Shown: piece by piece, positions 1 through 64,000 of the stretch
Layout of the letters: each line of letters opens with the position of its first letter
Numbering within the stretch: the stretch's first letter is position 1
From: an uncultured Solibacteraceae bacterium
GTDB lineage: Bacteria > Acidobacteriota > Vicinamibacteria > Vicinamibacterales > SCN-69-37
Assembly (NCBI GenBank): GCA_964419785.1
Contig: CAYQRM010000136.1
Span: 5,305 to 69,304 of the forward strand
Length of the DNA stretch: 64,000 nucleotides
Direction of reading: 5' to 3'
The notes under the pieces: generated by a model
Seen by the model: only the letters and a program-made list of their open reading frames with translations
What the model was told of the DNA's origin: nothing
The model's database searches: none
Made by a program: the position numbers and the translations under genes

Positions 1-1858
1 AGTCGTCGACGCGGCGACAAGTCAACCGATCGCGGGCGCCATCGTCGTGACGAACGTTCGCGCGAACGCGGCGGGGCGTCGGGGCGGAGGTCCGGGCGCG
101 GCGGGTCCGCCCATCCAGCCCATCCGGCTCGTCACCGGTGCCGACGGCCGCTTCGTCCTGCGCGATCTGCCGAAGATGAGCGTCGCGATCACCGCGGCGG
201 CCAACGGTTATGTCAATGGCGGCGCAGGGCAGTCCCGGCCCGGCGGCGCTGCCGAGAACATCGACGTTGGCGACGGCGAGAAGATCGCCGACGTTCGCAT
301 CCTGCTGTGGAAGACGGCTGTCATCACCGGCACTGTCACCGATGATTCCGGCGAGCCCGTCGTGGGCGCGCAGGTCCGTGCGTCTCGACGCGTCGCCGTT
401 GCCGGACGCACGCGCTACAACTATGGCGCTTCCGCGACGACCGACGACCGCGGCGCGTTTCGCCTCTCCGGCCTTCCGCCCGGAGATTACGTCGTCGTCG
501 TCCCTGAGACGCAGCAGACGGTGCCGACGGCAATGTTGGACGCAGCGCTGCAGAGCGTGTCGAGTGGCACGCCGGCCGGCGCTGCGATGATGGATTTATT
601 CACCAGCGGTGCAATGGTGTTCAACGGAGGCGCCGGTAACTCGCCGCTGACCGGCGTGCGGGTGGATGACCTGATGTTCTCGACGACCAGCGGCGGCGCG
701 ACCGTGACGGCCGATGGCCGCATCCTCACGAATCCAACCGTGTACTACGCGTCAGCGTCGTCGCTCGGTCAGGCAACGGTGATCACGGTCAAGTCTGGCG
801 AAGTGCGATCGGGGATCGATTTGCCGCTGCACCTGGTGCCAACCGCGCGGATATCTGGCTTGCTGACCGCGGCCGGCGCGCCAGTCGGCGGCGTGGCGGT
901 GCGGTTGATGCCGAGCCTTCCGGACAACGGATTTGCCGGCGACGAAGTTCAGGTGGCGGCAACGTCGACGCGCCCGGACGGGACGTTCACGTTTCTTGGC
1001 GTGCCGCCCGGACAGTATTTCGTCGACGCCGTGCGGCGGCCGCGGCCCCAGATTCCTCCAGAGCTCGCGTCCAACCCAATGGTGCAGATGGCCTTCGGCG
1101 GCGGCGGAGGTGGGAGCGAGGCGCTTTACGGTGCGACGACCGTCAGCACCGACGGGCGCGATGTGTCGGACCTCGCGGTCGTCCTCACCGGCGGTGTGAC
1201 GATCAGCGGGCGCTTCGTCTTCGACGGCACGGCGACGCGGCCGGCGCCCCAGCAGATGCAGAACCTCGCAATTTCGCTGCAGTCGATCGACGGCCGGACG
1301 AATGGCCAGATGGCATTTGGGGGTTCCGGTCCACGCGTGCCGGTGGACGCCAATGGCGCTTTCAAGACGATTCCCTATCCAGCGGGCAAGTACCTCGTTA
1401 CCGCGCCGGCCGCAGGCTCGGGGTGGATTGTGCAATCGATGCTCGTGGGCGGACACGATCTGGTGCGCGAGCCACTAGAGCTGAAGGGCGAAGACATTAC
1501 CGATCTCGTCGTGACGTACACGGACAAGGTTGGACAGGTTGCAGGGACGGTGCGCGCGCCGGCCGGTTCGACGCTCAAGCCGGCGACGGTCTTTCTCTTT
1601 CCGGCGGACTACCCGGATCGTATTGCCCTAGCGGACGCTCGGTTGTTTCGCAACGCACCAGCCTCGAAAGATGGCAGCTACACCTTCGGCGGGCTTCCCG
1701 CGGGCGACTACTACGTCGCCGCCATGACCGCTGACGATGCGCCAGACAATCGCGATGCCGAATTTTTCACCGCACTCTCGCGCGGCGCCACTCATGTGAC
1801 GCTGACCGACGGCGAGCGGAAAACGCTCGACCTGCAGATCGTGAGAGTGACGAAATGA
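1..1858 (+). CDS. Carboxypeptidase regulatory-like domain repeat protein (CarboxypepD_reg, PF13620-like), 5' truncated by window edge
   Basis: Frame is open from position 2 (VVDAATSQPIAGAIV). Repeated ITGTVTDDSGEPVVGAQV / TDDRGAFRLSGLPPGDY / ISGLLT..G.PV.G modules. Confidence 0.85.
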   Translation, partial: VVDAATSQPIAGAIVVTNVRANAAGRRGGGPGAAGPPIQPIRLVTGADGRFVLRDLPKMSVAITAAANGYVNGGAGQSRPGGAAENIDVGDGEKIADVRILLWKTAVITGTVTDDSGEPVVGAQVRASRRVAVAGRTRYNYGASATTDDRGAFRLSGLPPGDYVVVVPETQQTVPTAMLDAALQSVSSGTPAGAAMMDLFTSGAMVFNGGAGNSPLTGVRVDDLMFSTTSGGATVTADGRILTNPTVYYASASSLGQATVITVKSGEVRSGIDLPLHLVPTARISGLLTAAGAPVGGVAVRLMPSLPDNGFAGDEVQVAATSTRPDGTFTFLGVPPGQYFVDAVRRPRPQIPPELASNPMVQMAFGGGGGGSEALYGATTVSTDGRDVSDLAVVLTGGVTISGRFVFDGTATRPAPQQMQNLAISLQSIDGRTNGQMAFGGSGPRVPVDANGAFKTIPYPAGKYLVTAPAAGSGWIVQSMLVGGHDLVREPLELKGEDITDLVVTYTDKVGQVAGTVRAPAGSTLKPATVFLFPADYPDRIALADARLFRNAPASKDGSYTFGGLPAGDYYVAAMTADDAPDNRDAEFFTALSRGATHVTLTDGERKTLDLQIVRVTK

Positions 1859-3756
1859 GGGGCCGACTCGCGCGGCTCTCGCTCGCCTTCGTCGCAATGT
1901 TTATGCTCGGCCTCGCTTCGTCGGCCGCCGCGCAGAGCACTCCTCCTCGCGATACAAACGCGCCTCGGGTCGGCACCGCGATCCTCTCCGGCGTCGTCCT
2001 CACCGATGAAACCTCGCCGCGACCGCTGCACCGCGCCACGGTCGTCCTGTCGTCGGGCGAGGCTCGCTTTCCGCAATCGACGATGACGGATGAGGCGGGA
2101 CGGTTTGCGTTTACGCGACTCGCGGCGGGCAATTACTCGATTGTGAGCACGAAGCCCGGCTACGTCGCGGCGTATTACGGCGCGAAGCAAGCGGGCCGCG
2201 GACCCGGCGTGCCGATCGCGGTGCTCGACGGACAGCAGGTCGCCGACGTCACGATGAGGATGATGCACGGCGGTGTGATTTCCGGAACGATCACGACGCA
2301 GTCTGGCCGGCCCGCGGAGAACATCAACGTCATGGTCTATCGCGTCGACAACATCGGCGGCGCGCGGCGGCTGTCGCTGACGACGGTGAGCGTAAACACG
2401 GACGATCGCGGGATGTATCGAGCGTTCGGTCTTGCGCCCGGCGACTACGTTGTGCAGATCGGCGGGACACTCGCATCGTTTGCGTTGAATGGTGAAGCGC
2501 GGCTGGTCACATCTGCGGAACTTCGGTGGGCGGATCAGGTCAGCGGTGCCGCAGCGATCTCGCCTCCACCGCCCGGACAAACCGTCTCGTACTCGTCCAT
2601 GTACTTTCCGGGCACGCCTGATGTGTCGTCCGCATCCATCCTCACCCTTGGTCCGGCTGAGGAGCGCGATGGCGTCGACTTCTCGCTGGCGCTGGTGCCG
2701 ACAGCGCGCTTGTCCGGCCAGGTCCTCGACGCCGACGGCCGTCCGTTTCCCGGCGCGCAGATCACGGTCGCTCCCGCGGGCCCGGCGCAGGACCTGATGA
2801 CGATGCTGAGCGGATTCCGGACGATGAGCCGGTCGATGCCCGACGGGAATTTTGCTGTGACGGGCGTCACGCCTGGACCGTACACGATCAGCGTTCGCGC
2901 AACTCCACCCTCCGCCGGCCGCGGCGGATCGCCAGATGCCGCGATGATGGCCGCTGCTCGCATGCTCGGCGGTGTGGGGGGCAATGCTCCATCGTTGTGG
3001 GCGAACGCCGACGTCACCGTCGACGGGCGCGACATGTCCGACATCATCTTGCGTCTGCAACCCGGCATGACGGTGACGGGCAAGCTCGTGTTCGAGTCTT
3101 CATCCACGCCGCCGCCAGACGCGACGCGCGCGCGCGTCGCGTTGATGTCGCCGCCGACGGGATCATCGGCGATCGAATTGACGGCGTCGATGCTCACCGG
3201 CACGATGCAGGCGACAATCGCGCCCGACGGCACGTTGACGGTGCTCGGCGTCGCCCCGGGCAAGTATCGTGTGACGACGGGCGGGCTGGCGATGTTGATG
3301 GGTCAGAACGCCGTCGCTGCGGGCTGGACGATGAAGTCGGCGATGCTCGGCGGGAAGGACGTCGCCGACGCTCCGTTCGAAGTGCGTCCGAACGAGGACG
3401 TCACCGATCTCGTCGTGACCGTGACGGATCATCCGAGCGAGCTGTCGGGCACGGTGAAGGACCGCGCCGGCCGGCCGGCGCCAGGATTTCCGATCGTGGT
3501 CTTTTCGACGGACCGCGCGTACTGGACGGTGGGATCGCGTCGCGTCCAGCAGGCCCGACCGTCGAGCGACGGTCGGTACAAGATGACCGGGCTGCCCGGC
3601 GGCGAGTACTACGTGTGCGCGCTCACCGATTTGGATCAGAATCAGCTCTACGATCCGGCGTTTCTCGAATCACTCGTGTCGGGATCGTTCAAGATCGCGT
3701 TGACCGACGGCGAGAAGAAGACGCAGGACCTCACGCTCGCGTCCGGCGGGACATGA
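1855..3756 (+). CDS. Secreted carboxypeptidase regulatory-like domain repeat protein (paralog of the upstream gene)
   Basis: Signal peptide ending SSAAA|Q; four modules such as TDEAGRFAFTRLAAGNY, TDDRGMYRAFGLAPGDY, SSDGRYKMTGLPGGEY; 4-bp overlap with upstream stop. Confidence 0.85.
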   Translation: MRGRLARLSLAFVAMFMLGLASSAAAQSTPPRDTNAPRVGTAILSGVVLTDETSPRPLHRATVVLSSGEARFPQSTMTDEAGRFAFTRLAAGNYSIVSTKPGYVAAYYGAKQAGRGPGVPIAVLDGQQVADVTMRMMHGGVISGTITTQSGRPAENINVMVYRVDNIGGARRLSLTTVSVNTDDRGMYRAFGLAPGDYVVQIGGTLASFALNGEARLVTSAELRWADQVSGAAAISPPPPGQTVSYSSMYFPGTPDVSSASILTLGPAEERDGVDFSLALVPTARLSGQVLDADGRPFPGAQITVAPAGPAQDLMTMLSGFRTMSRSMPDGNFAVTGVTPGPYTISVRATPPSAGRGGSPDAAMMAAARMLGGVGGNAPSLWANADVTVDGRDMSDIILRLQPGMTVTGKLVFESSSTPPPDATRARVALMSPPTGSSAIELTASMLTGTMQATIAPDGTLTVLGVAPGKYRVTTGGLAMLMGQNAVAAGWTMKSAMLGGKDVADAPFEVRPNEDVTDLVVTVTDHPSELSGTVKDRAGRPAPGFPIVVFSTDRAYWTVGSRRVQQARPSSDGRYKMTGLPGGEYYVCALTDLDQNQLYDPAFLESLVSGSFKIALTDGEKKTQDLTLASGGT

Positions 3757-3816
3757 AGGTCATGAAGGTCGCGAAGCACATGCAGGTCGGAGAGGAGCGA
3801 TCGCGGGTCCTTCATG
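3752..3816. repeat. Short 9-mer (CATGAAGGT) array with an inverted CCTTCATG copy; remnant of the element family at 9237/9942
   Basis: catgaaggt catgaaggt cgcgaagca catgcaggt ... ccttcatg, read directly. Confidence 0.6.
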
Positions 3817-3832
3817 TAAGCTTTTCGTCTAA

Positions 3833-4618
3833 TTGATGCGAATCGCGCGGCTTGGCAGCATCGCGCTCGTCGCGCTCGTGACGATGAGAATTCCTGCGCT
3901 CAATGCGCGCGTGCAGAACATGCCCGCCGTCTACGGCTACGAGGTCGTGCATACCTACCCGCACGATCCGGGCGCGTTCACGCAGGGACTGGTCTTCGTC
4001 GACGGCGTGCTCTACGAGAGCACCGGCCTTAACGGCCACTCGAGTCTGCGCAAGGTCAAGCTCGAAACCGGCGAGGTGTTGCAGCGACGCGAGGTCGACG
4101 CGCAGTACTTCGCGGAGGGCCTCACCGAGTGGCGGGGCACGCTGATTCAGATCACGTGGCAGACGCACGTCGGCTTCGTCTACGACCTCGCGACGTTCGC
4201 GCCGAAGCGCACGTTCAACTACACGGGCGAAGGTTGGGGCCTCACGCATGACCGCACGCGACTCATCATGAGCGACGGCACGTCGTCGCTGCGCTTTCTC
4301 GATCCAGTGACGCTCGCCGAGACGGGACGCGTGACGGTTACCGATCGCGGCCAGCCCGTCACGCGACTCAACGAGCTCGAGGTCGTCAACGACGAGATCT
4401 TCGCCAACGTCTGGGGCACCGATTCGGTTGTCCGCATCGCACCAGCCACCGGCCGGGTCACAGGCTGGATCGATTTCACCGGTCTCTTGCCGAGCGCCGA
4501 TCGCACGCCCTCGACCGACGTCTTGAACGGCATCGCGTATGACGCGAAAGGCGATCGCTTGTTCGTCACCGGCAAGCAGTGGCCCAAACTGTTCGAAGTT
4601 CGGTTGATTAGGAAGTAG
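3833..4618 (+). CDS. Glutaminyl-peptide cyclotransferase (type I QC, Glu_cyclase_2 family)
   Basis: YPHDPGAFTQGL, LYESTG, FAEGL, QITW, GEGWGL, LNELE, VLNGIAYD, TGKQWP motifs; N-terminal hydrophobic segment. Confidence 0.92.
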   Translation: MMRIARLGSIALVALVTMRIPALNARVQNMPAVYGYEVVHTYPHDPGAFTQGLVFVDGVLYESTGLNGHSSLRKVKLETGEVLQRREVDAQYFAEGLTEWRGTLIQITWQTHVGFVYDLATFAPKRTFNYTGEGWGLTHDRTRLIMSDGTSSLRFLDPVTLAETGRVTVTDRGQPVTRLNELEVVNDEIFANVWGTDSVVRIAPATGRVTGWIDFTGLLPSADRTPSTDVLNGIAYDAKGDRLFVTGKQWPKLFEVRLIRK

Positions 4619-4667
4619 AACGCCCCCAAAGACCGATTGTGAAAATCGTGGTCAAATCAGCCGCGAC

Positions 4668-6029
4668 ATGACCTCTCCGCTCACGCGCCGCTTCGGCCTC
4701 GTCGAAGCCACGGCGCTCAACATGATCAACATGATCGGGATCGGTCCGTTCATCACGATCCCGTTGCTCATGACGGCCTTGGGCGGACCGCAGGCAATGC
4801 TCGGCTGGATCGTTGCGCTCATCATCGTCATCACCGATGGCATGGTGTGGAGCGAGCTCGGCGCGGCGTTGCCGGGATCGGGCGGATCGTTCGGCTATCT
4901 GCGCGAGGCGTTCGGGCCGGAGTCGCTCGGACGTCTGATGGCGTTTCTGTTCGTCTGGCAGTTCGTGCTGAGCGGGCCGCTCGAGATCGCGTCCGGCTAC
5001 ATCGGCTTCGCGAAGTATCTGTCCTACCTCTGGGCGGGGTCGACGACGACGCGGGTGTTCTTCGTGGCGGCGGCGGTCGGCCTCGTCAACATCGTCTTGC
5101 TCTATCGACGTGTGACCTCAGTCGCGAAGCTCACCGTCGCGCTCTGGGCCGGCGTGCTGTTGGCGACCCTGTCGGTGATCGTGACGGGCGCGTCGCATTT
5201 CGATCCGAAGGTCGCGTTCGATTTCCCGCCTGGCGCGTTCCGCTTCTCACTCGGGTTTCTCGTCGGTCTCGGCGCCGCGACGCGCATCGGCGTGTACGAC
5301 TACCTTGGCTACTACGACGTCTGCTACGTCGGCGACGAGGTGAAAGACCCCGGCCGCGTGATTCCGCGATCGATTCTCATCAGCACGGTCGCGGTCGCCG
5401 TGATCTATGTCGCGATGAATCTGTCGATCGTCGGCGTCGTACCGTGGCGCGAATTCGTGCCCGCTGACGCCCATCCTGGCTCCGACTTCGTCGTGTCGCT
5501 CTTCATGGAGCGCACGTCTGGACCTGCGGTGGCCCGCGCGTTCACGGTGCTGGTGCTGTGGACGGCGTTCGCGTCCGTCTTTGCGCTGCTCTTCGGCTAC
5601 TCGCGCATTCCGTACGCGGCCGCGCGCGACGGCTACTTCTTTCGCACGTTCGCTCGGCTCCATCCGACTGGCGGATTCCCGGCCGTGTCGCTCGTCGTGC
5701 TCGGCGTGATGTCGATTCTGGCAAGCGCGCTCTCGCTCGATACGGTCATCGAGACGCTCATCGCGACGCGAATTCTCGTGCAGTTTGTCGGGCAGATCGG
5801 CGGATTGATCCTGCTGCGTCGCCGGCGGCCTGACCTCCCGCGCCCGTACCGCATGTGGTGGTATCCGATTCCGGCGCTCATCGCGCTTGCCGGCTGGATC
5901 TTCATCTTCGCCACGACGGGCGCCTTCGTCATCGGGTTCAGCCTGGTCCTTCTGGCCGTCGGCGTCGCCAGTTTTCTGGTATGGTCCCGACGACTGCAGC
6001 AATGGCCATTCGCCCGGAAGCCCGCCTGA
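4668..6029 (+). CDS. APC-family amino acid/amine permease
   Basis: NMIGIGPF, ELGAALPGSGG, EVKDPGRVIPRSI, SRIPYAAARDG motifs; about 12 hydrophobic segments. Confidence 0.9.
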   Translation: MTSPLTRRFGLVEATALNMINMIGIGPFITIPLLMTALGGPQAMLGWIVALIIVITDGMVWSELGAALPGSGGSFGYLREAFGPESLGRLMAFLFVWQFVLSGPLEIASGYIGFAKYLSYLWAGSTTTRVFFVAAAVGLVNIVLLYRRVTSVAKLTVALWAGVLLATLSVIVTGASHFDPKVAFDFPPGAFRFSLGFLVGLGAATRIGVYDYLGYYDVCYVGDEVKDPGRVIPRSILISTVAVAVIYVAMNLSIVGVVPWREFVPADAHPGSDFVVSLFMERTSGPAVARAFTVLVLWTAFASVFALLFGYSRIPYAAARDGYFFRTFARLHPTGGFPAVSLVVLGVMSILASALSLDTVIETLIATRILVQFVGQIGGLILLRRRRPDLPRPYRMWWYPIPALIALAGWIFIFATTGAFVIGFSLVLLAVGVASFLVWSRRLQQWPFARKPA

Positions 6030-8641
6030 CCGGTACGGCCGCCTGGATCGGCCTGGCGCTCACGCTCGTCTTCGTCTCGACGGCTGGCGCGCAGCCAGCT
6101 GCGCAAATGCTTGCGCGCGACTGGCGCCTTCAGTCGTCCGCGCAGATTCATGACACCGGCGCGACGATCTCCACCACCGCCTACAAATCCACCGGCTGGT
6201 ACCCGACGGCGGTGCCCGCGACGGTGCTGGCGGCGCTCGTCGCCAACAAGGTGTATTCCGATCCGTACTTCGGGATGAACCTGCGCGCGATTCCCGGCAC
6301 GTCGTATCCGATCGGCCGCAATTTCTCCGCCCTGCCGATGCCCGACGACAGTCCATTTCGCGTGTCGTGGTGGTACCGCACCGAGTTCAGTTTGACGAGC
6401 AACGCCTCAGGCTCGCACGTCGCGCTGCACTTCGACGGTCTCAACTATCGCGCGAACGTGTGGCTCAACGGCCGGCAGATTGGACGCGCGACCGACATCG
6501 CCGGGATGTACCGCCTGTTCGAGCTCGACATCACCGACACCGTCCGGCGCGACGGACCGAACGCCCTCGCGGTCGAAATCTTTCCTCCCGAGCCGAGCGA
6601 CCTCGCCTGGACGTGGGTCGACTGGAATCCGGCGCCGCCGGACAAGAACATGGGCCTCTGGCGGCCGGTGTCGGTGACGACGAGCGGAGACGTGATGCTG
6701 CGGAGGCCGCACGTGGTGTCGAATGTCGCGGCGTCGCGCGCGAGCGCCGACGTGACGATCTCCGCCGAGCTCACGAATCTCGCGAACGAGTCGCGGCTGG
6801 CGCGACTGAGCGGCACGCTGGGCACGGTCGCGTTCGATCAGGCGATCACGCTCAACGCGCACGAAACGCGCGTGGTCAGCTTCTCGCCGGCGATTTATCC
6901 GGCGCTGCGCGTGCAAGGCGCGAAGTTGTGGTGGCCGATCGGCATGGGCGCGCCGAACCGGTACGACCTCACGCTCGACGCGAGCGTCGGCGGCAAGCTG
7001 TCGGACCGCGCGTCCATGAAAATCGGCATCCGCGAGATTACCTCCGAGCTCACGCCGACTGGCGGACGTCTGTTCAAGGTCAACGGCCGGCCGATTCTCA
7101 TTCGCGGCGGCGGCTGGGCGCCGGACATGCTGCTGCGACCGGATCCCGATCGGCAGGACGCCGAGCTGCGCTACGTCCGCGAGATGGGGCTCAACACGAT
7201 TCGGCTCGAGGGCAAGCTCGAGGACGACCGGTTTTTTGATCGCGCCGACGAGTCGGGGATCCTCGTGCTCGCTGGCTGGTGCTGCTGCGATCGATGGGAG
7301 CAATGGTCGCAGTGGAGTGATGACACACACGCGATTGCCGCCGCATCGCAGACGGATCAGATCTGCCGGCTGCGCGCGCATCCGAGCATGCTCGCCTGGA
7401 TGAACGGCAGCGACAATCCGCCGCCGCCCGACGTCGAGCGCGTGTACGTCGGCATCCTCAATCGCCTGCACTGGCCGAATCCGTTCGTCTCGTCAGCGAC
7501 CGCCAAGAAGACCACCGTGACGGGTGATTCCGGCGTGAAGATGAACGGCCCCTACGACTGGGTGCCGCCGAACTACTGGCTCGAGGACGACTCGCGCGGC
7601 GGCGCGCACGGGTTCGCGACCGAGATCAGTCCTGGCGCGGCCGTGCCGCCGGTCGAATCGCTCAAACGCATGCTCCCGGCTGATCACCTCTGGCCGATTG
7701 ACGATGTCTGGAACTACCACGCGGGCGGGGGACAATTTCGCACGATTCAAACGTTCACCGACGCGCTGACGAAGCGGTACGGCGCGCCGTCGGGCATCGA
7801 CGACTACGCGATGAAAGCGCAGGTGCTCTCGTACGAAGGCGAGCGCGCGATGTTCGAGGGCTACGCGCGCAACAAGTTTACGTCGACCGGTGTCATCCAG
7901 TGGATGCTCAACAACGCGTGGCCGTCGATGATTTGGCACCTCTACGATTACTACCTGCGGCCCGGCGGCGGCTACTTCGGCACCAAGAAAGCCTGCGAGC
8001 TGGTGCACGTGCAGTACTCGTACGACGATCGGTCGATCGTTGTCGTCAACAACACGGCCGCGCCGGTCGCGGGCGTCGTCCTGATTCACGTTGTGAATCT
8101 CGATGGCGCCGTGCAGCAGTCGCGCACCGTCGACGTCAGCGCTCCGCCCGACTCGAGCACGCGCGTGTTCACGCTCGATCCGCCGGCGATGCCGGTGTAC
8201 TTCTTGGATCTTCGTCTCAACGCGCCTGGCGGCCAGCCGATCAGCACGAACTTCTACTGGCTCGCGGCAAGAATGGACGAGCTCGACTGGGCCAAATCGA
8301 CCTGGTACGGCACGCCCGTCAGAAGTTACGCGGACATGACGTCGCTCAAAGATCTTCGACAGACGACGGTCACCGCCACGGTCACCCATCGTCGTCGTGC
8401 TGGCGCGGGAGAAGGCGAGACGCACGTCGCGCTCGCGAATACCGGACCGTCGATCGCGTTCTTCGTTCGTCTGCAGGTCACGAAAGGGTCGGGCGGCGAC
8501 GAGATCCTGCCGGCATTCTGGCAGGACAACTATGTCAGCCTGATGCCCGGAGAGAAGCGGGATATCGCAGTCACGTACCGGCTCGCGGATCTTGGCAGCG
8601 CGCAGCCGGCGGTCAAGATCAGCGGCTGGAACGTCCACTAG
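6002..8641 (+). CDS. csxA: Secreted GH2 exo-beta-D-glucosaminidase (CsxA-like)
   Basis: HFDGLNYRANVWLNG, IRGGGW, GLNTIRLEGK, GWCCCDRWE, NGSD (Asp acid/base), FATE (nucleophile), QWMLNNAWPS. Start moved to ATG 6002 (signal peptide ..STAGA|Q). Confidence 0.85.
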   Translation: MAIRPEARLTGTAAWIGLALTLVFVSTAGAQPAAQMLARDWRLQSSAQIHDTGATISTTAYKSTGWYPTAVPATVLAALVANKVYSDPYFGMNLRAIPGTSYPIGRNFSALPMPDDSPFRVSWWYRTEFSLTSNASGSHVALHFDGLNYRANVWLNGRQIGRATDIAGMYRLFELDITDTVRRDGPNALAVEIFPPEPSDLAWTWVDWNPAPPDKNMGLWRPVSVTTSGDVMLRRPHVVSNVAASRASADVTISAELTNLANESRLARLSGTLGTVAFDQAITLNAHETRVVSFSPAIYPALRVQGAKLWWPIGMGAPNRYDLTLDASVGGKLSDRASMKIGIREITSELTPTGGRLFKVNGRPILIRGGGWAPDMLLRPDPDRQDAELRYVREMGLNTIRLEGKLEDDRFFDRADESGILVLAGWCCCDRWEQWSQWSDDTHAIAAASQTDQICRLRAHPSMLAWMNGSDNPPPPDVERVYVGILNRLHWPNPFVSSATAKKTTVTGDSGVKMNGPYDWVPPNYWLEDDSRGGAHGFATEISPGAAVPPVESLKRMLPADHLWPIDDVWNYHAGGGQFRTIQTFTDALTKRYGAPSGIDDYAMKAQVLSYEGERAMFEGYARNKFTSTGVIQWMLNNAWPSMIWHLYDYYLRPGGGYFGTKKACELVHVQYSYDDRSIVVVNNTAAPVAGVVLIHVVNLDGAVQQSRTVDVSAPPDSSTRVFTLDPPAMPVYFLDLRLNAPGGQPISTNFYWLAARMDELDWAKSTWYGTPVRSYADMTSLKDLRQTTVTATVTHRRRAGAGEGETHVALANTGPSIAFFVRLQVTKGSGGDEILPAFWQDNYVSLMPGEKRDIAVTYRLADLGSAQPAVKISGWNVH

Positions 8642-8674
8642 TCATTTCGATCGAGTCTATCGAGGAGGTCGCTC

Positions 8675-9235
8675 ATGGTGAGCTTGTCAGCGCTCTGGTT
8701 GCCCGTCCTGCTCTCGGCCGTCATCGTGTTCGTCGCGAGCTCGATCATTCACATGGTGCTCAGCTATCACAAGAACGACGTCAAGAAGGTTCCGCGCGAG
8801 GAGGACGTGATGGGCGCGCTGCGGCCGTTCAACCTTCCGCCGGGCGACTACGCGATGCCACGGCCCGCGTCGATGAAGGACATGGGCACTCCGGCGTTCA
8901 AAGAAAGAATGACGAAGGGGCCGGTCGTGTTCATGACGGTATTGCCGTCAGGGCCGTTCGAGACAGGCAAGCAACTTGGACAGTGGTTCGTGTACTTGAT
9001 CGTGATCAGTGTCTTCGCCGCGTACGTCGCCTCGCGCGCGCTGCCCGCCGGGTCGGACTATCTGGCCGTCTTCCGGTTCGCAGGGACGACCGCGTTCATC
9101 GGGTACGCGATGGCGATGCCCCAACAGTCGATTTGGTATCGCCGCAACTGGGGCACGACGCTGCTCTTGATGTTCGACGGGCTGCTGTTCGGGTTGCTGA
9201 CTGGCGGAACGTTCGGGTGGCTGTGGCCGCGGTAG
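8675..9235 (+). CDS. Conserved hypothetical membrane protein
   Basis: GAGGAGG RBS upstream; four hydrophobic segments; gene-like composition. Confidence 0.75.
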   Translation: MVSLSALWLPVLLSAVIVFVASSIIHMVLSYHKNDVKKVPREEDVMGALRPFNLPPGDYAMPRPASMKDMGTPAFKERMTKGPVVFMTVLPSGPFETGKQLGQWFVYLIVISVFAAYVASRALPAGSDYLAVFRFAGTTAFIGYAMAMPQQSIWYRRNWGTTLLLMFDGLLFGLLTGGTFGWLWPR

Positions 9236-9236
9236 G

Positions 9237-9469
9237 CATGAAGGACGTGAAGGGAATGAAGGACATGTAGTAAGAGAACCGCCCATCGATCTGACTGGCC
9301 GCCGGAGGCGGCCCAGGCGATTGGGCGAGGACACCTGGGAGCAAGAGCCAATAAACTGCCACGAGGCTCTTGTTCCCAGGTGCCCTCGCCCAATCGCGCC
9401 CGGCAAAGCCGGGTCGTCAGATCGATGGGCGGTTCCTTCATGAACTTCATTTCCTTCACGATCTTCATG
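9237..9469. repeat. 233-bp branched palindrome, copy 1 (REP/MITE-like)
   Basis: Terminal 9-mer arms catgaaggacgtgaagggaatgaag / cttcatttccttcacgatcttcatg; basal stem gaaccgcccatcgatctgac / gtcagatcgatgggcggttc; side hairpins ggccgcc-gga-ggcggcc and cccggc-aaa-gccggg; apical stem with loop aataaactgccacga. Confidence 0.9.
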
Positions 9470-9478
9470 CATCCCTGA

Positions 9479-9940
9479 TTGCAGTATCTGCACACCCTCG
9501 CCCATCCCTCCGTGCAATCGCCGCAATTCCGCACGGCGCGCCGCTTGCAGACGCGTTTCGACGTGCCGCTGATCGTCAGTCCCGTCGTGCAACGAATCAT
9601 CGGAGCCGCGATTACGGTTCATCGCGCTCTTGGGCCCGGGTTGTTCGAGTCGGTCTACGACCGCTGTCTGGAGTACGAGTTGCACAAGCAGGGCTTGACG
9701 ATGGCGCGTCAGGTGGCGCTTCCGCTCATTTACGACGGCCTTTCGATACCGTGTGCATATCGCGCTGACTTCGTCGTGCAGAACGAGGTGCTCATCGAGA
9801 TCAAGGCCGTCGATCGGCTGCTGCCGGTGCACGACACGCAAGTCCTCACGTACTTGCGGTTGTCCGGCGTTCGGCAGGGACTGCTCTTGAACTTCAACGT
9901 GCCGCGGCTGGTGGACGGGATCAGGAGCTTCCTTATGTAG
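9479..9940 (+). CDS. GxxExxY protein (PD-(D/E)XK superfamily, PDDEXK_3-like); true start may be the GTG before PLIVSP
   Basis: HRALGPGLFESVY (GxxExxY), YRADFVV..EVLIEIKAV (D..ExK), QVLTYLRLSG..GLLLNF. Confidence 0.92.
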   Translation: MQYLHTLAHPSVQSPQFRTARRLQTRFDVPLIVSPVVQRIIGAAITVHRALGPGLFESVYDRCLEYELHKQGLTMARQVALPLIYDGLSIPCAYRADFVVQNEVLIEIKAVDRLLPVHDTQVLTYLRLSGVRQGLLLNFNVPRLVDGIRSFLM

Positions 9941-9941
9941 A

Positions 9942-10174
9942 CATGAAGGACGTGAAGGGAATGAAGAACATGAAGTAAGAAGAACCGCCCATCGATCTGA
10001 CTGGCCGCCGGAGGCGGCCCAGGCGATTGGGCGAGGCCACCTGGGAACAAGAGCCTCGTGGCAGTTATTGGCTCTTGTTCCCAGGTGCCCTCGCCCCATC
10101 GCGCCCGGCGAAGCCGGGCCGTCAGATCGATGGGCGGTTCCTTCATGACCTTCATTTCCTTCATGACCTTCATG
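9942..10174. repeat. 233-bp branched palindrome, copy 2 (direct repeat of 9237-9469 with the central loop inverted)
   Basis: Same arms and side hairpins in the same order; loop tcgtggcagttatt is the reverse complement of the copy-1 loop apart from one A. Confidence 0.9.
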
Positions 10175-10230
10175 CCGAGCCTGCCGTGCCATAATTCCCG
10201 GCGACACGCCCGGTTCAACTTGGAGGCTCT

Positions 10231-13053
10231 ATGAGTGCCGGTTCATCCCTGCTCGGTCGCGCCCTTACCCGGCGCACGACTCGTCTCGCGCTCGTGTTCG
10301 CCTTGGCGCTCGTGCCGCTCACCATCGTCGCGCAGCGTGGCGCGCCGCCGCAGGCGAAGCCGCCCGCGTCGCCCGACGATCAGATCATCGCCGCCGAGAG
10401 CTACCAGACGCCACAGAAGGAGCTGGCCGAGGCCGTGCTCGCGCCGCGGTATCTGAACGACAACCTGTCGAACTTGAGCCCCGACAAGAAGTGGTTCCTC
10501 AAGATGATCGGCGACGGCCCGGTCGTGATGACGACGTTCTCGAAGCCGTTCGATGAGCTCGGCGGCGTGTTCATCGACTGGAAAGCGAATCGCTCGCGCA
10601 CGCTGACGATCACCAACAGCATTGGCATCCAGCTGATCTCCGCCACCGACGGGACGAAGAAGAATATCCAGCTGCCGGCCAACGCGCGCGTGTCGAACGC
10701 GACGTGGTCCCCCGACGGCAAGTCGATTGCCTTCTACGTGCACGGCGACACCGCCACGCACATCTGGATCGCCAACGTCGCCACCGGTCAGGCCGCACAG
10801 CTCACGACGACGCCCGTGCTCGCGACGTTCGTCACGAGTTTCTATTTCAGCGCCGATGGCCGATCGATCGCCACGGTGTTGCCGCCAGACAACCGCGGCC
10901 CGCGGCCGGTCGAAGCGGCGCCCGTGCCAGCGGGACCCGAAGTGGAGGTCTCGTCCGGCACCAAGGCGAGCCTCCGCACGTTCCCGAGCTTGATGTCCAC
11001 ACCGCAGGATTTCGCGCTGCTGCGTTGGCACGCAACGGGTCAGCTCGCGATCATCGATGTTGCGACGAAGACCGTCCGCAAAGTCGGCGCGCCGGCGATG
11101 ATCCGCGCGATCGATCTTTCGCCCGATGGACAGTACGTGCGCGTGACACGGATGACCGATCCGTTCTCCTACATCGTTCCGGTCAGCAACTTCGGATCAG
11201 TCGAAGAGCTGTGGGATATCAGCGGCAAGTCCCTCGCGCGGCTGTCCGATCGTCCGATCAATCTCGGGGCGTCGGCTGACGACACGAATCCTGATCCGAA
11301 CGCCGCGCCTGGTGGCGGCGGTGGGCGAGGGCGCGGCGGTCAGACCGGCAAGCGCGAGTTCGCGTGGCGACTCGATGGGCCGGGTCTCACCTATCTCGAA
11401 CAGGAACCGCCGCCGGCACGGACGACGACCGCCGACGATGCGAACGCCGGCAACGCTGGTGCCAATGCCAACGCGGCGGGCCGCGGCGGCGCTCGCGGGA
11501 CCGGTCGCGGCGCGCCAGGCGCGCAGGGCCAGAATGCTCCGCCTCGCAAGGATCGGCTGATGGCGTGGGCGCCCCCCTTCGACGTCGCGAGTGCGAAGCT
11601 CATCTACGAGAACGCGACGACGATGTCGAACGTGCGATTCTCGCCGGACAACCAGATTCTGTTCTTCAACGAGACCGCGGGCGGCAACACCACGCTCTAC
11701 GCCGTGTACCTCAACGATACGGCCCAGCGTTACTCGCTGCAGGTGACGCGCGGCGGCGGCGGCGGCCGCGCGGGCGGCGGCGGCGCCAACACGCAGGCGA
11801 GTGACGACCCGAACACCGGCGGATCGCTCGTCGGCGTGCGCGGCACCGCGGGCGGCGGCGGACGCGGTGGCGGTGGCGGCGCTGGAGGACGCGGCGGTGG
11901 CGGTGGTGCCGGCCCGGTCATGCTGTCGGCCGACAAGAACGCCGTGTTCTTCGAGGGCACGACGTACGACAAGGATCCGCTCCAGGTCGGACCGAAGTCG
12001 TTTGTCGATCGCATGACGATTAAGACAGGCGAGAAAACGAATCTCTACACGAGCGACAACACCAATCAGTGGGAACGCGTGACGCAGATTCTCGACGCCG
12101 ACGCGAAGTCGTTCGTCGTCGTCCGCGAGAGCCCGAAGGACGTGCCGCAGGCGTACCTCGTGAACGGCACCACGAGGAAGCAGCTCACGGACAACAAGGA
12201 CATCGCCCCGGACCTCACCGCGGCGCCGAAGATGAAGGTACCGATCACGCGGCCAGACGGCTTCCACTTCACGGTGCGCGTCACGCTGCCGCCCGGCTAT
12301 CAGCCAGGGACCAAGCTGCCGGCGCTGTTCTGGGTGTACCCGTCGGAGTACGAGACGCAGGACGCGCACGACCGCACGGACCGAACGTTCAACAAGAACA
12401 CGTTCGAGAACTTCGGCGCGCGGTCGATGGAGTTCTTCTGCCGTCTTGGCTACGCGGTGATCGAGGACGCGCCAGATCACCTGCCGATCGTCGGACCGAA
12501 CGGCAAGGAGAACGACAATTACGTCGACGATCTCCGGAGCGACTTGCTTGCCGTGATCGACGAGCTCGATCGGCGCGGCGTGATCGATCGCACGCGGCTG
12601 GCGATTGGCGGCCACAGCTACGGCGCGTTCACAACCGTGAACGCGATGACCCACACGACCTTCTTCAAGGCGGGCATCGCCGGCGACGGCAATTACAATC
12701 GCACGCTCACACCGTTCGGCTTCCAGAATGAACGCCGCACGTTCTGGGAAGCGCCGGACGTGTACACGAACATGTCGCCGCTGTTCTACGCGCAGCACCT
12801 CTCAGGCGCGCTGCTGATGTACCACAACATGCACGACCAGAACGTCGGCACCGATCCGATCAACTCCGATCGTCTGTTCCAAGCGCTGAACGAGCTCGGC
12901 AAGACGGTCGCGCTCTATCGGTACCCGTTCGAGGACCACGGGCCGGTCGCGAAGGAGACGCTGCTCGACATGTGGGCCCGTTGGGGCGCGTGGCTCGACA
13001 AGTACGTGAAAAACGCGCCGCCGGCTGTTGTCAAACCTGCAGCGAGTCGCTGA
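10231..13053 (+). CDS. Secreted S9-family (prolyl oligopeptidase-like) serine peptidase with Gly/Arg-rich insertions
   Basis: GGHSYG nucleophile elbow, DQNV and EDHG triad positions, beta-propeller repeats (WSPDGK, LSPDG, FSPDN), signal peptide ..TIVA|Q. Confidence 0.9.
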   Translation: MSAGSSLLGRALTRRTTRLALVFALALVPLTIVAQRGAPPQAKPPASPDDQIIAAESYQTPQKELAEAVLAPRYLNDNLSNLSPDKKWFLKMIGDGPVVMTTFSKPFDELGGVFIDWKANRSRTLTITNSIGIQLISATDGTKKNIQLPANARVSNATWSPDGKSIAFYVHGDTATHIWIANVATGQAAQLTTTPVLATFVTSFYFSADGRSIATVLPPDNRGPRPVEAAPVPAGPEVEVSSGTKASLRTFPSLMSTPQDFALLRWHATGQLAIIDVATKTVRKVGAPAMIRAIDLSPDGQYVRVTRMTDPFSYIVPVSNFGSVEELWDISGKSLARLSDRPINLGASADDTNPDPNAAPGGGGGRGRGGQTGKREFAWRLDGPGLTYLEQEPPPARTTTADDANAGNAGANANAAGRGGARGTGRGAPGAQGQNAPPRKDRLMAWAPPFDVASAKLIYENATTMSNVRFSPDNQILFFNETAGGNTTLYAVYLNDTAQRYSLQVTRGGGGGRAGGGGANTQASDDPNTGGSLVGVRGTAGGGGRGGGGGAGGRGGGGGAGPVMLSADKNAVFFEGTTYDKDPLQVGPKSFVDRMTIKTGEKTNLYTSDNTNQWERVTQILDADAKSFVVVRESPKDVPQAYLVNGTTRKQLTDNKDIAPDLTAAPKMKVPITRPDGFHFTVRVTLPPGYQPGTKLPALFWVYPSEYETQDAHDRTDRTFNKNTFENFGARSMEFFCRLGYAVIEDAPDHLPIVGPNGKENDNYVDDLRSDLLAVIDELDRRGVIDRTRLAIGGHSYGAFTTVNAMTHTTFFKAGIAGDGNYNRTLTPFGFQNERRTFWEAPDVYTNMSPLFYAQHLSGALLMYHNMHDQNVGTDPINSDRLFQALNELGKTVALYRYPFEDHGPVAKETLLDMWARWGAWLDKYVKNAPPAVVKPAASR

Positions 13054-13060
13054 GATGAGT

Positions 13061-13099
13061 GGGGTCAGGCCCGGCTTGGCGTAAGCCGGGCCTGACCCC
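13061..13099. repeat. Perfect 17-bp-stem hairpin between convergent genes (REP-like or bidirectional terminator)
   Basis: GGGGTCAGGCCCGGCTT-GGCGT-AAGCCGGGCCTGACCCC. Confidence 0.8.
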
Positions 13100-13112
13100 G
13101 CTGCCCGTCGTT

Positions 13113-14477
13113 CTAAGCGCTTCCCTCAAATAAGCGCACGCTCATTGGCGCCGCTGGCGCGATCGCATCGTCGACGCGCAGCCGCACGCGTCTCACCGTC
13201 ACGGAAGCGAATCGATCCAATTTCCGGTACCCGATCGTCGTGCCTGACGCGAGCGTGCGCCACTCGCCACCCGCGACCTGGCCCTCGAGCGTGTAGCGCG
13301 CGACCACCTGTCCGCGCGCGATGTCCTCGCGAAGATCGGCGAGCGCGATCGTCTCATCGCCGCCGAGATCGATTTCGAGCGCGGCTGCGTGTCCTGCCGT
13401 CGCGCGAAGATCTGGGCGCCGCCTCGCCGCGACGTCGTGAGCGAAGAGCGCGTCGAGGCGCGCGCGCATGTCCGCGAGCCTTGAGACGTCCGTGTCGTGG
13501 AGCAGGCCGTCGCGCGTGGGCGGCACGTTCAGCAATAGCTTCGAGTTGCGCCCGACCGACGTGAAATAGATCGAGACGAGATCGTCGGCCGATTTCACGC
13601 GCGCGTCTTCGGCCGGGTGATGAAACCAGCCGGGCCGGATCGAAACGTCGGTCTCGCCAGGACGCCAGACGGTGCCGTTCGGATCGCCGTGCTGGAGCAT
13701 GGCGGTCACCGCTGCGCCGCCCGCTCCTGGGTACGGCACGACCGCAGGATCGACGGTCGACCAATTGGTCTCGCCCGCGACGCCGCGCTCGTTGCCGATC
13801 CACCGCACGTCAGGACCCGCGTCGGAAAAAATCACAGCATCCGGTTGCAACCGCCGGACGAGGGCCCAGATCCGATCCCAGTCGTATTGCTGCTTGCGGC
13901 CGTTCGGGCCCTCGCCGTTGGCGCCATCGAACCACACCTCGGCGATCGGACCGTACCCGGTGAGCAGTTCCGTCAGTTGATCGCAGTAGAAGTCGTTGTA
14001 CCGCGGTGAGTCGCCGTAGCGCGGCTCGTGGCGATCCCACGGCGAGAGGTACAGGCCAGCTCTGAGGTGTTCGGCGCGGCACGCATCGGTGAACTCCTTG
14101 ACGACGTCGCCGTGGCCGTCGCGAAAGGGGCTCGACTTCACGGAGTGCGTCGTCGTCTTTGTCGGCCAGAGGCAGAATCCGTCATGGTGCTTCGCGGTGA
14201 GGATCATCGCGCGGGCGCCGGCGGAGCGTGCCGCGCGCGCCCACTGACGTGCGTCGAGACGCGACGGCGCGAAGATGGCTGGGTCCTCGCGCCCATCGCC
14301 CCACTCGCGATCGGTGAACGTGTTCACGCCGAAGTGGAGGAAGAGCGCGAGCTCGTCTTGCTGCCAGCGAAGCTGCGCTGGGCTCGGCTGGGGCCGCATC
14401 GTCGCTTGCGCGCGGCTCGTCGCGCGCCAGGCCAGCGGCAAGAGCGCGGATGATTGCAGGAATTCTCGGCGCGTCAC
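13113..14477 (-). CDS. Alpha-L-fucosidase (GH29), Tat-exported, with C-terminal beta-sandwich domain
   Basis: TRREFL Tat motif; FLHFGVNTF, TAKHHDGFCLW, YLSPWDRH, EVWFDGA (nucleophile Asp), SIRPGWF, LLLNVPP. Confidence 0.92.
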   Translation of the reverse strand: MTRREFLQSSALLPLAWRATSRAQATMRPQPSPAQLRWQQDELALFLHFGVNTFTDREWGDGREDPAIFAPSRLDARQWARAARSAGARAMILTAKHHDGFCLWPTKTTTHSVKSSPFRDGHGDVVKEFTDACRAEHLRAGLYLSPWDRHEPRYGDSPRYNDFYCDQLTELLTGYGPIAEVWFDGANGEGPNGRKQQYDWDRIWALVRRLQPDAVIFSDAGPDVRWIGNERGVAGETNWSTVDPAVVPYPGAGGAAVTAMLQHGDPNGTVWRPGETDVSIRPGWFHHPAEDARVKSADDLVSIYFTSVGRNSKLLLNVPPTRDGLLHDTDVSRLADMRARLDALFAHDVAARRRPDLRATAGHAAALEIDLGGDETIALADLREDIARGQVVARYTLEGQVAGGEWRTLASGTTIGYRKLDRFASVTVRRVRLRVDDAIAPAAPMSVRLFEGSA

Positions 14478-14494
14478 TCAATTACGATAATCGA

Positions 14495-14577
14495 AGCAAT
14501 GGGCCATTGAGGCAGTGTGGCAATGCGTGAATGCATGCGTGCAAATTCATCATTCACCCATTGCCTCATTGCCTCAT
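14495..14577. repeat. Inverted GGCAATGA-type 8-mer arrays without a cargo gene
   Basis: Left arm ..gcaatgcgtgaatg, right arm cattcacccattgcctcattgcctcat; same arm motifs as 33487-33917. Confidence 0.7.
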
Positions 14578-14592
14578 CTCCCGTAATCCCGA

Positions 14593-15033
14593 ATGATGGT
14601 GATCCGCCTGCTCGCATTTCTGTTAATAGCCGAGGGCGTGTCGACGCTCTTTTGGCTCGTGATGCTGCTGCCGTCGCTCGGCTGGCGCGATCGATCGTCG
14701 GTGGCGGTCATCATTGTGCGAGGAGTGATCGGGGCGCTGCAGCTCGTGAGCGGATGGGGCCTCGCCTCACGCAGCGCGTCTGCGCCGACGCTGGCACGCT
14801 GGGCACTCGGACTTTCGGCCGCGCTCCTCGCGCTCGAGATCGGTTTCCGTTTGTCGCCGAGCAACCTCGATCCGACCTATCGCTGGCCGCTCGTGTGGGC
14901 GTATGCCTCGTATGCATTCGTCGCGATTGTGATCTTGCGCCGGAAAGGCGACGGAGGAACCCCGGACCCCGGACTTCGGACCTGGGACGACGGTGGAACG
15001 CTGGACATCGGGCCCCACACCTGGGACGACTAG
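14593..15033 (+). CDS. Hypothetical membrane protein; C-terminus built from a 7-mer repeat
   Basis: Four hydrophobic segments; tail GTPDPGLRTWDD..HTWDD is encoded by (cccggac)n and a 12-bp direct repeat acctgggacgac (14980, 15019). Confidence 0.65.
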   Translation: MMVIRLLAFLLIAEGVSTLFWLVMLLPSLGWRDRSSVAVIIVRGVIGALQLVSGWGLASRSASAPTLARWALGLSAALLALEIGFRLSPSNLDPTYRWPLVWAYASYAFVAIVILRRKGDGGTPDPGLRTWDDGGTLDIGPHTWDD

Positions 15034-16040
15034 CGAACCGTAAGCGCGATCTTTCCGACGACGCTGCCGGACTCGAGCGCGCGGTGCGCTTCCGCGGCCT
15101 GGGCCAGCGGAAACGTTTGGTGGACGACGGGCCGCACGCGTCCTGATTCGATGAGGGGCCACACTTCGCGCTCGAGCGCTTGCGCGATGACGCCTTTTTC
15201 CTCCGGCGTGCGGATGCGAAGCGTCGAGCCGGTGACGGTCAGACGCTTGAGCATGATCGTCCGCAGCGCGATCTCCGCGGTCGCACCGCCGATGAGACCG
15301 ATCTGCACGAGCCGGCCATCCCGCGCGAGCGAGTCGAGATTGCGCTGTGCGTAGCTGCCGCCGATGATGTCGAGAATGACGTCGACGCCGCGGCGGTCGG
15401 TCACCGATTTCACGACCTCGACGAAATCCTCCGAGCGATGGTTGATCGCGCGCACGGCGCCGAGGCGGCGAACCGCATCGCATTTGTCTTCGCTGCCGGC
15501 GGTCGCGAGCACACGAGCGCCTCGCGCGACAGCGATCTGAATTGCCGTCGAGCCGATGCCGCTCGTCCCGCCGTGCACGAGCAGCCATTCGCCGGACGCG
15601 AGATGGCCGCGATCGAAGACGTTCGTCCACACGGTGAAGAACGTTTCCGGGAGGGCCGAAGCCTCGATCATCGAGAGCCCGCGCGGTACGGGTAGGCACT
15701 GCACGCCCGGTGCGACCGCGAGCTCCGCGTAGCCGCCGCCGGCGAGCAGCGCGCAGACCTCGTCGCCGACCTGCCACTTGCGACCGGCCGCCGATTTGGG
15801 AGAACCCGACGCATCCGGCGGGCCGAGCGCGGAGATTCGTCCCGCGACTTCCAGGCCCGGAATGTCGGTGGTTCCTGGCGGCGGGGGATATCGGCCCTCG
15901 CGCTGCATGAGGTCGGGCCGGTTCACGCCCGCGGCGTGCACCTCAATCAGCACTTCGCCCGGGCCCGGCACCGGCGCCGGCCGCTCCGCGATCCGCAAGA
16001 CGTCGGGTCCGCCAGCCGCTGCGATCTCGATGACCTTCAT
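15030..16040 (-). CDS. NAD(P)H-quinone oxidoreductase, PIG3 family (MDR superfamily)
   Basis: GVNRPD..QR.G.YPPPPG...PGLEVAG, LLAGGGYAE, LPETFFTVW, HGGTSGIG. Confidence 0.93.
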   Translation of the reverse strand: MKVIEIAAAGGPDVLRIAERPAPVPGPGEVLIEVHAAGVNRPDLMQREGRYPPPPGTTDIPGLEVAGRISALGPPDASGSPKSAAGRKWQVGDEVCALLAGGGYAELAVAPGVQCLPVPRGLSMIEASALPETFFTVWTNVFDRGHLASGEWLLVHGGTSGIGSTAIQIAVARGARVLATAGSEDKCDAVRRLGAVRAINHRSEDFVEVVKSVTDRRGVDVILDIIGGSYAQRNLDSLARDGRLVQIGLIGGATAEIALRTIMLKRLTVTGSTLRIRTPEEKGVIAQALEREVWPLIESGRVRPVVHQTFPLAQAAEAHRALESGSVVGKIALTVR

Positions 16041-16057
16041 GCTCTATCGTGTCCTCT

Positions 16058-17031
16058 GTGAAAATCGTGCTGCCTGGAGGATCCGGCTTGCTCGGCCACA
16101 TCCTCGCGCGAGCCTTCGCACGCGACGGACATGAGATTGTCATTCTAAGCCGCCGTTCCGGGCCGTCACCGTGGCGCGTGGTCGAGTGGGACGGCGCATC
16201 GATCAGCGCGTGGACGCGCGAGATCGACGGCGCCGATCTCGTCATCAATCTGGGGGGACGGTCGGTCAACTGCCGCTACACGCCGAAGAATCGCGAAGAG
16301 ATCATGACCTCGCGCATCGCCTCGACGCGCGTGCTGGGTCAGGCGATTGCAGCCGCGGCGCGGCCTCCGGCGGTGTGGCTGCAGTCGAGCACGGCGACGA
16401 TCTACGCGCATCGTTACGACGCTCCCAACGACGAAGCAACCGGCATCGTCGGCGGCCTCGAGCCGAACGCGCCAGCGGCGTGGCGGTTCAGCATCGACGT
16501 CGCCACCGCGTGGGAGCGCACGTTCGATGCGGCGGAGACGCCGCGCACGCGCAAGTCGCCCTGCGCACGGCGATCGTCATGAGCCCGGCGCGCGGCGGCG
16601 CCTTCGACGTGCTGCTCGGCCTGGTGCGGCACGGCCTTGGCGGCACGAACGGCGACGGACGGCAGTTCGTGTCTTGGATTCACGAAGACGATTTCGTTCG
16701 CGCGGTGCGATGGGTCGCCGCCCAGCAGAACGCTTCAGGCGTCGTAAACCTCGCGTCGCCGAATCCGCTGCCGAATGCCGTTTTCATGCGCGCGATTCGC
16801 GAAGCGTGGGGCACGCGGATCGGCCTGCCGTCGCCCGCGTGGATGCTCGAGATCGGCGCGTGGTTCTTGCGAACGGAGACCGAGCTCGTGTTGAAGAGCC
16901 GGCGCGTCGTGCCGCGCCGATTGATCGAGGCCGGCTTCGCGTTCACGTGGCCGGACTGGCCGGCCGCAGCCCGCGATCTCGTCTCACGGTGGCGTCGCTC
17001 GTCCACCACTGATAGCATCTCGGCGCCGTGA
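16058..17031 (+). pseudogene. TIGR01777 (YfcH-like) NAD-dependent epimerase split by a 1-nt deletion at about 16555 (pseudogene or sequencing error)
   Basis: Frame 1 has GGSGLLG..INLGGRSVNCRYT..WLQSST..ETPRTRK; the second frame continues VALRTAIVMSP..GDGRQFVSWIHEDD. aagtcgccctg would need one extra G to read K-V-A-L-R. Confidence 0.85.
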
Positions 17032-17687
17032 CCGAGATTGAAGTGCCCCTGCACTCCCGCCGGCGGGAGCCGATGCTGATCATCCAGAAGATTCAGCACG
17101 TGCTGCCGTCGCCGGTGCTCATTCGCGACGGTTTCGCGCGTTTGAGCGCAGGTGCGTCCGGCTGGGGCCTGGTGCTCGCCGGCGCTGAGGCCGTGACCGG
17201 CGCGCTCGTGGTTGGATCGTTTCTGCTCGCCGCCCGCCGCGCCTTCATGCGCAAGCCCGGCGATCACGCGCATCACGGCATCGACTGGGTGGACCTCTTT
17301 CTCGGTCTGATGCTCGCCGTCGAAGCGTTCGTGCATCACGAGGAGACCGGCCGCATCCAGCGTCCCACCGTACTGCTGTCGGCGACGATGATCGTGTTCG
17401 GGTTGATGCATGGGCGGATGTTGCAGCGCGTGCTGCGGCACATGATGCTGCGTGTCGACGATCGTGGCGTGACCGCGGGCGCGAAATTCTTCCGGACGTT
17501 CTCGGCGCGATGGCGGGAAATCGCCGACATCAGCGTTGGCGAGGTCGACGCGCGCATTCGTACGCGCGATGGGCGGGAGCGCCGGTTCAATCTCAAGAAT
17601 CTGACGAAGGGCGCTGAGGTGCGTGACGCGCTGCTTGCCGCGCGGGTCGAATGGCAGCAGCAACAACTGAACGCAGGAGCCAACTGA
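17028..17687 (+). CDS. Hypothetical membrane protein with a C-terminal PH-like segment
   Basis: GTGA overlap with upstream stop; hydrophobic segments; C-terminal FSARWREIADISV..RIRTRDG. Confidence 0.6.
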   Translation: MTEIEVPLHSRRREPMLIIQKIQHVLPSPVLIRDGFARLSAGASGWGLVLAGAEAVTGALVVGSFLLAARRAFMRKPGDHAHHGIDWVDLFLGLMLAVEAFVHHEETGRIQRPTVLLSATMIVFGLMHGRMLQRVLRHMMLRVDDRGVTAGAKFFRTFSARWREIADISVGEVDARIRTRDGRERRFNLKNLTKGAEVRDALLAARVEWQQQQLNAGAN

Positions 17688-17689
17688 TC

Positions 17690-18052
17690 GTGCCGACGCT
17701 CATCGCTCGTCCGACCGTGATTGCCGCCGCCGGGAACACACCGAAGATCATCGAAGAGTTCGCGGGCCGCGTGAACTCCGGACACAAGTCCGTCAGCGTC
17801 GCGCACATGGTCTCGCCCGAGGGTTGGGAAGAGCCGGGTCAGCGTCCGGAGTTCGAGGAAATCACCGTCGTGCTGCGCGGGCTGCTGCGTGTCGAACACG
17901 AAGGCGGCACGCTCGACGTCGCCGAGGGCCAGGCGGTCGTTGCCCATCCTGGCGAGTGGATTCGCTACAGCAGTCCCGAGCCGGGTGGCGCGGAGTACAT
18001 TGCCGTCTGCCTGCCCGCGTTTTCCTCGTCGACCGTGCATCGAGACGAATGA
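17690..18052 (+). CDS. Cupin-domain protein
   Basis: MPTLIARPTVIAAAGNTPKIIEEFAGRVNS; SPEGWEEPGQRPEFEEITVVL.G; GEWIRYSSP..GAEYIAVCLPAFS. Confidence 0.85.
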   Translation: MPTLIARPTVIAAAGNTPKIIEEFAGRVNSGHKSVSVAHMVSPEGWEEPGQRPEFEEITVVLRGLLRVEHEGGTLDVAEGQAVVAHPGEWIRYSSPEPGGAEYIAVCLPAFSSSTVHRDE

Positions 18053-18822
18053 TGTCGGCGCTGGCGATTGAGACATCACAACTGAGGAAAGCGTTCGGCG
18101 ATCTCGTCGCCGTCGACGGCATCGATCTCGCGGTGCCGCGCGGCAGTTTCTACGGATTTCTCGGGCCCAACGGCGCGGGGAAGTCCACCACGATCAAGTG
18201 CCTGACGGGGTTGATTCGCCCGACGAGCGGCACGTACCGAATTCTCGATATCGATCCGATCGCGCAGCCGGTCGAGGTGAAGCGACGCATCGGCGTCGTC
18301 CCCGAGGACCTGGCGCTGTTCGATCGTCTGAGCGGTGCGGAGACGCTTGCTTTCGTCGGGCAGGTGCACGGACTCGATGCGAAGAGCGTGCGCGAGCGGT
18401 CGACGGAACTGCTCGCGCTGATGGACCTCGCGCGCGCGAAGGACGATCTCGTCACCGATTACTCGCACGGCATGCGCAAGAAGATTGCGCTGGCGACCGC
18501 GCTGCTGCCCGCGCCGCGATTGCTCTTTCTCGACGAGCCGTTCGAGGGTGTCGATGCCGTGGCGTCGCGTCAAATTCGCGACCTGCTCGCACACTTCGTG
18601 AAGAGCGGCGGGACGGTGTTTCTCACGTCGCACATCCTCGAGATCGTCGATCGGCTCTGCGATCACATCGGCATCATCAGCAAGGGCAAGCTGGTCGCGC
18701 AGGGGCCGATCGCCGAGCTGCGCGGCGCGCCCGAATCCGGCAAGACACTCGAAGGACGCTTCTTCGAACTGGTCGGCGCCGACACCACGGCCGCGCCGGC
18801 GCTCGACTGGCTGTCGCGATGA
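18049..18822 (+). CDS. ABC transporter ATP-binding protein (ABC-2 type)
   Basis: Walker A GPNGAGKST, signature YSHGMRKK, Walker B LFLDEP, SH switch; ATGA overlap with cupin gene. Confidence 0.93.
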   Translation: MMSALAIETSQLRKAFGDLVAVDGIDLAVPRGSFYGFLGPNGAGKSTTIKCLTGLIRPTSGTYRILDIDPIAQPVEVKRRIGVVPEDLALFDRLSGAETLAFVGQVHGLDAKSVRERSTELLALMDLARAKDDLVTDYSHGMRKKIALATALLPAPRLLFLDEPFEGVDAVASRQIRDLLAHFVKSGGTVFLTSHILEIVDRLCDHIGIISKGKLVAQGPIAELRGAPESGKTLEGRFFELVGADTTAAPALDWLSR

Positions 18823-20564
18823 TCCGATCGCTTCGCGCCTTCGTCTGGCTGCGCTGGCGGCTCATCGTCAACGGCATCCGAAGCGGCCGTCGGCGCGACA
18901 CGCTCGAGCAGGTGTCGCGCACGCTGCAGACACTGTCGCCGATTCTTCTCGGCGCGTTGTCGGTCGGATCGATTGTCGGCGCGACCGTGATGGGATTTCT
19001 TGCAGGGCGAGCTGTCGCGCACGGAGCGATGCTGCCGATCGTCGGGTTCTTCCTCTTCCGGGCGCTCCTCGGCATCCTGCTGGTGATGTCGGTCGTGATC
19101 ACTGCCCTCGCGCCCACCCAGACGCAGATGACCAGCTACACGCGGCTGTTGCTGTTGCCCATCGCGCGATCGACGCTGCACGTGCTCGAGGTCGCCGCGA
19201 ATCTTGCGGACCCGTGGGTGGCCGTGCTCGTGCCGTTGCTGCTGACGTTCGCGCTCGGATTAGCCGTCGGCGGCCGGCCGGACGTCGGTGTCGTCGCCGC
19301 CGTGGCCGCGCCAGCGATGGTGTTCGTGTTCGTATCGCTGGCGGCGCTCGTGAGCTTCGCGGTGCGATGGCTGCTGCGCAGTCGACGCCGCGGTGAGTTG
19401 TTCACGCTGCTGTTCGTGCTGGGAGTATCGCTGCTGTCGATCGTGCCGGCGATCATGTCGTCGCGAATGGATGCCGAGAGACGAGCAAAGTCGCCGACGT
19501 CGACGACGACAACGCCGACCGGCGGTCGTCGCACGCGGTCCATGCCAAGCGAGCCGTTTTCAGTGGTGAAGTTCGACGCAGCACTTCCGCGGTGGACGCG
19601 TGCGATTCCGTCGGAGCTCTACGGTCTGTCGCTCAACTCGGCGATGGCTGGTCGCCAAGGCACCGCCTGGTTGGCCGTGGTCGTGCTCATTGCCGAAGGG
19701 TTGCTGCTCTTCGCAGCATCGTCGGCCGTGCACGCGAGGCTGATCGGGTCGCTCGAAAACGAGCAAGATCATCGGCGCCGAATTTCCAAGCCGCTCGGCG
19801 GATTCGAACTGCCGTTCGTGCGACCGTCCGTCGCAGCCGTGGCGATGACCTATCTGCGGATGGCGCTGCGATCGGTGCGCGGCCGGTTGGCGATTCTTCT
19901 GCCCGCGCCGATGCTCCTGGCGATTGCGGTGCTTGTGCGGCGGATGCCGGACGTGCCGGACGGGATGTCGGCTGTCTTCCACCGGGGCGATCTGTTGTTC
20001 GGCGTCGGATCGGTATTGGCTCTGCATGCGCTCCAGCCTTTCACGATGAACTTGTTCGGCACGGACAGAGCGGGATTGACGTTGCTGTTTCTCTCGCCGA
20101 TCGACGATCGCGACCTCGCCCGCGGCAAGATCCTTGGCTGCGCGTTGCTGCTCGGCGTTTCGATGTCGCTTTGCCTTGTGGGGGCGGTGATCGTCGCGCC
20201 GGGCGGCGAGGTCTGGACGTGGCTCGCTGTGCCGATAGGCATCGCGGCCGTGTGGCTGTGGGCATCGCCGCTGGCGGTGTGGCTGTCGATCCTCTTTCCG
20301 GTCGCGGCCGATCTCAGCAAGACGGGCAAGGGCGGGAATCCACATCCGCTGGCGATGCTCGTCGGGCTCGTCGCCGTGATGGCGCTGCTTGTCCCGACGG
20401 CGCTGTTATTCGTCGCCGCGGAGTTTTGGCTGCGCGAGCCGCCGCTCGTCCTGGTCCTCGAGCTCTCCTGGCTGCTCGTCGCCGTGCTCGTCGCGTGGCC
20501 CCTCCTCAACCTCGCGGCATCCTCCCTCTCCAGCCGCCGCGAGAATTTGGCGCTCCTGAGGTAG
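18819..20564 (+). CDS. ABC-2 type permease (duplicated membrane domains)
   Basis: ATGA-coupled to the ATPase; about 12 hydrophobic helices in two halves; LLLLPI and LLFLSPI..DL..GK motifs. Confidence 0.75.
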   Translation: MIRSLRAFVWLRWRLIVNGIRSGRRRDTLEQVSRTLQTLSPILLGALSVGSIVGATVMGFLAGRAVAHGAMLPIVGFFLFRALLGILLVMSVVITALAPTQTQMTSYTRLLLLPIARSTLHVLEVAANLADPWVAVLVPLLLTFALGLAVGGRPDVGVVAAVAAPAMVFVFVSLAALVSFAVRWLLRSRRRGELFTLLFVLGVSLLSIVPAIMSSRMDAERRAKSPTSTTTTPTGGRRTRSMPSEPFSVVKFDAALPRWTRAIPSELYGLSLNSAMAGRQGTAWLAVVVLIAEGLLLFAASSAVHARLIGSLENEQDHRRRISKPLGGFELPFVRPSVAAVAMTYLRMALRSVRGRLAILLPAPMLLAIAVLVRRMPDVPDGMSAVFHRGDLLFGVGSVLALHALQPFTMNLFGTDRAGLTLLFLSPIDDRDLARGKILGCALLLGVSMSLCLVGAVIVAPGGEVWTWLAVPIGIAAVWLWASPLAVWLSILFPVAADLSKTGKGGNPHPLAMLVGLVAVMALLVPTALLFVAAEFWLREPPLVLVLELSWLLVAVLVAWPLLNLAASSLSSRRENLALLR

Positions 20565-20678
20565 GGACGGGGCTTTTTTCCACAGATTTGGCCCAAAAGG
20601 CGCCGGAGGTCGGCCGGACACTTGCCTGCCGACCTCCGGTACCTGGCAAGCCGAATCTGTGGAAAAAAGCCCCGTCCC
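20564..20678. repeat. 115-bp nested palindrome (REP/MITE-like)
   Basis: Outer arms gggacggggcttttttccacagatttggc / gccgaatctgtggaaaaaagccccgtccc (28/29 match); inner arms ccggaggtcggc / gccgacctccgg. Confidence 0.85.
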
Positions 20679-20679
20679 C

Positions 20680-20708
20680 GAACCTTTTATACTTGTCGAA
20701 CGTCTACA
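20680..20708 (+). promoter_or_regulatory. ECF-sigma-type promoter (GAAC-N17-CGTCTA) with overlapping palindrome TGTCGA-ACG-TCTACA (candidate PadR operator)
   Basis: AAC 20681-20683, CGTC 20701-20704; identical spacing upstream of the two other ADOP genes. Confidence 0.6.
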
Positions 20709-20719
20709 GGAGAAGCGCA

Positions 20720-21055
20720 ATGGCCAAGAACTCGAAAAGTGACTTGTTGCAGGGCACCCTCGACCTGCTGATCCTCAAGACTCTGGCCCTCGGCTCGCAG
20801 CACGGGTGGGGCATCTCTCAGCGCATCCGTCAGATCTCCCAGGACGTGTTGCAGGTCAACCAGGGATCGCTCTATCCCGCCTTGCACCGGCTCGAAGAGC
20901 AGGGCTGGATCGCCTCGGAGTGGGGCACGTCGGAGGCCAATCGGCAAGCGAAGTTCTACAAGCTCACACGCGCCGGCGAGCGCCAGCTCGCGCGCGAGAC
21001 GGCGAGCTGGGATCAAATCTCAGCGGCCGTCGCACGAATCCTTCAGACCTCATGA
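20720..21055 (+). CDS. padR: PadR-family transcriptional regulator (acidobacterial type)
   Basis: LLQGTLDLLILKTL, HGWGISQRI, QGSLYPALHRLE..GWI..EWG, AKFYKLT..G; AGGAG RBS. Confidence 0.95.
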   Translation: MAKNSKSDLLQGTLDLLILKTLALGSQHGWGISQRIRQISQDVLQVNQGSLYPALHRLEEQGWIASEWGTSEANRQAKFYKLTRAGERQLARETASWDQISAAVARILQTS

Positions 21056-21079
21056 CCTAGCGGAAAGGACCATCCGATC

Positions 21080-23746
21080 ATGTGGACGCGACTTCGGCAG
21101 GGCCTGCGTTTCTTCCAGCGCGGCGATCGCATGCACGACGAGATCCACCGCGAAATCGCGTCGCACGTGCAGATGGAAATCGATCACCGCATTGCCGCGG
21201 GCGCGTCGCCAGACGAGGCGCGCCGTTCCACGCTGATCGACTTCGGCGCCGTTGTCGCCATCGAAGAACAAGTCCAGGATGTTCGCGGACTCACATTCTG
21301 GGATCACCTCACTCAGGATCTTCGCTACGGCTGGCGCACACTTCTCCGATCGCCGGGCTACACCCTGGCGGCCGTGCTGACGCTTGGCCTGGGCATTGGT
21401 CTGAACACGGCCATGTTCAGTGTCATCAACGGCACGCTCCTCCATCCGTTGCCGTACCGTGACAGCGGCCGCCTCATCCGCATCCGCCTCGACGCACCGC
21501 TCGCGAATCGTCCCAATCTCGGCGTGTCGATCGCTGAGACGCGCGACCTTCGCGCTCGCCTCACGGGCCTCGAATCCTTCGTCGAGTACCACTCGATGCA
21601 TTTCGTCCTGCTCAATCAGGGTGAGCCTCACCGCGTGAACACGGGGGTCGTATCGTCGCAGTACTTCGACGTGTTTGGTATCAAGCCCCTCTACGGTCGG
21701 ACGTTCACGGAGTCTGACGATGTGATGGGCGCCGAGCCGGTGCTGATTCTGAGCCACGCGTTCTGGCAGACCGAATTCGGTGGCGATCCCAACGTCGTCG
21801 GCAAGACCGTCCGGATGAACGATCACAGCCACACGATCGTTGGCGTTCTGCCGGCGATCCCGCGCTATCCGAATGACGACGACGTGTACATGCCGACGTC
21901 GGCGTGCCCGATGCGCGCCGGCGCCGAGCCGGACAGCCTTACTGATCATCGCGCGTTCTCGTTTCTCAACGTCTTCGGACGGATGAAGCCGGGCGAGACG
22001 CTCGCATTGATCAACGCCGAGGCGCAGGCCGCCGGGCGCAGCTGGGTGGTGGAAGACGCGTCGCAGTATCAGTTGCTGTCGGGCTTCACGGCGTCGGCCG
22101 TGTCACTCGACGAGGAGATTACCCACGAAGCTCGGCCGATCCTCTTCACGCTCATCGGCGTCACCGCGCTCGTGCTGTTGATCGCCTGCGCCAACGTCGC
22201 GAATCTCTCACTCTCGCGGATGCTCGGTCGCGGGCGCGAGCTGGCGCTGCGGTCGGCGCTTGGTGCGAGCCGAGGACGATTGACGCGACAGCTCGTCACC
22301 GAGAGCCTCATCGTCGCGTTCGCCGGCGCCGCGCTGGCGCTGGCGATTGCGTCACCGGCGGCACGACTGCTGGCCGGCTTCGCGAGCCGGTTCACACCGC
22401 GCGCGATTGACCCGTCGATCGATGGCGTTGTCCTCGGCTTCACGCTCGTGACGGCGCTGCTCACGGGGTTGCTTTTCGGCACGGCGCCATCGCTCAGCGC
22501 GCGCCGCGTCGTCATGACGGCGCTCAAGGACGGCGCGCCGCAGGGCGGCGAAGGCCCGCGCCGCCAACGTATGCGTTCGGTGCTCGTCGTCGCGCAAGTG
22601 ACCGTGTGCTTTGCGCTCGTCGTCGCCGCCGGATTGTTTCTCGAGAGCCTGCATCGGCTGTCAACCGTCGACCTCGGGTACACGGATGACGAGCACGTGC
22701 TCACGGCGCAACTGCACGGCAACTTCTCGCGTCAGATGGCGCAGACACCAGAGGAATTCGCCCAGTTCTACAACGCCGTGCTCGACGGCTTGAAGAGGAT
22801 TCCCGGAGTCATTTCCGCGTCGGTGACGAATGCGCTGCCGATGACCGGCGGCCCCGGTCCGTTGCCGCTCAGCATCCGTGGTCAGGCGATGCCGGAGCCC
22901 GCGCCTACAGTGGACGGCAACATCATCACAAGCGAATACTTCGCGGTCCTCGGCGTGCCGGTGATTCGCGGCCGGACGTTTGCTGCAACCGACAATGCCG
23001 ACGCTCCGCGCGTGGCCATCATCAATCAGTCGATGGCGAAGCTGTGGGACAAGCGCGATCCGATCGGCCACGAGTTCACCGTCCCGGTCGGCAACGGTGA
23101 CCCGGCGACGTTCCAGGTCGTCGGCATTGTCGGCGACATTAAGCAGTACGCGATCGATCAGCAGACCCTCGCTCAGTTCTTCGTCCCGATGGCCCAGGGG
23201 CCGAGATTTGGCGCGCAGGTCATGCTGCGCACGTCGCGCGATCCCCTGACGCTCGCTGGCGCGCTCAAGACGGTCGTCCACGGGCTCGACAACCAGATTC
23301 CGGTCGAAGACATCCAGACGCTGCGCGAGCTGCGGCTGACGCAGCTGCAGTCGCCTGCGCTCGCGACGGGACTGCTGTCGATGTTCGCGGCTCTCGCGCT
23401 CGTGATTACGCTCGCGGGTATCGCGGCCGTGATCGCGACATCGGTCAGCCAGCGCACGCGCGAATTCGGCGTGCGCATGGCCCTGGGCGCGAGCAGAAGC
23501 GCGGTGTTGAGCCTCGTTCTCGGTCAGGCCGCGCGGCTCCTGGTCATCGGGCTCGTGCTCGGCACCGGCGGCGCCCTCGTATTCAGCCGTGTGCTCGCGC
23601 AGTACCTCTTCAACACGCCGCCGAACGAGCCCGATATCTACATCGCGGTCGCGGCCATCGTGTTGGTCGCGGGAACCATCGCGTGCCTCGCGCCGGCGCG
23701 GCGCGCGACGAGGGTCGATCCGCTCATCGCGCTCAGGGCTGAGTGA
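21080..23746 (+). CDS. ADOP-family duplicated ABC permease (MacB-like) with N-terminal prefix domain
   Basis: [14 protein letters not shown], two RELALR.ALGA / [11 protein letters not shown] motifs, [13 protein letters not shown]; N-terminal [15 protein letters not shown] extension. Confidence 0.92.
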
Positions 23747-23748
23747 GG

Positions 23749-23862
23749 CTTGAAAGTCGAGAAGTCGAGAAGTCGAGAAGTCGGGAACTCGGGAAGTCGC
23801 AGCGAACACATGGCGCTGAGGCCAGCTTCACTCTTCAACTTCCCAACTTCTCGACTTTCAAG
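23749..23862. repeat. Inverted GAGAAGTC 8-mer arrays with perfect 17-bp terminal inverted repeats, between convergent ADOP genes
   Basis: cttgaaagtcgagaagt (23749-23765) / acttctcgactttcaag (23846-23862). Confidence 0.8.
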
Positions 23863-23882
23863 AACGCCTGGCTTCTCGGCCT

Positions 23883-26408
23883 TCACGAATTGCGCATCGC
23901 CTGAATCGGTGCGATGCGCGCCGCTCGTCTCGCCGGCAGCCAGCTCGCCAGCAATCCGGCCGAGGTGAGCACGCCGACGACGAGCGCGATGATCAGCGGA
24001 TCGGCGCCACGTCCCTGATAGACGACTGATCGCATGCCGAGCCCAGCGGCGAACGAAAGCACAGCGCCGACCACGAGTCCGATCATCGACCACACCAAAC
24101 CTTCGCGTACGACGAGCCACGTGACGCCAGAGGGTGTCGCCCCGAGCGCGATGCGGATGCCGATCTCGCGCGTGCGGCGCGAGACGATGTACGCTTTGAG
24201 GCCGTAGAGGCCGATCGTCGCGAGAAAGAGCGCCGCGACACCGAACGTGCCGAGGATCGCGGCGAACATTCGAACCAACAAGAAGAGATCGTTTTCCGCG
24301 CGCCAGCCCGCAAGCGTCTGCACGGCCAGAATCGGCAGGCCAGCATCCACCGATGTGATCTCGCGGCGCAATCCCGGAAGCAGCGCGCCTTCCTTCGCGC
24401 CGGCCGACGACGTCCGCACGTGCAGAAAGGCGTTCGATCGGAATGTCTGGCCGTACGGCACGTAGAGATGCGGCTCGGCGCTTTCCGCAAAGAGATCGTC
24501 CCGGACGCCGGCAGCAACGCCAACCACCTCGAGGACCTGCGGTGGCTTCGCGTGCGTGCTGTCGTCGAGCTGGATCGACTGACCGATCGCGTTCTCCGTG
24601 CCGAAAACCTTGCGGGCGAGCGGTTCGTCGATGATCGCGACGTTCGGACCGCGCTCGAGCATCTCCTCCGACGCCGTGAAGTCGCGCCCCGCGAGCAGAT
24701 TCAACCCGACGGACGAGAAGTAGTCATGCGTGATCGACGTGAATGTCGCGGTCGCGAGGCCCGCGGCGTTGCGCGCATCGTTCGGATCGATCTCGGGACC
24801 GGCTCTTTGCACCGTCTGACTATCCGACATGTCGCCGAAGGGCATGATTGACGCGAGGCTTGCGGAGGCGACCTCCGGGCGCGCGCGGACGCGATCGAGA
24901 ACGCGTCGATAGATGTCGCGCGCCCGCGCTTCGTCGTAGCCGGCAAGGTTCGTGTCCATCTGCACGAGGATGCCGCGGTCGAACGTGAAGCCGGGATCGG
25001 CGCTGGCCGACTCGACGGCGCCCCGAAACGCGACGGCCGCGAGCGTCAGCATGACCAGCGAGAACGCGAGCTGTCCGGTCACGAGCAGACTCGAGATCGA
25101 CAGCCGGCCGCGGCGTCCGCCAAGCTCGCCGGCCTGGTCCTTCAACTCTCGCCCGGCCTGCGTGCGCGCGAGCTTGAACGCCGGCAGCGTCGCGAACACG
25201 AGCGTGGCGATCACGCAGCTGGCCAGCGCAGCGATCACGGTCCGCAGGTCGGGCGTTGCGTCCACCATGAACATGACGGGTGTCACCGGCGTCAGCACGG
25301 CGAGGAGCGAGCGCACCGAGAGTGCGGCCAGTAGAAGACCTGCGGCTCCGCCCACGAGCGACAGCACGAAGCCTTCGATCACGAGCTGACGCACCAGCCG
25401 CGCGCGACTGCCGCCAATCGCAAGGCGGATCGCGAATTCCTTGCGTCGCGCGCCGCCGCGCGCGAGCAGCATGTTCGCGAGGTTGAACGACGCGATGACC
25501 AGCACGATGGCCGCCATGCCGAGAAGCATGGTGATCACGCCAGCGATCTCGCGATCCGTCGTCGGGCGCGTGCTGATCGAAAAGCGCGAAAGGGGCGCGA
25601 CAAGCAATTCCTGATCGCGATTCTCGCCTGAGGCGGTCGCGCGCTCGAGGCTCGCCGCCTGCAGCGCCGGCGTCAGGGACGCCATCGTCGCGCCCGGTTT
25701 CAACTGGGCGAGCACGATCAGGCTGTACCGCTGCCGGTCCCCGAGCGTCGTCCCCGCGCCGCCGCGCATCACGTCTTCCGTGATCGCGTCGTACACACCG
25801 GTCGGCACCCAGAGTTCCGGCGTCACGAAACCGAGCGATCCGCCGAAGCCTTGTGCCGCAACGCCGACTACGGTGAACGCGCGCCCGCTGAGGCGAATGG
25901 TCCGACCGAGGATGTCGGTGCGGGCGCCGAGCCGCCGCCACATGCCATCGCTCAAGACCGCGACGAAGATGTTGGCGCTGGGACGTTCTTCGTCAGCCGT
26001 GAACGTCCGCCCCAGCGCGACGGGAGCGCCAAACGTGTCGAAGAAGTTGGCCGTCACAACGTCGGCGAGCACGCGCCGCGTGCTGTTGCCCTCGGTGAGG
26101 CCGGCGAGCGTGAGGTTGTGGGCGGCGAGCGACGCGAAGAGGTCTGTCCGTGATCGCAGCTCGGCGTAATCGGGATACGAGAAGGCACGGTACCCGTCGG
26201 GATGCGTGCGGTCGCGCGTGTAGAGGCCCACGACTTCGCCGGCCGGCCGGCCCACTCGAGGCCGGAGCAGCAGGGAGTCGGTCAGCGAAAGGACCGTTGT
26301 CGTGGCGCCCGTGCCGAGCGCGAGGACCAACGCGGCCGCGGCCGTGAATCCGCGATGCCGAATCAGCAGGCGAAACGCATAGCGGACGTCTTGGAGAACC
26401 GAAGTCAT
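23883..26408 (-). CDS. ADOP-family duplicated ABC permease (no prefix domain)
   Basis: QDVRYAFRLL..HRGF, RRKEFAIRLAIG.SR.RL, RTREIGIRIALGA, PARRAARI.P. Confidence 0.92.
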   Translation of the reverse strand: MTSVLQDVRYAFRLLIRHRGFTAAAALVLALGTGATTTVLSLTDSLLLRPRVGRPAGEVVGLYTRDRTHPDGYRAFSYPDYAELRSRTDLFASLAAHNLTLAGLTEGNSTRRVLADVVTANFFDTFGAPVALGRTFTADEERPSANIFVAVLSDGMWRRLGARTDILGRTIRLSGRAFTVVGVAAQGFGGSLGFVTPELWVPTGVYDAITEDVMRGGAGTTLGDRQRYSLIVLAQLKPGATMASLTPALQAASLERATASGENRDQELLVAPLSRFSISTRPTTDREIAGVITMLLGMAAIVLVIASFNLANMLLARGGARRKEFAIRLAIGGSRARLVRQLVIEGFVLSLVGGAAGLLLAALSVRSLLAVLTPVTPVMFMVDATPDLRTVIAALASCVIATLVFATLPAFKLARTQAGRELKDQAGELGGRRGRLSISSLLVTGQLAFSLVMLTLAAVAFRGAVESASADPGFTFDRGILVQMDTNLAGYDEARARDIYRRVLDRVRARPEVASASLASIMPFGDMSDSQTVQRAGPEIDPNDARNAAGLATATFTSITHDYFSSVGLNLLAGRDFTASEEMLERGPNVAIIDEPLARKVFGTENAIGQSIQLDDSTHAKPPQVLEVVGVAAGVRDDLFAESAEPHLYVPYGQTFRSNAFLHVRTSSAGAKEGALLPGLRREITSVDAGLPILAVQTLAGWRAENDLFLLVRMFAAILGTFGVAALFLATIGLYGLKAYIVSRRTREIGIRIALGATPSGVTWLVVREGLVWSMIGLVVGAVLSFAAGLGMRSVVYQGRGADPLIIALVVGVLTSAGLLASWLPARRAARIAPIQAMRNS

Positions 26409-26414
26409 CCCATC

Positions 26415-26442
26415 TGAGACGGGGAAGAAGAAGGATTAGTTC
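26415..26442 (-). promoter_or_regulatory. ECF-sigma-type promoter GAAC-N17-CGTCTCA, 9 nt upstream of the ADOP start
   Basis: Minus strand reads GAAC taatccttcttcttccc CGTCTCA gatggg ATG; no SD sequence. Confidence 0.6.
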
Positions 26443-26455
26443 GAGAACCCGGTGC

Positions 26456-27682
26456 TTATCTCCTGTCGACGACGGTCTTTCCTCCCTTCATGACCCAGAC
26501 GACGTGGTTGATGACGACGTCGATATCGGCGAGTGGGTCGCCGTCGACAGCGACGATGTCGGCCCAGGCGCCGGGCGTGATGCGGCCGAGATCGGACGCG
26601 TGGCTGAGGAGCGCCGCGGGAATCGTCGTCGCGGTCTCGAGCGCTTGCGCAGGCGTCATGCCGGCCTTGATCATCCACCCCAGCTCACGCGTGTTCTGAC
26701 CGAACATCGAGTACACGGCATCCGATCCCATTGCGATTTTCACGCCGGCGGCGACCGCGCGCTTCGTCGATTCGAGATTCTTCGCGATGTAATCCTGGAG
26801 CGGGCCAATGGTGTCGGGCGCGAAGCCGTATTCGTCCTTCGCGTCCACGTAGTAGCGGTTGTGATCAATGGTCGGCACCCACACGGTGCCGCGCTTGACC
26901 ATATCGGCGATCGTCTCATCGTCGAGATCGATGCCGTGCTCGACGGAGTCGGCGCCGGCGCGCACGGCGTCCTTCACGCCGGACGGACCGTACGAATGAA
27001 TAGCGACTTTGTGTCCCAGCGCGTGCGTCGTATCGACGAGAGCCTTCATCTCGTCGAAGGTGACGGTTTGCGTCGTATCGACGCTCTCGAAGCTGCCGCG
27101 CGAGCCGTAGAGCTTGACCCAATCTGAACCGGCGTCCACGCGCGCCTTCGCCTGTTGGCGCATCGCGTCTGGATTCGGACCGCCGCGACCGGCCGAGATC
27201 CCCTGGCCGGCGACGAACATACGCGGGCCGATGGCGGTGCCGGCGTTGATCGCGTCGCGCGCGGCGTAGTCGAGGCCGCGCGACGCGCCGAGGTCGCGGA
27301 TCGTCGTCACGCCCGTCTCGAGTGTGCGTCGGCCGTTCTTGATCACGTCGTCAACAGTTGTCGGCGACGTGCGCCGGCCGCGCGGCTGCGTGCTCGGCGC
27401 GCCGTCCCAGTAGTACGTGATGTGCGTGTGCGCGTCGATGAGGCCAGGGATGGCCGTGTACCGGCGGAGATCGATGACGCTCGCGCCAGCCGGCACGGCT
27501 GTGTCGCCCGAGCTGACGCTCACGACGCGCTCGCCTTCGACCACGACCACGGCGTCTTGCGTAACGCGGCCGGTGCCGTCGACCAAGGTGCCGAATCGGA
27601 GGGCGGTCAGGGAGGCGTGCGGCGCATGGGCCAAGGGCGCGAAGAGACTTAGGGCGAGGGCGGAAAGCAGGGCGCTTCGCAC
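26456..27682 (-). CDS. Secreted metal-dependent amidohydrolase (Xaa-Pro dipeptidase-like, Amidohydro_1)
   Basis: PGLIDAHTH, GVTTIRDLG, WVK, VAIH, SVEHG, AMGSDA, ADIVAVDGDPL. Confidence 0.9.
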   Translation of the reverse strand: MRSALLSALALSLFAPLAHAPHASLTALRFGTLVDGTGRVTQDAVVVVEGERVVSVSSGDTAVPAGASVIDLRRYTAIPGLIDAHTHITYYWDGAPSTQPRGRRTSPTTVDDVIKNGRRTLETGVTTIRDLGASRGLDYAARDAINAGTAIGPRMFVAGQGISAGRGGPNPDAMRQQAKARVDAGSDWVKLYGSRGSFESVDTTQTVTFDEMKALVDTTHALGHKVAIHSYGPSGVKDAVRAGADSVEHGIDLDDETIADMVKRGTVWVPTIDHNRYYVDAKDEYGFAPDTIGPLQDYIAKNLESTKRAVAAGVKIAMGSDAVYSMFGQNTRELGWMIKAGMTPAQALETATTIPAALLSHASDLGRITPGAWADIVAVDGDPLADIDVVINHVVWVMKGGKTVVDRR

Positions 27683-27704
27683 GGAAGGGTCTAGGGTAAA
27701 CCTT

Positions 27705-27830
27705 AGAAGTTCGGGTGAATAGAGAACTGAGAAGTCCGGGTGAGCTGAGAAGTCCGGGGTGAGCTGAGAAGTCCGGGGTGAACTGAGAAGTCCGGGGTGA
27801 ACTGAGTCCGGGGTGAACTAAGAGGTCCGG
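27705..27830. repeat. Tandem array of 18-19-nt unit GAGAAGTCCGGGGTGAACT (about 6-7 copies), left flank of four-helix-bundle gene
   Basis: Units start at 27729, 27747, 27766, 27785, 27804, with partial copies either side; no unique spacers. Confidence 0.9.
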
Positions 27831-28243
27831 CGCCCCAGCCGTCTCGGGCGGCCCTTGCGTTTGAGGGCGCGGTCCTTGGCCGCCAGGGCGCACTGCGTGT
27901 GGTAGAGGTTGAGCGTCGCGCGGCGGCAACGCTGCGCCCAGACGAGCGCCGCGCGGCAGTCAGGTTCGATGAAGTGGCCGCGATCGATTCCGTCCTTCAC
28001 GTGCGTGACGGCTTCGCGGAGAGAAGCAAGCGAGTAGCGAAGGAACTGCGCGAACTCGCCGGCCTTGCCTCTCCCAAATCCTTCACTTGTCGTCGACGCT
28101 ACTCCAGCGGCCGCTCGGCGCAGTTGATCTGTGAAATCGAAATCCTTCCGCGCGCCTGGCGAGGCCTTGACTAGCGCGTAGACCTCGAGCTTGAACTCTT
28201 CAGCAAACTGATACGCGATGAGATCTTCAAGCGTGCGAGCCAT
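27818..28243 (-). CDS. Four-helix-bundle protein (TIGR02436 / 23S rRNA-IVS / Avd-like family)
   Basis: MARTLEDLIAYQ.A, DQLRRAA..V.S..SEGFGR....EFAQFLRYSLASL.E; start reassigned to ATG 28243. Confidence 0.9.
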   Translation of the reverse strand: MARTLEDLIAYQFAEEFKLEVYALVKASPGARKDFDFTDQLRRAAAGVASTTSEGFGRGKAGEFAQFLRYSLASLREAVTHVKDGIDRGHFIEPDCRAALVWAQRCRRATLNLYHTQCALAAKDRALKRKGRPRRLGRRTS

Positions 28244-28386
28244 GATCTTCAGCTGTGCAACTCGCACGCCCGATTCGCGAGTGAATTTCCGCCAGATTCT
28301 CTCGCGCGTCGCAATTTCTGCGATCTCGAGCGCCGCGTCGGCTTGCAGAAATCTCATCACCTCGTCGCGGACTTCTCGTTGCATTC

Positions 28387-28530
28387 TGGACTTGCCGGTT
28401 CACACGGACTTCTCAGCTTATCCGGGCTTCTCAGTGCGCTTGGACCTCTCAGTTCGCCTGGACTTCTCAATTCACCCGGACTTCTCGGTTCACTCCCGGA
28501 CTTCTTAGTTCGCCCCGGACCTCTTCGTTC
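28387..28530. repeat. Degenerate inverted array of the same 18-19-nt unit (GGACTTCTCAGTTCACCC, about 8 copies), right flank of four-helix-bundle gene
   Basis: Reverse complement of the 27705-27830 unit, e.g. cggacttctcggttcac, tggacttctcaattcacc. Confidence 0.85.
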
Positions 28531-28619
28531 TTTACTTTTTTCTTCTTGTGTGCAAAATAAGAAGTCCCGCCCGCCGGATCCCGGCTCGGGACCAGGCCGA
28601 AGCCAAACGAGAAGCGATT

Positions 28620-28660
28620 GACGAGCGCCGTCGGAGACGGTGGTCGTGTTTCGTGTTTTT
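28620..28660 (+). promoter_or_regulatory. Terminator-like hairpin in the leader of the GSIII gene (possible attenuator)
   Basis: acgagcgccgtc-gga-gacggtggtcgt followed by gtttcgtgttttt, about 60 nt before the start codon. Confidence 0.35.
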
Positions 28661-28717
28661 CACGAGCTCGCGCGGCGGTCTGCGACCTTGTCCCTGTGTT
28701 GTTTTCTGGAGGAAGCA

Positions 28718-30895
28718 ATGGGTTCGTCAGCGCTTCACGACGCCACGAAAGGCATCATTGATTGGGGAAAGAGCGGCGCCAAGTCCGCGCAGCCGCGCGC
28801 GAAGGCGACCGAAATTTTTGGCTCACTGACTTTCAACGACGACGTCCAGCGTCGCCGGCTGCCGCGCGACGCGTACAAGTCGTTGCGGCGCACGATCACG
28901 CAGAGCCAGCCCCTCGATCCCTCGATCGCCGACGTCGTCGCGACCGCGATGAAAGATTGGGCCATCGAGCATGGCGCGACCCACTACACGCACTGGTTCC
29001 AGCCGCTCACCGGCATCACCGCCGAGAAGCATGACTCGTTCATCGCGCCGTCGCCGGAGGGCCGCGCGGTCGCGGAGTTCGGCGGCAAGGAGCTGATCAA
29101 AGGCGAGCCCGACGCGTCGAGCTTCCCGTCTGGCGGCATGCGGTCTACGTTCGAGGCGCGCGGCTACACGGCGTGGGATCCGACGAGCCCACCGTGGCTG
29201 CTCGTCGGTCCAAACGGCACGACGCTCGTGATTCCGACGGCGTTCGTGAGCTGGACTGGCGAGTCGCTCGACACGAAGACGCCGCTTCTGCGCTCGATTG
29301 AAGCGCTGTCCAAGCAGGCGATGCGCATTCTGAAGCTGTTCGGCTCGAAAGCCGAGCGCGTCGCGACGACGTGCGGACCCGAGCAGGAGTACTTCCTGAT
29401 CGATCGCCACTTCTATTTCGCTCGGCCCGATCTCATCAACGCCGGTCGGACGCTCTACGGCGCGCGCCCGCCGAAGGGCCAGGAGCTCGAAGATCAGTAC
29501 TTCGGCCACATTCCCGAACGCGTGCTCGCGTTCATGCACGAGGTCGAAAACGAGCTCTACAAAGTCGGCGTGCCGGTGAAGACGCGTCACAACGAGGTCG
29601 CGCCGAGCCAGTACGAAGTCGCGCCGATCTTCGAGATGGCCAACGTCGCCACCGATCATCAGATGATGACGATGGAGACCATGCGCCGCGTCGCGCCGAA
29701 GTACGGCCTGGCGTGCCTGTTCCACGAGAAGCCGTTTGCCGGCGTCAACGGCAGCGGCAAGCACCTCAACTGGAGCATGAGCGACGACCTCGGGAACAAC
29801 CTGCTGAACCCCGGCGACACGCCGCACGAGAACATTCAGTTCCTCGTGTTCTGCGCGGCGATGCTGCTCGCGGTGAACAAGTGGCAGGGGTTGCTGCGCA
29901 TGTCGATCGCGAGCGCGGGCAACGATCACCGCCTCGGCGCGAACGAAGCGCCGCCGGCGATCATCTCGATCTTCCTCGGCGACATGTTGACGGACATCTT
30001 TCAGCAGATCGAGAAAGGCGGCGCGAAGCAGACCAAGAGCGGCGGCATCCTCGACACCGGGGTGTCCGTGCTGCCGAAGCTGCCGCGCGACGCCGGCGAC
30101 CGCAACCGCACGAGCCCGTTCGCGTTCACGGGCAATAAGTTCGAGTTCCGCGCCGTGTCGTCCAACCAGAGCATCGCGTTCCCGAATATCGCGCTCAACG
30201 TCGCCGCCGCCGACGCGCTCGATTACGTCGCCACCGAGCTCGAAGCCGCGGTCAAGAGCAAGAAGTCGATCGAGAAGGCTGTGAAAGAACTGCTGCCGAA
30301 GTTGATCAAAGACAACAAGCGGATCATCTTCAACGGCAACGGCTATGCCGACGAGTGGCGCAAGGAAGCCGGCAAGCGCGGGCTCCTCAACTTGACCAAC
30401 ACCGTCGACGCGCTGACGGAGATCGTCAAGCCCGCCGTCATCAAGACGTTCGAGAAGCACAAGGTACTCAACGACCGCGAGCTGCACGCGCGCTACGAAA
30501 TCGCGCTCGAGACCTACGTGAAGACCGTGAACGTCGAGGCGCAGTTGATGGTGCTGATGGCCAACCGCTACATTCTGCCGTCGGCGCTCAAGTACCAGAA
30601 GGACGTCGCCGAGTCGGTCGCGGCAGTCCGCGAGGCGGGCGGGTCGACGAGAGAGGCGAAGAAGCTGCTCGGCGAGATCGCGTTGCTCGTCGACGAGCTG
30701 CGGGTGCGCGCCGACAAGCTCGCAAAAGCGCTCGATCACTCCGCCGGGAGCGCCGAGAAGCACGCCAAATTCGTTCGAGACACGGTCGTGCCGGCGATGA
30801 CCGCGTTGCGTGAGACGGGCGATCAGATCGAGCTGCTGATGCCCCACGAGACGTGGCCGTTGCCGACGTACAGAGAAATGCTGTTCATCAAGTAA
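28718..30895 (+). CDS. glnN: Glutamine synthetase type III
   Basis: [93 protein letters not shown]; GGAGG RBS. Confidence 0.96.
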
Positions 30896-31020
30896 GTCGA
30901 GTAAGTCGAGAAGTCGGGAGGTCGAAAGGTCGAAAGGTTGCGAAGGCGATCTACTTTTTGACTTCTCGACCTCTCGACTTTTTGACTTCTCGACTTCCTG
31001 ATCTCTCGACTTCTTGACCT
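30892..31020. repeat. Inverted GAGAAGTC-type 8-mer arrays between convergent genes, no cargo
   Basis: Left gtaagtcga gtaagtcga gaagtcgg gaggtcga aaggtcga; right gacttctc gacctctc gacttttt gacttctc gacttcct. Confidence 0.8.
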
Positions 31021-31021
31021 T

Positions 31022-33442
31022 CTATTCGCTCTTAAGCACTGTCACAGGATCGGTCCTCGCCGCGCGGACCGCCGGAATCAGCGTGGAGATCGCCGCGCAC
31101 GCGAGGATTGCGAGCCCGCCCGCGGCCATTGGCGCCGGGGCAAGCGGTGATACCTGAAAGAGCACGCGCGAAAGCAGCGGACCGGCGGCAGTCACGAGCA
31201 GCCAGCCGGCCGCGAGTCCCGCGCCCGCGAGCACGAGGCCGTGCGTCATGACGAGGCGACCGATGTCCACTGGCCGCGCGCCAAGGCTCAGCCTCACCGC
31301 AAGCTCGCGCTGACGCGACGTGACCGTCCACGAGAGCAATCCGTAGATCCCCACGACCGCGAGTACGAGGGCGAGCACACCGAAGGCGATCAGCAGTCGC
31401 ATCAACAATCGCGGCTGGGCGCTGAGCTGTTCGAAGCGCGCGTCGAGCATCTGCACGCGATCGAGCGGCAGCGTGCTGTTGGTCTCGCGCAGCGTCGAAC
31501 GCAACGCCGCCTGCAGTCCCGCCGCGTCCGAGCCACGCACGGTGATATCGAGCGACCTGTACGGAAACTGACGCGTCGTGTGGAAGATCGCCGGCTCGAT
31601 CGGCTGGCCGGGCGGCGTGTTGGCCGTGTCGCCGACGACGCCGATGATCTCGAAGGGCTGATCGACCAGCAGGTTGCGGCCCATCGGTCCGATCACGGTA
31701 ACGTGCGATCGCAGATGCTGACCGACCGCGCGCTCGCCCGGAAAGAATTGCTTCGCGAACGCCGCGTTGACCACGACCGCGGCTTGCGCCGCGACGGTAT
31801 CGCGCGTCGTAAACAGCCGACCGTCGATGAGCGGCATCGCAAGCGTCTCGAAATAGCCGTCAGTCACCGAGAAGTGCTGCGCGATGGGTGCGTCTTCCGG
31901 ACGCCGGTTGGGCCGCCCGACGATGTCGAAGGCGATCCGCCAGCCAGGCTCGAACGGCAGAAACGTCGTCGCACCGGCCGCCGTCACGCCAGGCTTCTGC
32001 CGGAGCTGGTCCAGAAACGACGCGTAGAACGCGTCGACCTGCGCCCAATCGCTGTACGTCGGACCGGTCAGCTGCAGGTTCGCCGTGAGCACGCCGGCCG
32101 ACGACACGCCGCTCGGTACGGCCACGAGTGCGGCGACGCTCTTCACGAGCAGCGCCGACGCCGTCACGAGCGCGCAGGCCAGCGCAACCTCCGCGACCAC
32201 GAGCGAGCGATGCGCGAGTCTGCCGCTCGTCGTCGACGTCCGATCGCCGTCACGCAGCGTCGAGGCCCGTCGCTGGCGCACCATGAGCAGCGAGGGGACC
32301 AGGCCGAAGCCGAGCGTCATCGCCGTGATGATGCCGACAACGACGCCGGCGACGCGCCAGTTGAGCGACACCTGATCGAGCCGCGGAATCGCGACGGGCA
32401 TCGTCGCGACGAGCACCTGCACCAGTCCCCAGGCGAGGACCAAGCCAACGCTGCCGCCGACGACCGAGAGCGCGGCGCTTTCCGCGATGAGCTCGCGCAT
32501 CAGGCGCAGCGGCGACGCGCCAAGCGCGACGCGTACGGCAAGCTCACGGCGTCGATCGAGCGATCGCGTCAGCAGCAGGCCGGCGACGTTGAACGCGCCG
32601 ATGAGCATCAAGAGAAGGACGGCGCCGAGCAGCACGAGGAGCGCGGGACGATAAAAGCCGAGTTGGCTCTCGAGCAGCGGCATCACGCGCGTGCTCCACG
32701 CGTGATTGGTCGTCGGAAAGGCGGCGGCAAGGCGACTCGCGAGCGCGGCGGTGTCACGCCCCGCTTGCTCGACGGTGATGCCCGGCGCGAGTCGCGCGAC
32801 CGTCTCCATGAAGTGCGCGGCGCGGCTGTGCTGCGTCAGGTCCCACTGCAATCGTTCCCACACATCGACGTCGTCCGGAAATGTGAAGCGCGGCGGCATG
32901 ACGCCAACGACGGTGTACGGCGTGTCGTTCAGCCGGATCGGACGGCCGATGAGCCCGCGATCCGCGTTGTATCGCGCGCGCCAGAGGCGATCGCTGATGA
33001 CCGCGATGAGCTGTCGGTCGTAGAACGGCCCATTCGCAGGAAAGCCCGGTCCGACTTCAGGCGTGACGCCGAGCAACTGGAACAGATTCGCGCTGACCTC
33101 AATTGTCTTCACGCGGACCGGTTCGATCGCATCGTCGGTCAAGTTGACGTCCGGCCGCCACCATGCGGCGGCATCCTCGAACGTGCCGTGCATCGCGCGC
33201 ACGTCCATGAAGTTCACGGGCGACACGCGCTCCTGGCGCAGTCCCTTCTCGTAGTTCGTATCCCACAGCGTGACGAGGCGATCCGGCGCGCGAAACGGCA
33301 GCGGCTTCAGGACGACCCCATCGACGATCGTGTACACCGCCGCCGCCGCGCCGATGCCGAGCCCGAGCACGACGACGGTGAGCGTCGCGAAGGCTGGGTG
33401 CTGGCGGAACTGACGAAACGCGATGCGCAGATCGTGGAACAC
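31022..33442 (-). CDS. ADOP-family duplicated ABC permease (no prefix domain)
   Basis: HDLRIAFRQF..HPAF, RRRELAVRVALGASP, RQRELAVRLSLGA, PAVRAARTDP..VLK. Confidence 0.92.
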   Translation of the reverse strand: MFHDLRIAFRQFRQHPAFATLTVVVLGLGIGAAAAVYTIVDGVVLKPLPFRAPDRLVTLWDTNYEKGLRQERVSPVNFMDVRAMHGTFEDAAAWWRPDVNLTDDAIEPVRVKTIEVSANLFQLLGVTPEVGPGFPANGPFYDRQLIAVISDRLWRARYNADRGLIGRPIRLNDTPYTVVGVMPPRFTFPDDVDVWERLQWDLTQHSRAAHFMETVARLAPGITVEQAGRDTAALASRLAAAFPTTNHAWSTRVMPLLESQLGFYRPALLVLLGAVLLLMLIGAFNVAGLLLTRSLDRRRELAVRVALGASPLRLMRELIAESAALSVVGGSVGLVLAWGLVQVLVATMPVAIPRLDQVSLNWRVAGVVVGIITAMTLGFGLVPSLLMVRQRRASTLRDGDRTSTTSGRLAHRSLVVAEVALACALVTASALLVKSVAALVAVPSGVSSAGVLTANLQLTGPTYSDWAQVDAFYASFLDQLRQKPGVTAAGATTFLPFEPGWRIAFDIVGRPNRRPEDAPIAQHFSVTDGYFETLAMPLIDGRLFTTRDTVAAQAAVVVNAAFAKQFFPGERAVGQHLRSHVTVIGPMGRNLLVDQPFEIIGVVGDTANTPPGQPIEPAIFHTTRQFPYRSLDITVRGSDAAGLQAALRSTLRETNSTLPLDRVQMLDARFEQLSAQPRLLMRLLIAFGVLALVLAVVGIYGLLSWTVTSRQRELAVRLSLGARPVDIGRLVMTHGLVLAGAGLAAGWLLVTAAGPLLSRVLFQVSPLAPAPMAAGGLAILACAAISTLIPAVRAARTDPVTVLKSE

Positions 33443-33449
33443 CTACGGC

Positions 33450-33477
33450 TTGGACGGACGCTAGCGCTCAGGGGTTG
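33450..33477 (-). promoter_or_regulatory. ECF-sigma-type promoter CAAC-N17-CGTCCAA, 10 nt upstream of the ADOP start
   Basis: Minus strand reads CAAC ccctgagcgctagcgtc CGTCCAA gccgtag GTG; no SD sequence. Confidence 0.6.
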
Positions 33478-33486
33478 GGGGTCCTT

Positions 33487-33917
33487 GGAAATGAGGCAAT
33501 GGGGCAATGAGGCAATGCGTGAATGTGCGTCAGGTGCTGCGGTTTTCCCGGAAGGTCCGCCGAGCGGCGGCAAAGATTGCGCGGAGTTCGCTGGCCTCCT
33601 GCAGCGCTGCGTCGAGTTCGCTGGCGCTGACAGGGCACCTAGCAGGGATCGCGCCTGGTGTTGTAGCGAGTCGGGCGAGGACCGCCCTGGCTATCTCCAG
33701 CCACAGCACGGACTCATCGGCCTCTTCTGCCGGTCAATGCAATCGACATACCCAATGCCGTAATCGCGAAGCCAGGGCAATGAGGCCGCAGGGCAGAGAG
33801 CTAATGCCCGTCCTGAGCCGCGTGGCGGGATCGCAGAATCTGCGATCCCGCTCGCGTCCGCGCATTTGCATTTTCTGCCATTCACCAATTGCCCCATTGC
33901 CCCATTGCCTCATTTCC
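33487..33917. mobile_element. Putative non-autonomous element with 39-bp terminal inverted repeats made of GGCAATG(A/G) 8-mers, enclosing a decayed four-helix-bundle gene
   Basis: Left ggaaatgaggcaatggggcaatgaggcaatgcgtgaatg vs reverse complement of right arm ggaaatgaggcaatggggcaatggggcaattggtgaatg (36/39). Mobility is inferred, not shown. Confidence 0.55.
33530..33733 (-). pseudogene. C-terminal fragment of a four-helix-bundle protein
   Basis: Minus-strand frame reads PAEEADESVLWLEIA...LDAALQEASELRAIFAAARRT, preceded by an in-frame TGA (33734-33736); N-terminal half not recognisable. Confidence 0.75.
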
Positions 33918-34041
33918 CAGAATTCGGTGTCTAAGTGCAGAGAGCCGGAAGACAGCACGATGCGCGGCATTGCAGCGAGCCTGCATCCGGGGCCTGCTGC
34001 CACAGGTTCCGGTCCGCCTGCCGGCGTTGGCTGCTTCCGGC

Positions 34042-34692
34042 TTACTTGGGCGCCGAGAGCTTCTCGCCCGCACGAATCGCGACGGGCAGGCGATTCTCCT
34101 TCGGAGGAATCGGGCAGTCGTACGACGAGTTGTAGACGCAGAACGGGTGATACGCGCGGTTGAAGTCGAGATCGTACAGTCCGGTCGGCGTCCGTTCGAG
34201 CTCCAGATAACGTCCGCCGCGATACGTTTCATTCCCGCTCGTCAGATCCGCGAACGGTACGAACAGTCGATCCATCGTCGGCGCGTCGATGTCGGCGAAA
34301 GCCGTGAGCTTGTATGACGCGTCGCCGAGCGCGAAGCTCAGCGTGCCGACGCGGCGCATCTGGCGCCGCTGATCGGTGGAGGTCTGCAGTTCGAGGACGA
34401 CCGGCGGTCCGCTGCGATCTTCTGCGAGCGCGGCGGGCACGCGGTATTTCGGATCGATGTCGTAGTAGGCGAGCCCAGGAAAGCTCGCGCGCGCCGAGGC
34501 GGGCAGCGGTGAATCGCGGCCGGTCCGGAACATGTCGTCCTTCTCTTGACGGAAGGCCACGATCGTCGCGTCGTACGGCCGCGAATCGACCGGTGGCGGC
34601 GGCCCCGAGCTGCACGACGCGGCCGCGACGATCACGAGCGTCGATGCGATCGCGAGCCGCGCGCGCGGCGATCTAAGAATAGATGTAGCCAC
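34042..34692 (-). CDS. DUF1684-family lipoprotein
   Basis: Lipobox AAASC; FRQEKD..F..SPL, L.YY.IDP.YRVPA, LFVPFADLTSG.ETY.GGRYL, LDFNRAYHPFC.YN..YDCPIPP.EN.L.VAIRAGEK. Confidence 0.9.
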   Translation of the reverse strand: MATSILRSPRARLAIASTLVIVAAASCSSGPPPPVDSRPYDATIVAFRQEKDDMFRTGRDSPLPASARASFPGLAYYDIDPKYRVPAALAEDRSGPPVVLELQTSTDQRRQMRRVGTLSFALGDASYKLTAFADIDAPTMDRLFVPFADLTSGNETYRGGRYLELERTPTGLYDLDFNRAYHPFCVYNSSYDCPIPPKENRLPVAIRAGEKLSAPK

Positions 34693-36427
34693 GGCGCTCC
34701 ACGATGGCGTCGGCGATCCGACGACGAGCCTGAATGGTGTTCACGGGCGGGATCTTGAGCAGCCGCCGCAGGGCCGCGAGCGTCGTCCGCAGGGTGTCGC
34801 CGGAGCCGAGCGAGGGGAGCAGCGTGCGCATCGACGCGTCCGCCCGGAGACCGGCGTCATGCGCGAGCACCGACGCGGCGTCGGCTTGGAGCGTGGCGGT
34901 TTGGAGCCTTGCTGACGCGGCTTGCTCGGCGCGCAGGAGCGCGCTTTCGGCGATGAACACGTCGATGATGATATCCGCGACGAGCATGACCGTCTCCTGC
35001 TCGTGCTGCAGCGCCTCACCGTGCGTTTCGAGCGCAAGCCCGATCGCCATGAGCGCCGTCTTCTTGAGCGCCGCGATGGTCCGGCGCGCGTTCGCGACCG
35101 GCTCGTCCGTCTCGTCGCCGAGCGCCGGCGGGCTCATCAATTCATCCTGCAGGCGCTTCGCTGCGGCGACAATCGGCAGTCCGCTCTTGAGCGACCGCTT
35201 GATGAGCATGCTCGGCACGAGGAGGCGATTGATCTCGTTCGTGCCTTCAAAGATGCGATTGACGCGCGCGTCGCGGTAATGACGCTCCGCCGGATAGTCC
35301 GCGACGAAGCCGTTGCCGCCGTGAATCTGCACGTTCTCGTCGACGACGAAATCGAGCATTTCGCTCGCGGCGACCTTGAGGATCGAGGCTTCGACCGCGA
35401 ACTCCTCGAGCGCGGCCGCCGCCTCACTGCCGGACGCGATGGTCGCGTCGATCAATCCCGCCGTCCGGTACAAGGCGCTCTCGACCGCGAACGTGCGAAT
35501 CGCCATCTCGGCGAGCTTGTGCCGGATCGCGCCGAACGACGCAATCGGCTGGCCGAATTGCCGCCGCGACGCCGCGTACGTTGCGGCCTCGACCAGGCAT
35601 GAGCGCGCGCCGCCCGTGCACATCCCTGCGAGCTTGAACCGTCCGTAGTTGAGCACGTTGAACGCGATCTTGTGGCCCCTGCCGACTTCGCCCAGCAGGT
35701 TCGCGGCTGGGACCTCCGCGTCGGCCAGCACGATCGGCGTCGTCGACGATCCGTGGAGGCCCATCTTGTGCTCTTCCTTGCCGTTGGCGACGCCCTTGAA
35801 CGCGCGCTCGACGATGAACGCGGAGAACTGCTCGCCGTCGACCTTGGCAAAGACGATGAACAGGTCGGCGAAGCCACCGTTGGTGATCCAAAGCTTCTCG
35901 CCGTTGAGGCGCCACGATCCGTCGGGCTGACGCATCGCGCGCGCGCGCGCGCCAAGCGCGTCCGATCCCGAGGCGGATTCGCTCAGGCAGTACGCACCAA
36001 TCATCTCGCCGTTCACGATGCGCGGCAGGTACTTCCGCCGCTGCTCGTCGGTGCCGAAGCACAGAATCGGAAGGATCGTGAGGCCCGTCTGCGCCCCAAA
36101 CGTCGTCGCGAACGACGCCGTGATGCCGATCACTTCGCCCACGACGATCGACGCGGTCTTGTCGAGCTCGACGCCGCCGTACGCTTCGGGCACGTCGGTG
36201 CCCAGCAGGCCGAGATCGCCGGCGCGTTTGATCAGTTGCCGCGCGAGGGTCCAGTTCTTCTTCTCGAGCTCTGGCAATACGGGCAGCACTTCTTTGGTGA
36301 CGAATTCGGTCGCCGTCTGGGCCACAAGCCGATGCTCGTCGCTCAATCGCTCCGGCGTGCCGATCTCACCGGCCTCGACGTCCGTCGTCAGCCACTCTCC
36401 GCCTTTGTGCGCCACGCTCGTGGTCAT
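34673..36427 (-). CDS. fadE: Acyl-CoA dehydrogenase (FadE/YusJ-like)
   Basis: AYCLSESASGSDA, LNGEKLWITNG, KMGLHGSST, LNYGRFKL, QIHGGNGF, YRDAR.NRIFEGTNEINR; start reassigned to ATG 36427 (ATGA overlap). Confidence 0.93.
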   Translation of the reverse strand: MTTSVAHKGGEWLTTDVEAGEIGTPERLSDEHRLVAQTATEFVTKEVLPVLPELEKKNWTLARQLIKRAGDLGLLGTDVPEAYGGVELDKTASIVVGEVIGITASFATTFGAQTGLTILPILCFGTDEQRRKYLPRIVNGEMIGAYCLSESASGSDALGARARAMRQPDGSWRLNGEKLWITNGGFADLFIVFAKVDGEQFSAFIVERAFKGVANGKEEHKMGLHGSSTTPIVLADAEVPAANLLGEVGRGHKIAFNVLNYGRFKLAGMCTGGARSCLVEAATYAASRRQFGQPIASFGAIRHKLAEMAIRTFAVESALYRTAGLIDATIASGSEAAAALEEFAVEASILKVAASEMLDFVVDENVQIHGGNGFVADYPAERHYRDARVNRIFEGTNEINRLLVPSMLIKRSLKSGLPIVAAAKRLQDELMSPPALGDETDEPVANARRTIAALKKTALMAIGLALETHGEALQHEQETVMLVADIIIDVFIAESALLRAEQAASARLQTATLQADAASVLAHDAGLRADASMRTLLPSLGSGDTLRTTLAALRRLLKIPPVNTIQARRRIADAIVERRGYIYS

Positions 36428-37656
36428 TCTACTTCTCGACTTCCCACTTCTCGACTTCCCGACTTCTCGACTTCTCGACTTTCGATGATCATCGCCGCGC
36501 CCATGCCGCCGCCAATGCACAAGGACGCGAGGCCATACCGCGCCTTTCGTCGTCGCATTTCGTAGACCAACGTCGTGACGAGCCGCGCGCCCGAGCAGCC
36601 GAGCGGATGTCCGAGGGCAATCGCGCCGCCGTTCACGTTGAGTCGATCCTCGGCGATCGGGAGGTCGACGAGACAGGCGAGCACTTGCACGGCGAATGCC
36701 TCGTTCAACTCGACGAGGTCGATGTCATCGAGTGTCAGGCCTGTTTGCGCGAGCACCTTGCGAATGGCCGGAACCGGACCGAGGCCGAAAAGCTCGGGTC
36801 GCACGCCAGCGGTCGCGTACCCGACGATCCGAGCGAGCGGCGTCAGACCCGCGCGGCGTGCGCGACTGGCTGAGGTCACGACCACCGCCGAGGCGCCATC
36901 GCTTGTCTGCGACGAATTACCCGCGGTGACGCTGCCATTTGCGTGAAACGCGGGTCTCAGCCTGGCGAGCGCGTCGGCCGAACTGTCGCGGCGCGGGCCC
37001 TCGTCGGCGGCAAAGCGAATCGTCCGCGCGGCCGGCCGTCCGCTCGGCGATGAATCGACGACGTCGACATCGACAGCGACGATCTCGTCGGCGAGCCTGC
37101 CTGCGTCGATCGCCGCGATTGCACGATGGTGACTGCGCAGCGCGAATGCGTCCTGCGCCTCGCGCGAAATCCGACTCTCGCGCGCATGATTTTCGGCGAC
37201 GAGGCCGGTCGTCAGATACGCGTCGGGATACTCGGTCACAAGATGCGGATTGGGCGCGATCTTGTTGCCGCCCATCGGCACCAGGCTCATCGATTCGGTT
37301 CCGCCGGCAATGACGACGCTTGCGCGGCCGAGCATCACGCGATCGGCCGCCGCGGCGATGGCTTCGAGTCCAGACGCGCAGAAGCGATTGATCGTCATCG
37401 CTGAGGCTTTGACCGGAAGGCCGGCGCGCAAGCTCGCCATCCGCGCGACGTTTAGACCCTGTTCCGCTTCCGGCATCGCGCACCCGAGAATCACATCGTC
37501 GACATCGTCGGCCGTGATGCCCGGTGCGCGGCGCAATGCTTCGCCGAGCACAACGGCGGCAAGGTCGTCAGGCCGCGTCGCGCGCAACGTGCCGTTCGGC
37601 GCCTTGCCGATCGGCGTCCTCACGGCCGAGACAATGACCGCGCTTTCGACCGTCAC
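36424..37656 (-). CDS. fadA: Acetyl-CoA C-acyltransferase (thiolase, FadA) with repeat-derived C-terminal extension
   Basis: TINRFCASG, NSSQTSDGA, ELNEAFA, NGGAIALGHPLG, SLCIGGGMG; tail SREVEKSGSREVGSREVE is encoded by the 8-mer array. Confidence 0.95.
   Translation of the reverse strand: MTVESAVIVSAVRTPIGKAPNGTLRATRPDDLAAVVLGEALRRAPGITADDVDDVILGCAMPEAEQGLNVARMASLRAGLPVKASAMTINRFCASGLEAIAAAADRVMLGRASVVIAGGTESMSLVPMGGNKIAPNPHLVTEYPDAYLTTGLVAENHARESRISREAQDAFALRSHHRAIAAIDAGRLADEIVAVDVDVVDSSPSGRPAARTIRFAADEGPRRDSSADALARLRPAFHANGSVTAGNSSQTSDGASAVVVTSASRARRAGLTPLARIVGYATAGVRPELFGLGPVPAIRKVLAQTGLTLDDIDLVELNEAFAVQVLACLVDLPIAEDRLNVNGGAIALGHPLGCSGARLVTTLVYEMRRRKARYGLASLCIGGGMGAAMIIESREVEKSGSREVGSREVE
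36431..36483. repeat. GAGAAGTC-type 8-mer array inside the 3' end of fadA
   Basis: acttctcg acttccc acttctcg acttcccg acttctcg acttctcg actttc. Confidence 0.85.
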
Positions 37657-38279
37657 TCGAAATCACCCAGCAACTCTTGGAGCGCCTCGCCGACTTCCTT
37701 CGTCCGTCCTTCGAACAGATGGCTCGCGCCATCGATGACGACGAGCTCTTTCGGCTCCTTGAGCTTCGCGTAAAAGGCCCAAAGTTCTTTGATCGGGCAC
37801 AGCTCGTCCTCGCTGCCCTGGACGATGAATTTCGGCTTCGTAGACTCGAGCGTGCGCGGAAACGAGTAGCCGTTGCGCGCCACTGGTGGCGCGATCGCGA
37901 TCAAAACGGACACGCGAGGATCGTCGGCGCCGGTTTCGAGCGCGACCCATGATCCAAATGAGAAACCCGCGGCCCAAAGCGGCGCGCCCGGATAGCGCGC
38001 GTGCATGAAGTCGAGCGCGGCCGCAAAATCTTCCTTCTCGCCGACGCCCTCGTCGAAGCTCCCGCCGCTGCCGCCGACGCCGCGGAAGTTGAATCGGAGT
38101 ACCGCGCAGCCGATTCTCGCGAGACCTTTCGCGCCCTGAAACACGGCCTTCGTATGCATCGTGCCGCCCTGCTGCGGGTGCGGGTGCGCGAAAACGACGG
38201 CCGCGCGCGGCGATGCGCTGTCGCCGTCAAGCAGCGCTTCGAGGGAGCCGGCGGGGCCGGTCAGGGTCTCTGCACTCAT
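37653..38279 (-). CDS. Alpha/beta hydrolase (small esterase family)
   Basis: HPHPQQGGTM..K.V, LRFNFRGVG.S.G..D.G.GE, GFSFG, QGSEDE, GASHLF. Confidence 0.9.
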   Translation of the reverse strand: MSAETLTGPAGSLEALLDGDSASPRAAVVFAHPHPQQGGTMHTKAVFQGAKGLARIGCAVLRFNFRGVGGSGGSFDEGVGEKEDFAAALDFMHARYPGAPLWAAGFSFGSWVALETGADDPRVSVLIAIAPPVARNGYSFPRTLESTKPKFIVQGSEDELCPIKELWAFYAKLKEPKELVVIDGASHLFEGRTKEVGEALQELLGDFE

Positions 38280-39082
38280 AAGGCCATCGTCGTTCGGCGT
38301 CCGGAGTCCGGGGTCCGAGGTGCGGCGTCGATGAAGTGATCGATGATGTCCGCGAGCCGGCGCGGCCGCGAAATCACACCGAGATGGCCCGTGCGCGCGA
38401 GGCGCGCGTGGCGCGCGCCGCGGATGCGCGAGACGTACTGCATCGTTTCGTCGACGGGCACGACGCGATCGAGATCGGGATCGCCGGTGATGACGAGCGT
38501 CGGCGCCGTGATGCGGTCGCACGCGGCGATGAGATCGGTCGCATCCCAGGCGCGCACGAAGCCGGCCATGCGCGTCGGCGATGCGGGAAAGCGAATCGCG
38601 CGGCCGATGTGCTCGGTCAGAAACTTCGGGCGCGCGGCGCCTTCGAGCGCGCGCATTTCGGGCAGCAGCCGTCCGACCGCGCGCACCGCGAAGATGGGCA
38701 GCGACAAACGCGGGTGTCGGACGTGGCCGGCGGAGGGGTGATCCCAGCGCCATTTCGGCGCCGGCGTCGACACGAGCACGAGCGCGGACGTGCGATCCCG
38801 CCGCTCGGCCGCGTAGTACAGCGCGACGAGTCCACCGAACGACACGCCGACGATCGTCGCGTGCGTTTCGCCGGCGCGGTCGAGCAGCGCGTCGATGTGT
38901 TCGACCCACGCGTCGAACGCGCGCTCGGGGAGACGCGCATCCTTCACATCGCCGAGCGAGAAGCTGAGGACGCGATGATGCGCGCTCATGGCGTCCACGG
39001 CAGGCGCCATCCATTCCCATCGGCCTTGCAGCCCGGGAATCAGCACAACCGGCGAGCCCTCGCCTCTATCCACCATCGTCAT
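38276..39082 (-). CDS. Alpha/beta fold hydrolase
   Basis: GEGSPVVLIPGL, VGVSFGG, PTLVITG..D.VVP, TGHLG; ATGA-coupled; C-terminus encoded by a 7-mer array (38293-38327). Confidence 0.88.
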   Translation of the reverse strand: MTMVDRGEGSPVVLIPGLQGRWEWMAPAVDAMSAHHRVLSFSLGDVKDARLPERAFDAWVEHIDALLDRAGETHATIVGVSFGGLVALYYAAERRDRTSALVLVSTPAPKWRWDHPSAGHVRHPRLSLPIFAVRAVGRLLPEMRALEGAARPKFLTEHIGRAIRFPASPTRMAGFVRAWDATDLIAACDRITAPTLVITGDPDLDRVVPVDETMQYVSRIRGARHARLARTGHLGVISRPRRLADIIDHFIDAAPRTPDSGRRTTMAL

Positions 39083-39112
39083 TCGTCGGACCACGGACCG
39101 GCGGCCCAATCG

Positions 39113-41389
39113 CTAGTTTCTCAGTGGCCGCCCTGTCTTGAGCGTATATCCGATCCGTTCGAGTGTCTGTCGCTCGCCGCAGAGCTTCAGGAACGCCTCG
39201 CGCTCGAGGTCGAGCAGATAGTCTTCGCTGACCGTCGTCTTGTGCGCGATGTCGCCGCCGGTGAGCACGCGTGCGACTGCGCGGCTGACGAGGGCGTCGT
39301 GATCGCTCGCGTGACTCGCGCGCCACGCCAGGTGGACACCGAGCGAGAGCAGTGCGAAGAGATCGGCGCCGCCGACGGGAATAGCGGCGCGACGCGCGGG
39401 CGGCTGGTAATCGCGCGCGCGAATGATGGCGACGGCTCTCGCATCGGCAATGGTGCGCTCGCGATTCATCGTGAAAGCGTCGACGTCGCGCAAGTAGCCG
39501 AGCCGGCGCGCATCCGGGGCGCTCGTTGAGACCTTGCCGAGCGCGATCGTTTCGAATGCCGCCCGCACGTGCGGCGTGGGATCGCCGCCGGCCGCACGAT
39601 CGAGCGCTCGCAGCAGCATCTCCTTCGTGCCGCCGCCGGCGGGAAGCAGGCCCACGCCGACTTCCACGAGGCCGACATAGGTTTCTGCCGCGGCCTGAAC
39701 GCGATCGGCGTGCAGACAGATCTCGCAGCCGCCGCCGAGCGCGAGGCCCATGGGCGCGACGACGACCGGGACCGGCGACGTCTTGATCGCCATCGACGTC
39801 CGCTGGAACTCGCGAACCATGCGGTCGACTTCGTCCCAATTGCCCTCCTGCGCCTCGAGAAGCAGCAGCAGGATGTTGGCGCCCGCGGAGAACACGTCGG
39901 CCTCGCAGCCAATGACGAGCGCGGTTTGTTTGGCCGATTCGGCGAGACCCGCGCGAATCATCTCGAGCGTCTCGCCGCCGATCGTGTTCATCTTCGAGTG
40001 GAACTCGACGCACAGTACGCCGTCGCCGAGATCGACGAGGCTCGCGCCGCCGTTCTTCTTCATGACGCCTGCCGCCTTGGCCGATTGCAGCACGAGCAGG
40101 CCCGGTCCGGCGGCCGGCAGCGCAGCGTCGCGGAAGCGATTGCGTCCGGCGTCGAGGAGACGACGGACGGCCGGCGGCGGATCGGCGACGGCGCAGGTTT
40201 CGAGGACGTTCTTCACGCCGAGGGCGTCCCAGATCTCGAACGGCCCCAGCTCCCAGCCGTATCCCCACCGCATCGCACGATCGATGTCATCGATCGACGC
40301 GGCGATTTCGTGTGCGACGGTGGCGGCATAGACGAGCGTCGCGCCCAACGTGCGTCGAAGCAGATCGCCGAGGCGATCGCGGTCGAGAAACAACGTGCGA
40401 AGGCGATCGGGCAGGGCGCCCGGGCGGGTCGTGTCGAGCGCTGGGAACTTCGCCGGCGCTGGGTCGCGGTAGTCGAAGCGTTCGATATCGAGCGTGAAGA
40501 CGCGCGATTCGCCTTTGGCGTCTTTCGTTTTCAGGTAGAAACCCCTCCCGGCTTTCTCGCCGACGAGGCCACGCTCGAGCATCGCCGCGACGAATGGCGG
40601 CAGGGCGAACGACGCGCGCTCGCGATCGGGCAGGCGCGCGGCAAGATCGCGCGCGACATGCGCGAGGATGTCGAGTCCAGCGATATCGAGCGTCCGAAAC
40701 GTCGCGCTCTTTGGCCGTCCGATCGCGGGCCCGGTGGCCGCGTCGATCTCCTCGATCGTGAATTCGCCGGACGAGACGAGCTCGAGCGCGCGGCACGCGC
40801 CGAACACGCCGAGCCGGTTGGCGATGAATCCCGGCGTGTCGCGCGCGGCCACGACGCCCTTGCCGAGGTGATGATCGATGAACGTCGAGAGCGCGGCCAC
40901 AACGTCGGCGTCCGTCTCCGGCGTCGCGACGATCTCGACGAGCCGCAGGTACCGCGGCGGATTGAAGAAGTGCGTGCCAAGCACGCGTCTTCGCGCCTCG
41001 GGCGGCAGCTCCGCAGCGATGGCGCCAATCGGGATGCCCGACGTGTTGGAGGATAAGACCGCGCCAGGGGACGCGTGCGTCAGCACACGACGAAACAGAT
41101 CGCGCTTGACGTCCAGTTGCTCGACGACGGCCTCGATGATCCAGTCGGCGCGGGCGACGTCCTGGAGTTGATCGAACCCGCGCGGCTCGATCAGGCCGAC
41201 GACGTCTGGTGTAAAGAGCGGATCCGGACGAATCGACCGCAGCCGGTCGCGTCCTTCTCGCGCCGCGTCTGCCGTGAGATCGAACAAGAGCACGGGCACG
41301 CCCGCGTTCGCGATATGCCCCGCAATCTGTGCGCCCATCGTTCCTGCGCCAAGCACGGAAATAACGCCGGGTGTCTTTTTAGAGGACAC
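39113..41389 (-). CDS. fadN: 3-hydroxyacyl-CoA dehydrogenase / enoyl-CoA hydratase (FadN-like)
   Basis: VLGAGTMGAQIA, IEAVVE, SSNTSG, HFFNPPRY, PGFIANR; crotonase part FSAGAN, LGGGCE, GLVEVGVGLLPAGGG. Confidence 0.93.
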   Translation of the reverse strand: MSSKKTPGVISVLGAGTMGAQIAGHIANAGVPVLLFDLTADAAREGRDRLRSIRPDPLFTPDVVGLIEPRGFDQLQDVARADWIIEAVVEQLDVKRDLFRRVLTHASPGAVLSSNTSGIPIGAIAAELPPEARRRVLGTHFFNPPRYLRLVEIVATPETDADVVAALSTFIDHHLGKGVVAARDTPGFIANRLGVFGACRALELVSSGEFTIEEIDAATGPAIGRPKSATFRTLDIAGLDILAHVARDLAARLPDRERASFALPPFVAAMLERGLVGEKAGRGFYLKTKDAKGESRVFTLDIERFDYRDPAPAKFPALDTTRPGALPDRLRTLFLDRDRLGDLLRRTLGATLVYAATVAHEIAASIDDIDRAMRWGYGWELGPFEIWDALGVKNVLETCAVADPPPAVRRLLDAGRNRFRDAALPAAGPGLLVLQSAKAAGVMKKNGGASLVDLGDGVLCVEFHSKMNTIGGETLEMIRAGLAESAKQTALVIGCEADVFSAGANILLLLLEAQEGNWDEVDRMVREFQRTSMAIKTSPVPVVVAPMGLALGGGCEICLHADRVQAAAETYVGLVEVGVGLLPAGGGTKEMLLRALDRAAGGDPTPHVRAAFETIALGKVSTSAPDARRLGYLRDVDAFTMNRERTIADARAVAIIRARDYQPPARRAAIPVGGADLFALLSLGVHLAWRASHASDHDALVSRAVARVLTGGDIAHKTTVSEDYLLDLEREAFLKLCGERQTLERIGYTLKTGRPLRN

Positions 41390-42036
41390 TAGGCCCGCCC
41401 AGTCTTGAGGATGGCGACGCGAGCGGGAGGCTGTCGCTGGACGCCATGGATGAAGAGATCGACGAGGGCCGCAGCGTCGGTCTCGAGCGCGTAAGTGCGG
41501 CCGGTGAGGATCCAGCTCATCGCCATCTCGTCGAGCGCGCCGAGGAACAGCTTCGCACAGAGCGCCGGGGTGGCGTCGCTCCGGAAATCCCCGCGCGCCT
41601 GGCCCAAGGCGATCGTGTCACGAATCAGCCCCACGTACTCGCGATGCCGGCCCGACGAGAATCCGTTCATGAACTTGGCCGACTGTCGCATCTCGACGAG
41701 CAACACGACGGCGAGAGCGGGATTCTCGCCCAGGCGCGAGAGGTGCAGCTCGGCGAATCGGCGCAGGCGGGCCGCGGGATCGGCGACCGAACTCAGCAGA
41801 TCGCGGCCCCGTTCGAGGGCATCGCGCACCGTGCGGTCGAAGATCGACGCCAGCAGGTCGTCCTTGCCCTTGAAATACAGGTACACCGTGCCGGTGGCGA
41901 CCCCCGCACGACTGGCAACGTCGGCGACCTGAGCGGCGAAGAAGCCGCGCTCCGCGAAGACGTCAACCGCGGCGGCGAGGATGGCTTCGCGGCGGGCTGG
42001 GGACGGGACGCGGCGGGCGCGGCGGCGGGCAGGCAC
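41389..42036 (-). CDS. fadR: TetR-family regulator, FadR (YsiA-like)
   Basis: ILAAAVDVFAERGFFAAQVADVASRAGVATGTVYLYFKGKDDLL; first gene of the fad operon with a FadR box upstream; start probably GTG 42036. Confidence 0.85.
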   Translation of the reverse strand: MPARRRARRVPSPARREAILAAAVDVFAERGFFAAQVADVASRAGVATGTVYLYFKGKDDLLASIFDRTVRDALERGRDLLSSVADPAARLRRFAELHLSRLGENPALAVVLLVEMRQSAKFMNGFSSGRHREYVGLIRDTIALGQARGDFRSDATPALCAKLFLGALDEMAMSWILTGRTYALETDAAALVDLFIHGVQRQPPARVAILKTGRA

Positions 42037-42045
42037 AAGTATTAC

Positions 42046-42068
42046 TGAATGATTATTCATTCATTATA
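42046..42068 (-). promoter_or_regulatory. FadR operator TGAATGAATAATCATTCA overlapping a perfect TATAAT -10 element
   Basis: Near-perfect 18-bp palindrome at 42046-42063 matching the Bacillus FadR/YsiA box TGAATGANTANTCATTCA; minus-strand TATAAT at 42063-42068. Confidence 0.85.
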
Positions 42069-42260
42069 GCGCTTCCCGATGTCTCCGACCCTGCCCCCTT
42101 GGATTTGGCTGGTGATCCTTAGGACAGCTCCCGGATGACTCGCCCGGTACTGTACGGGAGGTGCAACGGCCGTGCGGGGACGCGTCGTATTGATCTGGCA
42201 GTCCGGTGCGTCCCCTGTTGCCAGCCAGGCGTGGCGCGATTCCGGCGTTGGGTGGCACTT

Positions 42261-42536
42261 ATGTTGGGAGCATCTGAACAGCAAGCTCTGGTCACGCGGC
42301 TCAACCGGATCGAGGGTCAGATTCGCGGGATCCGTCGCATGGTCCAGGAACCCCGGCTCTGTATCGAGATCCTGCAGCAGCTGGCGGCAGCCGAAGCCGC
42401 ACTCAATCGCATCAGCCTGGCGGTCTTCAAGCATCACGTCGACGCGTGCGTCACCGACGGCGTGTCGAAGGGCGAACCCGAGCGGCGAAAGCAGCTGACT
42501 GAGCTGGTCGATATCTTCGACCGCTTCGCGAAGTAG
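42261..42536 (+). CDS. csoR: CsoR/RcnR-family metal-sensing repressor (CsoR-type Cys-His-Cys)
   Basis: RLNRIEGQIRGI.RMV...R.C.EIL.QL.A...AL, HHVDAC. Confidence 0.85.
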   Translation: MLGASEQQALVTRLNRIEGQIRGIRRMVQEPRLCIEILQQLAAAEAALNRISLAVFKHHVDACVTDGVSKGEPERRKQLTELVDIFDRFAK

Positions 42537-42659
42537 GCCCTACCCGCTACCAGTACCCCAATAGAGTGGATCGAGGCCTATCCAAGGTCTTGGATACGGC
42601 CGGCCAGACCCTGGGCCCCCGGGGCGGCCGGTCTTTATAAGTCAATAAGTTACAAGGTC

Positions 42660-42688
42660 TTGACACCCACCAAAATTGTGGGTGAAAT
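42660..42688 (+). promoter_or_regulatory. Sigma70-type promoter of the TBDR gene with an operator palindrome in the spacer
   Basis: TTGACA (42660) - 17 bp - TGAAAT (42683); CACCCAC-caaaatt-GTGGGTG at 42664-42684. Confidence 0.6.
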
Positions 42689-42775
42689 CTTGCATCTTGC
42701 AATCGGCACTTAACGGTCCTGGTCTCCGTGTCTGCCTCTTGGCAGTGACGGAGCCTTGGGAGATGGAGGCAACTC

Positions 42776-45715
42776 ATGCAGAAACGACTGGTACAAGCCG
42801 CCCTGGTGGCCTTGTGCCTGATGGCGTTCGCTGGTCTCGCTTCCGCCCAGGTGTTCACTGGGCGCATAGATGTGACCGCGAAGGACGGTACGGGCGCCGT
42901 ACTGCCGGGCGTCACCGTCGATATCACTGGCCCGCAGTCGGCCAGTGCCGTAACCGACAGCCGCGGTGAGGCGCACTTCCTCAACCTCGCGCCCGGCACA
43001 TACACCGTCAACGGCAAGCTGTCGGGGTTCAACAACTACAAGAACGACAACGTCCCGGTAGGCGCAGGCAACGTCATCCCCCTGGACATCACGCTGTCGG
43101 TCGGCAACGTCGCGACCTCGGTCGAGGTCAAGGCGGAGACGCCGGTGCTCGAGACGAAGAAGACGTCCATCTCCACGAACGTGACTCTCGACGAGCTCCA
43201 GAACGTCCCGACGTCGCGCGATCCGTGGGTCGTGCTGCAGACCGTACCTGGCATCACCGTTGACCGTGTGAACGTCGGCGGAGCCGAGTCAGGCCAGCAG
43301 TCGAACTTCCAGGCCAAGGGTGCTCGCGGCCAGGACAACACGTGGAACATGGACGGGATCGCGATCACGGACATGGCCGCGCTCGGTTCGTCGCCGACCT
43401 ACTACGACTTCGACATGTTCCAGGAAATGCAGGTGACGACCGGCGGCGCCGACGTCACGACCGCGACGCCAGGTGTCGGGCTCAACTTTGTGTTGAAGAG
43501 CGGCACCAATCGCTTCCGCGGGTCGGGCCGGTACTATTTCGAGAACGACGGATTGCAGTCCGACAACCTGTCGGCGGCGTTGACGAGCCAAATCACGAGC
43601 TACAACCGCGTGCAGGCCTACTACGACATGGGCGTTGAAGCCGGCGGGCCGATTGTCAAAGACAAGCTGTGGTTCTGGGGTGCGTACGGCTACACGAATC
43701 CGCGGCTGAGGATCTACACGTACTCGAAGAGCGGTGGCGCGACGATCTTCAACCAGGGCACCGATTCTCAGTGCTCGCAGCTCGGCACGACGAGTATCGC
43801 TCCGCCACAGGCCTACTCGGTCACCGCCCGCGACTGCACGACGTTGAAAAACACCTCCGCCAAGCTGAATGGCGATTTCAACAGCGCGACGCACGCCTCG
43901 TTCACCTTCTTCGAAGGCAACAAGCAGAAGTTCGGCCGCAGCGCTGGTCCGACCCGCCCGTCAGAGACGACCTGGAATCAGGACGGACCAACTCGACTGT
44001 ACAAGGCTGAGGTCAACCGCACCATCTCGGACAGCCTGTTCGTGACCGCACGGTACGCACACATTCAGGGCGGTTTCACGTTCCAGCCACTTGGCGGCAC
44101 CTCGGGTAACGTCACGGCGTGGCAGGACGACAGCGCGATCTGGCACGGGACCTACTACTCCTACGACACGAACCGTCCCCAGGACACGCTTCAGCTGGAA
44201 GGGACCTCGTTCAAAGGCATCCACGAGCTGAAGTTCGGCTTTGGCTGGCGCAAGTCGTCGGTCAGTTCGAACGTGACGTGGCCAGGCCTCGTGTATACGC
44301 TCGACAACGGGTACCCCGACTTGTTCGCGGCCTTGTCGCGTCCCTTCGCATTCAATGGACATAGCGTGTACTGGAACGCGTATGCCGGTGACGTCATCAC
44401 GAAGGACCGCTTTACCTTCAACCTCGGCCTGCGGTGGGACCGCCAAGCGGGCTCCACGGACCCGGTCTCGATCCCCGGCAACCCGCTCGATCCTGTCCAT
44501 CTGCCCGCGCTCAACGTCGGAGGCCAGGACAACGTCGTCGTCTACAACACCATCGTTCCGCGTCTCGGCGTGACCTACGCGCTCGGTAAGGATCGGAAGA
44601 CGCTGCTCCGAGCGACCTACTCACGATTTGCGGATCAGCTGGACTCGAACCTGCCGTACAGCCTGTCGATCGGCGTGCCGTACTACTCATATTCGTACTG
44701 GTACGCGACGGACAAGAACGGCGACCATCAGGCGCAGGCGAACGAGCTGACATCATTTGTGGGCACGAACGTTCCGCACGCCACGACCGGAAGCTATAAA
44801 GTGCCGAAGACGGACGAGTTCGTCCTCGGCGCCGACCATGAGCTCATGCCGAACTTCGGCGTCAGCGCATCGTGGACGTATCGCCGCCGGACCGATCAAG
44901 ACTGGCTGCACCTGAACGGCTTGACCGGCAGCGACTACGTGCAGACCGGATCGCTCGTCGGCAACGTCGCGCCCATCGGTCCCTTCTGTGGGAGCAGCGC
45001 CGGGTGTCCGCTCTATTCACCGCTGCCGGGAACCGTACCTTCTGACCTGGGCTTCATCTTCGAGAGCCGTTCCGGTTATCACCAGACGTATAAAGGCCTC
45101 GAGATCGCCGGGACCAAGCGGATGTCCAACAACTGGATGATGCGCATGTCGTGGTCGGGCGGAGCGAACCGCGAGTACTTCGACAGTGTTGACGCCAAGG
45201 CCGATCCGACACCCACGCTGCCCGGCAACGCTGAGTGGACGACGAATTCGCCGAACGTCAATGGCGGCGTCGTCATCACGCAAACCTCCGGCAGCGGAAA
45301 GAGCAACATCTTCATCGTGCTGCCGAAGTATCAGTTCGTGCTGACGACCGCATATCAGATGAAGTACGACATCAACTTCGGTCTCAACTACTTGTTCCGG
45401 CAGGGCTATGCCGAACCGTACTACAACAGCTCGACGCTCGACCCAATCACCGGAGGCCGTCGCAATGTCGTGGTGATCCCGCAGAGCGTTGACGACTACC
45501 GGCTGCCGAACGTGCACTCGGTGGACGGCCGCGTGAGCAAGGGCTTCAATTTCAAGACCTTCACGGCCAACGTCGACTTCGATCTGTTCAATATGTTCAA
45601 CTCGGCCACGCCGCTCGGCAAGCAGTACGACCAGCGTCGGGCGAACTTCAACCAGATCTTGGAGATCATGAATCCGCGCATCCTGAGGATCGGTGTTCGC
45701 GTGTCGTTCAAGTAA
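42776..45715 (+). CDS. TonB-dependent receptor, Oar-like, with N-terminal CarboxypepD_reg domain
   Basis: Signal ..LASA|Q; TGAVLPGVTV, plug LQNVPTSRDP..LQTVPG, DGIAITD, FQEMQVTTGG, FNLGLRWD, DLFNMFN, C-terminal PRILRIGVRVSFK. Confidence 0.92.
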   Translation: MQKRLVQAALVALCLMAFAGLASAQVFTGRIDVTAKDGTGAVLPGVTVDITGPQSASAVTDSRGEAHFLNLAPGTYTVNGKLSGFNNYKNDNVPVGAGNVIPLDITLSVGNVATSVEVKAETPVLETKKTSISTNVTLDELQNVPTSRDPWVVLQTVPGITVDRVNVGGAESGQQSNFQAKGARGQDNTWNMDGIAITDMAALGSSPTYYDFDMFQEMQVTTGGADVTTATPGVGLNFVLKSGTNRFRGSGRYYFENDGLQSDNLSAALTSQITSYNRVQAYYDMGVEAGGPIVKDKLWFWGAYGYTNPRLRIYTYSKSGGATIFNQGTDSQCSQLGTTSIAPPQAYSVTARDCTTLKNTSAKLNGDFNSATHASFTFFEGNKQKFGRSAGPTRPSETTWNQDGPTRLYKAEVNRTISDSLFVTARYAHIQGGFTFQPLGGTSGNVTAWQDDSAIWHGTYYSYDTNRPQDTLQLEGTSFKGIHELKFGFGWRKSSVSSNVTWPGLVYTLDNGYPDLFAALSRPFAFNGHSVYWNAYAGDVITKDRFTFNLGLRWDRQAGSTDPVSIPGNPLDPVHLPALNVGGQDNVVVYNTIVPRLGVTYALGKDRKTLLRATYSRFADQLDSNLPYSLSIGVPYYSYSYWYATDKNGDHQAQANELTSFVGTNVPHATTGSYKVPKTDEFVLGADHELMPNFGVSASWTYRRRTDQDWLHLNGLTGSDYVQTGSLVGNVAPIGPFCGSSAGCPLYSPLPGTVPSDLGFIFESRSGYHQTYKGLEIAGTKRMSNNWMMRMSWSGGANREYFDSVDAKADPTPTLPGNAEWTTNSPNVNGGVVITQTSGSGKSNIFIVLPKYQFVLTTAYQMKYDINFGLNYLFRQGYAEPYYNSSTLDPITGGRRNVVVIPQSVDDYRLPNVHSVDGRVSKGFNFKTFTANVDFDLFNMFNSATPLGKQYDQRRANFNQILEIMNPRILRIGVRVSFK

Positions 45716-45734
45716 GGCGATCGAACGAAAAGAG

Positions 45735-45768
45735 AAAGGGCGCTGCCTTCTGGCAGCGCCCTTTTTTT
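45735..45768. terminator. Bidirectional intrinsic terminator
   Basis: aaa-GGGCGCTGCC-ttct-GGCAGCGCCC-ttttttt between convergent genes. Confidence 0.9.
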
Positions 45769-47911
45769 ATTGCAGTGATTTCCAGCCCAGCACCGCGAGC
45801 GCGTCGCGTGCCTGCTGTTCGAACGGGCCGCCAATGGCGAGATATTTCTTGTACGCCTCGATCGCACGCTCGCGGTTGCGATCGGCGAGCATGGTCGTCG
45901 CGGTGGGGTTCGAGGACGTGCTGCGCAGGATGCGCAAGAAGAGGAAGTGATAGGCGCGCCCGAGGTTGAAATAACCGAGGCCGTCGTCGGGCGCGGCCGC
46001 GATCGCCTTGTTGAACGCGTCCACGGCATCGTCAAAGGCGGCGCGCGCGACCAAGACGCATCCGGCGGCCAGGTGCGTTTCAGCGTCGTTCGGCCAGCGA
46101 CGCTCCGCCTCGCGCAGCACCGTCAGCGCGTCACTCTGGCGATGCTGCTGAATGTAACTGTCGGCCAGGTCGAAATAGACCGGTTCGTAGTCTGGAAGAT
46201 CGTGCCGAACGCGATCGAAGGCCTGAACCGCCGCGTCCAGGTGCTGGAGCGCGAATTCCGCCTGGCCGAGCGCGTACTGGATCCACGCAGCGTTCGGCGA
46301 GGCCGCCGCCGCACTTGCGAGCTTCTCTCGCGCCTCCTCGACGTGCCCCTTGGCGTACAACTGCCACCCGTCGTGCGCCAGCTGCGTCGCTTCAGGGGTG
46401 GCAGTTCGTCCGGCGTTGCTGCCCGACGAAGCGAGTACCGTCACCAACCCGACACTATCCGGACGGCTGATCAGGCCTGACTCGTCGGGCCGGCGCGGCG
46501 CGCCCATGATGCCGGACTTTCCGACGGCTAGTGGGAGCGCATCGACGACGGTTCCGATCGGCACCGCAGACGGCGTCGTCGATGCCGTCGCTCCCGAAGG
46601 TTCTTCCGGCGCGGCCGGGCCAGTCGCGCTTCTCGCGGCGAGGTATCCCCGCCGGGCGCGCACGACGACGTCGGGACGCCGCACGGTGACCTCGAGCTTG
46701 CGATACGAGTCGTCGAAAGCTTTCGCGGGCCGATAGCCCAGCATGTAGTACGTGCTCGTCTCACGCGCGAGCCGATCGAGTGGCTCGCGGAAGTTGTTGT
46801 AATTGAAAACGCGATCGCCGCCGGTATCCAGCGCGAGGCTCGTCAGCACGTCGGCATTGGCATCATTCGAGAGCGACGTAAGCTCGCCTGTCAACGTCAG
46901 CGGTGCGGGACCCAGAAAGGACTGCATGCGCTCGTCTTTGCCGATGCCGCGTGCGTCGAACGTCGAGAAGTGCACGCCGTTGCGCGCGGCAAGCCCCACC
47001 ACCGTCTTCAGCCATTCGCTGGTGTCGTCGGTGTAGAAGCCTTCAGAGAACACCACCACCTGCTTCGGCCCGGGAATGCGCGCAAGGCCGTTGGCAAGCG
47101 ACTGCAGCTCAGTGAGGCTGATCGATGTGTCCCGCATGGTCTCGGCGGCGATTCGTCGGCCCTTCTCCTCGACCTGCTGGCGAACGCTTTCGTCGCCGCC
47201 CCGGTTGCACTCGCCCGGCTGTTCGGCGCATCCGCGACGCACGACCGCGTCGATCGTCGGCTGGTCGTCTTTGGCGATCTTCGCGGCTTCGAACTCATCG
47301 AGAATTCTTGGGAAGCTCCGCATTTCGGCGAAGCGAGACAAATTCGGCGTCTTGACGTCCGCGAACGTCTTCTGCAGCGCGTCTCGATCGCCGGTGATTC
47401 GATTGCCGAGCATCTTGCCGTTGGCGACGATGCCGACGAGATCGCTTGGCGTGAATTGGTCTTTCAGAAAGTCCAGGATGGCGTCGCGACTGCGCGTGAA
47501 GCCCGCGGCGGACAAGTGGTTCATGTCGAGCATGAACACGAACACGCGCTGTTTCATTTCGCGGCGCTCGGGACGTTTCGCAGTCCCGGAGGCGAGCGAC
47601 GTCGTCGCTGACGCATCGAGGACTTTTCGATCGAGCGAGGCGAGATAAATCGTCTGAATCGTCTGGCTCTGTCCGTCTTCACGAATATCGAAGTCGGCTG
47701 CCGTCAGATCCGTCACGGGTTGGCCGTTCTTGTCGGTAACTGACACGTCCACTTCGACAAGATCCACTCCCGCGGAAAACTGCGGACGAGCCTGGGTGGC
47801 CGACGCCGGGCGTGGCGATGTGGTTGGAGGCGGCGTTTGCTGCTGCGCCAGTACTGTCGCGGCGCCGGCGGCGAGGAGGGTCGCCGACAGGATCGCAGAG
47901 CCTGGCCGCAT
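45767..47911 (-). CDS. Secreted acidobacterial VWA-domain protein with C-terminal TPRs
   Basis: FSAGVDLVEVDVSVTDKNGQPVTDLTAADF...EDG..Q.I, FMLDMNH, KQVVVFSEGF, L..LA.DTGG, YY.LGY.P, VRARRGY; TPR helices; start reassigned to ATG 47911. Confidence 0.88.
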   Translation of the reverse strand: MRPGSAILSATLLAAGAATVLAQQQTPPPTTSPRPASATQARPQFSAGVDLVEVDVSVTDKNGQPVTDLTAADFDIREDGQSQTIQTIYLASLDRKVLDASATTSLASGTAKRPERREMKQRVFVFMLDMNHLSAAGFTRSRDAILDFLKDQFTPSDLVGIVANGKMLGNRITGDRDALQKTFADVKTPNLSRFAEMRSFPRILDEFEAAKIAKDDQPTIDAVVRRGCAEQPGECNRGGDESVRQQVEEKGRRIAAETMRDTSISLTELQSLANGLARIPGPKQVVVFSEGFYTDDTSEWLKTVVGLAARNGVHFSTFDARGIGKDERMQSFLGPAPLTLTGELTSLSNDANADVLTSLALDTGGDRVFNYNNFREPLDRLARETSTYYMLGYRPAKAFDDSYRKLEVTVRRPDVVVRARRGYLAARSATGPAAPEEPSGATASTTPSAVPIGTVVDALPLAVGKSGIMGAPRRPDESGLISRPDSVGLVTVLASSGSNAGRTATPEATQLAHDGWQLYAKGHVEEAREKLASAAAASPNAAWIQYALGQAEFALQHLDAAVQAFDRVRHDLPDYEPVYFDLADSYIQQHRQSDALTVLREAERRWPNDAETHLAAGCVLVARAAFDDAVDAFNKAIAAAPDDGLGYFNLGRAYHFLFLRILRSTSSNPTATTMLADRNRERAIEAYKKYLAIGGPFEQQARDALAVLGWKSLQ

Positions 47912-47922
47912 CGTCGAGCACT

Positions 47923-48693
47923 TCACCTCTCGACCTTCGCGATGACGACGGCGAACTTGTTCCGTCCACGGCCTTCGAGGTAGGCGAGCTTCTGTCCATC
48001 CGCAGTCCACGCCGGGAGGACGACCGACTTCGTGCCATCGATCTTCTGCCGAGCTCCGGTCGAGTCCATGATCACCAGTCGCCCGGTCGACTTCTCCGCG
48101 TACGCGATCATGTGGCTGCCGGCCGGACCCCACCCGAACGTGAGCCCTGGAACAATCGCGTGATTGACCCATTCGCCGACGATTTCGCCCTTGAGAAGCA
48201 TGCTGTAGACGGTGCCATTCGTGGACGCATTCGCCGCGGCCGTCACTGATTCGACCGACGCCCCATTGGCGGTGCCATCCGTGCCGCCTCTCGCGAGATC
48301 GCCGCCCATCGGAATGGCCGTCGCGGACGCAATTCGCTTCTCCGTGGAGATCTCGATCTTGAACGCAGCGTCGTCCGGCGCGGTCTGCCCCGACTTCCAG
48401 GACCAATAGCCAATCGCCCAATCAGGCTCAGCGTTGACTTTCTGGAATGTGCCGCCCGTGGCCGGCATCACGTAGTGGTACGAATCTTTCGGCAGGGCGC
48501 GCTGATCCTCGGTGACCGTCTGCAGATACAGCTGTGTGCCGTCTGGCGACCACGCGAGCTGCCTGACCTGGCTGCCTTTCATCTTTCCAAGATCGAACTG
48601 CGCGATCTCGCTCGGGGTGAGTTTCAACTGTGTCGCGGGGCTCTGTTGGGCGACGAGCGCGGTCGATGCCAGGACGAACACGAAAGCTTTCAT
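47923..48693 (-). CDS. Secreted hypothetical protein with TolB/WD40-like repeats
   Basis: AAGGAG RBS; signal ..ALVA|Q; LAWSPDGTQLY, PAWTADGQKLAY. Confidence 0.7.
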   Translation of the reverse strand: MKAFVFVLASTALVAQQSPATQLKLTPSEIAQFDLGKMKGSQVRQLAWSPDGTQLYLQTVTEDQRALPKDSYHYVMPATGGTFQKVNAEPDWAIGYWSWKSGQTAPDDAAFKIEISTEKRIASATAIPMGGDLARGGTDGTANGASVESVTAAANASTNGTVYSMLLKGEIVGEWVNHAIVPGLTFGWGPAGSHMIAYAEKSTGRLVIMDSTGARQKIDGTKSVVLPAWTADGQKLAYLEGRGRNKFAVVIAKVER

Positions 48694-48724
48694 TTGCGTC
48701 TCCTTAAGTCACCGCTTGCTCAAC

Positions 48725-51361
48725 TCACTTCTTCAAGCCATCGAGCATGCGTCGGAGCTCAACGGATTGCGGCAGCGCCGCCAGTCCCGATTCCAAGGCC
48801 TGCCGCGCGAGCGCCGGCTGCTCCAGACGCAGATACGTCTCGGCCAGCGCGAGGTGCGCGGACACGAGCGTCGGATCGAGAAATGCCGCACTCCGAAAGG
48901 CCGATGCGGCGGCCACCTGGTTCCCCACGCCGAGTCTTGCCCAGCCAAGGACGAACGCTACGCTCGCGTCCGTCGGCTGACGTTCGAACAACTGCTCGAG
49001 GTCGGCCGCGGCGCCCGGGTAATCCTGGCGATCGAGACGCGCCAGCGCACGTAGTCGCACCGCGTCAGGATCCGTCGCGACGCTGCTCGTGAGGTCCGCG
49101 ACGTTTGTCCATCGTCCGGCCTGCGCTTCGCCCGCAGCTTGACGGACGTTTGCCACAGGACTCGTCAGCGCGTGATCCACCATCGATTTGACGATCGCTC
49201 CCCGCAGCACATCGCGGGCCGGTGGCGTTGTGGGGATGGCCGCCGCTTCTCGAGCCTTGGGCGACCGAGCCGCCGTATCTGCCGGGCGCATGCCGTCGAC
49301 GACCTGCAGTTGTCGCCGAAGATCGCCCACGACCTCGCCGCCGGCGCGAATCACCGCGTGAGCGATGTAATCGCCTGGCGGAATGTCGGACAGCGGCAAC
49401 GTGAACGAGACGTCACGAACGATCCCCTGGTCGGACGAACGCGGGTCGGCAACCGTGCCGCTGACCGAACGCGTCGGACGATCGGCCGCACCGTTGGGCG
49501 AGGCGGCGAGACTCATCAAGTCCAGCGAAGCGGAAAGGCCAGCCAATTGAACCTCGTTCCGCCCGTACACACGGACCGCGCCCGCGATCAGGTCGCTTGT
49601 GTAGCCGATTGAGTGGACCGGCAAACGATCGCCGGGTGTGCCGAGGATGAGATCGCTCGTCGCCGGATCGGGGCCGCTGAGGCTGCGCACCGTGAATTGG
49701 CGATCGGCGCTGCCGACGAGTCCCCCGGGTTCGCGCACGACACAGCGCATCATGTAGTCGCCCGGGGGCAGATCGAATCGCGTGCGCCAGATGCCGACGC
49801 CCGCGGCACGGCCCGGAACCGGATCCCGCGGGAGCGGGATGCTGTCTGCACCTTTCGCGGCGATTTGACTCGAGCTCATGTCCCGGACGACGAAGACGAC
49901 GTCAGCGGCGCCATCGACCGGCGAAGCGTCAACCGGAAGATCCGCATTGAGACTCACGGCAACGTTCTGAAGGCCAGGATGCTCGGACTGTCCGACGTAG
50001 GTCGTGTACTCGACGCGCAGGCTCTGTTGATTGAACGGCGCGGCGAGCGCGGACTCGATCGCTCGGCGGCGATCGGCAGGCGTCTGGGAAGGGCCTGCCA
50101 CGTAGCCGGTACGCGTGCTGACCCGCACGCCCGGCCGGGTGACTCGCACCGACACGCGTCGGTAGGCATCGCGATCAGCGAGGGCGGCCGACGGCGCGGG
50201 GAATCCAATGACGTAGTAGTCGGGCTCGGCGGCGCCGAGCGCGTCGAGGGCCTCATCGAGATGGCTCGCCGCATCGAGGACGAGCTGGCCGTTCGTGTCC
50301 GACGCCAGCATGCTCAACGGCTCGAGCCGGTTGGCAATCTCGGACGGAACGTCGCTCCCGAGTGGCATGTTCGCGCTCAGACTCTCCATTCGCCGATTCA
50401 GATCGAACGCGTAGACGACTGAATACGTTTCGGCGGAAGCCGCCGCGACCTCTTCGACCGACCGCGAGACGTTGTCGCTGTGGAATCCTTCGGAAAAGAG
50501 GATCACCGTCTTGCGTCCGTCCACGGCGCGGAAGCTCCGCAGCAACTGCGACATCATGTCGAGAAACCGACGCGAGTCTGCGTCAGCGCGCTGCACGATG
50601 AGATTCGCCTGGTCCTTGATCAGGTCCCGCAGCGTGCTGGGATCGCCGCCGCCCGTCTTTCCCGTGACGTCGGGAAGCACGCCCGTTCGGCTCGGGGTTC
50701 CTCCCGTCGTCGTCATGAAGCGGTTGAGCACTTCGTCGTTGCCGCGCAAGATCTCGTACGCCTCGTTGACCGTCATATCCCGGTCGCCGGGCGTGAGGAC
50801 CCGTTCGAGCTCGCCGCGCACGTGCTGCAACTGCGCAATAGCGACGTTGACTTGCGCGGTGAATGGCTGGGCGGGCCCAGGGCCGGGCAGGCCGTAGACC
50901 GCGACGCGATCTTCAGGCCGGAACCTCCGTCGAAGGAACTGCTCGGCCGCGACACGCACGCGCTGCTCCGCGCCCGATGTGATGTGGAGCTGATCGAAGA
51001 CGAGCACGTAGAGCTGCCCGCGAGGCGAGCCCTGGTTGGTCGAGATCTCGCCCGCGATGGTCCTCTGTGCCGCCTCGAGATACGTGCGCCCGGATGCGGC
51101 GACGTGCTGGAACAGCACGATCGGTTGACGCGTGCCGGCGTCCAGGACCTCGACCTCGTCCGGCCGCAGGTCGGCGACGGGCCTGCCGGACGCGTCGGTC
51201 GCGCGCACGTCGAGCCGGACGACGTCAACGCCCGCGCGGAAGATCGCTTGATCGGCCGGAGCTGCCGGCGTTTGCGGCGCCTGCGCGAGCAGCGGCACCA
51301 CCAGAGCCAGCGCGAGCGCCAGGGGCAGTCGATCGAGCGCACGGCGCGTCCCACTCAGCAA
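48725..51361 (-). CDS. Secreted acidobacterial VWA-domain protein with extra Ig-like domains and TPRs
   Basis: FRAGVDVVRLDV.ATD..GRPVADL, LVFDQLH, KTVILFSEGF, LASDTNG, YYVIGF, STRTGY; TPR tail; start codon uncertain. Confidence 0.85.
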   Translation of the reverse strand: MLSGTRRALDRLPLALALALVVPLLAQAPQTPAAPADQAIFRAGVDVVRLDVRATDASGRPVADLRPDEVEVLDAGTRQPIVLFQHVAASGRTYLEAAQRTIAGEISTNQGSPRGQLYVLVFDQLHITSGAEQRVRVAAEQFLRRRFRPEDRVAVYGLPGPGPAQPFTAQVNVAIAQLQHVRGELERVLTPGDRDMTVNEAYEILRGNDEVLNRFMTTTGGTPSRTGVLPDVTGKTGGGDPSTLRDLIKDQANLIVQRADADSRRFLDMMSQLLRSFRAVDGRKTVILFSEGFHSDNVSRSVEEVAAASAETYSVVYAFDLNRRMESLSANMPLGSDVPSEIANRLEPLSMLASDTNGQLVLDAASHLDEALDALGAAEPDYYVIGFPAPSAALADRDAYRRVSVRVTRPGVRVSTRTGYVAGPSQTPADRRRAIESALAAPFNQQSLRVEYTTYVGQSEHPGLQNVAVSLNADLPVDASPVDGAADVVFVVRDMSSSQIAAKGADSIPLPRDPVPGRAAGVGIWRTRFDLPPGDYMMRCVVREPGGLVGSADRQFTVRSLSGPDPATSDLILGTPGDRLPVHSIGYTSDLIAGAVRVYGRNEVQLAGLSASLDLMSLAASPNGAADRPTRSVSGTVADPRSSDQGIVRDVSFTLPLSDIPPGDYIAHAVIRAGGEVVGDLRRQLQVVDGMRPADTAARSPKAREAAAIPTTPPARDVLRGAIVKSMVDHALTSPVANVRQAAGEAQAGRWTNVADLTSSVATDPDAVRLRALARLDRQDYPGAAADLEQLFERQPTDASVAFVLGWARLGVGNQVAAASAFRSAAFLDPTLVSAHLALAETYLRLEQPALARQALESGLAALPQSVELRRMLDGLKK

Positions 51362-51375
51362 TTAGCACCTGATTT

Positions 51376-53550
51376 TTATAATTTACCACCGGCGAGAAAC
51401 CGCCGGACGGCCGCGATTTCCTGCTCGTGCAAGGCCGCCGGCGCGGTTTGCACGTATTGTCGGCCGTAGGCGCGGGCTTCCTCGATCTGGCCCGTTTCGG
51501 CCAATCCGAACGTGAGGTCGTACAGCGCGTCGAAATCCGTCCGGTCGAGTGCAAATGCCTGCTTCCAGGCGTCGATGGCGTCTGCCTTTCGGCCTGTCTC
51601 CGACAACACGACGCCGAGAGTGGTATAGGCGCCCGGCAGCTTGGGATCGAGCGCGAGGGCGTGCCGCAGGCTCGCTTCGGCCGCCTGATGATCGCCGGCC
51701 GACTCTTGCAGCGTCCCGATGTTCTGATACGCCAGTCCGCTCGCGGGATCGATCTCGAGAATCCGGCGGAAGGTCTGCATCGCTTGCGCCGATTTGCCCG
51801 CGCTTCCGTACGCGATGCCAAGCGCAATCAACGCGTCCGGGTCATCGTCGGTGGATCCTTCGAGCAGCTGGACCGCGCGTCCGGCTTGGCCGGTCTCCGC
51901 CAGGTACTCGCCGAGTTTGATTCTGAGCTCGGCCTGCGGAAGACCTCGGCGGAGTGCGGCGTCGAGCGTCGCGATCGCCTGAGCTGGTTGACCCGCCTGC
52001 CAGTACACGAACGCGAGATACCTGTAGGCGTCGGCCATGCCCGGACGACGAGCGAGCACGCCGGTATAGAGCTCCACTGCCGCTCGCCAGTCGCCATGTT
52101 CGTACGCGTCCGTCGCGCGGTGCATGGCTTGCTCGAGATCGACCAGCCGTTTCGGATCGTCGGCGTCCGTATATTTCTCCTGCGGCGGCGCGCTGCCGGT
52201 CGTGTATCCCAGCGCGCGCAGTTTCTCGGCCACCTCGATGGTCTCCGCGGCCGGTCGCCCCGGCGGATTGACATCGAAGCTTCTGAGAGTGGCCGCGAGG
52301 ACCGCCGCTCGATCGGCGCGATTCGCGAACTGATTCCGTTCTTCTCGCGGGTCGGTCCCCAGGTCGTAGAGCTCTGGCATCGGGAGGTCGATGTACTTGT
52401 CGCGTCCGGCGATCACGCCTCGAAGCGGTGCCCACCCGCGCGTGATGTTTGCCGACATCGCCTCGAAGTAGCCGGGCCGATCGGCGCCGCCTCCAGAGGC
52501 GATGAGCGGCAACAGGGACACGCCAGGCAGACTGCCGTCAGCCGGTGCGCTCACGGCGTCGAGGAGTGTCGGCACCACATCGACGTGGCGTACGGACGTG
52601 TCCACGACGATCCCGCTCGTCGTCCGGCCGTTCGGCACGATTTCCGCGACGATGAGCGGCACGTGCAGCGTCGATTCGTACGCGAAGAGGCCGTGGGTGA
52701 GTTCGCCGTGATCGCCGAGGCCTTCACCATGATCGGCCGTGACGATGACGAGCGTGGGGCGAGGCTGCGATGCGAGCGTAGCGAACAGCGGCCCGAGTGC
52801 AGAATCCGTCCACGAGACCTCGCCGAGGTACGGGTCGCCTGGGAATTTTGCAAGCCACTCGGGCGGCGGACGATAGGGGGCGTGCGGATCGTAGCAGTGT
52901 ACGAACGCGAACCACTTGCCGGATTGCTGGTGGATCCAGGCGAGCGCCGGCTGGATCACCTCGTCCGCGCGTCGTTCTGGCAGCGTGAAATCGGCCTGCG
53001 ATCCGATTTCGCCGACGCGGTCGTCATAGACATCGAAACCCGGCGCAAGACCGAAGCGGTGGTCGAGCGGAAATCCGCCGATGAAGGCTCCGGTAGCAAA
53101 GCCGATCGCTTTGAGGCGTGTGGCCGCGGTCGGTTCGCCCGCGCGCAGCAGGTAGCCGGCGTTGTCGCGGATGCCGTGCTCGTACGGATAGCGGCCGGTC
53201 AGAAGGCTGGCGTGTGAGGCCAGCGTGACGACGGCTTGCGCGTGCGCGAACGTGAAGCGTGCGCCGTGCGCAGCCAGCCCATCGAGATTCGGCGTGAGCG
53301 CGCGGCCGCCGTATGATCCGAGCGCGTCGGCGCGCAGCGTGTCGATCGACACGAGCAGAATGTTGCGATCGGCACGCGGCATGATGCTGAGCGCTGGCTC
53401 GCGCGCTCGCCACCACAGGCCGAGACCGACGACCGTGGCGATTGCGAGCGCGGCCACCAACCATCGCAGGCGTGATGCGGACGCTGACGGCGCGGCGGGC
53501 GTGCTCGCGCGTGCGCTGGCAGGTCGGCGAGGCGGTCTCTTCTTGGCCAT
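51376..53550 (-). CDS. Membrane-anchored sulfatase-like (alkaline phosphatase superfamily) protein with TPRs; Thr at the nucleophile position
   Basis: SIDTLRAD, VVTLASHASLLTG.YP, YDPHAPY, TADHGE; basic N-tail plus TM helix; TPR C-terminus. Confidence 0.88.
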   Translation of the reverse strand: MAKKRPPRRPASARASTPAAPSASASRLRWLVAALAIATVVGLGLWWRAREPALSIMPRADRNILLVSIDTLRADALGSYGGRALTPNLDGLAAHGARFTFAHAQAVVTLASHASLLTGRYPYEHGIRDNAGYLLRAGEPTAATRLKAIGFATGAFIGGFPLDHRFGLAPGFDVYDDRVGEIGSQADFTLPERRADEVIQPALAWIHQQSGKWFAFVHCYDPHAPYRPPPEWLAKFPGDPYLGEVSWTDSALGPLFATLASQPRPTLVIVTADHGEGLGDHGELTHGLFAYESTLHVPLIVAEIVPNGRTTSGIVVDTSVRHVDVVPTLLDAVSAPADGSLPGVSLLPLIASGGGADRPGYFEAMSANITRGWAPLRGVIAGRDKYIDLPMPELYDLGTDPREERNQFANRADRAAVLAATLRSFDVNPPGRPAAETIEVAEKLRALGYTTGSAPPQEKYTDADDPKRLVDLEQAMHRATDAYEHGDWRAAVELYTGVLARRPGMADAYRYLAFVYWQAGQPAQAIATLDAALRRGLPQAELRIKLGEYLAETGQAGRAVQLLEGSTDDDPDALIALGIAYGSAGKSAQAMQTFRRILEIDPASGLAYQNIGTLQESAGDHQAAEASLRHALALDPKLPGAYTTLGVVLSETGRKADAIDAWKQAFALDRTDFDALYDLTFGLAETGQIEEARAYGRQYVQTAPAALHEQEIAAVRRFLAGGKL

Positions 53551-53583
53551 CGATGGTCAGGCCGGGCGCAGCGTTGTCGCCAG

Positions 53584-55788
53584 TCAGCGTCCGAACTTCG
53601 CTTTCGCTTCCGATCTCACGCTCGCGGCGCGATCCGGTTGTCCGAACATATCCCACAAATGTGCAGCGGTCTCGTACGCCATCGGCGACGGCGAGACCTT
53701 CAGCATCTCCGCGATCTCGCGCTCCACGTCGTCGGGCCGGTTGGTGGACGCGTAGAGCATGGCCAGGCCGGAGCGCGCGCGCATGCTGCTTGGGTAGATC
53801 GAAAGCTCTTCACGAAACATCCGCTCGGCTTCGGGATATCGCTCGAGTCGCGCGAGCGTGTCGCCGACGTAAAAGCGGAGATCGGCCGGCTGCATCGTCC
53901 GCGCGGCCCATTCGTCGCGCGCTTTCATCAGGAGCGGCAAGGCCTCCTGATACTGCCCTTGGTTGTACGCGATCATGCCGCGGATATACGTGGGCATCGG
54001 CAACGTCGGGTCGGCCTGAGCCGCGAGATCGGCTTGTCGCTGGGCCTCGGCGTAATCCTTCTTCGCGAGCGCGATGTTGGCCAATGTCTGATGCGCGCGG
54101 CCTGGTGACGTCTTGAGGACGAGCTCGGCGTGTGCTCGCGCCTCGTCGTACCGCCGAAGCGTCAGCAGCGCCGCCGCGGCGCCGAGCAAGCCGCTCGGCT
54201 CTTCGGGCTTCAGGCGGATCACCTGTTTGTAGGCATCAAGCGCCTCGGCTTCGCGACCGAGCCGCGTCAGCACGACCGCGTACTGGACCCAGACGTCGGT
54301 CATGTCCGGGTTTGATTTGAGCAAGTCGCGGAAGCGATCGGCGGACGCCGCGAATTGGCGATCGTCGAGCAGCGTCACCGCCTCACGATACTGCTTGAGC
54401 ACCGGCGCCATCTCTTTCGGATCCGGCAGAGAGGACCCGGGCCGACTGGCGCCGGCCGAAAACTGCGTGCCGATATATCCAAGCGCGGCCAACCGCTCGC
54501 GATCTTCGGCCGATACCGCCGACGGTGCGTCAATGTCGCGTCCAGCCGTCAGCGTTTCGAGACCCGACCGCATGCCCGCCGCCGTCTGCGGGTGATCGGC
54601 GACGACGTTCGCGCGCTCGTGGGGATCGTCTCGAAGATCGTAGAGCTCGTCGTGCGGCGCCTTGATGAATTTGTACCGCTCGTCAGTGAGCGAGAGCAGC
54701 TCGCTCCAGCCAAAGTGATAACGCGGATAGAGCGCCTCCGAGTAGACGCCCTCCGCCGCTGGATGGCCGGTCGCGCGCAGCAAGGGCGTCAGGTCGCGCC
54801 CGCGCAGGCCCCGGGGCGCCGTGAGGCCGGCGAGCGTCGCGATCGTGGGGAACAGATCGATGTGTTGCACCAGGTCCGCGACGCGACGGCCCCCAGACTT
54901 TCCGCCCGGCAGCTTCATCAGCCACGGTACGTGGATGGTCTCTTCGTAGACGAACAATCCGTGTTCGTACTCGCCGTGATCGCCCAGGCCCTCGCCGTGA
55001 TCGGAGAGCAGCACGACGGTCGCGTTCGAGTACCAACCTCGGCGTTTGAGATCGACCAAGAGCTTGCCGACGATCTCGTCGGCATACGCGATCTCGCCGT
55101 CGTAGGGCGAGAGCGATGAGAATCGTTGTGGCGGCGTGTATGGCGTGTGCGGCTCGTAGATGTGAAAGAAGAGGAAGAAACGATCGTCGGAGAGCGTATT
55201 GAGCCATGCTTCCGCAGCCGCGAGCGTCTGCTCGCCAGGGCGCTGGACCTGACCGAGCGACACGTCGGACGCGGCGGCCGGCAGTTCCGCGTTGTAGACG
55301 TCGAATCCGCGTCCGATGCCGGTTTCCGGGCGCAGCACGTACGCGGACACGAACCCTCCGGCTTTGTAGCCCGCCTGATGGAAACGTTCCGCGAGCGTCG
55401 GTTTATCGGGCGCGAGCGTGAAGCCGAGATTGTCGCGCACGCCATGTTCGAACGGCAGCAGTCCCGTCAGGATCGACGTGTGCGCCGGCAGTGTCTGAGG
55501 CGCGTGGCTGTACGCGCGCTCAAAGAGCACGGACTCTCTGGCCAAGGCATCAATCGTCGGCGTCTGACCGTTCGCATAGCCATAGACGGGGAGGTGATCG
55601 GCCCGCAAGGTGTCGATCGAGATCAGCACGACGGCCCCGGGACGCACGGGCCGCACGAACGGCCAGACGACGACACTCGCGCCGACGATGAGGCCGACGA
55701 TCGCCAGCGCCAACAGCACGCGCGGCCATCGCGAACTCTTTGGATTCTGGCGAGGTTGGGAGCGCGCGGAGCGCGGCGATCGAGCCAT
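53584..55788 (-). CDS. Membrane-anchored sulfatase-like protein with TPRs (paralog); Thr at the nucleophile position
   Basis: SIDTLRAD, PQTLPAHTSILTG, YEPHTPY, LSDHGE; start reassigned to ATG 55788. Confidence 0.88.
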   Translation of the reverse strand: MARSPRSARSQPRQNPKSSRWPRVLLALAIVGLIVGASVVVWPFVRPVRPGAVVLISIDTLRADHLPVYGYANGQTPTIDALARESVLFERAYSHAPQTLPAHTSILTGLLPFEHGVRDNLGFTLAPDKPTLAERFHQAGYKAGGFVSAYVLRPETGIGRGFDVYNAELPAAASDVSLGQVQRPGEQTLAAAEAWLNTLSDDRFFLFFHIYEPHTPYTPPQRFSSLSPYDGEIAYADEIVGKLLVDLKRRGWYSNATVVLLSDHGEGLGDHGEYEHGLFVYEETIHVPWLMKLPGGKSGGRRVADLVQHIDLFPTIATLAGLTAPRGLRGRDLTPLLRATGHPAAEGVYSEALYPRYHFGWSELLSLTDERYKFIKAPHDELYDLRDDPHERANVVADHPQTAAGMRSGLETLTAGRDIDAPSAVSAEDRERLAALGYIGTQFSAGASRPGSSLPDPKEMAPVLKQYREAVTLLDDRQFAASADRFRDLLKSNPDMTDVWVQYAVVLTRLGREAEALDAYKQVIRLKPEEPSGLLGAAAALLTLRRYDEARAHAELVLKTSPGRAHQTLANIALAKKDYAEAQRQADLAAQADPTLPMPTYIRGMIAYNQGQYQEALPLLMKARDEWAARTMQPADLRFYVGDTLARLERYPEAERMFREELSIYPSSMRARSGLAMLYASTNRPDDVEREIAEMLKVSPSPMAYETAAHLWDMFGQPDRAASVRSEAKAKFGR

Positions 55789-55877
55789 CGGCACGCGAAT
55801 GGGCGGACTCGGCCAGTATAGTCCACGCTTCTCGTGTGGTTCTTGAGTTCCGCCGGAGTCCGCACGAATTCTTCCAG

Positions 55878-55898
55878 TTGAGACGCGAATTGTCTCAA
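55878..55898. promoter_or_regulatory. Palindrome TTGAGAC-N7-GTCTCAA in a divergent intergenic region (candidate operator)
   Basis: Perfect 7-bp arms, read directly. Confidence 0.35.
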
Positions 55899-56071
55899 GA
55901 GCTCTAAGGTGCAGGTAGTGGGTCAGTTTAAACGGGAACGAACGTTCCCCACGTCGCGCCGCCGATCGGTGATGCGTTGATGCGCGAGGGCAGCGAACAT
56001 CACCGCGGCGAAGAGCCACGTATACCCGCTCGGAGTCTGGCGACGCCCGGCCGTCGGCGCTAGCGTAGGAA

Positions 56072-57019
56072 TTGCCCATGTCATCACGCGGTCTCTGGCC
56101 GGTCGCTTGTACGGTGATGCTCTCGCTCTCCGTCGCGCATGGGCGTGCGCTCCCGGCGGCCCAAGGCGTCTCGCTCTCCGAGCTGCTCCAACGCTCGGCT
56201 TCATCTCTTGAGGACTTCGACACGAAGTTTTCTGCGGTGATCTCGCAAGAGTCCTACAAGCAGACCGAGACGAGGCTCGAGGGCCAGCCCGCGCAGCCGC
56301 GCACCTACAACCGACAGACAAAGTCGCAGATTCTTTTTGTCAACGGTGGCGGTACGTGGCTCTGCTTTCGCGATGTCTTCGAGGTCGACGGTAAAGCATT
56401 GCCTGACCATGTCGCGCGGTTCGCGCGGTTGTTGGAGAGCCCTGCTACGGCGTCTGTTGACGCGGGATCGCTTGCGACTCACATCACGTCGGAGAGCGCC
56501 AGATATAACCTCGGCGGCGTCGCACGGAATTTCAATCTGCCTACGATGGCGCTGACTTTTCTCAGACGCGCCAACCAGGAGCGGTCAAAGTTTCACGACG
56601 ACGGCGCCGAGCGCAAAGGTGACACCGCAGAGACGCACATTGTGTCGTTCTCGGAAAAACGACGCCCGACACTCGTCCGCGACGCCGCCAATCACGACGT
56701 GCCTGCAACGGGCCGATTCTGGATCGACACGTCTGGCCGAGTCGATCGCACGGAACTGAAGCTCGAGACCGAGGACGGTGTTCGCGCGACCGTCACGGTG
56801 GAGTACGGACCACAACCCAAGCTGGACATCTTCGTACCCCTTTCCATGCACGAGCAGTACGAACAATCAATCGTGGACAAGATCGACGCGCACGCTGAGT
56901 ACTCAGGATTTGTCGTTCCCAATGTGACGGTGGACCTAAGCGGTTTCAAAGAGGGCGCAGGCCTCACAGGCCGTGGCCGCGGAGGCGCTCCGCACAACCC
57001 AGCCAGAAGCCATAGATGA
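56072..57019 (+). CDS. Secreted hypothetical protein (acidobacterial family commonly near VWA genes)
   Basis: Signal ..LPAA|Q; FRDVFEVDGK, ESARYNLG...RNFN.PT.AL.FL, GRFWID..G.V.RTEL, A.YS.F. Confidence 0.7.
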   Translation: MPMSSRGLWPVACTVMLSLSVAHGRALPAAQGVSLSELLQRSASSLEDFDTKFSAVISQESYKQTETRLEGQPAQPRTYNRQTKSQILFVNGGGTWLCFRDVFEVDGKALPDHVARFARLLESPATASVDAGSLATHITSESARYNLGGVARNFNLPTMALTFLRRANQERSKFHDDGAERKGDTAETHIVSFSEKRRPTLVRDAANHDVPATGRFWIDTSGRVDRTELKLETEDGVRATVTVEYGPQPKLDIFVPLSMHEQYEQSIVDKIDAHAEYSGFVVPNVTVDLSGFKEGAGLTGRGRGGAPHNPARSHR

Positions 57020-57026
57020 GGCCCAG

Positions 57027-57203
57027 CCAGCGCGAGGCCACGCGACTCCCGTCGGCGTTCTGAAAGCTCTCGATCGTCTCGAACCTGAGATCGAGGATCT
57101 TCGACTGGAACTCGCGTACCCATTGCTTGAACGAGTCCTTCGTGCGGATGTCCACGCCGCCGCTCGTGATCACGAAGTCGTCGACCACATAGCGATCGAT
57201 ATG
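57027..57203 (-). pseudogene. Internal fragment of a SnoaL/NTF2-like (ester cyclase) gene
   Basis: IDRYVVDDFVITSGGVDIRTKDSFKQWVREFQSKILDLRFETIESFQNADGSRVASRW; lacks both termini; bounded by hairpin ggcgtggacgc-accc-gcgtccacgcc (57204-57229). Confidence 0.6.
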
Positions 57204-57263
57204 GGCGTGGACGCACCCGCGTCCACGCCGCAGGCCAGGTCACGCGGCCTGGGTTCCGCCCCG

Positions 57264-57788
57264 CTAGCGCCCGGGCGGCGGTCCGGGAGGGCCGAGGATG
57301 ATGAACCCGCCCCGCTTCGCGATCGGGGCGAGACGCGCGAGGTCAGGCGGCGGACCGTCGTGGGGCGGCGGCACCACACGTGCGGGCGCCGGCTGGCCGG
57401 CTTCCCTCAAGAACCCCTCGAACTGCATCGGCGCGAAGCCGACCAAGGCGCGCAGACGCTCAGGGCCTGCGCTGATGAACGTGTGCGGCACGTTCTTCGG
57501 ACCGAACCCGAACCCGCCGGCCGTCAGGTCCAGGCGCGTGTTGCCGACGTAGAACGTGAGGTTCCCTTCGAGCACGTAGAACCACTCATCTTCTTCGGGG
57601 TGGACGTGCCACGGCGATCCGAGCCCGGGCGGGACGACGATCACGACCAGGCCGAACGCGCCGCCGGTGTCGGCCCGGCCGATCTTCACCGTCTGGAGCA
57701 TGCCGAGGAGCCAGAGCGCTTCACCTTCATCGTGCGCCAACGCGTAGCCACTCTTCGCGCGATCTGCCAATGTCACGGTCATCATCAC
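57264..57788 (-). CDS. Cupin-domain protein (quercetin 2,3-dioxygenase-like)
   Basis: GEALWLLG...VKI...TGG.F, SPWHVHPEEDEWFYVLEG.L, FGPKNVPHTF, FEGFLRE.G.PA; start approximate. Confidence 0.85.
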   Translation of the reverse strand: MMMTVTLADRAKSGYALAHDEGEALWLLGMLQTVKIGRADTGGAFGLVVIVVPPGLGSPWHVHPEEDEWFYVLEGNLTFYVGNTRLDLTAGGFGFGPKNVPHTFISAGPERLRALVGFAPMQFEGFLREAGQPAPARVVPPPHDGPPPDLARLAPIAKRGGFIILGPPGPPPGR

Positions 57789-57821
57789 AGCCTCCGTTGT
57801 GGACGTGAGTTGAACCAACTA

Positions 57822-57832
57822 TCGTGTAAACG
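57822..57832. promoter_or_regulatory. Candidate MarR operator TCGTGTAAACG upstream of the cupin gene
   Basis: The same 11-mer occurs inverted (CGTTTACACGA, 58378-58388) upstream of marR. Confidence 0.5.
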
Positions 57833-57879
57833 ACTATTAGCGCCGCCCGACTCCGTCAATCGACCCCTCGCTCACCTGA

Positions 57880-58362
57880 TCATGGAAACGTCCCCAGGTC
57901 CGAGATCACCGCGTCCAGCAGGGCCGCCAGTTGCCCCGCTCTCTCGACGCCCAGATGCCCGAGCAGCGCTTTCGGTAGACGTTGGACGTGAGCGTCCAGC
58001 CCGCGCACGAGCACGAGTCCCTTGTCCGTAATGCCCACTTCCACGACGCGCCGGTCCTGGCGGCTGCGGCTGCGTTTCACCAGCCCGCGCGTTTCCAAGC
58101 GGTCGACCAGGCGCGTAATGTCCGGGTCACGCTCAATCATCCGCTCCGCGATGTCGCTGCACGCCAGTTTGGCCGGATGGGAGCCGCGGAGGATGCGGAG
58201 CGCGTTGTACTGGTGGGTGGTCAACTGGGCCGTCGTTTTGAGGAATTTGGCCCACGGCTCCACGACCCGTGCGGCCGCCATTCGCAGGCCGAGGAGGACT
58301 TCCTGCTCGGGAGACGAGAAGCGCTTCTGCTGCTTCAGCTCGTGGGCCACGACGCCGGTCAT
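57880..58362 (-). CDS. MarR-family transcriptional regulator
   Basis: LTTHQYNALRILRG, DIAERMI.RDPDITRLVDRLE.RGLV.R.RS..DRRVV.V.IT.KG. Confidence 0.92.
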   Translation of the reverse strand: MTGVVAHELKQQKRFSSPEQEVLLGLRMAAARVVEPWAKFLKTTAQLTTHQYNALRILRGSHPAKLACSDIAERMIERDPDITRLVDRLETRGLVKRSRSRQDRRVVEVGITDKGLVLVRGLDAHVQRLPKALLGHLGVERAGQLAALLDAVISDLGTFP

Positions 58363-58377
58363 GCGGCGGAGAATACG

Positions 58378-58394
58378 CGTTTACACGACTATCG
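58378..58394. promoter_or_regulatory. Candidate MarR autoregulatory operator
   Basis: CGTTTACACGACTATCG shares the 11-bp core and an ACGACTAT motif with the site at 57822. Confidence 0.5.
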
Positions 58395-58569
58395 TCAATA
58401 GGTTTATTGTGGGGCTCGTGCCGCCCTCGAAGGAAGACGACATGAACGCAGTCGCGACGTCTTTCTCTCCAACGCCCGAGATCACGACATCCAGAGAGTG
58501 ACCGACGTCTAAGGAACCTGACCAGAACAAGCCGTACTAAGCCAGAGTCGAAGTCTATAATCCACGCGT

Positions 58570-60987
58570 ATGGGGCTCGGCGGGCGCCGGATCATCGTCT
58601 CGATCGCGTGTGCGTTCGCGACCGCGGGGCTTGGCTTCGGCGCCCAAACACCCAGTCAACCTGCCGCATCGCCGTCGACATCCGCCGGCTTCGATCTGCC
58701 GCGCCTCGCGAGGATGGACGACGTCATCGCCGAGGCGATTGCCGCGAAGAAACTGCCCGGTGCGGTCGTCGTCGTCGGACGCGGCGACACCGTCGTGTGG
58801 CGCAAGGCGTACGGATCGCGAGCCCTCGTCCCGGCGGTTGAGCCGATGACGCTCGACACGATCTTCGACATGGCGTCGCTCACGAAAGTCGTCGCGACGA
58901 CGCCCGCCGTGATGCAGCTCGTTGAAGACGGCAAGGTTCGCCTCTCCGATCCGGTCGCGCAGTTCATTCCCGAGTTCGGCAAGTACGGCAAAGAGCGTGT
59001 GACCGTGCGCGATCTGCTGACGCACACGTCGGGGCTGCGTCCCGATCTCGATCTGGGCGACGACTGGAGCGGACACGACGCGGCGATTGCGCTCGCGAGC
59101 GACGAAGTACTCTCGTCGAGCCGGCGCTTCACCTACAGCGACGTCAATTTTCTTCTGCTTGCGGAAATCGTCGCGCGCGTGACGAAGCAGCCGTTCGACG
59201 AATACGTCCGCGCGCACGTCTTCACGCCGCTGGGCATGCGCGAGACGATGTTCAAGCCGCCGGCCTCGCTTTTGCCGCGCATCGCGCCGACCCAGGCGTG
59301 CGATCCAAAGGACAAGTCGTGCGGCGGCGAAACCATGCTGCGCGGCGTCGTACACGACCCGACGTCGCGGCGCATGGGCGGAGTGGCCGGGCATGCGGGT
59401 CTCTTCAGCACGGCGGCCGACCTCACGATCTACTGCCGCATGCTGCTGGGCGACGGGGCGATCGGGACGACCCGCGTGCTCGCGCCGCTGACGGTCGCGC
59501 GCATGACATCGCCCGCGACGCCCGCGACCGAGCCGAACGTGCGCGGTCTCGGTTGGGATCTCGACTCGTCGTACTCGGCCAACCGCGGCGAGCTCATGCC
59601 GCTCGGATCGTTCGGCCACACGGGGTTTACCGGGACGTCGATCTGGATCGATCCCGCGACGCGCGTCTTCATCATTTTTCTGTCCAACCGCGTGCACCCC
59701 GACGGCACCGGTGACGTGACGCCTCTCCGCGCCAAAGTCGCGACGATCGTTGCCTCCTCGCTCACGGGCGAGTCGAGCGATGCCCTGCGCTCGCTCGCGT
59801 TCAGCCGTCAGACCTTTGCGTCGCAGACAACGGCCGTCGCTGAAGCGCCGATGCCGCCGGTCGAAACGGGTATCGACGTGCTCCGCGCGAGCGGATTCGC
59901 GGCGCTCAAGGGGCTGAAGGTCGGCCTGCTCACGAACCACACCGGGCGCGCGCGCGACGGCGAGGCGACGATCGATCTCTTCGCGGGGGCGCTGACCGTG
60001 ACGCTCGTGTCGCTGTTCAGTCCCGAGCACGGCATCCGCGGCATCCTCGACGCATCCGTGCCGTCGACGACCGACGAGAAGACCGGCCTGCCGATTCACT
60101 CGCTGTACGGCGCGACCGAGCGCCCAACGGCTGACATGTTCGCCGGCATCGATGCGGTCGTGATCGATCTTCAGGACGTTGGCGCGCGCTTCTACACGTA
60201 CATGACGACGATGGCATACGTGATGGAGGAAGCGAGCAAGCGGAAGATCAAAGTGTTCGTGCTCGATCGGCCGAACCCGATCGGCGGGGTGCAGATCGAA
60301 GGGCCCGCGCTCGACGCGTCGGAAGTAGGCTTCACCGGCTATCTTCCCGCAATGCCAATCCGCCACGGCATGACGATCGGTGAGCTCGCGCGGCTGTTCA
60401 ACGGGGAGAAGAAGATCGGCGCGGATCTGACCGTCATCGCGATGAAGAACTGGCGGCGCGACGAATGGTTCGACGAGACCGGCCTCGCGTGGGTCAATCC
60501 ATCTCCCAACATGCGCACGCTCTACGCGGCGACGCTGTATCCGGGCCTGGGCGCGTTCGAGCAGACGAACATCTCGGTCGGACGCGGCACCGACACGCCG
60601 TTCGAGCAGATCGGCGCGCCGTGGATCGACGGCAATCGGCTCGCTGATGCGCTGAACGCGCGTCATCTCGCCGGGGTGCGTTTCTATCCCGTTCGATTCA
60701 CGCCGACGGCCGCGACGTTCAGCGGCGAAGATTGCCAAGGCGTCTTCATCGTCGTCACGGACCGAACGGCCGTGCGGCCGGTGCGTGTGGGTGTGGAAAT
60801 CGCGTCAGCGCTCGTGAAGCTGTTTCCGGGGCGCCTGCATGTCGGCATGGCGCACAAGCTGTTCGGATCCGAGGACGGTCTGACGCGCATCACCGCCGGG
60901 GAGGACCCGGCCGCAATCGCTGCCACGTGGGCAGCCGCCGAAGCGCGGTGGCGCCAGCTGCGCGCGAAGTATTTGTTGTATCAATGA
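58570..60987 (+). CDS. namZ: Secreted fusion: serine hydrolase (beta-lactamase-related, AmiE-like) plus exo-beta-N-acetylmuramidase NamZ (DUF1343)
   Basis: N-half ASLTK (SxxK), LLTHTSG, YSD, FGHTGFTG; C-half LLTNHTG, FSPEHG, SLYG, DLQDVG.RFYTY, VLDRPNP, RHGMT.GELA, PSPN, GRGT..PFE. Confidence 0.88.
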   Translation: MGLGGRRIIVSIACAFATAGLGFGAQTPSQPAASPSTSAGFDLPRLARMDDVIAEAIAAKKLPGAVVVVGRGDTVVWRKAYGSRALVPAVEPMTLDTIFDMASLTKVVATTPAVMQLVEDGKVRLSDPVAQFIPEFGKYGKERVTVRDLLTHTSGLRPDLDLGDDWSGHDAAIALASDEVLSSSRRFTYSDVNFLLLAEIVARVTKQPFDEYVRAHVFTPLGMRETMFKPPASLLPRIAPTQACDPKDKSCGGETMLRGVVHDPTSRRMGGVAGHAGLFSTAADLTIYCRMLLGDGAIGTTRVLAPLTVARMTSPATPATEPNVRGLGWDLDSSYSANRGELMPLGSFGHTGFTGTSIWIDPATRVFIIFLSNRVHPDGTGDVTPLRAKVATIVASSLTGESSDALRSLAFSRQTFASQTTAVAEAPMPPVETGIDVLRASGFAALKGLKVGLLTNHTGRARDGEATIDLFAGALTVTLVSLFSPEHGIRGILDASVPSTTDEKTGLPIHSLYGATERPTADMFAGIDAVVIDLQDVGARFYTYMTTMAYVMEEASKRKIKVFVLDRPNPIGGVQIEGPALDASEVGFTGYLPAMPIRHGMTIGELARLFNGEKKIGADLTVIAMKNWRRDEWFDETGLAWVNPSPNMRTLYAATLYPGLGAFEQTNISVGRGTDTPFEQIGAPWIDGNRLADALNARHLAGVRFYPVRFTPTAATFSGEDCQGVFIVVTDRTAVRPVRVGVEIASALVKLFPGRLHVGMAHKLFGSEDGLTRITAGEDPAAIAATWAAAEARWRQLRAKYLLYQ

Positions 60988-61463
60988 AGGACGCGATGTC
61001 GCACACCTTGCTTCGACACACATTGGCCACGCTCGCGTATCGCGGAGGAAAGGCCACGCGCGGCGCGCCGGAGAGCTTTTCGAGTTTCAAAGCGGCGGAG
61101 GCGTCGCGCACCGCCGGGCAGATCCTCGCGCACATCGGCGATTTGATGGATTGGGGACTGTCGCTCGCCGTCGGCCAGCAGAAGTGGCAGGATTCCGAGC
61201 CGCAAACGTGGGCCAAAGATACCGAGCGCTTTCACACGGCGATTCACGCGTTCGACGCGTACCTCGCGTCGGGTCAGCGGGTCGCGGCGTCCGACGATCA
61301 GCTGTTTCAGGGCCCGGTCGCGGACGCGCTGACGCACGTCGGGCAAATCAACCTGCTGCGCCGGCTTGCCGGCGTGCCGATCAAGGGCGAGAACTATTTC
61401 CGCGCCGACATCCAGACGGGTCGCGTCGGGGCTGAGCAAACGGCTGCGAAACGGGAATTCTGA
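60984..61463 (+). CDS. DinB/YfiT-like hypothetical protein
   Basis: LLRHTLATLAYR, QILAHIGDL, FQGPVADALTHVGQI.LLRRLAG.P; ATGA overlap. Confidence 0.7.
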   Translation: MKDAMSHTLLRHTLATLAYRGGKATRGAPESFSSFKAAEASRTAGQILAHIGDLMDWGLSLAVGQQKWQDSEPQTWAKDTERFHTAIHAFDAYLASGQRVAASDDQLFQGPVADALTHVGQINLLRRLAGVPIKGENYFRADIQTGRVGAEQTAAKREF

Positions 61464-61504
61464 GCCCTACCGAATTGCGCGCGGCGAGCACGGTCACGCT
61501 GAGG

Positions 61505-61741
61505 TCATTGCTCGTACTTCTCGACGACTGACGCCGGCCGCACGTGCGCGTCGTCCGGGTCCTTGCCGAATTCACGCTTGGCGCGACGCTGGCGCAGCAG
61601 ATCCCAGCACTGATCGAGCTCGACCTGAATCTTCTGCAGCCGCGTCTGATCGTGATCGTTGACGTCGCTCTTGCCGTAAATCGCCTGCTCTTCGTGCACG
61701 AGCTGGCGAATCTTGCCGAGGACGGATTCGTCGGTGGACAT
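61505..61741 (-). CDS. DUF2630-family protein
   Basis: I..LV.EE..., RL..I.VELDQCWDLLRQRRAKRE.G.DPD.A.VRP..VVEKYEQ; GGAG RBS. Confidence 0.85.
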   Translation of the reverse strand: MSTDESVLGKIRQLVHEEQAIYGKSDVNDHDQTRLQKIQVELDQCWDLLRQRRAKREFGKDPDDAHVRPASVVEKYEQ

Positions 61742-61753
61742 GGTCGCTCCTGA

Positions 61754-62155
61754 TCATTTGTACAACATTACGTACACGATCACACCCGTCACCGACACGA
61801 ACAGCCAGATGGGCAGCGTCCAGCGTGCGAGGCGGCGGTGCCGGACGTCTTCGCGGCGGAGACCGCGTCCGAGCGTGACGATCGCCATCGGCAGGACGAC
61901 GGCGGCGAGCGTGACGTGGGGAATCAGAATCGAAAAATAGACGTACCGCATCAGGCCCGTGCCCGGATACGGCTTCGATCCCGACTGCGCGTGATAGATC
62001 ACGTACGAGATCAGGAACAGTGATGACGTCACGAACGCCGAGATCATGCAGCGGCGGTGCGCCGTGACGTTGCCAGACTTGATGAAGAACCAGCCCGTCG
62101 TGAGGAGCGCCGCCGACGTGGCGTTGAGCGTCGCGTTGAGCGCGGGAAGCGTCAA
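61754..62155 (-). CDS. DUF420-family membrane protein (cytochrome oxidase cluster)
   Basis: LPALNATLN, HRRCM..AF..S.LFL.SY..YH, YF.ILI.H..LA, HRRLARWT.PIWLFVSVTGVIVY.MLY; TTG start overlapping the ctaB stop. Confidence 0.88.
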   Translation of the reverse strand: MTLPALNATLNATSAALLTTGWFFIKSGNVTAHRRCMISAFVTSSLFLISYVIYHAQSGSKPYPGTGLMRYVYFSILIPHVTLAAVVLPMAIVTLGRGLRREDVRHRRLARWTLPIWLFVSVTGVIVYVMLYK

Positions 62156-63042
62156 GAGCGGGCGACGCAGAGCAGCGCCCAGAGCAGCGGCAGGTACGTG
62201 ATCGATCCGAAAAACAGCCAGCGCGCGGTCGCGTCCGTGCGATCGATCGCAAATCTGAGCGCCGTCACGAGCAAACCAGCGCCGAGCAAGAGCGCGCCGA
62301 CGATCGCGTACGTCTCGTGCGCGAGCACGAGGAACGGCAGCACGCTGAACGGCACGAGCGTCGCGGCCCAGAGCGCGGCCTGCCGGCCGGTCATCGCGCC
62401 GTCGCGGTCGATGACGGACAGCATCGGCAGCCCGGCCTGACGATAATCGTCGCGGCACATCCACGAGATCGCGAGGAAGTGCGGCAGCTGCCAGAGGAAC
62501 ATGAGCAGGAACAGGGTCCACGGGGCGACGCCGCTGATCGATCCGCGCGCCGCGGCCCAGCCGATGAGCGGCGGCAGCGCCCCAGGCACCGCGCCGACGA
62601 TCGTCGAGAGCGACGTCCATCGCTTGAGCGGCGTGTACACCCACGCGTAGATCACGAGCGTCGTCAACGCGAGCGCCGCGGCGAGCGCGTTGGTACCCAC
62701 CCAAAGCAACACGACGCCGAAGAGGGCAAGTGAGGCGCCGGTGATGAAGCCTTCGGTCGGCCCCATGCGGCCGTCCGCGACTGGCCGCAAGCGCGTGCGA
62801 TCCATCTGGCGATCGATGTCGCGCTCGTACACTTGATTGATCGCTGCCGCTCCGCCCGCGACGAGCGCCGTGCCCATGCCCGCAATGACGATAGCCAGCG
62901 GTCCGACACCATCCGGCGCCGCCAGGTAGTACCCGCCCACGGCCGTCGCGACAACGAGCGCGTTCAGCCTGACCTTGGTCAGGACCGCAAGATCGGCCAG
63001 TCGGGAGGACGAAGGCGAGACGACGAGCGCGTCAGGCTTCAT
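62152..63042 (-). CDS. ctaB: Protoheme IX farnesyltransferase (heme O synthase)
   Basis: LTK.RL, NQVYERDID..M.RT..RP, YT.LKR, VGAVPGA.PPLIGW, WQLPHF.AI, DY..AG.PML. Confidence 0.95.
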   Translation of the reverse strand: MKPDALVVSPSSSRLADLAVLTKVRLNALVVATAVGGYYLAAPDGVGPLAIVIAGMGTALVAGGAAAINQVYERDIDRQMDRTRLRPVADGRMGPTEGFITGASLALFGVVLLWVGTNALAAALALTTLVIYAWVYTPLKRWTSLSTIVGAVPGALPPLIGWAAARGSISGVAPWTLFLLMFLWQLPHFLAISWMCRDDYRQAGLPMLSVIDRDGAMTGRQAALWAATLVPFSVLPFLVLAHETYAIVGALLLGAGLLVTALRFAIDRTDATARWLFFGSITYLPLLWALLCVARS

Positions 63043-63956
63043 GGCTGCAGGGACTCACGAAAGCGTACTCGAAATGCGCGCAGCGTGACGACCAAAGACG
63101 TGCCCAGGACGATCGCGCCCGTCGCCACGTGCAAGGTGTTGACCTCAGGCTGTTTGGCGGTGAGGACGACGAGTGCGCCGAGCGTCGCTTGCACCAGGAC
63201 AAGTCCCACCAGCCACGTCGCGGGACGCACGAGCTCGCGCCGCTCGCGATGCCGGCGCCAGATGTATATCGCATTCGCAACGATCCAGATCACGACGACG
63301 AGCGCCCAGACGCGATGCGCGAAATGGACGGCAATCTGCGCGGACCATGTCGGTGGAATGACGTGCCCGAAAGCCAGCGGGAAATCAGGGATCGCCAATC
63401 CCGCGCCGATGTGCCTCATCGTTGCGCCGATGAGAATCTGGATGTAGATCGCCATCGTGAGGCCGAGCGCTCGGCCTCTGAGCGTTGCATCGTCGACTGG
63501 TGTGACGGCAGACTCGAGCCACGAGCGTGACGTGAAGAGCGCGATGCTCACCGTAATGCAGAAGAACAGTTGCGCAAGGCCTGCATGGCCGATCGATATC
63601 GGCGCGGGGAGCATGTACAGGACCGTGAGGCCGCCGAGCACGCCTTGGAGAATCACGGCGACGAGGCCGACGAGACTCAGAGTGCGCATCCACGCGCGCC
63701 GATCGACACGCCAGACGAAGACGACGAGACCGATCGTGAGGAACCCGACGGTCGACGCGATCAGTCGATGTCCGTGCTCGTAGAAGATCCCGCCCACCAT
63801 CTTGCTGAGTGGAAACGAGTACATCGAGTAACCGTACGATGTGGGCCAGTCCGGGACGGAGAGGCCGGAGTTGGTGCTCGTGACCATGCCGCCCGCGGCG
63901 ACGAGCAGCAGCGTGGCCGCGACGAGCAGCCGCGCGTAGCGATGGAGCCAGATCAC
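63039..63956 (-). CDS. ctaA: Heme A synthase (COX15/CtaA)
   Basis: GG.VTST.SGL..PDWP, EHGHRLIA, Q..LGGLTV, H..LAQ, GATMRH, HFAHR, LHVA.G. Confidence 0.92.
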   Translation of the reverse strand: MIWLHRYARLLVAATLLLVAAGGMVTSTNSGLSVPDWPTSYGYSMYSFPLSKMVGGIFYEHGHRLIASTVGFLTIGLVVFVWRVDRRAWMRTLSLVGLVAVILQGVLGGLTVLYMLPAPISIGHAGLAQLFFCITVSIALFTSRSWLESAVTPVDDATLRGRALGLTMAIYIQILIGATMRHIGAGLAIPDFPLAFGHVIPPTWSAQIAVHFAHRVWALVVVIWIVANAIYIWRRHRERRELVRPATWLVGLVLVQATLGALVVLTAKQPEVNTLHVATGAIVLGTSLVVTLRAFRVRFRESLQP

Positions 63957-64000
63957 AGCGCGCGCCGATCTATTTCGTGGCGAACGTCAGCGGCAGGGTC

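Follow-up and report, generated by a model that had tools for sequence, protein, structure and literature searches.

A four-helix-bundle gene between inverted tandem arrays beside glnN in Vicinamibacterales, and similar packaging across its protein family

The window analysed here is the whole stretch of 64,000 nucleotides, and all positions are counted from its first letter. It was found that a four-helix-bundle gene (27818-28246, minus strand; 142 amino acids with a basic C-terminal tail) lies between an amidohydrolase gene on one side and glnN on the other, and that a tandem array flanks it at each end. The downstream (3′) arm (27705-27830, minus strand; repeat families D2 and D5) consists of about six units of GGACTTCTCAGTTCACC(CC) on the gene strand. 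TRF places this left array at 27724-27830 with a period of 19, 5.8 copies, 89% matches and a score of 158, and a further degenerate unit starts near 27700. The first unit of the arm holds the three final codons of the gene (R-T-S) and its TAG stop at 27818-27820 (CGG ACC TCT TAG TTCACC), and about 23 nt separate the end of the array from the start of the amidohydrolase gene (27682). The upstream (5′) arm (28368-28530, minus strand; inverted pairs I1-I23) is located in the divergent region that separates the four-helix-bundle gene from glnN and has about 8.5 degenerate units of GTGAACTGAGAAGTCCGG on the gene strand (TRF: 28368-28524, period 18, 8.5 copies, 69% matches). In both arrays the units stand head to tail without spacers. 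Since the units are not interrupted by unique spacers, a CRISPR array was rejected.

The right array is the reverse complement of the left one, with arms of up to 60 nt; arms of 38 nt are 87% complementary. When one arm was aligned locally with the reverse complement of the other, the score was 90, while 599 controls with this geometry at other window positions gave a median of 18 and a maximum of 40. The first-pass annotation had described an intact four-helix-bundle gene bracketed by inverted 19-nt arrays, with six to seven copies on one side, about eight degenerate reverse-complement copies on the other and the stop codon inside the left array. TRF, the HMM matches given below and the arm alignment agree with this description in all these respects.

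The program-called ORF (27818-28384, minus strand) matches PF05635 (1.3e-16; 61.1 bits, cut-off 33.8) and TIGR02436 (1e-16; 61.1 bits, cut-off 24), and PF05635 is the only Pfam match in the cassette gene. Homologues begin at the ATG at 28244-28246 (MARTLEDL...), which gives the 142-residue protein, and the extension of the ORF to 28384 (a 188-aa extended start) is not conserved as protein in the relatives. Against its orthologues the gene has a dN/dS of 0.12-0.33. The AlphaFold2 monomer model (pLDDT 92.8) has four long helices arranged as a four-helix bundle. Foldseek matched the model to XCC0516 (2gsc; TM 0.88), to BT_0352 (2rld; TM 0.87-0.90) and to the DGR protein Avd (4dwl and 8ub7; TM 0.80-0.85), and its sequence similarity is to the XCC0516 group (phmmer against 2gsc, 2.7e-5). 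The nearest solved relatives, 2gsc and 2rld, have five chains in each deposit, and both proteins are described as pentameric. Thus, the window protein is a member of the Avd-like/IVS four-helix-bundle family, as had been recognised from the letters alone. At the family motif R-x3-S-x3-N-x2-E (PMC3936711) it reads QLRRAAAGVASTTSEG; the Arg and Glu residues are kept, and Gly stands in place of Ser and Thr in place of Asn. The sequence EGFGR is invariant within its subfamily.

Between the upstream arm and the ORF, two short motifs were noticed. A sigma-54-type -24/-12-like motif (GG-N10-GC; GGCGTGCGAGTTGCA) at 28256-28270 on the minus strand ends about 12 nt before the start codon and may be the promoter of the four-helix-bundle gene. 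Its GG and TTGC are invariant in the seven aligned orthologous upstream regions. The same motif precedes the GxxExxY gene described below (9535-9549) and occurs in a decayed cassette, and it is rare before other members of the four-helix-bundle family (1/73). A scan for sigma-70 promoters across the cassette found none. If the -24/-12-like motif is the promoter, its position so close to the start codon would leave the upstream arm outside the gene's own mRNA, and read-through from glnN could not provide the arm either since glnN is divergent. The second motif, a palindrome (GCAGAAATTGC, TCGCAGAAATTGCGA) at 28311-28321 on the minus strand, lies between the upstream arm and the -24/-12-like motif and is conserved among the orthologues. 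The window has just three exact GCAGWAWYTGC matches, one per cassette (9481, 28311 and 33833). On the outer side of the arm, the outermost upstream unit and a lone inverted unit, AAGAAGTCC (28559-28567), form a small hairpin at 28498-28567 (pair I25). Its spacer is A+T-rich, and both the lone unit and the spacer are kept in all orthologous loci; a GGACTTCT core is found upstream of the array in every orthologue. The sole other match to AGAAGTCC in the window, at 28560, is this lone unit.

The window has two other cassettes. The second one (9235-10176, plus strand) carries a GxxExxY gene of the PD-(D/E)XK type (ORF 9479-9940, PF13366, 3.3e-40), whose likely start, judging from the motif spacing, is a GTG near 9567. 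The gene is placed between two near-identical composite hairpins, each composed of a CATGAAGGA array, a palindrome of about 165 nt and a TCCTTCATG array (pairs I2, I5, I6, I9 and I10), and this layout is repeated in two relatives (L093 and L095). At 33484-33920 on the minus strand, inverted arrays of AATGAGGC/AATGGGGC and their complement (pair I4, 42-nt arms, 90% complementary) enclose about 350 nt in which the palindrome and the GG-N10-GC motif are retained. I call this a decayed cassette because of its arms and the common motifs only; a weak frame remnant, WLEIARAVLARL, matches the four-helix-bundle HMM at E ~1 and is statistically unsupported, and Pfam gave no match on this cassette. PADLOC found nothing for the four-helix-bundle protein, and for the GxxExxY protein its match was weak and of the generic PD-(D/E)XK kind; a reading of these genes as a defence system was rejected on this result. 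To my knowledge, TIGR02436/PF05635 and GxxExxY/PF13366 are multi-copy families whose function is not known.

Arrays without an ORF were also found. Inverted GAGAAGTC-type 8-mer arrays form a hairpin at 23749-23862 between convergent permease genes (TRF: 23754-23799, 5.8 copies; pair I15, 33-nt arms, 85% complementary). Another hairpin, composed of inverted AAGTCGAG and GACTTCTC arrays, lies at 30891-31023, where glnN and a permease gene converge (TRF; pair I13, 39-nt arms). A lone ACTTCTCG array at 36431-36485 (seven copies by TRF) has no inverted partner and overlaps the 3′ end of a program-called ORF (36424-37656, minus strand). The 8-mer GAGAAGTC/GACTTCTC is common to the cassette arms and these arrays at 23.7, 30.9 and 36.4 kb, as the first-pass annotation had stated. 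Its other proposed tie, a CCGGGGT 7-mer linking the unit to 15.0 and 38.3 kb, was its weakest part: the arrays there are short and poor (3.3-3.4 copies) and lie in or at ORF ends. By TRF and motif search, no other array in the window has the full 18-19-nt unit.

Is the cassette a resident of this locus? In every relative found (L005, L006, L001-L004, L007 and L010-L011), a lineage of relatives of Vicinamibacterales (Acidobacteriota), the gene and both arrays occupy the site next to glnN, and in most lineages the amidohydrolase gene lies on the other side. A genome scan for relatives yielded one locus (L007). In none of these relatives does the gene stand at this site without the arrays; all keep both. 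The unit consensus GTGAACTGAGAAGTCCGG is 83-100% identical between lineages, whereas four-fold sites are just 35-55% identical and dS is 0.7-2. Changes in one arm are compensated in the other: GTCCTG faces CAGGAC in L006, GTCCAG faces CTGGAC in L007, and GTCCGG faces CCGGAC elsewhere. In L001-L004 the downstream unit is now GGACTTCATGGCTCATCC, and pairing by hand gave 16/18 pairs including wobble. The co-variation of the arms could equally result from gene conversion between inverted repeats.

The arrays are prone to slippage. Strains with an identical protein and an identical degenerate upstream array fall into four variants with 5, 5, 6 or 8 units in the homogeneous downstream array, which bears out the slippage in one array that had been suggested from its unequal decay. 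The only changed junction (L002/L004) is explained by an inserted Mutator-family (IS256-type) IS within the array. No target-site duplication was seen at the arm ends of the window locus or its relatives, no transposase was found within the cassette, and no empty site or presence/absence polymorphism was found in any relative, the cassette being single-copy at a conserved locus. On these grounds, a transposon or MITE with terminal inverted repeats was rejected. The cassette is a fixed, vertically inherited resident next to glnN and is not recently mobile. The earlier idea that the arrays are the ends of a mobile cassette therefore fails as far as recent mobility is concerned, since the site is the same despite saturated synonymous sites (dS about 1-2).

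The packaging is not peculiar to this locus. In a diverse set of 59 unique metagenomic loci of the four-helix-bundle gene family, the median inverted-flank score was 34, compared with 20 in direct orientation and 18 for permuted pairs. Strongly inverted flanks (score of at least 30) were found in 51% of the real placements and in 0/741 sliding controls from the same loci. A tandem array lies within 150 nt upstream in 53/73 loci and downstream in 55/67, with a dominant period of 7; about 75-80% of the family loci have such short arrays, mostly of heptamers and about 34 nt per arm. The arms lie directly against the ORF, and in most family cassettes the gap from the upstream arm to the start codon is 4-15 nt. 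No rRNA or other Rfam match was found in the 20 best family loci. When the heptamer units are read as in the upstream arm, 55 of the 61 contain GT (mostly as GTTC, GTAC or GTCC), and motif counts revealed that the polarity of the units is fixed relative to the gene. Unit type is correlated with protein similarity (Mantel r = 0.25, 0/2000 permutations). Units of the GTAACTGA type occur in two loci (L060 and L081).

Inverted-array packaging was also found in the cultured cyanobacteria Nostoc punctiforme and Calothrix, whose plasmid four-helix-bundle genes (in Nostoc punctiforme, NPUN_RS35280 on pNPUN02) have heptamers in inverted orientation on both flanks, and around the unrelated GxxExxY (PD-(D/E)XK) genes. 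One search returned 3027 GxxExxY relatives, and a scan of viral contigs added 2 GxxExxY loci. Both kinds of gene are also found within cas operons and 16S/23S insertions. In summary, inverted-array packaging is the common state of the four-helix-bundle family across many phyla, usually with 7-8-nt units, and flanking inverted arrays are strongly enriched at TIGR02436 and GxxExxY genes, a positive outcome of the kind of enrichment test that the first-pass annotation had proposed. I found no paper describing this link between gene and array.

What do the arms do? The locus is an IVS-type gene cassette, in which a functional four-helix-bundle gene is enclosed by arrays of one 18-19-nt unit in opposite orientation. 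I put the probability at roughly one half that its arms are a selected cognate pair, serving as a stem or as multivalent recognition sites, on RNA or DNA. The two arms would pair along a long stem in which several registers are possible and from which the ORF is looped out. Provided that both arms share one transcript, the stem would comprise at least 78 bp and might work like the RNase III-cut stem of rRNA intervening sequences. The unit sequence stays constant while synonymous sites saturate, and I read it as a multivalent site whose most likely recognition partner would be the cassette's own, putatively ring-forming protein. Protein-binding arrays, as suggested in the first-pass annotation, would be consistent with how strongly the unit is conserved. 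Replication slippage would let the copy number drift, and selection would preserve the unit sequence and keep the arms complementary.

The predicted fold of the sense strand has 78 base pairs between the arms and an MFE of -397, compared with -319 ± 8 for shuffled sequences. Among the arm mismatches of 35 family loci, G-U pairs number 27 in the sense strand and 44 in the antisense strand, and transversions number 93. In seven orthologous loci, the duplex energies of the sense and antisense strands differ in no consistent direction. These wobble and duplex-energy tests give no support for sense-RNA pairing and do not decide the matter. As a further test of pairing, the lengths of the upstream and downstream arms were compared and are uncorrelated (Spearman 0.09), and an Rfam search of 27000-29200 gave nothing at E <= 1. 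The idea that such heptamers are three-frame stop signals (PMC4679880) was dropped, because the share of units with a stop codon (about one third in a rough hand count) is near the expected share of about 28%.

The rival that survives best, although I consider it unlikely, is that the arrays are iteron-like dsDNA sites for the four-helix-bundle protein or a host nucleoid protein. Such sites would tune the sigma-54-type promoter of the cassette and act as insulators for both neighbours, glnN and the amidohydrolase gene, and the inverted symmetry would simply place one site on both sides. It is consistent with this that the unit sequence itself, beyond complementarity, is conserved far above neutral sites, that a wobble bias of the sense strand is absent, and that the two arm lengths are independent with both centred around 34 nt (about five heptamers). 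The two motifs that separate the ORF from the upstream arm, the -24/-12-like one and the palindrome, fit as well, and very similar paired arrays in Geobacter metallireducens were taken for IHF/HU or 'global regulator' sites (PMC2700814). However, no promoter fits into the short distance between the upstream arm and the start codon in most family cassettes, which means that the arm has to be transcribed in these. Moreover, repeats every 7 bp do not keep phase with the DNA helix, and the classic relatives within rRNA work as RNA stems. I know of no four-helix-bundle protein of the family with sequence-specific binding to dsDNA.

More doubtful still is a REPIN/RAYT-like reading, in which the arms terminate a mobile or self-propagating element and the four-helix-bundle and GxxExxY proteins act in trans, spreading or maintaining hairpins of paired arrays, with or without an ORF, across the genome and into rRNA helices. 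The ORF-less arrays with the same 8-mer core in the window, a CATGAAGG array at 3.75 kb beside the GxxExxY cassette's type, and the ORF-less Geobacter pairs treated below, whose units resemble those beside both gene families, speak for it. Arrays at a distance carry the unit of the cassette in 7/33 metagenomic cases, compared with 1.1 expected. The occurrence of both genes in cas operons and rRNA insertions and the nuclease fold of GxxExxY, PD-(D/E)XK, point in the same direction. Against it stand the single locus kept across saturated dS without presence/absence polymorphism, the lack of target-site duplications, a four-helix-bundle protein with no known catalytic activity, units that differ between cassettes of one genome, and a sole junction change that is an IS256-type insertion into the array. 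Finally, it is hardly credible that the arrays are functionless, that is, slippage-prone hairpins and terminator or REP-like remnants that accumulate in intergenic DNA and inside which small dispensable ORFs survive best: the polymorphic copy number, the ORF-less hairpins at convergent gene ends, the missing RNA wobble signature and the uncorrelated arm lengths would suit it, but the conservation of the unit consensus relative to four-fold sites, the compensatory arm changes, the extreme and specific enrichment, the fixed polarity, the GT core common to units across phyla and the position of this cassette in a divergent promoter region instead of a terminator position all speak against it.

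If the arms are a selected cognate pair, as I favour, the consequences concern both protein families, which are normally packaged between inverted short tandem arrays. Since the unit sequence and the arm complementarity are under selection and the arrays package both families, the arrays are a concrete candidate ligand for the proteins. The link also ties both families to repeats that have been left unexplained, namely heptamer arrays, paired 'regulator sites' and rRNA intervening sequences. It is a speculative and rather improbable extension that a widespread repeat system has stayed hidden, with TIGR02436 and GxxExxY proteins as its trans-acting partners; every subfamily would have a unit of its own to recognise (7-9 nt, here 18-19 nt) and would create, maintain or spread hairpins of paired tandem repeats in bacterial genomes. 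If this were true, one mechanism would account for STRR and TAACTGA repeats, the Geobacter paired sites, the ORF-less hairpins of the window and rRNA intervening sequences, and a counterpart of REPIN/RAYT would have been built from an Avd-like ring protein and a PD-(D/E)XK nuclease. An 'association' of these genes with CRISPR loci has been reported (PMC3936711, PMC10910872); in my view, the arrays and the position of the genes inside operons may lie behind it. On the practical side, the arrays yield spurious ORFs, such as a 112-aa ORF called within the array of L001 and the extended start of the gene described here.

How does the cassette compare with known systems? Avd of DGRs forms a pentamer and has the same four-helix-bundle fold. 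According to the title of entry 8ub7, Avd is part of the DGR ribonucleoprotein. Unlike a DGR, the present locus has no reverse transcriptase and no template/variable repeat pair within about 4 kb on either side; only MacB/FtsX permeases, the amidohydrolase and glnN are found. In REPIN/RAYT systems (Bertels & Rainey 2011, PMC3116915), a short repeat flanks one gene in inverted copies and is scattered without that gene through intergenic DNA of the genome. The cassette likewise has a single gene between inverted repeats, and within the 64 kb of the window three ORF-less arrays have the GAGAAGTC core, though not the full 18-19-nt unit. Unlike in REPIN/RAYT, the gene does not encode a Y1 (IS200/IS605-like) transposase, the repeats are tandem arrays rather than single palindromes, and no movement was found.

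Short tandem heptamer repeats of cyanobacteria, called STRR, were reportedly described by Mazel et al. in 1990. The TAACTGA repeats of cyanobacteria, Beggiatoaceae and Bacteroidetes are intergenic tandem heptamers in 2-6 copies that end just before start codons (MacGregor 2015, PMC4679880). Most family cassettes share the 7-nt period of STRR and TAACTGA repeats, while the window cassette differs with its period of 18-19 nt. The reports on these repeats cover direct repeats and do not mention an inverted partner or an enclosed gene.

The ORF-bearing intervening sequences of 23S rRNA come closer, and GxxExxY genes are the other ORF type of these elements. Those of Coxiella burnetii, Leptospira and others have an S23p (PF05635) gene in the loop and terminal inverted repeats that can form a stem, as does the cassette. 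In Coxiella, the S23p ORF lies inside a 28-bp inverted-repeat stem cut by RNase III, and two to three tandem heptamers, variable in number, are found just upstream of the ORF (PMC4990558). In contrast to these intervening sequences, the cassette is located between protein-coding genes, outside any rRNA gene and with no Rfam match; its arms are tandem arrays of 110-160 nt instead of a unique 28-bp repeat; and the subfamily of the window seems to carry its own putative -24/-12-type promoter.

In Geobacter metallireducens (Aklujkar et al. 2009, PMC2700814), paired sites occupy opposite strands between operon genes. Each site has 3-5 tandem units of 7-9 nt (GTTGCTYN, TCTCCGTS or MTYCTGA), and the ORF-less pairs number 24 + 21 + 8. 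These unit types match those found beside four-helix-bundle genes (GTTGCTG and GTYCTGA) and beside GxxExxY genes (CCTCCGTG). Unlike the cassette, the Geobacter pairs as described are separated by about 100 nt that contain no ORF, and they are not tied to either gene family, and their units are shorter than the 18-19-nt unit of the window. The nearest known things to the cassette are the ORF-bearing intervening sequences of 23S rRNA and the unexplained 'paired tandem-repeat sites' of Geobacter metallireducens.

A minus-strand gene (27818-28246) encoding a 142-aa four-helix-bundle protein lies between two tandem arrays. Read on the plus strand, the downstream array, at the stop-codon side (27724-27830), has 5.8 copies of the 19-nt unit GAACTGAGAAGTCCGGGGT with 89% matches, and the upstream array, at the glnN side (28368-28524), has 8.5 poorer copies of the reverse complement of that unit (69% matches). 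The two arms can pair in stretches as long as 60 nt. Aligned to the reverse-complemented opposite arm, one arm scored 90; 599 placements that kept this geometry in the rest of the window gave a median of 18 and a maximum of 40. The ORF between the arms matches PF05635 (1.3e-16) and TIGR02436 (1e-16), and its homologues put the start codon at 28246 (ATG). Within the downstream array, the first unit supplies the final three codons and the stop (CGG ACC TCT TAG). The repeat arrays, their inverted pairing and the family match reported by the first-pass annotation were thus borne out. Structure prediction yields a four-helix bundle with high confidence (pLDDT 92.8); XCC0516 (2gsc) and BT_0352 (2rld) are its nearest structural matches, and the DGR protein Avd is more distant. 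Purifying selection on the gene is evident from dN/dS values of 0.12-0.33 against orthologues.

Close relatives of the gene were found in metagenomes and in one metagenome-assembled Vicinamibacterales genome only. The orthologous loci fetched share 96% (L005), 81% (L006), 76% (L001-L004), 61% (L007, the genome locus) and 57% (L010/L011) amino acid identity with the window protein. In all of them, the gene is divergent from glnN and both arrays are kept; in most of those whose downstream flank was recovered, it lies just upstream of an amidohydrolase gene. The copy number ranges from 4 to 18, and the homogeneous arm is the upstream or the downstream one, depending on the lineage. Lineages that agree at only 35-55% of their four-fold degenerate sites (dS 0.7-2) still share 83-100% identity in the consensus unit GTGAACTGAGAAGTCCGG. 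Moreover, one unit position is altered complementarily in both arms of two lineages, giving GTCCTG/CAGGAC in L006 and GTCCAG/CTGGAC in L007. These comparisons indicate that the arms are under selection in this lineage. The fixed position beside glnN, the conserved units and the complementary changes also indicate that the cassette is old, fixed and vertically inherited here. It does not have the appearance of an element that moved recently.

Four strain variants, among which neither the protein nor the degenerate upstream array differs, have 5, 5, 6 (window) and 8 copies of the downstream unit; this is slippage caught in progress. Two junctions differ among the orthologous loci. In one strain group (L002, 5440-6321; L004, 670-1012), only about 2.5 units of the downstream array remain, and a Mutator-family (IS256-type) transposase gene comes next; my reading is that an IS has inserted into the array. 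Their sister L001 has an 18-unit array, called as a 112-aa ORF, and directly after it an 841-aa permease gene without an intervening amidohydrolase gene. A related gene in another locus (L012, 1-1345) carries the unit GGGGGGACAAGAACCGGGAAGGAA (24 nt) upstream and repeats it in direct orientation downstream; the called ORF extends into the array, and the complement of the unit occurs only at the contig end. The glnN leader (28531-28717) is highly conserved across all orthologous loci (e.g., GGCGGGACTTCTTATTTTGCACA and GGCCTGGTCCCGAGCCGGGATCCGGC). Within it, a T-rich run follows a terminator-like hairpin (28626-28642), and the leader matched no Rfam family.

Is this arrangement common in the four-helix-bundle family? 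The broad family alignment gave 80 metagenomic loci with 29-45% identity to the window protein. In the 59 unique loci with both flanks, the upstream flank was aligned to the reverse complement of the downstream flank. The median score was 34 for the inverted orientation, 20 for the direct orientation and 18 for permuted pairs. With 150-nt flanks, a score of 30 was reached by 51% of the real placements and by 0 of 741 sliding controls from the same loci. Flanking inverted arrays are therefore enriched at the family genes of these metagenomic loci, which answers a question raised by the first-pass annotation. Within 150 nt of the gene, TRF reports an array on the upstream side in 53 of 73 loci and on the downstream side in 55 of 67, against a background density of 0.9 arrays per kb. 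The dominant period is 7 (or 14/21), the median arm length is 34 nt on both sides, and arms cluster near five heptamers. Examples of arm pairs are GTCCTGA (five copies)/TCAGGAC (four copies), GGTTTGT/ACAAACC, GTAACTGA/TCAGTTAC and GGTTCAC/GTGAACC. Typically, 4-15 nt separate the upstream arm from the start codon, and the downstream arm begins at the stop codon or overlaps it.

In the upstream-arm sense, GT is present in 55 of 61 heptamer units, chiefly as GTTC, GTAC or GTCC, and motif counts link heptamer polarity to gene orientation. Unit similarity tracks protein similarity (Mantel r = 0.25; 0/2000 permutations). Neighboring genes are mostly co-oriented with the family gene (28 vs 4 upstream, 21 vs 7 downstream), and no rRNA was found in the 20 best family loci. 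Cultured cyanobacteria have the arrangement too: NPUN_RS35280 on Nostoc punctiforme pNPUN02 has five GTCAGGA copies upstream and the complement over its stop codon, and Calothrix NIES-22 has GGGTGTA/TACACCC arms. STRR heptamers occur in cyanobacteria. A minority of loci (L071, L072/L076, L059 and L090) have directly oriented arrays, or an inverted partner about 170 nt further downstream beyond a direct copy. Taken together, the arms form an inverted pair that is cognate, selected and linked to the gene, with a copy number that changes by slippage.

Genes of the GxxExxY PD-(D/E)XK family also have flanking inverted arrays. The window gene (9479-9940; PF13366, 3.3e-40) lies in a cassette (9235-10176) between two near-identical 235-nt composite hairpins, each consisting of a CATGAAGGA array, a near-perfect palindrome of about 165 nt and a complementary array. 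This layout is conserved in relatives. All five other GxxExxY contexts fetched have inverted short tandem arrays: the 8-mers CACAGAGG (L103), CACGGAGG (L106) and CACAAAGA (L101), and composite hairpins on either side of the gene in L102 and in L107, where there are one upstream and two downstream. A third region of the window (33484-33920) is probably a decayed cassette: inverted AATGAGGC/AATGGGGC arrays with 42-nt, 90% complementary arms enclose about 350 nt without an intact ORF.

The three cassettes share a backbone. Within the window, exact matches to GCAGWAWYTGC are confined to 9481, 28311 and 33833, with a single one in each cassette; they are TGCAG-N3-CTGCA palindromes (GCAGAATCTGC in the decayed cassette). 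A -24/-12-like GG-N10-GC motif (GGCGYG-N4-TTGCA; 28256-28270 and 9535-9549) ends about 12 nt before the starts of both intact genes, so that nearly leaderless mRNAs are implied, and the palindrome lies 45-75 nt upstream. The motif is kept in the decayed cassette, does not vary among the orthologues and also stands before the L106 and L107 GxxExxY genes, but is rare elsewhere in the four-helix-bundle family (1/73 loci). With the upstream palindrome, it looks like a sigma-54 promoter, judged against the -24/-12 consensus. The presence of both elements in cassettes with unrelated genes hints at a common regulon.

Other arrays in the window enclose no ORF. Inverted GAGAAGTC-type 8-mers form hairpins at convergent gene ends (23749-23862 and 30891-31023), seven copies of ACTTCTCG form a lone array over an ORF end (36431-36485), and CATGAAGGT units occur with a single inverted copy (3752-3815). 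A large hairpin directly after an ORF ending at 20564 (20564-20678; 54-nt arms, 83% complementary, 7-nt loop) is not composed of tandem units. Several arrays lie at the 3′ ends of the many 800-900 aa ORFs (21080-26408, 31022-33442 and others). The two tested were both duplicated MacB_PCD/FtsX permeases, which are typical of Acidobacteriota.

How might the arms act? I favor, with a probability of about 0.5, a combination of stem formation and recognition at the RNA or DNA level. The window arms would pair into a stem, and the units may be sequence-specific, multivalent recognition sites, the obvious candidate binder being the protein of the cassette itself. Such recognition is suggested by the conserved unit sequence, the GT core across phyla and the arm lengths near five heptamers. 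Solved relatives of the protein form five-chain rings, and its fold relative Avd is a ribonucleoprotein component. In an RNA model like that of rRNA intervening sequences (IVS), the arms would form a transcript stem around the ORF. In its favor, a PF05635-family protein is encoded inside rRNA IVS whose inverted ends form a stem cut by RNase III, and the Coxiella IVS also carries a variable number of tandem heptamers ahead of its ORF (PMC4990558). The arms of most cassettes are necessarily transcribed together with the ORF, and those of the window are predicted to fold into a 78-bp stem. However, sense-strand wobble bias is absent, the strand preference is not consistent, the lengths of the two arms are uncorrelated, and the likely promoter in the window's subfamily lies downstream of the upstream arm. 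A purely DNA-level regulatory role of the arrays is unlikely, and a REPIN-like dispersal system somewhat more so. Functionless slippage hairpins are very improbable.

In the literature searched, no link of the four-helix-bundle or GxxExxY families to flanking arrays was found. Geobacter metallireducens has 24, 21 and 8 unexplained opposite-strand site pairs with the repeats GTTGCTYN, TCTCCGTS and MTYCTGA, which are of the same types as the units beside the two families here (PMC2700814). In Beggiatoaceae, cyanobacteria and Bacteroidetes, repeats of the heptamer TAACTGA are found ahead of start codons (PMC4679880). Genes for 23S_rRNA_IVP, the IVS protein, have been noted within cas operons and, in the Candidate Phyla Radiation, inside rRNA insertions, and are listed as CRISPR/cas-associated (PMC3936711, PMC10910872); flanking tandem arrays and a position between operon genes could contribute to that association signal. 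The family-wide rule that the window cassette exemplifies, a gene between inverted arrays, is apparently undescribed. The cassette belongs with the IVS-type elements but differs from them in its non-rRNA location, its array arms and its unusual 18-19-nt unit.

Follow-up and report, generated by a model that had tools for sequence, protein, structure and literature searches.

Five co-oriented genes for exported proteins, which face a gene for a large TonB-dependent outer-membrane barrel, are kept, gained and lost as one block in the Vicinamibacterales. From the sequences we propose, at a joint probability of about 0.4, that the products may form a TPR-docked periplasmic complex acting on a phosphoester-bearing macromolecule that passes through the barrel, and that the cluster may be a lineage-specific accessory envelope module of this order.

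Organization and conservation of the cluster

In the window, the whole stretch of 64,000 nucleotides that was analysed, the genes F (53584-55788), E (51376-53550), D (48725-51361), C (47923-48693) and B (45767-47911) follow one another on the minus strand with intergenic gaps of 33, 14, 31 and 11 bp and converge on A (42776-45715, plus strand). A bidirectional terminator hairpin at 45735-45764 (13 pairs, of which nine are G-C, flanked by an A-run and, on the opposite side, a T-run) sits between the converging stop codons of A and B. Coordinates, 11-33 bp gaps and hairpin confirm the layout described in an earlier note on this DNA, with five tightly spaced exported genes running from 55788 to 45767 against the barrel at a common terminator. 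That note had also counted in a divergent gene, G (56072-57019, plus strand; 315 aa, no family match); its coordinates hold, but as it does not accompany the cluster in relatives, it is no part of the unit.

Of 37 long orthologous loci, which all come from Vicinamibacterales MAGs, 33 show the order F-E-D-C-B facing A, with median gaps of 8-40 bp, and A is convergent to B in 34, including loci without the flanking csoR and NamZ genes described below. Comparison of 61 relatives showed C and D together in 21 genomes and neither of them in 38, with two discordant cases, and the module is missing from about 60% of related genomes. Such an arrangement is far beyond chance, and since the genes co-occur across an order and are present or absent together, the objection that they might not co-occur in other genomes is refuted. 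No report on such a cluster was found in the literature, and PADLOC models for anti-phage defence gave no match to A-G, in agreement with the previous statement that no characterised pathway fits.

The same genome harbours a paralogous cluster on contig C39 with two genes of the sulfatase-TPR type, two VWFA genes (one D-like, one B-like) and an Oar-type barrel. Three GT-C/PMT_2 glycosyltransferases, periplasmic modifying enzymes of which two have TPR, are encoded there as well. On contig C156 there is overlap between a third VWFA gene and the gene of an Oar-type barrel. VWFA genes lie next to barrels at four loci of this genome against about two expected, which is no clear enrichment, and outside the Vicinamibacterales members of the VWFA and sulfatase-TPR families mostly lie apart.

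F-E-D-C-B would be transcribed as an operon from a promoter just upstream of F. A -10-like element, TATACT (55815-55820, minus strand), lies about 30 nt before the F start and is common to close relatives, the 9-mers TATACTGGC and GGATTATAC recur in six upstream regions, and the F start codon is backed by a conserved CGCGTGCCG-ATG. The promoter region of A contains TTGACA overlapping the palindrome CACCCAC-N7-GTGGGTG (42660-42684, plus strand), which is exact only in the closest relative (L045). Upstream of A and in the same direction follows a csoR-type repressor gene (42135-42536, plus strand), whose product matches the RicR/CsoR model at 7.8e-20 and shows a C-H-C fingerprint in its sequence; it takes this position in 15 loci and is associated with the cluster as a putative member. 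An exported beta-lactamase-fold/NamZ peptidoglycan-scavenging fusion adjoins the operon in 20 loci, an extra secreted CarboxypepD_reg-TPR protein is found beside the barrel in 27, and fad genes are likewise kept near the cluster. This wider gene order (csoR, fad genes, NamZ) is preserved among closer relatives.

Active sites of the sulfatase-like proteins E and F

E (724 aa) and F (734 aa) are paralogues (34% identity) with matches to PF00884 (8e-35 and 5e-42, respectively) followed by TPR tails. Inspection by eye revealed one hydrophobic stretch after a basic N-terminus in each, and both are predicted to be membrane-anchored, F by a single N-terminal anchor. Their best PDB sequence matches (1e-30 to 1e-15) were all sulfatases or phosphonate monoester hydrolases (PMHs). 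Alignment of F to choline sulfatase 7oz8 (S-T-P-A-R) placed a Thr on the formylglycine Ser and a His on the Arg, giving the nucleophile motifs T99-L-P-A-H103 in F and T109-L-A-S-H113 in E and bearing out the claim that both sulfatase-like proteins carry Thr in place of the formylglycine residue. Among 120 pattern-matched orthologues, 106 retain both Thr and His and none has Cys or Ser; the two residues are invariant in the orthologue alignments of both proteins. Further invariant residues of E are D70, T71, R73, D75, H223, D273, H274, H281 and H286, beside T109 and H113, and the metal ligands D70/D59 and D273-H274/D263-H264 are invariant in E/F. The NPP-like motif SIDTLRAD opens both proteins, and PF01663 matches their N-terminal parts at 1e-12 (E, profile positions 2-66) and 5e-16 (F, positions 1-220). 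EptA/MCR models of NCBIfam matched about 50-70 residues around the DHG motif at 20-37 bits, compared to cut-offs of 500-1250.

An assignment of E and F as S1 sulfatases was rejected, as C/S-x-P-x-R is replaced by T-x-P/A-x-H and no formylglycine is possible. The Thr nucleophile and the NPP-type motif would instead imply phosphoryl transfer (phosphoester or phosphodiester hydrolysis or transfer) rather than sulfate hydrolysis, and for E and F a role as phospho(di)ester hydrolases or transferases is the most likely one. Sulfur or polysaccharide cycling in soils is inferred from metagenome "sulfatase" annotations, many of which likewise cannot denote true sulfatases. Each of the E and F lineages has been kept with every catalytic residue, and the same holds for the B/D pair, which suggests that E/F and B/D act as hetero-pairs.

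The VWFA proteins B and D, the PD40 protein C and the barrel A

B (714 aa from MRPGSAIL) and D (878 aa) are secreted proteins that match TIGR03436 over model positions 1-323 with 176 and 148.4 bits, above the cut-off of 81.25. Pfam confirmed the previously noticed TPR arrays at the C-terminal end of four proteins (B, D, E and F), and these arrays match the YbgF/CpoB, LapB and BepA models weakly. The AF2 model of D (pLDDT 83; domain limits 47-87, 106-420, 450-560, 572-688 and 715-877) shows an N-terminal beta-sandwich, a VWA-like domain, two Ig-like beta-sandwiches and the TPR array, with fold matches to transglutaminase C-terminal barrels, RbmA and TPR proteins. D contains D123-Q-L-H126-I and S290-E291-G292-F293, of which D123, H126, S290, E291 and G292 are invariant among 30 orthologues, and B carries D-M-N-H-L and S-E-G-F. 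A canonical VWA or integrin I-domain was rejected, since D-x-x-H...S-E-G replaces the MIDAS pattern D-x-S-x-S...T...D; Pfam gave no VWA match in B or D, and a profile of the VWFA domain found no solved relative by sequence in the PDB. B and D are classified as adhesion-type VWA proteins with a modified metal site. The family is expanded, with 43 TIGR03436 matches in the window's genome; two congeneric genomes have about 50.

C (256 aa) is secreted, encoded by a single-copy gene and consists of PD40 blades, and its profile matches TolB blades at 4e-7. The earlier note had called it TolB-like, an identity that we do not uphold: TIGR02800 scored 23.6 bits against a cut-off of 343, a fold search had TolB on top with a TM-score of only 0.28, and both the N-terminal alpha/beta domain and a full six-blade propeller are lacking. 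The AF2 model (pLDDT 83) has about 19 strands in roughly 4-5 blades and a disordered loop, P-M-G-G-[DE]-L-A-R-G-G (residues 128-139), which is conserved in the orthologue alignment. Full-length B-C fusion proteins (P0192 and P0214) occur in other genomes from independent assemblies and support a physical association of B and C.

A (979 aa) has a signal peptide and Pfam matches to CarboxypepD_reg (residues 31-108; PF13620, 6.6e-12), Plug (131-228; PF07715, 2.3e-6) and the barrel family PF25183 (2.3e-26), by which it is assigned to the Oar-class TonB-dependent outer-membrane barrels; no relative by sequence was found among solved structures. The genome holds about 15 Oar-type TonB barrels. Profile searches found no ExbB/TolQ on the window's contig, with homologues elsewhere in the genome (C183 and C38), and all five genome matches to MoxR (AAA_3, PF07726) lie on other contigs. 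No DUF58 partner is encoded on this one either. The cluster genes have no SusD-family match, so the absence of MoxR, ExbB and SusD noted before is confirmed, and a Pfam search of A-G detected neither SusD nor glycoside-hydrolase families.

Proposed function and alternative explanations

E and F would be anchored in the inner membrane and face the periplasm, where they combine an arylsulfatase/phosphonate-monoester-hydrolase fold with a putative Thr nucleophile and the NPP-type T-x-P-x-H motif. The four TPR arrays would bring B, D, E and F together in a single periplasmic assembly, in which C is attached to B, and the acidic loop of C sitting in the VWFA site is one possibility. The substrate of this assembly would be a macromolecular cargo on its way across the outer membrane through A, which would gain or lose a phosphoester-linked group. 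Synteny, co-inheritance, the C39 cluster with its glycosyltransferases, the conserved active sites and the B-C fusions argue for such a module. So do the adjacency of A, which outlasts that of csoR and NamZ (34 of 37 loci compared to 15 and 20 loci), and the conserved cluster itself, in which no inner-membrane transporter or permease and no cytoplasmic catabolic gene was found. Several points count against it: A is convergent with its own promoter and a csoR-type regulator, which leaves co-regulation with the operon unproven; the usual direction of TonB-dependent barrels is import; E and F have a single transmembrane helix, unlike EptA or LtaS; VWFA and sulfatase-TPR genes are mostly non-adjacent outside the Vicinamibacterales; VWFA genes in this genome are not clearly enriched near barrels; and the VWFA domain has no solved sequence relative. 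The TPR-scaffolded periplasmic complex tied to the barrel, as first suggested in the earlier note, thus fits all the observations, having lost G and the TolB identity.

Modification or assembly of envelope or surface material may be the role of the cluster, but at least one other explanation, nutrient uptake, competes with it. For uptake, A would import a phosphodiester-linked polymer or organophosphate (e.g. teichoic-acid-bearing wall debris or nucleic acid) to be hydrolysed in the periplasm by E and F, with the VWFA, TPR and PD40 proteins as binders or adaptors like the SusD-type partners in Bacteroidota. This would agree with the canonical direction of TonB barrels, with the plug and CarboxypepD_reg extension of A as in SusC, with the hydrolase-type fold of E and F (PMH/arylsulfatase clade, D-T-D-H metal site), and with the NamZ fusion beside the operon and the CarboxypepD_reg-TPR protein beside the barrel. 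However, fad genes are also conserved nearby, so NamZ may adjoin the operon simply through inherited gene order, and the conserved unit lacks a permease, a glycoside hydrolase and a cytoplasmic catabolic gene. In addition, E and F are predicted to be membrane-anchored, neither soluble nor lipoproteins, and conserved hetero-pairs of scaffold-type proteins are unusual in catabolism. We slightly favour export, with envelope material being modified and displayed, and consider import doubtful, although still the best placed of the alternatives.

It is unlikely that only the five-gene operon forms a unit and that A is an independent copper-regulated transporter, a neighbour by inherited gene order. 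The convergent orientation of A, its own TTGACA promoter overlapping the C/G-tract palindrome, the preceding C-H-C-type csoR and the synteny of csoR, fad genes and NamZ in closer relatives would all fit, but A stays beside B even without csoR and NamZ, the paralogous C39 cluster again includes an Oar-type barrel, and on C156 a VWFA gene overlaps such a barrel gene.

Improbable in our view is an export pathway for surface display in Acidobacteriota, not described before, with the VWFA proteins B and D as its cargo, decorated in the periplasm, chaperoned by C and pushed out through A. The decorators would be the TPR-tailed Thr-nucleophile phosphotransferases together with the GT-C glycosyltransferases of the paralogous cluster, and the acidic loop of the PD40 protein in the modified MIDAS site would serve as the chaperoning contact. 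If such a pathway existed, outward, energy-coupled protein export would be a general role of this very large and unexplained family of barrels in a phylum that dominates soils. An envelope-integrity or stress module in the manner of Tol-Pal or of the Bat aerotolerance operon (VWA/TPR), with proteins bridging inner membrane, cell wall and outer membrane and accessory or regulatory enzyme domains, is very unlikely: the PD40 blades of C, the VWA and TPR core of Bat operons and the weak TPR matches point that way, but there is no MoxR/DUF58 partner or ExbB/TolQ on the contig, C lacks the TolB N-terminal domain and full propeller, the catalytic residues of E and F are all strictly conserved, and absence from so many related genomes argues against a core envelope function.

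Acidobacteriota belong to the most abundant bacteria in soil. Three paralogue expansions in their genomes are unexplained, namely Oar-type TonB barrels, TIGR03436 VWFA proteins and sulfatase-like TPR proteins, the last with thousands of relatives in public data. The cluster holds one fixed member or pair of each, plus a private small protein, across order-level divergence and therefore offers a testable handle on all three families. If the barrel works with the operon, it would show non-SusD partners of TonB barrels outside Bacteroidota.

Comparison with known systems

In fold and in the D...D-H metal ligands, E and F agree with S1 sulfatases and PMHs (7oz8, 2vqr/2w8s), and as in the Mn-arylsulfatase EfAS and PMH, His is the fourth metal ligand (PMC12421950). 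Unlike these enzymes, E and F have T-x-P/A-x-H, one membrane anchor and a TPR tail of 250 aa. With NPP (PF01663) they have the Thr in T-x-P-x-H in common, and S-I-D-T-L-R-A-D resembles the NPP motif S-x-D-G-x-R-x-D. The second metal (Zn) site of NPP, D-x-x-x-H with a distal H, is not evident. Overall similarity goes to the sulfatase/PMH clade instead of NPP, LtaS or EptA. The lipid-dependent transferases (EptA/MCR, LtaS, OpgB) have 4-5 transmembrane helices compared to one in E and F, in which the multi-helix N-terminal domain for binding of the lipid donor is absent. Thr-nucleophile enzymes of the alkaline phosphatase superfamily such as BcsG, EptC and PptA can decorate exported polymers or proteins.

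By architecture (CarboxypepD_reg, Plug and large barrel), A is likened to Oar of Myxococcus xanthus and SusC-type barrels; Oar is reportedly necessary for secretion of the PopC protease, a precedent for outward traffic through a barrel of this type. In contrast to SusC/SusD loci it has no SusD partner and has csoR, CarboxypepD_reg-TPR and NamZ genes as extra conserved neighbours. C shares PD40 blades with TolB, which is longer (about 430 aa) and has a TolA-binding N-terminal domain missing from C. Exported or membrane VWA and TPR proteins are common to this cluster and the Bat operons with MoxR, whereas the VWFA domains here form a different family, their metal site is non-canonical, and enzymes and a barrel are further members of the cluster. 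Finally, B and D match the whole model of TIGR03436 (NCBIfam acidobact_VWFA), a purely bioinformatic family that is expanded here as described; the cluster adds two lineages with TPR tails, D with two Ig-like domains in addition, that are tied in a conserved operon to the enzymes, the propeller and the barrel.

Organization of the gene cluster

Seven long genes, here called A to G, lie in the cluster region. Gene A (42776-45715, + strand) encodes a protein of 979 aa whose signal peptide and predicted CarboxypepD_reg, Plug and PF25183 barrel domains follow one another as in Oar-class TonB-dependent transporters; no solved structure related to it by sequence was found. On the opposite strand, F, E, D, C and B form an operon of five genes (55788 to 45767, − strand) with gaps of 33, 14, 31 and 11 bp. 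Between the stop codons of the converging genes A and B lies a hairpin of 13 pairs (45735-45764), flanked by an A-run and, at its other side, by a T-run. These findings confirmed the tight, co-oriented operon converging on the barrel gene at a shared terminator that had been described in the earlier note, as well as the four proteins with TPR arrays: F (734 aa) and E (724 aa) combine such an array with PF00884, and D (878 aa) and B (714 aa) with a TIGR03436 acidobact_VWFA match above the cut-off. The small protein C (256 aa) is encoded between D and B. The annotated-length reading frames of B (884 aa) and F (879 aa) are too long at the N-terminus, and starts at 47911 for B and at 55788 for F are probably the true ones, as they agree with the homologues. 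Further support for the start of F comes from CGCGTGCCG-ATG, which is conserved, and from a TATACT box. Signal peptides of cleavable appearance were detected at the N-termini of B, C and D; in E and F this place is taken by a basic stretch with a single hydrophobic helix after it, and by the positive-inside rule their catalytic and TPR parts are predicted to face the periplasm.

The TATACT box is the only recurring element upstream of F, and no ECF-type, sigma-54-type or sigma-70 −35/−10 dyad is shared there. Two palindromes upstream of F, GGAACGTTCGTTCC at 55935-55948 and GAGAC-N7-GTCTC at about 55880-55896, are window-specific, being missing upstream of the operon in all 37 related loci, and a role as operators was rejected as they are not conserved. 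Ahead of A (42135-42684) there is a csoR-type repressor gene whose C-H-C fingerprint is of the Cu(I) type; after it come a hairpin and a TTGACA box, the latter overlapping the palindrome CACCCAC-N7-GTGGGTG just in front of A. Neither copA nor copZ stands beside csoR in the window; the order csoR-then-A recurs in 15 related loci, and the exact palindrome only in the closest relative. Homologues of MoxR and ExbB are encoded elsewhere in the genome and none on the contig of the window, so that the earlier statement that neither is present in the window holds, and PADLOC models gave no match for the cluster.

Conservation and co-inheritance

As C is single-copy in its own genome, it was taken as the anchor for comparing loci. 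Orthologues of C are present in 22-24 of 61 related genomes, and both C and D are found in 21 of these 61, neither in 38 and only one of the two in 2, indicating that gain and loss have affected the unit as a whole. Of 20 extended loci, 18 share one gene order, F/E-E/F-D-C-B with A opposite. A profile scan with one genome per species led to 79 loci, all from MAGs and labelled almost exclusively as Vicinamibacterales or Acidobacteriota. Among 37 long loci (at least 18 kb, C at least 40% identical), at least two sulfatase-TPR genes, D and B were each present in 36 and a convergent A in 34, with median intergenic gaps of 8-40 bp. The complete set occurs in 33 of the 37; the genes thus do co-occur in other genomes, a point on which the earlier note had let its proposal depend.

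Variants of the locus were also observed. In one family-level group (L051, L054, L055, L058, L061 and L102) the order is rearranged to A< F> E> C> A< F> D> B> F>, which places another barrel within the cluster and adds a third sulfatase-like gene; a third sulfatase-TPR copy is also present in several other loci. In 27 more distant loci (13601-14524 in L074, and 26 others) a secreted CarboxypepD_reg-TPR protein of about 300 aa is encoded between B and A, which is missing from the window and from its genus. Distant homologues of C (32-37% identity; L105-L122) occur alone or with a B-like gene only, without sulfatase-like genes or a barrel, and form a second, simpler C(-B) lineage.

The secreted protein encoded divergently from F (G, 56072-57019, + strand) had been counted as part of the machine, and this had to be given up, since none of the 99 related loci inspected contains G. 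It belongs to a multi-copy family of secreted proteins that 39 of 41 relatives encode at unrelated positions, and in three well-assembled genomes its genes do not adjoin VWFA genes. A single link was found from this family to the cluster: P0145, a protein of 612 aa from two samples (L134, L135) in which a domain of the G family (31% identity to G, E 5e-26) is fused with one of the C type; a small CarboxypepD_reg gene diverges from it on the opposite strand, and the gene that follows it starts, judged by eye, like an FGE/SUMF1-type domain. Beyond G, the window encodes an exported fusion of a beta-lactamase fold with NamZ, an exo-MurNAc-ase (58570-60987). This fusion adjoins the operon in 20 related loci with 64-90% identity (within L045-L114), and in the nearest relatives it is the gene immediately ahead of F, encoded on the other strand. 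The window differs in that G, a cupin gene and marR (56072-58362) separate the two, a block that looks like an insertion.

The proteins encoded by the operon

The sequences in the PDB nearest to E and F are true sulfatases and phosphonate monoester hydrolases (1e-30 to 1e-15). Alignment placed Thr at the formylglycine position and His at the Arg of C/S-x-P-x-R, the motif reading T-L-P-A-H in F and T-L-A-S-H in E. The pattern T-x-x-x-H was found in 106 of 120 orthologues scanned, the remaining 14 being unmatched by the search pattern, and no variant with Cys or Ser was seen. When 46 orthologues of each were aligned, both lineages proved to have kept the first metal Asp (part of S-I-D-T-L-R-A-D, a stretch that resembles the first motif of NPP), the Thr, the His, P-H, D-H-G-E and two more His, and therefore neither E nor F is likely to be a dead enzyme. 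The two appear to have been separate lineages since before the Vicinamibacterales diversified, which fits a hetero-pair. With 7925 proteins at E ≤ 1e-20 out of 8000 candidates scored, the family is very large, and the only name attached to it is "sulfatase-like hydrolase/transferase". Of the earlier designation as Thr-sulfatase-TPR proteins, the Thr at the formylglycine site, the PF00884 fold and the TPR array stand; the name sulfatase is unsafe because formylglycine cannot form, and the best-supported chemistry would be phospho(di)ester hydrolysis or transfer.

By its AF2 model (pLDDT 83), D is built of five parts: at the N-terminus a beta-sandwich (47-87), then an alpha/beta domain resembling VWA (106-420), a pair of beta-sandwiches (450-560 and 572-688) and lastly the TPR array (715-877). 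The folds nearest to this pair are transglutaminase C-terminal barrels and the two FnIII domains of RbmA, a biofilm scaffold. Instead of the canonical MIDAS D-x-S-x-S, D has D123-x-x-H126, and the usual T-D-G strand end of VWA domains is replaced by S290-E291-G292; these five residues are invariant in 30 orthologues of D and have equivalents in B. No solved structure related by sequence to the VWFA domain profile was found.

The model of C is confident (pLDDT 83, above 90 across most of the fold) and contains about 19 strands, equal to 4-5 PD40 blades. TolB is the top match by fold and by profile; a TM-score of 0.28 and a profile score far under the TolB equivalog cut-off rule out TolB itself. 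The earlier label "TolB-like" is thus right for the PD40 blades and the top match only, and C is a mini-propeller. A disordered insert bears the conserved motif P-M-G-G-[D/E]-L-A-R-G-G. As VWA metal sites usually bind an acidic residue presented on a flexible loop rich in Gly, we speculate that this loop might contact B or D. Among 1.8 billion representative proteins the C family is small (122 clusters at E ≤ 1e-30, and multi-repeat PD40 proteins inflate even this number). The same search returned a TPR-C fragment and two full-length B-C fusions: P0192, with 34% identity to B across residues 6-705 followed by a C domain, and P0214 (L131, L132, L133), which is encoded on a contig of 7 Mb and occurs in two assemblies independent of each other. 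These fusions give Rosetta-stone support to an association of B with C. P0204, like P0192 and P0214, unites B-type VWFA-TPR and C-type PD40 in one protein; integrase genes are present around P0214 and no sulfatase-like gene is nearby. A supposed D-C fusion in G013 turned out to be an out-of-frame Arg-rich artefact.

A paralogous cluster and the generality of the pairing

Contig C39 of the same genome carries a paralogous cluster (L001, 1202-19722) in the order PMT_2-TPR, Oar-type barrel, PMT_2, PMT_2-TPR, a protein of 502 aa, two VWFA genes (the D-like before the B-like one) and two sulfatase-TPR genes, cut by the contig end at the second of the latter. The D-like VWFA protein (723 aa) has the same two beta-sandwich domains as D, and the B-like one has 440 aa. 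Of the three PMT_2 (GT-C) glycosyltransferases, two carry TPR tails; the 502-aa protein is not a relative of C. A third barrel-VWFA site was observed on contig C156 (12516-18451): the start of a TIGR03436 gene (780 aa, the top match in the genome) shares about 16 bases with a gene for an Oar-type barrel (1204 aa, PF25183 at 1e-149). TIGR03436 domains were found in 69 of 121 Acidobacteriota genomes sampled, with 43 matches in the genome of the window, and some genomes contain as many as 30 sulfatase-TPR genes. A phylum-wide rule of VWFA/sulfatase-TPR adjacency was not supported, as 25 genomes across the phylum gave only the orthologous cluster and one pair 4 kb apart. Similarly, four VWFA loci within 10 kb of one of about 15 Oar-type barrels, compared with about two expected, are unconvincing for a general adjacency in the genome of the window. 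Taken together, these data give strong support to the specific cluster and weak support to a general rule that would join the families.

Proposed function and comparison with known systems

Genome comparison showed co-inheritance of a barrel, two membrane-anchored predicted phosphoryl-transfer enzymes, two proteins of scaffold or adhesin type and a mini-propeller. We propose that A to F make one periplasmic assembly, which would act on a phosphoester-bearing macromolecule moving through A. As the unit holds no permease or catabolic genes, E and F are membrane-anchored, their partners are scaffold-type proteins and the sister cluster on C39 includes GT-C glycosyltransferases, we lean towards modification and display at the envelope. 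Uptake and processing of an organophosphate polymer is a strong rival, import being the canonical direction of TonB-dependent barrels and NamZ genes being neighbours of the operon. A may also be a mere neighbour of the operon; its convergent orientation fits this, and its place beside B in 34 of the 37 long loci speaks for membership. That B and D are themselves cargo pushed out through the Oar-class barrel, a bolder form of display, is improbable.

The observation of the first reading is therefore confirmed and its interpretation partly supported: a TPR-scaffolded complex tied to the TonB-dependent barrel gains from co-inheritance and the B-C fusions, and loses G as a member and C as a TolB. 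That it matches no characterised pathway agrees with our literature search, in which nothing relevant was found on the cluster, on TIGR03436 or on this combination of families. The cluster is an undescribed envelope gene cluster of familiar composition. Lipid-dependent transferases of the EptA/LtaS type possess a multi-helix membrane domain, whereas E and F are without one. With Thr-nucleophile phosphoryl-transfer enzymes E and F have in common the D...T...D-H metal set, in which His is the fourth ligand as in the PMH/EfAS branch (PMC12421950).

What the first reader, a model, noticed from the sequence alone, without database searches (positions are those of the whole stretch)
51376..55788. 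Tandem sulfatase-like TPR proteins have Thr and no C/S-x-P-x-R motif, so they are probably not sulfatases
Seen: TLASH and TLPAH at the nucleophile position with intact metal ligands (DTLRAD, D/EPH, DHGE), N-terminal membrane anchors and TPR tails. Established: formylglycine generation needs Cys/Ser in C/S-x-P-x-R; Thr nucleophiles occur in phosphodiesterase and phosphoform-transferase members of the superfamily (NPP, LtaS, EptA). Inference: periplasmic phosphodiesterases or phospho/sulfo-transferases that modify envelope components, possibly acting as a pair.
Basis: partly seen in the sequence, partly recalled or inferred. Interest (0 to 1): 0.62.

Follow-up and report, generated by a model that had tools for sequence, protein, structure and literature searches.

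The report
Threonine-type sulfatase-fold enzyme pair
Two neighbouring membrane-anchored genes of a soil acidobacterium look like sulfatases, but their active site is of the threonine/histidine type used by phosphate-ester enzymes; they belong to a very large, conserved and untested family, so the "sulfatase" label is almost certainly wrong and their real job is unknown.

Summary
Window 53584-55788 (-) and 51376-53550 (-) encode 734-aa and 724-aa proteins. Each has a basic N-terminus, one TM helix, a PF00884 catalytic domain and a TPR tail of about 270 aa.

At the formylglycine position they read T-L-P-A-H and T-L-A-S-H. All sulfate-binding residues of true S1 sulfatases (Arg55, Lys113/His115, Lys375 in PAS numbering) are replaced, while the core metal ligands are kept. 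The T-x-P-x-H motif is present in 268 of 272 relatives. No PROSITE sulfatase signature occurs in 270.

The fold is S1 sulfatase / phosphonate monoester hydrolase (TM 0.70-0.77). The nucleophile segment, however, matches ENPP1/3 best, including the phosphate-binding Asn 21 residues after the Thr. The other three motifs align with EptA.

The genome's only canonical Cys-type sulfatase sits beside its maturase, far from these genes.

The two genes represent two ancient clades (A and B) that co-occur in 41 of 53 multi-copy loci and are fused in some proteins. They head a five-gene operon that converges on an orthologous Oar-like TonB-dependent barrel.

They are most likely periplasmic Thr-nucleophile phosphoesterases, substrate unknown. 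That Thr-type PF00884 proteins are not sulfatases is already in print (SulfAtlas 2016); this clade remains uncharacterised.

The parts
53584..55788 (-). Gene A (P0001, 734 aa): A-clade Thr-type sulfatase-fold enzyme with a TPR tail
   Evidence: ORF and translation. PF00884 145 bits, PF01663 60 bits, SGSH_C 67 bits, TPR families. A clade in the tree.
55663..55719 (-). Signal-anchor TM helix of A (aa 24-42), preceded by a +7 N-terminal segment
   Evidence: Hydropathy 2.75 over 19 residues. Only about 10 residues separate it from the first beta strand.
54469..55641 (-). Catalytic domain of A (aa 50-440)
   Evidence: AF2 model has pLDDT 92.7 and pTM 0.93. Foldseek gives TMq 0.70-0.77 to S1 sulfatases and PMH.
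55429..55494 (-). Nucleophile segment of A: T99-L-P-A-H103 ... T-G ... H-G-V-R-D-N120
   Evidence: It aligns ungapped with the FGly motif of sulfatases. Its best PDB matches are ENPP1/3, with T99 on ENPP1 T256 and N120 on N277.
54958..55002 (-). Metal/His motif of A: D263-H264-G-E-G-L-G-D-H271-G-E-Y-E-H276-G
   Evidence: It aligns with EptA SDHGESLGENGIYLHG. H276 sits where 6pt6 has the sulfate-binding Lys.
53587..54420 (-). TPR tail of A (aa 457-734, about 14 helices)
   Evidence: Pfam TPR_2, TPR_16 and TPR_19. Helical repeats with pLDDT around 90 or above in model 1.
51376..53550 (-). Gene B (P0002, 724 aa): B-clade paralogue with the same architecture (TM aa 28-46, catalytic aa 62-450, TPR aa 470-724)
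   Evidence: The B clade has 42 members and support 100.
53161..53226 (-). Nucleophile segment of B: T109-L-A-S-H113 ... H-G-I-R-D-N130
   Evidence: The catalytic residues are conserved in both clades.
48725..51361 (-). Third operon gene: exported TIGR03436 (acidobacterial VWA-like) protein with a TPR tail, 878 aa; 14 nt after gene B
   Evidence: NCBIfam TIGR03436 148 bits. It follows the Sulf pair in Vicinamibacterales loci.
47923..48693 (-). Fourth operon gene: small exported PD40/TolB-like propeller protein, 256 aa
   Evidence: Weak TolB-propeller match. Orthologues are present at the same place in 14 of 52 long loci.
45767..47866 (-). Fifth operon gene: second TIGR03436 VWA-like/TPR protein, 699 aa
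   Evidence: TIGR03436 177 bits.
45735..45764 (-). Terminator-like hairpin (13 bp stem, 9 GC pairs, T-run) directly after the last operon gene, between the operon and the convergent barrel gene
42776..45715 (+). Convergent Oar-like TonB-dependent barrel (CarboxypepD_reg + Plug + OMP_b-brl_4), 979 aa
   Evidence: Pfam. Barrels next to Sulf pairs elsewhere score 400-1322 bits against it, while the best paralogue in the own genome scores 257 bits.

Best explanation
Genes A and B encode inner-membrane-anchored enzymes that face the periplasm. They are built on the S1-sulfatase / phosphonate-monoester-hydrolase scaffold but have lost formylglycine chemistry.

Proposed mechanism:
- A threonine (T99 in A, T109 in B) is activated by a metal held by D59, D263 and H264. 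It attacks a phosphate ester, most likely a diester, and forms a phospho-threonine intermediate.
- N120, placed 21 residues after the Thr as in NPP enzymes, stabilises the transferred group. So does the His set H103, H209, H214, H271 and H276, which is EptA-like and may hold a second metal.
- Water then releases the phosphoryl group.

Proposed organisation:
- A and B are two ancient paralogue types that work side by side.
- Their TPR tails dock them to partners. The candidates are the two VWA-like/TPR proteins and the small propeller of the same operon, and the orthologous Oar-like TonB-dependent barrel next door.

What is shown: sequence, fold, motif conservation, topology signals, pairing and synteny.

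What is inferred: the chemistry, the metal, the hydrolytic outcome, the partners and the substrate.

My own odds: not a formylglycine sulfatase about 0.9; Thr-based phosphoryl transfer about 0.75; hydrolase rather than transferase about 0.55.
For: (1) Loss of sulfatase determinants.
- PS00523 and PS00149 are absent from both proteins, from the 3 other own Thr-type paralogues tested (a fourth is cut by a contig end) and from 270 relatives. The genome's canonical sulfatase has PS00523 and a GKWH motif.
- That canonical sulfatase is a close homologue of PAS 1hdh (E 7e-131). Mapping through it gives: D13 kept (D59); D14 to T60; FGly51 to T99; R55 to H103; K113/H115 to no Lys or His; H211 kept (H214); D317 kept (D263); N318 to H264; K375 to H276.

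(2) Similarity to NPP. The 39-aa nucleophile segment finds ENPP1/ENPP3 as its top 12 PDB hits (E 0.005-0.46). The first sulfatase comes at E 0.54. T99 falls on ENPP1 T256 and N120 on N277. PF01663 scores 60 and 48 bits. Xanthomonas NPP 2gsn scores E 7.5e-6 against the N-terminal 103 aa.

(3) Similarity to EptA. hhalign against E. coli EptA gives probability 96% and E 2.6e-9 over 253 columns. IDTLRAD aligns with GETSRAE, T99 with the second T of GTATA, H209/H214 with HTIGSH, and SDHGEGLGDHGEYEHG with SDHGESLGENGIYLHG. NCBIfam EptA/MCR models hit residues 227-296.

(4) Purifying selection. D59, R62, D64, T99, H103, R118, N120, H209, H214, D263, H264, E266 and H271 are invariant in 112 catalytic domains, and H276 is at 90% or more. 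Clades A and B both keep them.

(5) Internal control. The anSME maturase (495 bits, cut-off 349) lies at C185:14359-15525, directly beside the single Cys-type sulfatase at C185:15930-17168, and not near any Thr-type gene.

(6) Topology. Each protein has a +7 N-terminus and one TM helix. The three downstream products have signal-peptide-like N-termini.

(7) Pairing.
- The B clade has support 100.
- 41 of 53 multi-copy loci hold both A and B.
- The fused protein P0123 is A-TPR-B.
- P0127 and P0128 are double modules without an internal TM helix.

(8) Context. Of 52 loci of 15 kb or more, 41 have two or more Thr-type genes. In 28, a barrel within 10 kb scores above the best own-genome paralogue. 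A second paralogous cluster lies on contig C39.

(9) Print. SulfAtlas states that Thr-type PF00884 sequences cannot be regarded as sulfatases (PMC5066984).
Against: - No member of this clade has been assayed, and none turned up in six literature searches.
- By fold and by profile, the nearest relatives are formylglycine enzymes: Foldseek top 50, and hhalign to the canonical sulfatase at E 3e-18 against 2.6e-9 for EptA.
- The ENPP match rests on a short segment with marginal E-values.
- A second metal site is inferred from alignment only. I could not read model coordinates to measure distances.
- Nothing in the operon is an obvious phosphate-regulon gene, and the role of the VWA-like proteins is unknown.
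- Synteny with a barrel does not say whether substrate comes in or product goes out.
Confidence: 0.55

Rival explanations
1. They are phospho-group transferases of the EptA/LtaS/OpgB kind. The Thr takes a phospho-alcohol (phosphoethanolamine, glycerol phosphate or similar) from a lipid head group at the outer face of the inner membrane. It then passes it to an envelope polymer (LPS, exopolysaccharide, peptidoglycan-linked glycan) rather than to water.
For: - Three of four active-site motifs align with EptA, and NCBIfam EptA/MCR models give hits.
- The catalytic domain starts about 10 residues after the TM helix, so it is held at the membrane surface.
- The second paralogous cluster on C39 is embedded among three PMT_2 (GT-C) glycosyltransferases, two of them with TPR tails. 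These are envelope-modifying enzymes.
Against: - The multi-pass membrane domain that EptA, LtaS and OpgB use to bind the lipid donor is missing; there is only one TM helix.
- NCBIfam scores are far below the cut-offs (37 against 500 bits).
- The nucleophile segment is NPP/sulfatase-like (T-x-P-x-H...TG), not G-T-x-T-A-x-S.
- PMT_2 neighbours occur in only 4 of 78 loci.
- The widely conserved neighbour is a TonB-dependent barrel.
Confidence: 0.25
2. They are catalytically silent scaffolds or sensors, like the AP-superfamily periplasmic domain of YejM/PbgA. In this reading they use the old active-site pocket to bind a ligand, and they use the TPR tail to organise an envelope complex with the VWA-like proteins and the barrel.
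For: - The architecture is rich in protein-protein interaction modules (TPR in four of five operon products, VWA-like domains).
- No activity has ever been shown for the clade.
Against: - The nucleophile, the metal ligands and six further polar active-site residues are invariant in 112 domains from several classes, and in both paralogue clades. That is the pattern of an active enzyme.
- No clade shows decay of the site.
Confidence: 0.07
3. They are real sulfatases (or sulfo-transferases) that use Thr instead of formylglycine as the nucleophile.
For: - The overall fold and the C-terminal subdomain are those of S1 sulfatases, with TM 0.70-0.77.
- From my own knowledge: Ser/Thr enzymes of the AP superfamily do show weak promiscuous sulfatase activity.
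Against: - Every cationic sulfate-binding residue of S1 enzymes is replaced (R55, K113, K375).
- Arg55 is 99% conserved in 4058 true S1 sequences, and no Thr-type sulfatase is known (PMC5066984).
- The genome keeps a separate canonical sulfatase with its maturase.
Confidence: 0.04

Closest known systems
S1 formylglycine-dependent sulfatases and phosphonate monoester hydrolases (e.g. 9fo1, 7stt, 7oz8, 4uph, 2vqr; P. aeruginosa PAS 1hdh)
   Same: - Same two-subdomain fold (Foldseek E about 1e-28, TMq 0.70-0.77).
- PF00884 plus SGSH_C.
- Kept residues: D13, H211 and D317 (PAS numbering), the x-P-x-[RH]-x4-TG spacing, and the DHG...G-x-HG motif.
- hhalign probability 99%, E 3e-18.
   Different: - Thr instead of Cys/Ser-derived formylglycine.
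- Arg55 to His, Lys113/His115 lost, Lys375 to His, Asp14 to Thr.
- No PROSITE signature.
- Not placed beside the maturase.
- Extra TM anchor and a TPR tail of about 270 aa.
Nucleotide pyrophosphatase/phosphodiesterases (NPP; ENPP1 6wet, ENPP3 6c01, Xanthomonas NPP 2gsn)
   Same: - Thr nucleophile in T-[FL]-P-x-H-x4-T-G-L-x-P-x2-H-G-[VI]-x-D-N, with the Asn 21 residues after the Thr.
- An S-x-D-x-[LF]-R-A-D first motif and a D-H-G pair.
- PF01663 match over profile positions 1-220.
   Different: - Only the N-terminal half resembles NPP.
- NPP's D-x3-H ... H second zinc site was not identified.
- NPP structures are not among the top 50 fold matches.
- The C-terminal subdomain is sulfatase-like.
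Phosphoethanolamine / glycerophosphate transferases of PF00884 (E. coli EptA, MCR-type enzymes, LtaS)
   Same: - Thr nucleophile.
- [DE]-T-x-R-A-[DE], H-x4-H and S-D-H-G-E-x-L-G-x2-G-x-Y-x-H-G motifs align column for column.
- Periplasmic, and held at the membrane.
   Different: - One TM helix instead of a five-helix lipid-binding domain.
- Different sequence around the nucleophile.
- NCBIfam scores far under the cut-offs.
- Weaker profile match than to sulfatases (E 2.6e-9 against 3e-18).
Thr-type PF00884 sequences flagged as non-sulfatases in SulfAtlas (Barbeyron et al. 2016, PMC5066984)
   Same: It is the same general caveat. PF00884 collects many sequences with Thr at the nucleophile position, and these cannot be called sulfatases.
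   Different: The paper names a T-x-N-x-E group and the Pfam seed in general. In the passages I searched (a term search, not the whole paper) it does not mention the T-L-P-[SA]-H / TPR clade, its A/B pairing or its operon.
TonB-dependent uptake loci with periplasmic hydrolases
   Same: A TonB-dependent barrel is conserved next to exported esterase-type enzymes.
   Different: - The barrel is of the Oar type (CarboxypepD_reg N-terminus) and has no SusD-like partner.
- The enzymes are inner-membrane-tethered pairs with TPR tails.
- VWA-like proteins are part of the operon.
- This comparison is by gene order only and was not tested further.

Membership tests
S1 formylglycine-dependent sulfatases | AP-superfamily alpha/beta core plus C-terminal subdomain | tested here: met
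   PF00884 145/121 bits and SGSH_C. The Foldseek top 50 are all S1 sulfatases or PMH, with TMq 0.70-0.77.
S1 formylglycine-dependent sulfatases | C/S-x-P-x-R nucleophile motif (PROSITE PS00523) | tested here: not met
   The site reads T-L-P-A-H in A and T-L-A-S-H in B. The signature is absent from 270 relatives and from the own-genome Thr-type paralogues tested, and present in the genome's canonical sulfatase.
S1 formylglycine-dependent sulfatases | Second signature G-Y-x-[ST]-x3-G-K-x2-H (PS00149; Lys113/His115 of PAS) | tested here: not met
   The region reads G-Y-K-A-G-G-F-V-S-A-Y-V and has no Lys or His. The pattern is absent from all 270 relatives. The strict pattern also misses the own canonical sulfatase, although that protein does have GKWH.
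S1 formylglycine-dependent sulfatases | Sulfate-binding Lys after the D-[NH]-G motif (Lys375 of PAS, Lys302 of ARSA) | tested here: not met
   It is replaced by H276 (alignment to 6pt6) or by the H276-G277 pair (alignments to 7oz8 and PAS).
S1 formylglycine-dependent sulfatases | Formylglycine-generating partner (FGE or anSME) serving the gene | tested here: not met
   The anSME lies beside the single Cys-type sulfatase on contig C185. The only FGE-domain hit is inside a 954-aa Ser/Thr-kinase fusion. In any case a Thr cannot give formylglycine (PMC5066984).
NPP-type phosphodiesterases (PF01663) | Thr nucleophile followed 21 residues later by the phosphate-binding Asn, in the T-F-P-N-H...TG...HG-x2-D-N segment | tested here: met
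   The top 12 PDB hits of the 39-aa segment are ENPP1/3. T99 aligns with T256 and N120 with N277. The E-values are marginal (0.005 or above) because the query is short.
NPP-type phosphodiesterases (PF01663) | Two-zinc site with D-x3-H and a distal His; NPP fold over the whole domain | tested here: inconclusive
   The PF01663 match covers only profile positions 1-220 of 342. No NPP is among the top 50 fold matches. Candidate second-site His residues exist (H209, H214, H271, H276), but I could not measure their geometry.
EptA/LtaS-type phospho-transferases | Catalytic-domain motifs: [DE]-T-x-R-A-[DE], Thr nucleophile, H-x4-H, DHGE-x-LG-x2-G-x-Y-x-HG | tested here: met
   hhalign to E. coli EptA gives probability 96% and E 2.6e-9 over 253 columns, with all four motifs in register.
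EptA/LtaS-type phospho-transferases | N-terminal multi-pass membrane domain that binds the lipid donor | tested here: not met
   There is a single TM helix at aa 24-42 in A and 28-46 in B. E. coli EptA carries about 230 aa of membrane domain before the aligned region.
EptA/LtaS-type phospho-transferases | Score over the curated NCBIfam cut-offs | tested here: not met
   NF028537 scores 37 bits against a cut-off of 500. The EptA equivalogs score 32-33 bits against cut-offs of 561-660.
Thr-type T-L-P-[SA]-H / TPR clade (uncharacterised; named 'sulfatase-like hydrolase/transferase' by NCBI) | TM anchor or signal, catalytic domain with IDTLRAD, T-x-P-x-H...N, [DE]PH and DHGE...H...H, a LAALGY linker, and a TPR tail | tested here: met
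   Both proteins have every element. The nearest relatives are 56-84% identical and share the domain list.

The most novel reading that the evidence does not exclude
The A/B Thr-esterase pair, the two VWA-like/TPR proteins, the PD40 propeller and the orthologous Oar-like TonB-dependent barrel would be parts of one undescribed envelope-spanning system, widespread in Acidobacteriota and present in at least one other soil phylum. In this reading the barrel brings in (or sends out) a phosphodiester-linked polymer. Candidates are teichoic acid, eDNA or phospholipid and glycan head groups from necromass. Two inner-membrane-tethered hetero-paired phosphoesterases, positioned by their TPR arms, then cut it. 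That would make it a major route of organic-phosphorus or necromass turnover in soil that has not been recognised.
Probability: 0.25. Interest if true: 0.75.

Novelty: new variant of a known kind. Interest (0 to 1): 0.5.

Why it matters
These genes, and thousands like them, carry names such as "arylsulfatase A-like" or "choline-sulfatase" in metagenome annotations. Counts of "sulfatases" in soil Acidobacteriota are therefore inflated, and sulfur-cycling inferences built on them are wrong.

The family is large. It was found in 194 of 301 sampled Acidobacteriota species, often with six or more copies. There are more than 26,000 clusters at 50% identity with E up to 1e-30, a count that also takes in true sulfatases.

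For enzymologists it is a natural experiment in the alkaline-phosphatase superfamily. An S1 sulfatase scaffold carries an NPP-like Thr/Asn nucleophile segment and an EptA-like His set.

For microbial ecologists, its conserved pairing and its link to a specific TonB-dependent barrel point to an unstudied envelope function in one of the most abundant soil phyla.

Tried and rejected
- Literature. Six full-text searches combined sulfatase, TPR, threonine nucleophile, Acidobacteria and Vicinamibacter. None found a paper on this clade. A seventh attempt failed on syntax. Only the SulfAtlas paper bears on the finding.
- FGE. The only PF03781 hit is a domain inside a Ser/Thr-kinase fusion, not a plain FGE. 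The real maturase is an anSME.
- One-residue shift at the nucleophile. MAFFT and hhalign against the PAS-type sulfatase put the Cys on Q98, because of a one-residue length difference upstream. I rejected this placement. The P and R/H anchors fix the Cys at -2 from the Pro, which is T99. Four ungapped HMMER alignments (7oz8, 9bas, 3ed4, 4uph) agree.
- PMT_2 glycosyltransferases as a general partner. They flank the second cluster on C39 but occur in only 4 of 78 loci, so they are not part of the core.
- NamZ/beta-lactamase gene as a partner. It is divergently adjacent in 9 of 52 long loci, all close relatives. I treat it as inherited gene order.
- The divergent ORF 56072-57019. It has a lower GC3 (0.71), no family hit and no homologue in 78 loci. 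I do not count it as part of the system.
- Active-site distances. Model coordinates are not exposed to the Python box, so I could not measure them.
I redid it through a genome handle.

Full report
**What is there**

On the minus strand of the window there are two ORFs, 53584-55788 (P0001, 734 aa) and 51376-53550 (P0002, 724 aa), separated by 33 nt. Both match Pfam Sulfatase PF00884 (145 and 121 bits), the C-terminal sulfatase subdomain SGSH_C, Phosphodiest PF01663 (60 and 48 bits) and a long list of TPR families.

Each begins with a segment of net charge +7 followed by a 19-residue hydrophobic stretch (aa 24-42 and aa 28-46). The first beta strand of the catalytic domain follows only about 10-15 residues later. 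This is a type-II signal anchor that puts the enzyme on the periplasmic face of the inner membrane.

- IDTLRAD
- T-L-P-A-H (A) / T-L-A-S-H (B)
- H-x-Y-[ED]-P-H
- D-H-G-E-G-L-G-D-H-G-E-x-x-H-G

**Is the site really the formylglycine site?**

Ungapped HMMER alignments to solved sulfatases (7oz8, 9bas, 3ed4, 4uph) put T99 on the residue that becomes formylglycine and H103 on the Arg of C/S-x-P-x-R.

The same genome has one canonical sulfatase on contig C185, with C-S-P-T-R and GKWH. It is a close homologue of P. aeruginosa arylsulfatase 1hdh (E 7e-131). That let me carry the ten textbook active-site residues over to P0001 (residue roles are from my own knowledge of PAS):

| PAS residue | P0001 |
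|---|---|
| D13 | D59 (kept) |
| D14 | T60 |
| FGly51 | T99 |
| R55 | H103 |
| K113 / H115 | S148-A149-Y150-V151 (no Lys or His) |
| H211 | H214 (kept) |
| D317 | D263 (kept) |
| N318 | H264 |
| K375 | H276 |

So the core metal ligands and the general-acid His survive, while every cationic residue that holds the sulfate ester is gone. Neither PROSITE sulfatase signature occurs in the two proteins, in the own-genome Thr-type paralogues tested or in 270 relatives.

MAFFT and hhalign against the PAS-type enzyme shift the Cys onto Q98, because of a one-residue length difference upstream. The Pro and Arg/His anchors show this is an alignment artefact.

**More than chance**

T-x-x-x-H-x2-[ILMVFA]-x-[TS]-G is found in 268 of 272 relatives. 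These comprise 120 close homologues and 150 representatives of 50%-identity clusters. Most read T-L-P-S-H or T-L-P-A-H, and none has Cys/Ser...Arg at the site.

In 112 catalytic domains taken from 78 loci, D59, R62, D64, T99, H103, R118, N120, H209, H214, D263, H264, E266 and H271 are invariant. H276 is kept in at least 90%.

**What it resembles**

By fold, it resembles S1 sulfatases and phosphonate monoester hydrolases.
- A catalytic-domain model built on the 112-sequence alignment has pLDDT 92.7 and pTM 0.93.
- Its 50 best PDB neighbours are all formylglycine enzymes (E about 1e-28, TMq 0.70-0.77). The full-length model gave the same list.
- Profile comparison agrees. Against the canonical sulfatase hhalign gives probability 99% and E 3e-18 over 370 columns. 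Against E. coli EptA it gives 96% and E 2.6e-9 over 253 columns.

The active-site sequence tells a different story.
- The 39-residue nucleophile segment, searched against all PDB sequences, returns ENPP1 and ENPP3 as the top twelve hits (E 0.005-0.46), ahead of the first sulfatase (E 0.54).
- PQTLPAHTSILTGLLPFEHGVRDNL lies on [25 protein letters not shown]. T99 matches the ENPP1 nucleophile T256, and N120 matches N277, the Asn that binds the phosphoryl group in NPPs (residue roles are from my own knowledge).
- The other three motifs align column for column with EptA: IDTLRAD with GETSRAE, H209/H214 with HTIGSH, and SDHGEGLGDHGEYEHG with SDHGESLGENGIYLHG.
- In EptA/MCR enzymes the last two His positions hold a second zinc (my own knowledge; not tested here).

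The proteins are thus an S1 scaffold carrying an NPP-like Thr/Asn segment and an EptA-like His set.

**An internal control**

The genome encodes a bona fide anaerobic sulfatase-maturating enzyme (TIGR03942, 495 bits against a cut-off of 349) at C185:14359-15525. It lies directly beside the single Cys-type sulfatase at C185:15930-17168. The six Thr-type genes lie elsewhere. The only FGE-domain hit is inside a 954-aa Ser/Thr-kinase fusion.

**The pair**

A tree of 153 catalytic domains separates a B clade (42 members, support 100, long stem) that contains P0002 from the rest, which contains P0001.

Of 53 loci with two or more copies, 41 hold both types, in either order. They come from Vicinamibacteria, Thermoanaerobaculia and Holophagae, and from records labelled Terriglobia, Acidimicrobiia and Gemmatimonadaceae. 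All loci were fetched with an A-type query, so the presence of A is given and only the presence of B is informative.

Both clades keep the whole catalytic set. They differ at a few nearby positions (P97/V, V151/P, E212/D, E275/T), so neither is a decayed copy.

Three representatives are natural fusions of two full modules. P0123 is A-TPR-B, in the same order as here. None of the three has a TM helix between the modules, as a true fusion in one compartment requires.

**The surroundings**

A and B head a five-gene minus-strand unit with gaps of 14-56 nt:
- A
- B
- a TIGR03436 VWA-like/TPR protein (48725-51361)
- a small PD40-like protein (47923-48693)
- a second VWA-like/TPR protein (45767-47866)

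All of them have export signals. A strong hairpin with a T-run (45735-45764) follows the last stop. An Oar-like TonB-dependent barrel (42776-45715, plus strand) converges on it.

In 52 related loci of at least 15 kb:
- 41 have two or more Thr-type genes.
- 28 have a barrel within 10 kb that scores 260-1322 bits against the window's barrel.
- 17 have the VWA-like genes and 14 the propeller; these are mostly Vicinamibacterales.

The own genome has only ten detectable paralogues of that barrel, and the best scores 257 bits. The barrels found next to Sulf pairs elsewhere are therefore orthologues, not chance neighbours. In Thermoanaerobaculia and Holophagales the order is barrel, B, A on one strand.

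The genome holds a second, paralogous cluster on contig C39. It contains two Thr-type genes, VWA-like genes and the closest barrel paralogue, among three PMT_2 glycosyltransferases. PMT_2 neighbours are rare elsewhere, in 4 of 78 loci.

**Distribution**

The family is present in 194 of 301 sampled Acidobacteriota species genomes (129 of 186 genera) at E up to 1e-40.

It is also present in 15 of 121 genomes of the phylum that holds locus L046, whose record is titled Gemmatimonadaceae. Some of those genomes have up to 13 copies.

The representative library has 26,164 clusters at E up to 1e-30. That number also takes in true sulfatases. Sources name these proteins "sulfatase-like hydrolase/transferase", "arylsulfatase A-like enzyme" or "choline-sulfatase".

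**Mechanism proposed**

Shown: the sequence features, the fold, the conservation, the topology signals, the A/B pairing and the synteny.

Inferred:
- A metal held by D59, D263 and H264 activates T99.
- T99 attacks a phosphate ester, probably a diester given the NPP- and EptA-like features.
- N120 and the His cluster, perhaps with a second metal, stabilise the transition state.
- Water resolves the phospho-Thr intermediate.
- A and B act side by side at the membrane surface, with their TPR arms docking partners.

The main rival is transfer to an envelope acceptor instead of water. It is favoured by the EptA-like motifs, the short membrane tether and the C39 context. It is disfavoured by the lack of a lipid-binding membrane domain. 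A scaffold role or true sulfatase activity are unlikely, for the reasons given under the rival explanations.

**Novelty**

That Thr-type PF00884 sequences are not sulfatases is already in print. [quoted passage not shown] It also reports that Arg55 is 99% conserved in true S1 enzymes (PMC5066984).

I could not find three things in print: this particular clade with its mosaic active site, its TPR tail and A/B pairing, and its operon.

Earlier notes of this scan on other genomes describe the same clade and operon. I treated them as leads and re-tested their main points here. They are not independent evidence.

I rate this a new variant of a known kind. It is of moderate interest until someone measures an activity.

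Noticed in passing
own genome, contig C185:14359-17168 (outside the window): The only canonical Cys-type sulfatase of the genome (C-S-P-T-R, a PAS-like arylsulfatase) is divergently adjacent to a bona fide anSME radical-SAM maturase (495 bits).
   Followed up: yes
own genome, contig C39:1-19724 (outside the window): A second, paralogous cluster. It holds two Thr-type sulfatase-fold/TPR genes (one cut by the contig end), VWA-like genes and the closest paralogue of the window's barrel. It is interleaved with three PMT_2 (GT-C) glycosyltransferases, two of them with TPR tails, and an unassigned 502-aa membrane protein.
   Followed up: partly
own genome, contig C289:13037-13828 region: A short (about 441 aa) Thr-type paralogue (T-L-T-A-H) without a TPR tail. 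It has a lipobox-like N-terminus (AIGAC) instead of a TM anchor.
   Followed up: no
own genome, contig C76:5473-6129: The only FGE-sulfatase (PF03781) domain of the genome sits in a 954-aa open frame that starts with a Ser/Thr protein kinase domain. It is not a stand-alone formylglycine-generating enzyme.
   Followed up: partly
window 56072-58362: About 2.8 kb lies between the operon and the NamZ gene. It holds a doubtful divergent ORF (56072-57019; GC3 0.71; no family; no homologue in 78 loci), a cupin gene and a MarR gene. In the closest relatives (e.g. L009, L088) NamZ is directly adjacent to gene A, so this stretch looks like an insertion.
   Followed up: partly
window 58570-60987 (+): An 805-aa fusion of a beta-lactamase-family domain with the exo-beta-N-acetylmuramidase NamZ (N and C domains). 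It is a peptidoglycan-fragment scavenging enzyme, and it is conserved divergently upstream of the Sulf pair in 9 of 52 long loci.
   Followed up: partly
P0123, P0127, P0128 (representative proteins; not in the window): These are single polypeptides of 1317-1549 aa that contain two complete catalytic modules, each followed by TPR repeats, with no TM helix between them. P0123 ends in what looks like frameshifted sequence.
   Followed up: partly
window 54466-54495 (aa 432-441 of gene A) and the matching place in gene B: An invariant L-A-A-L-G-Y motif, followed by a near-invariant D-P-K, lies in the linker between the catalytic domain and the TPR tail. It is conserved in all 112 domains and its role is unknown.
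   Followed up: no
window 45735-45764: A 13-bp GC-rich hairpin lies between the convergent operon and the barrel gene. It was scored as a terminator on the minus strand, with a T-run there. Its position between the two convergent genes might let it serve both, but the plus strand was not checked.
   Followed up: no
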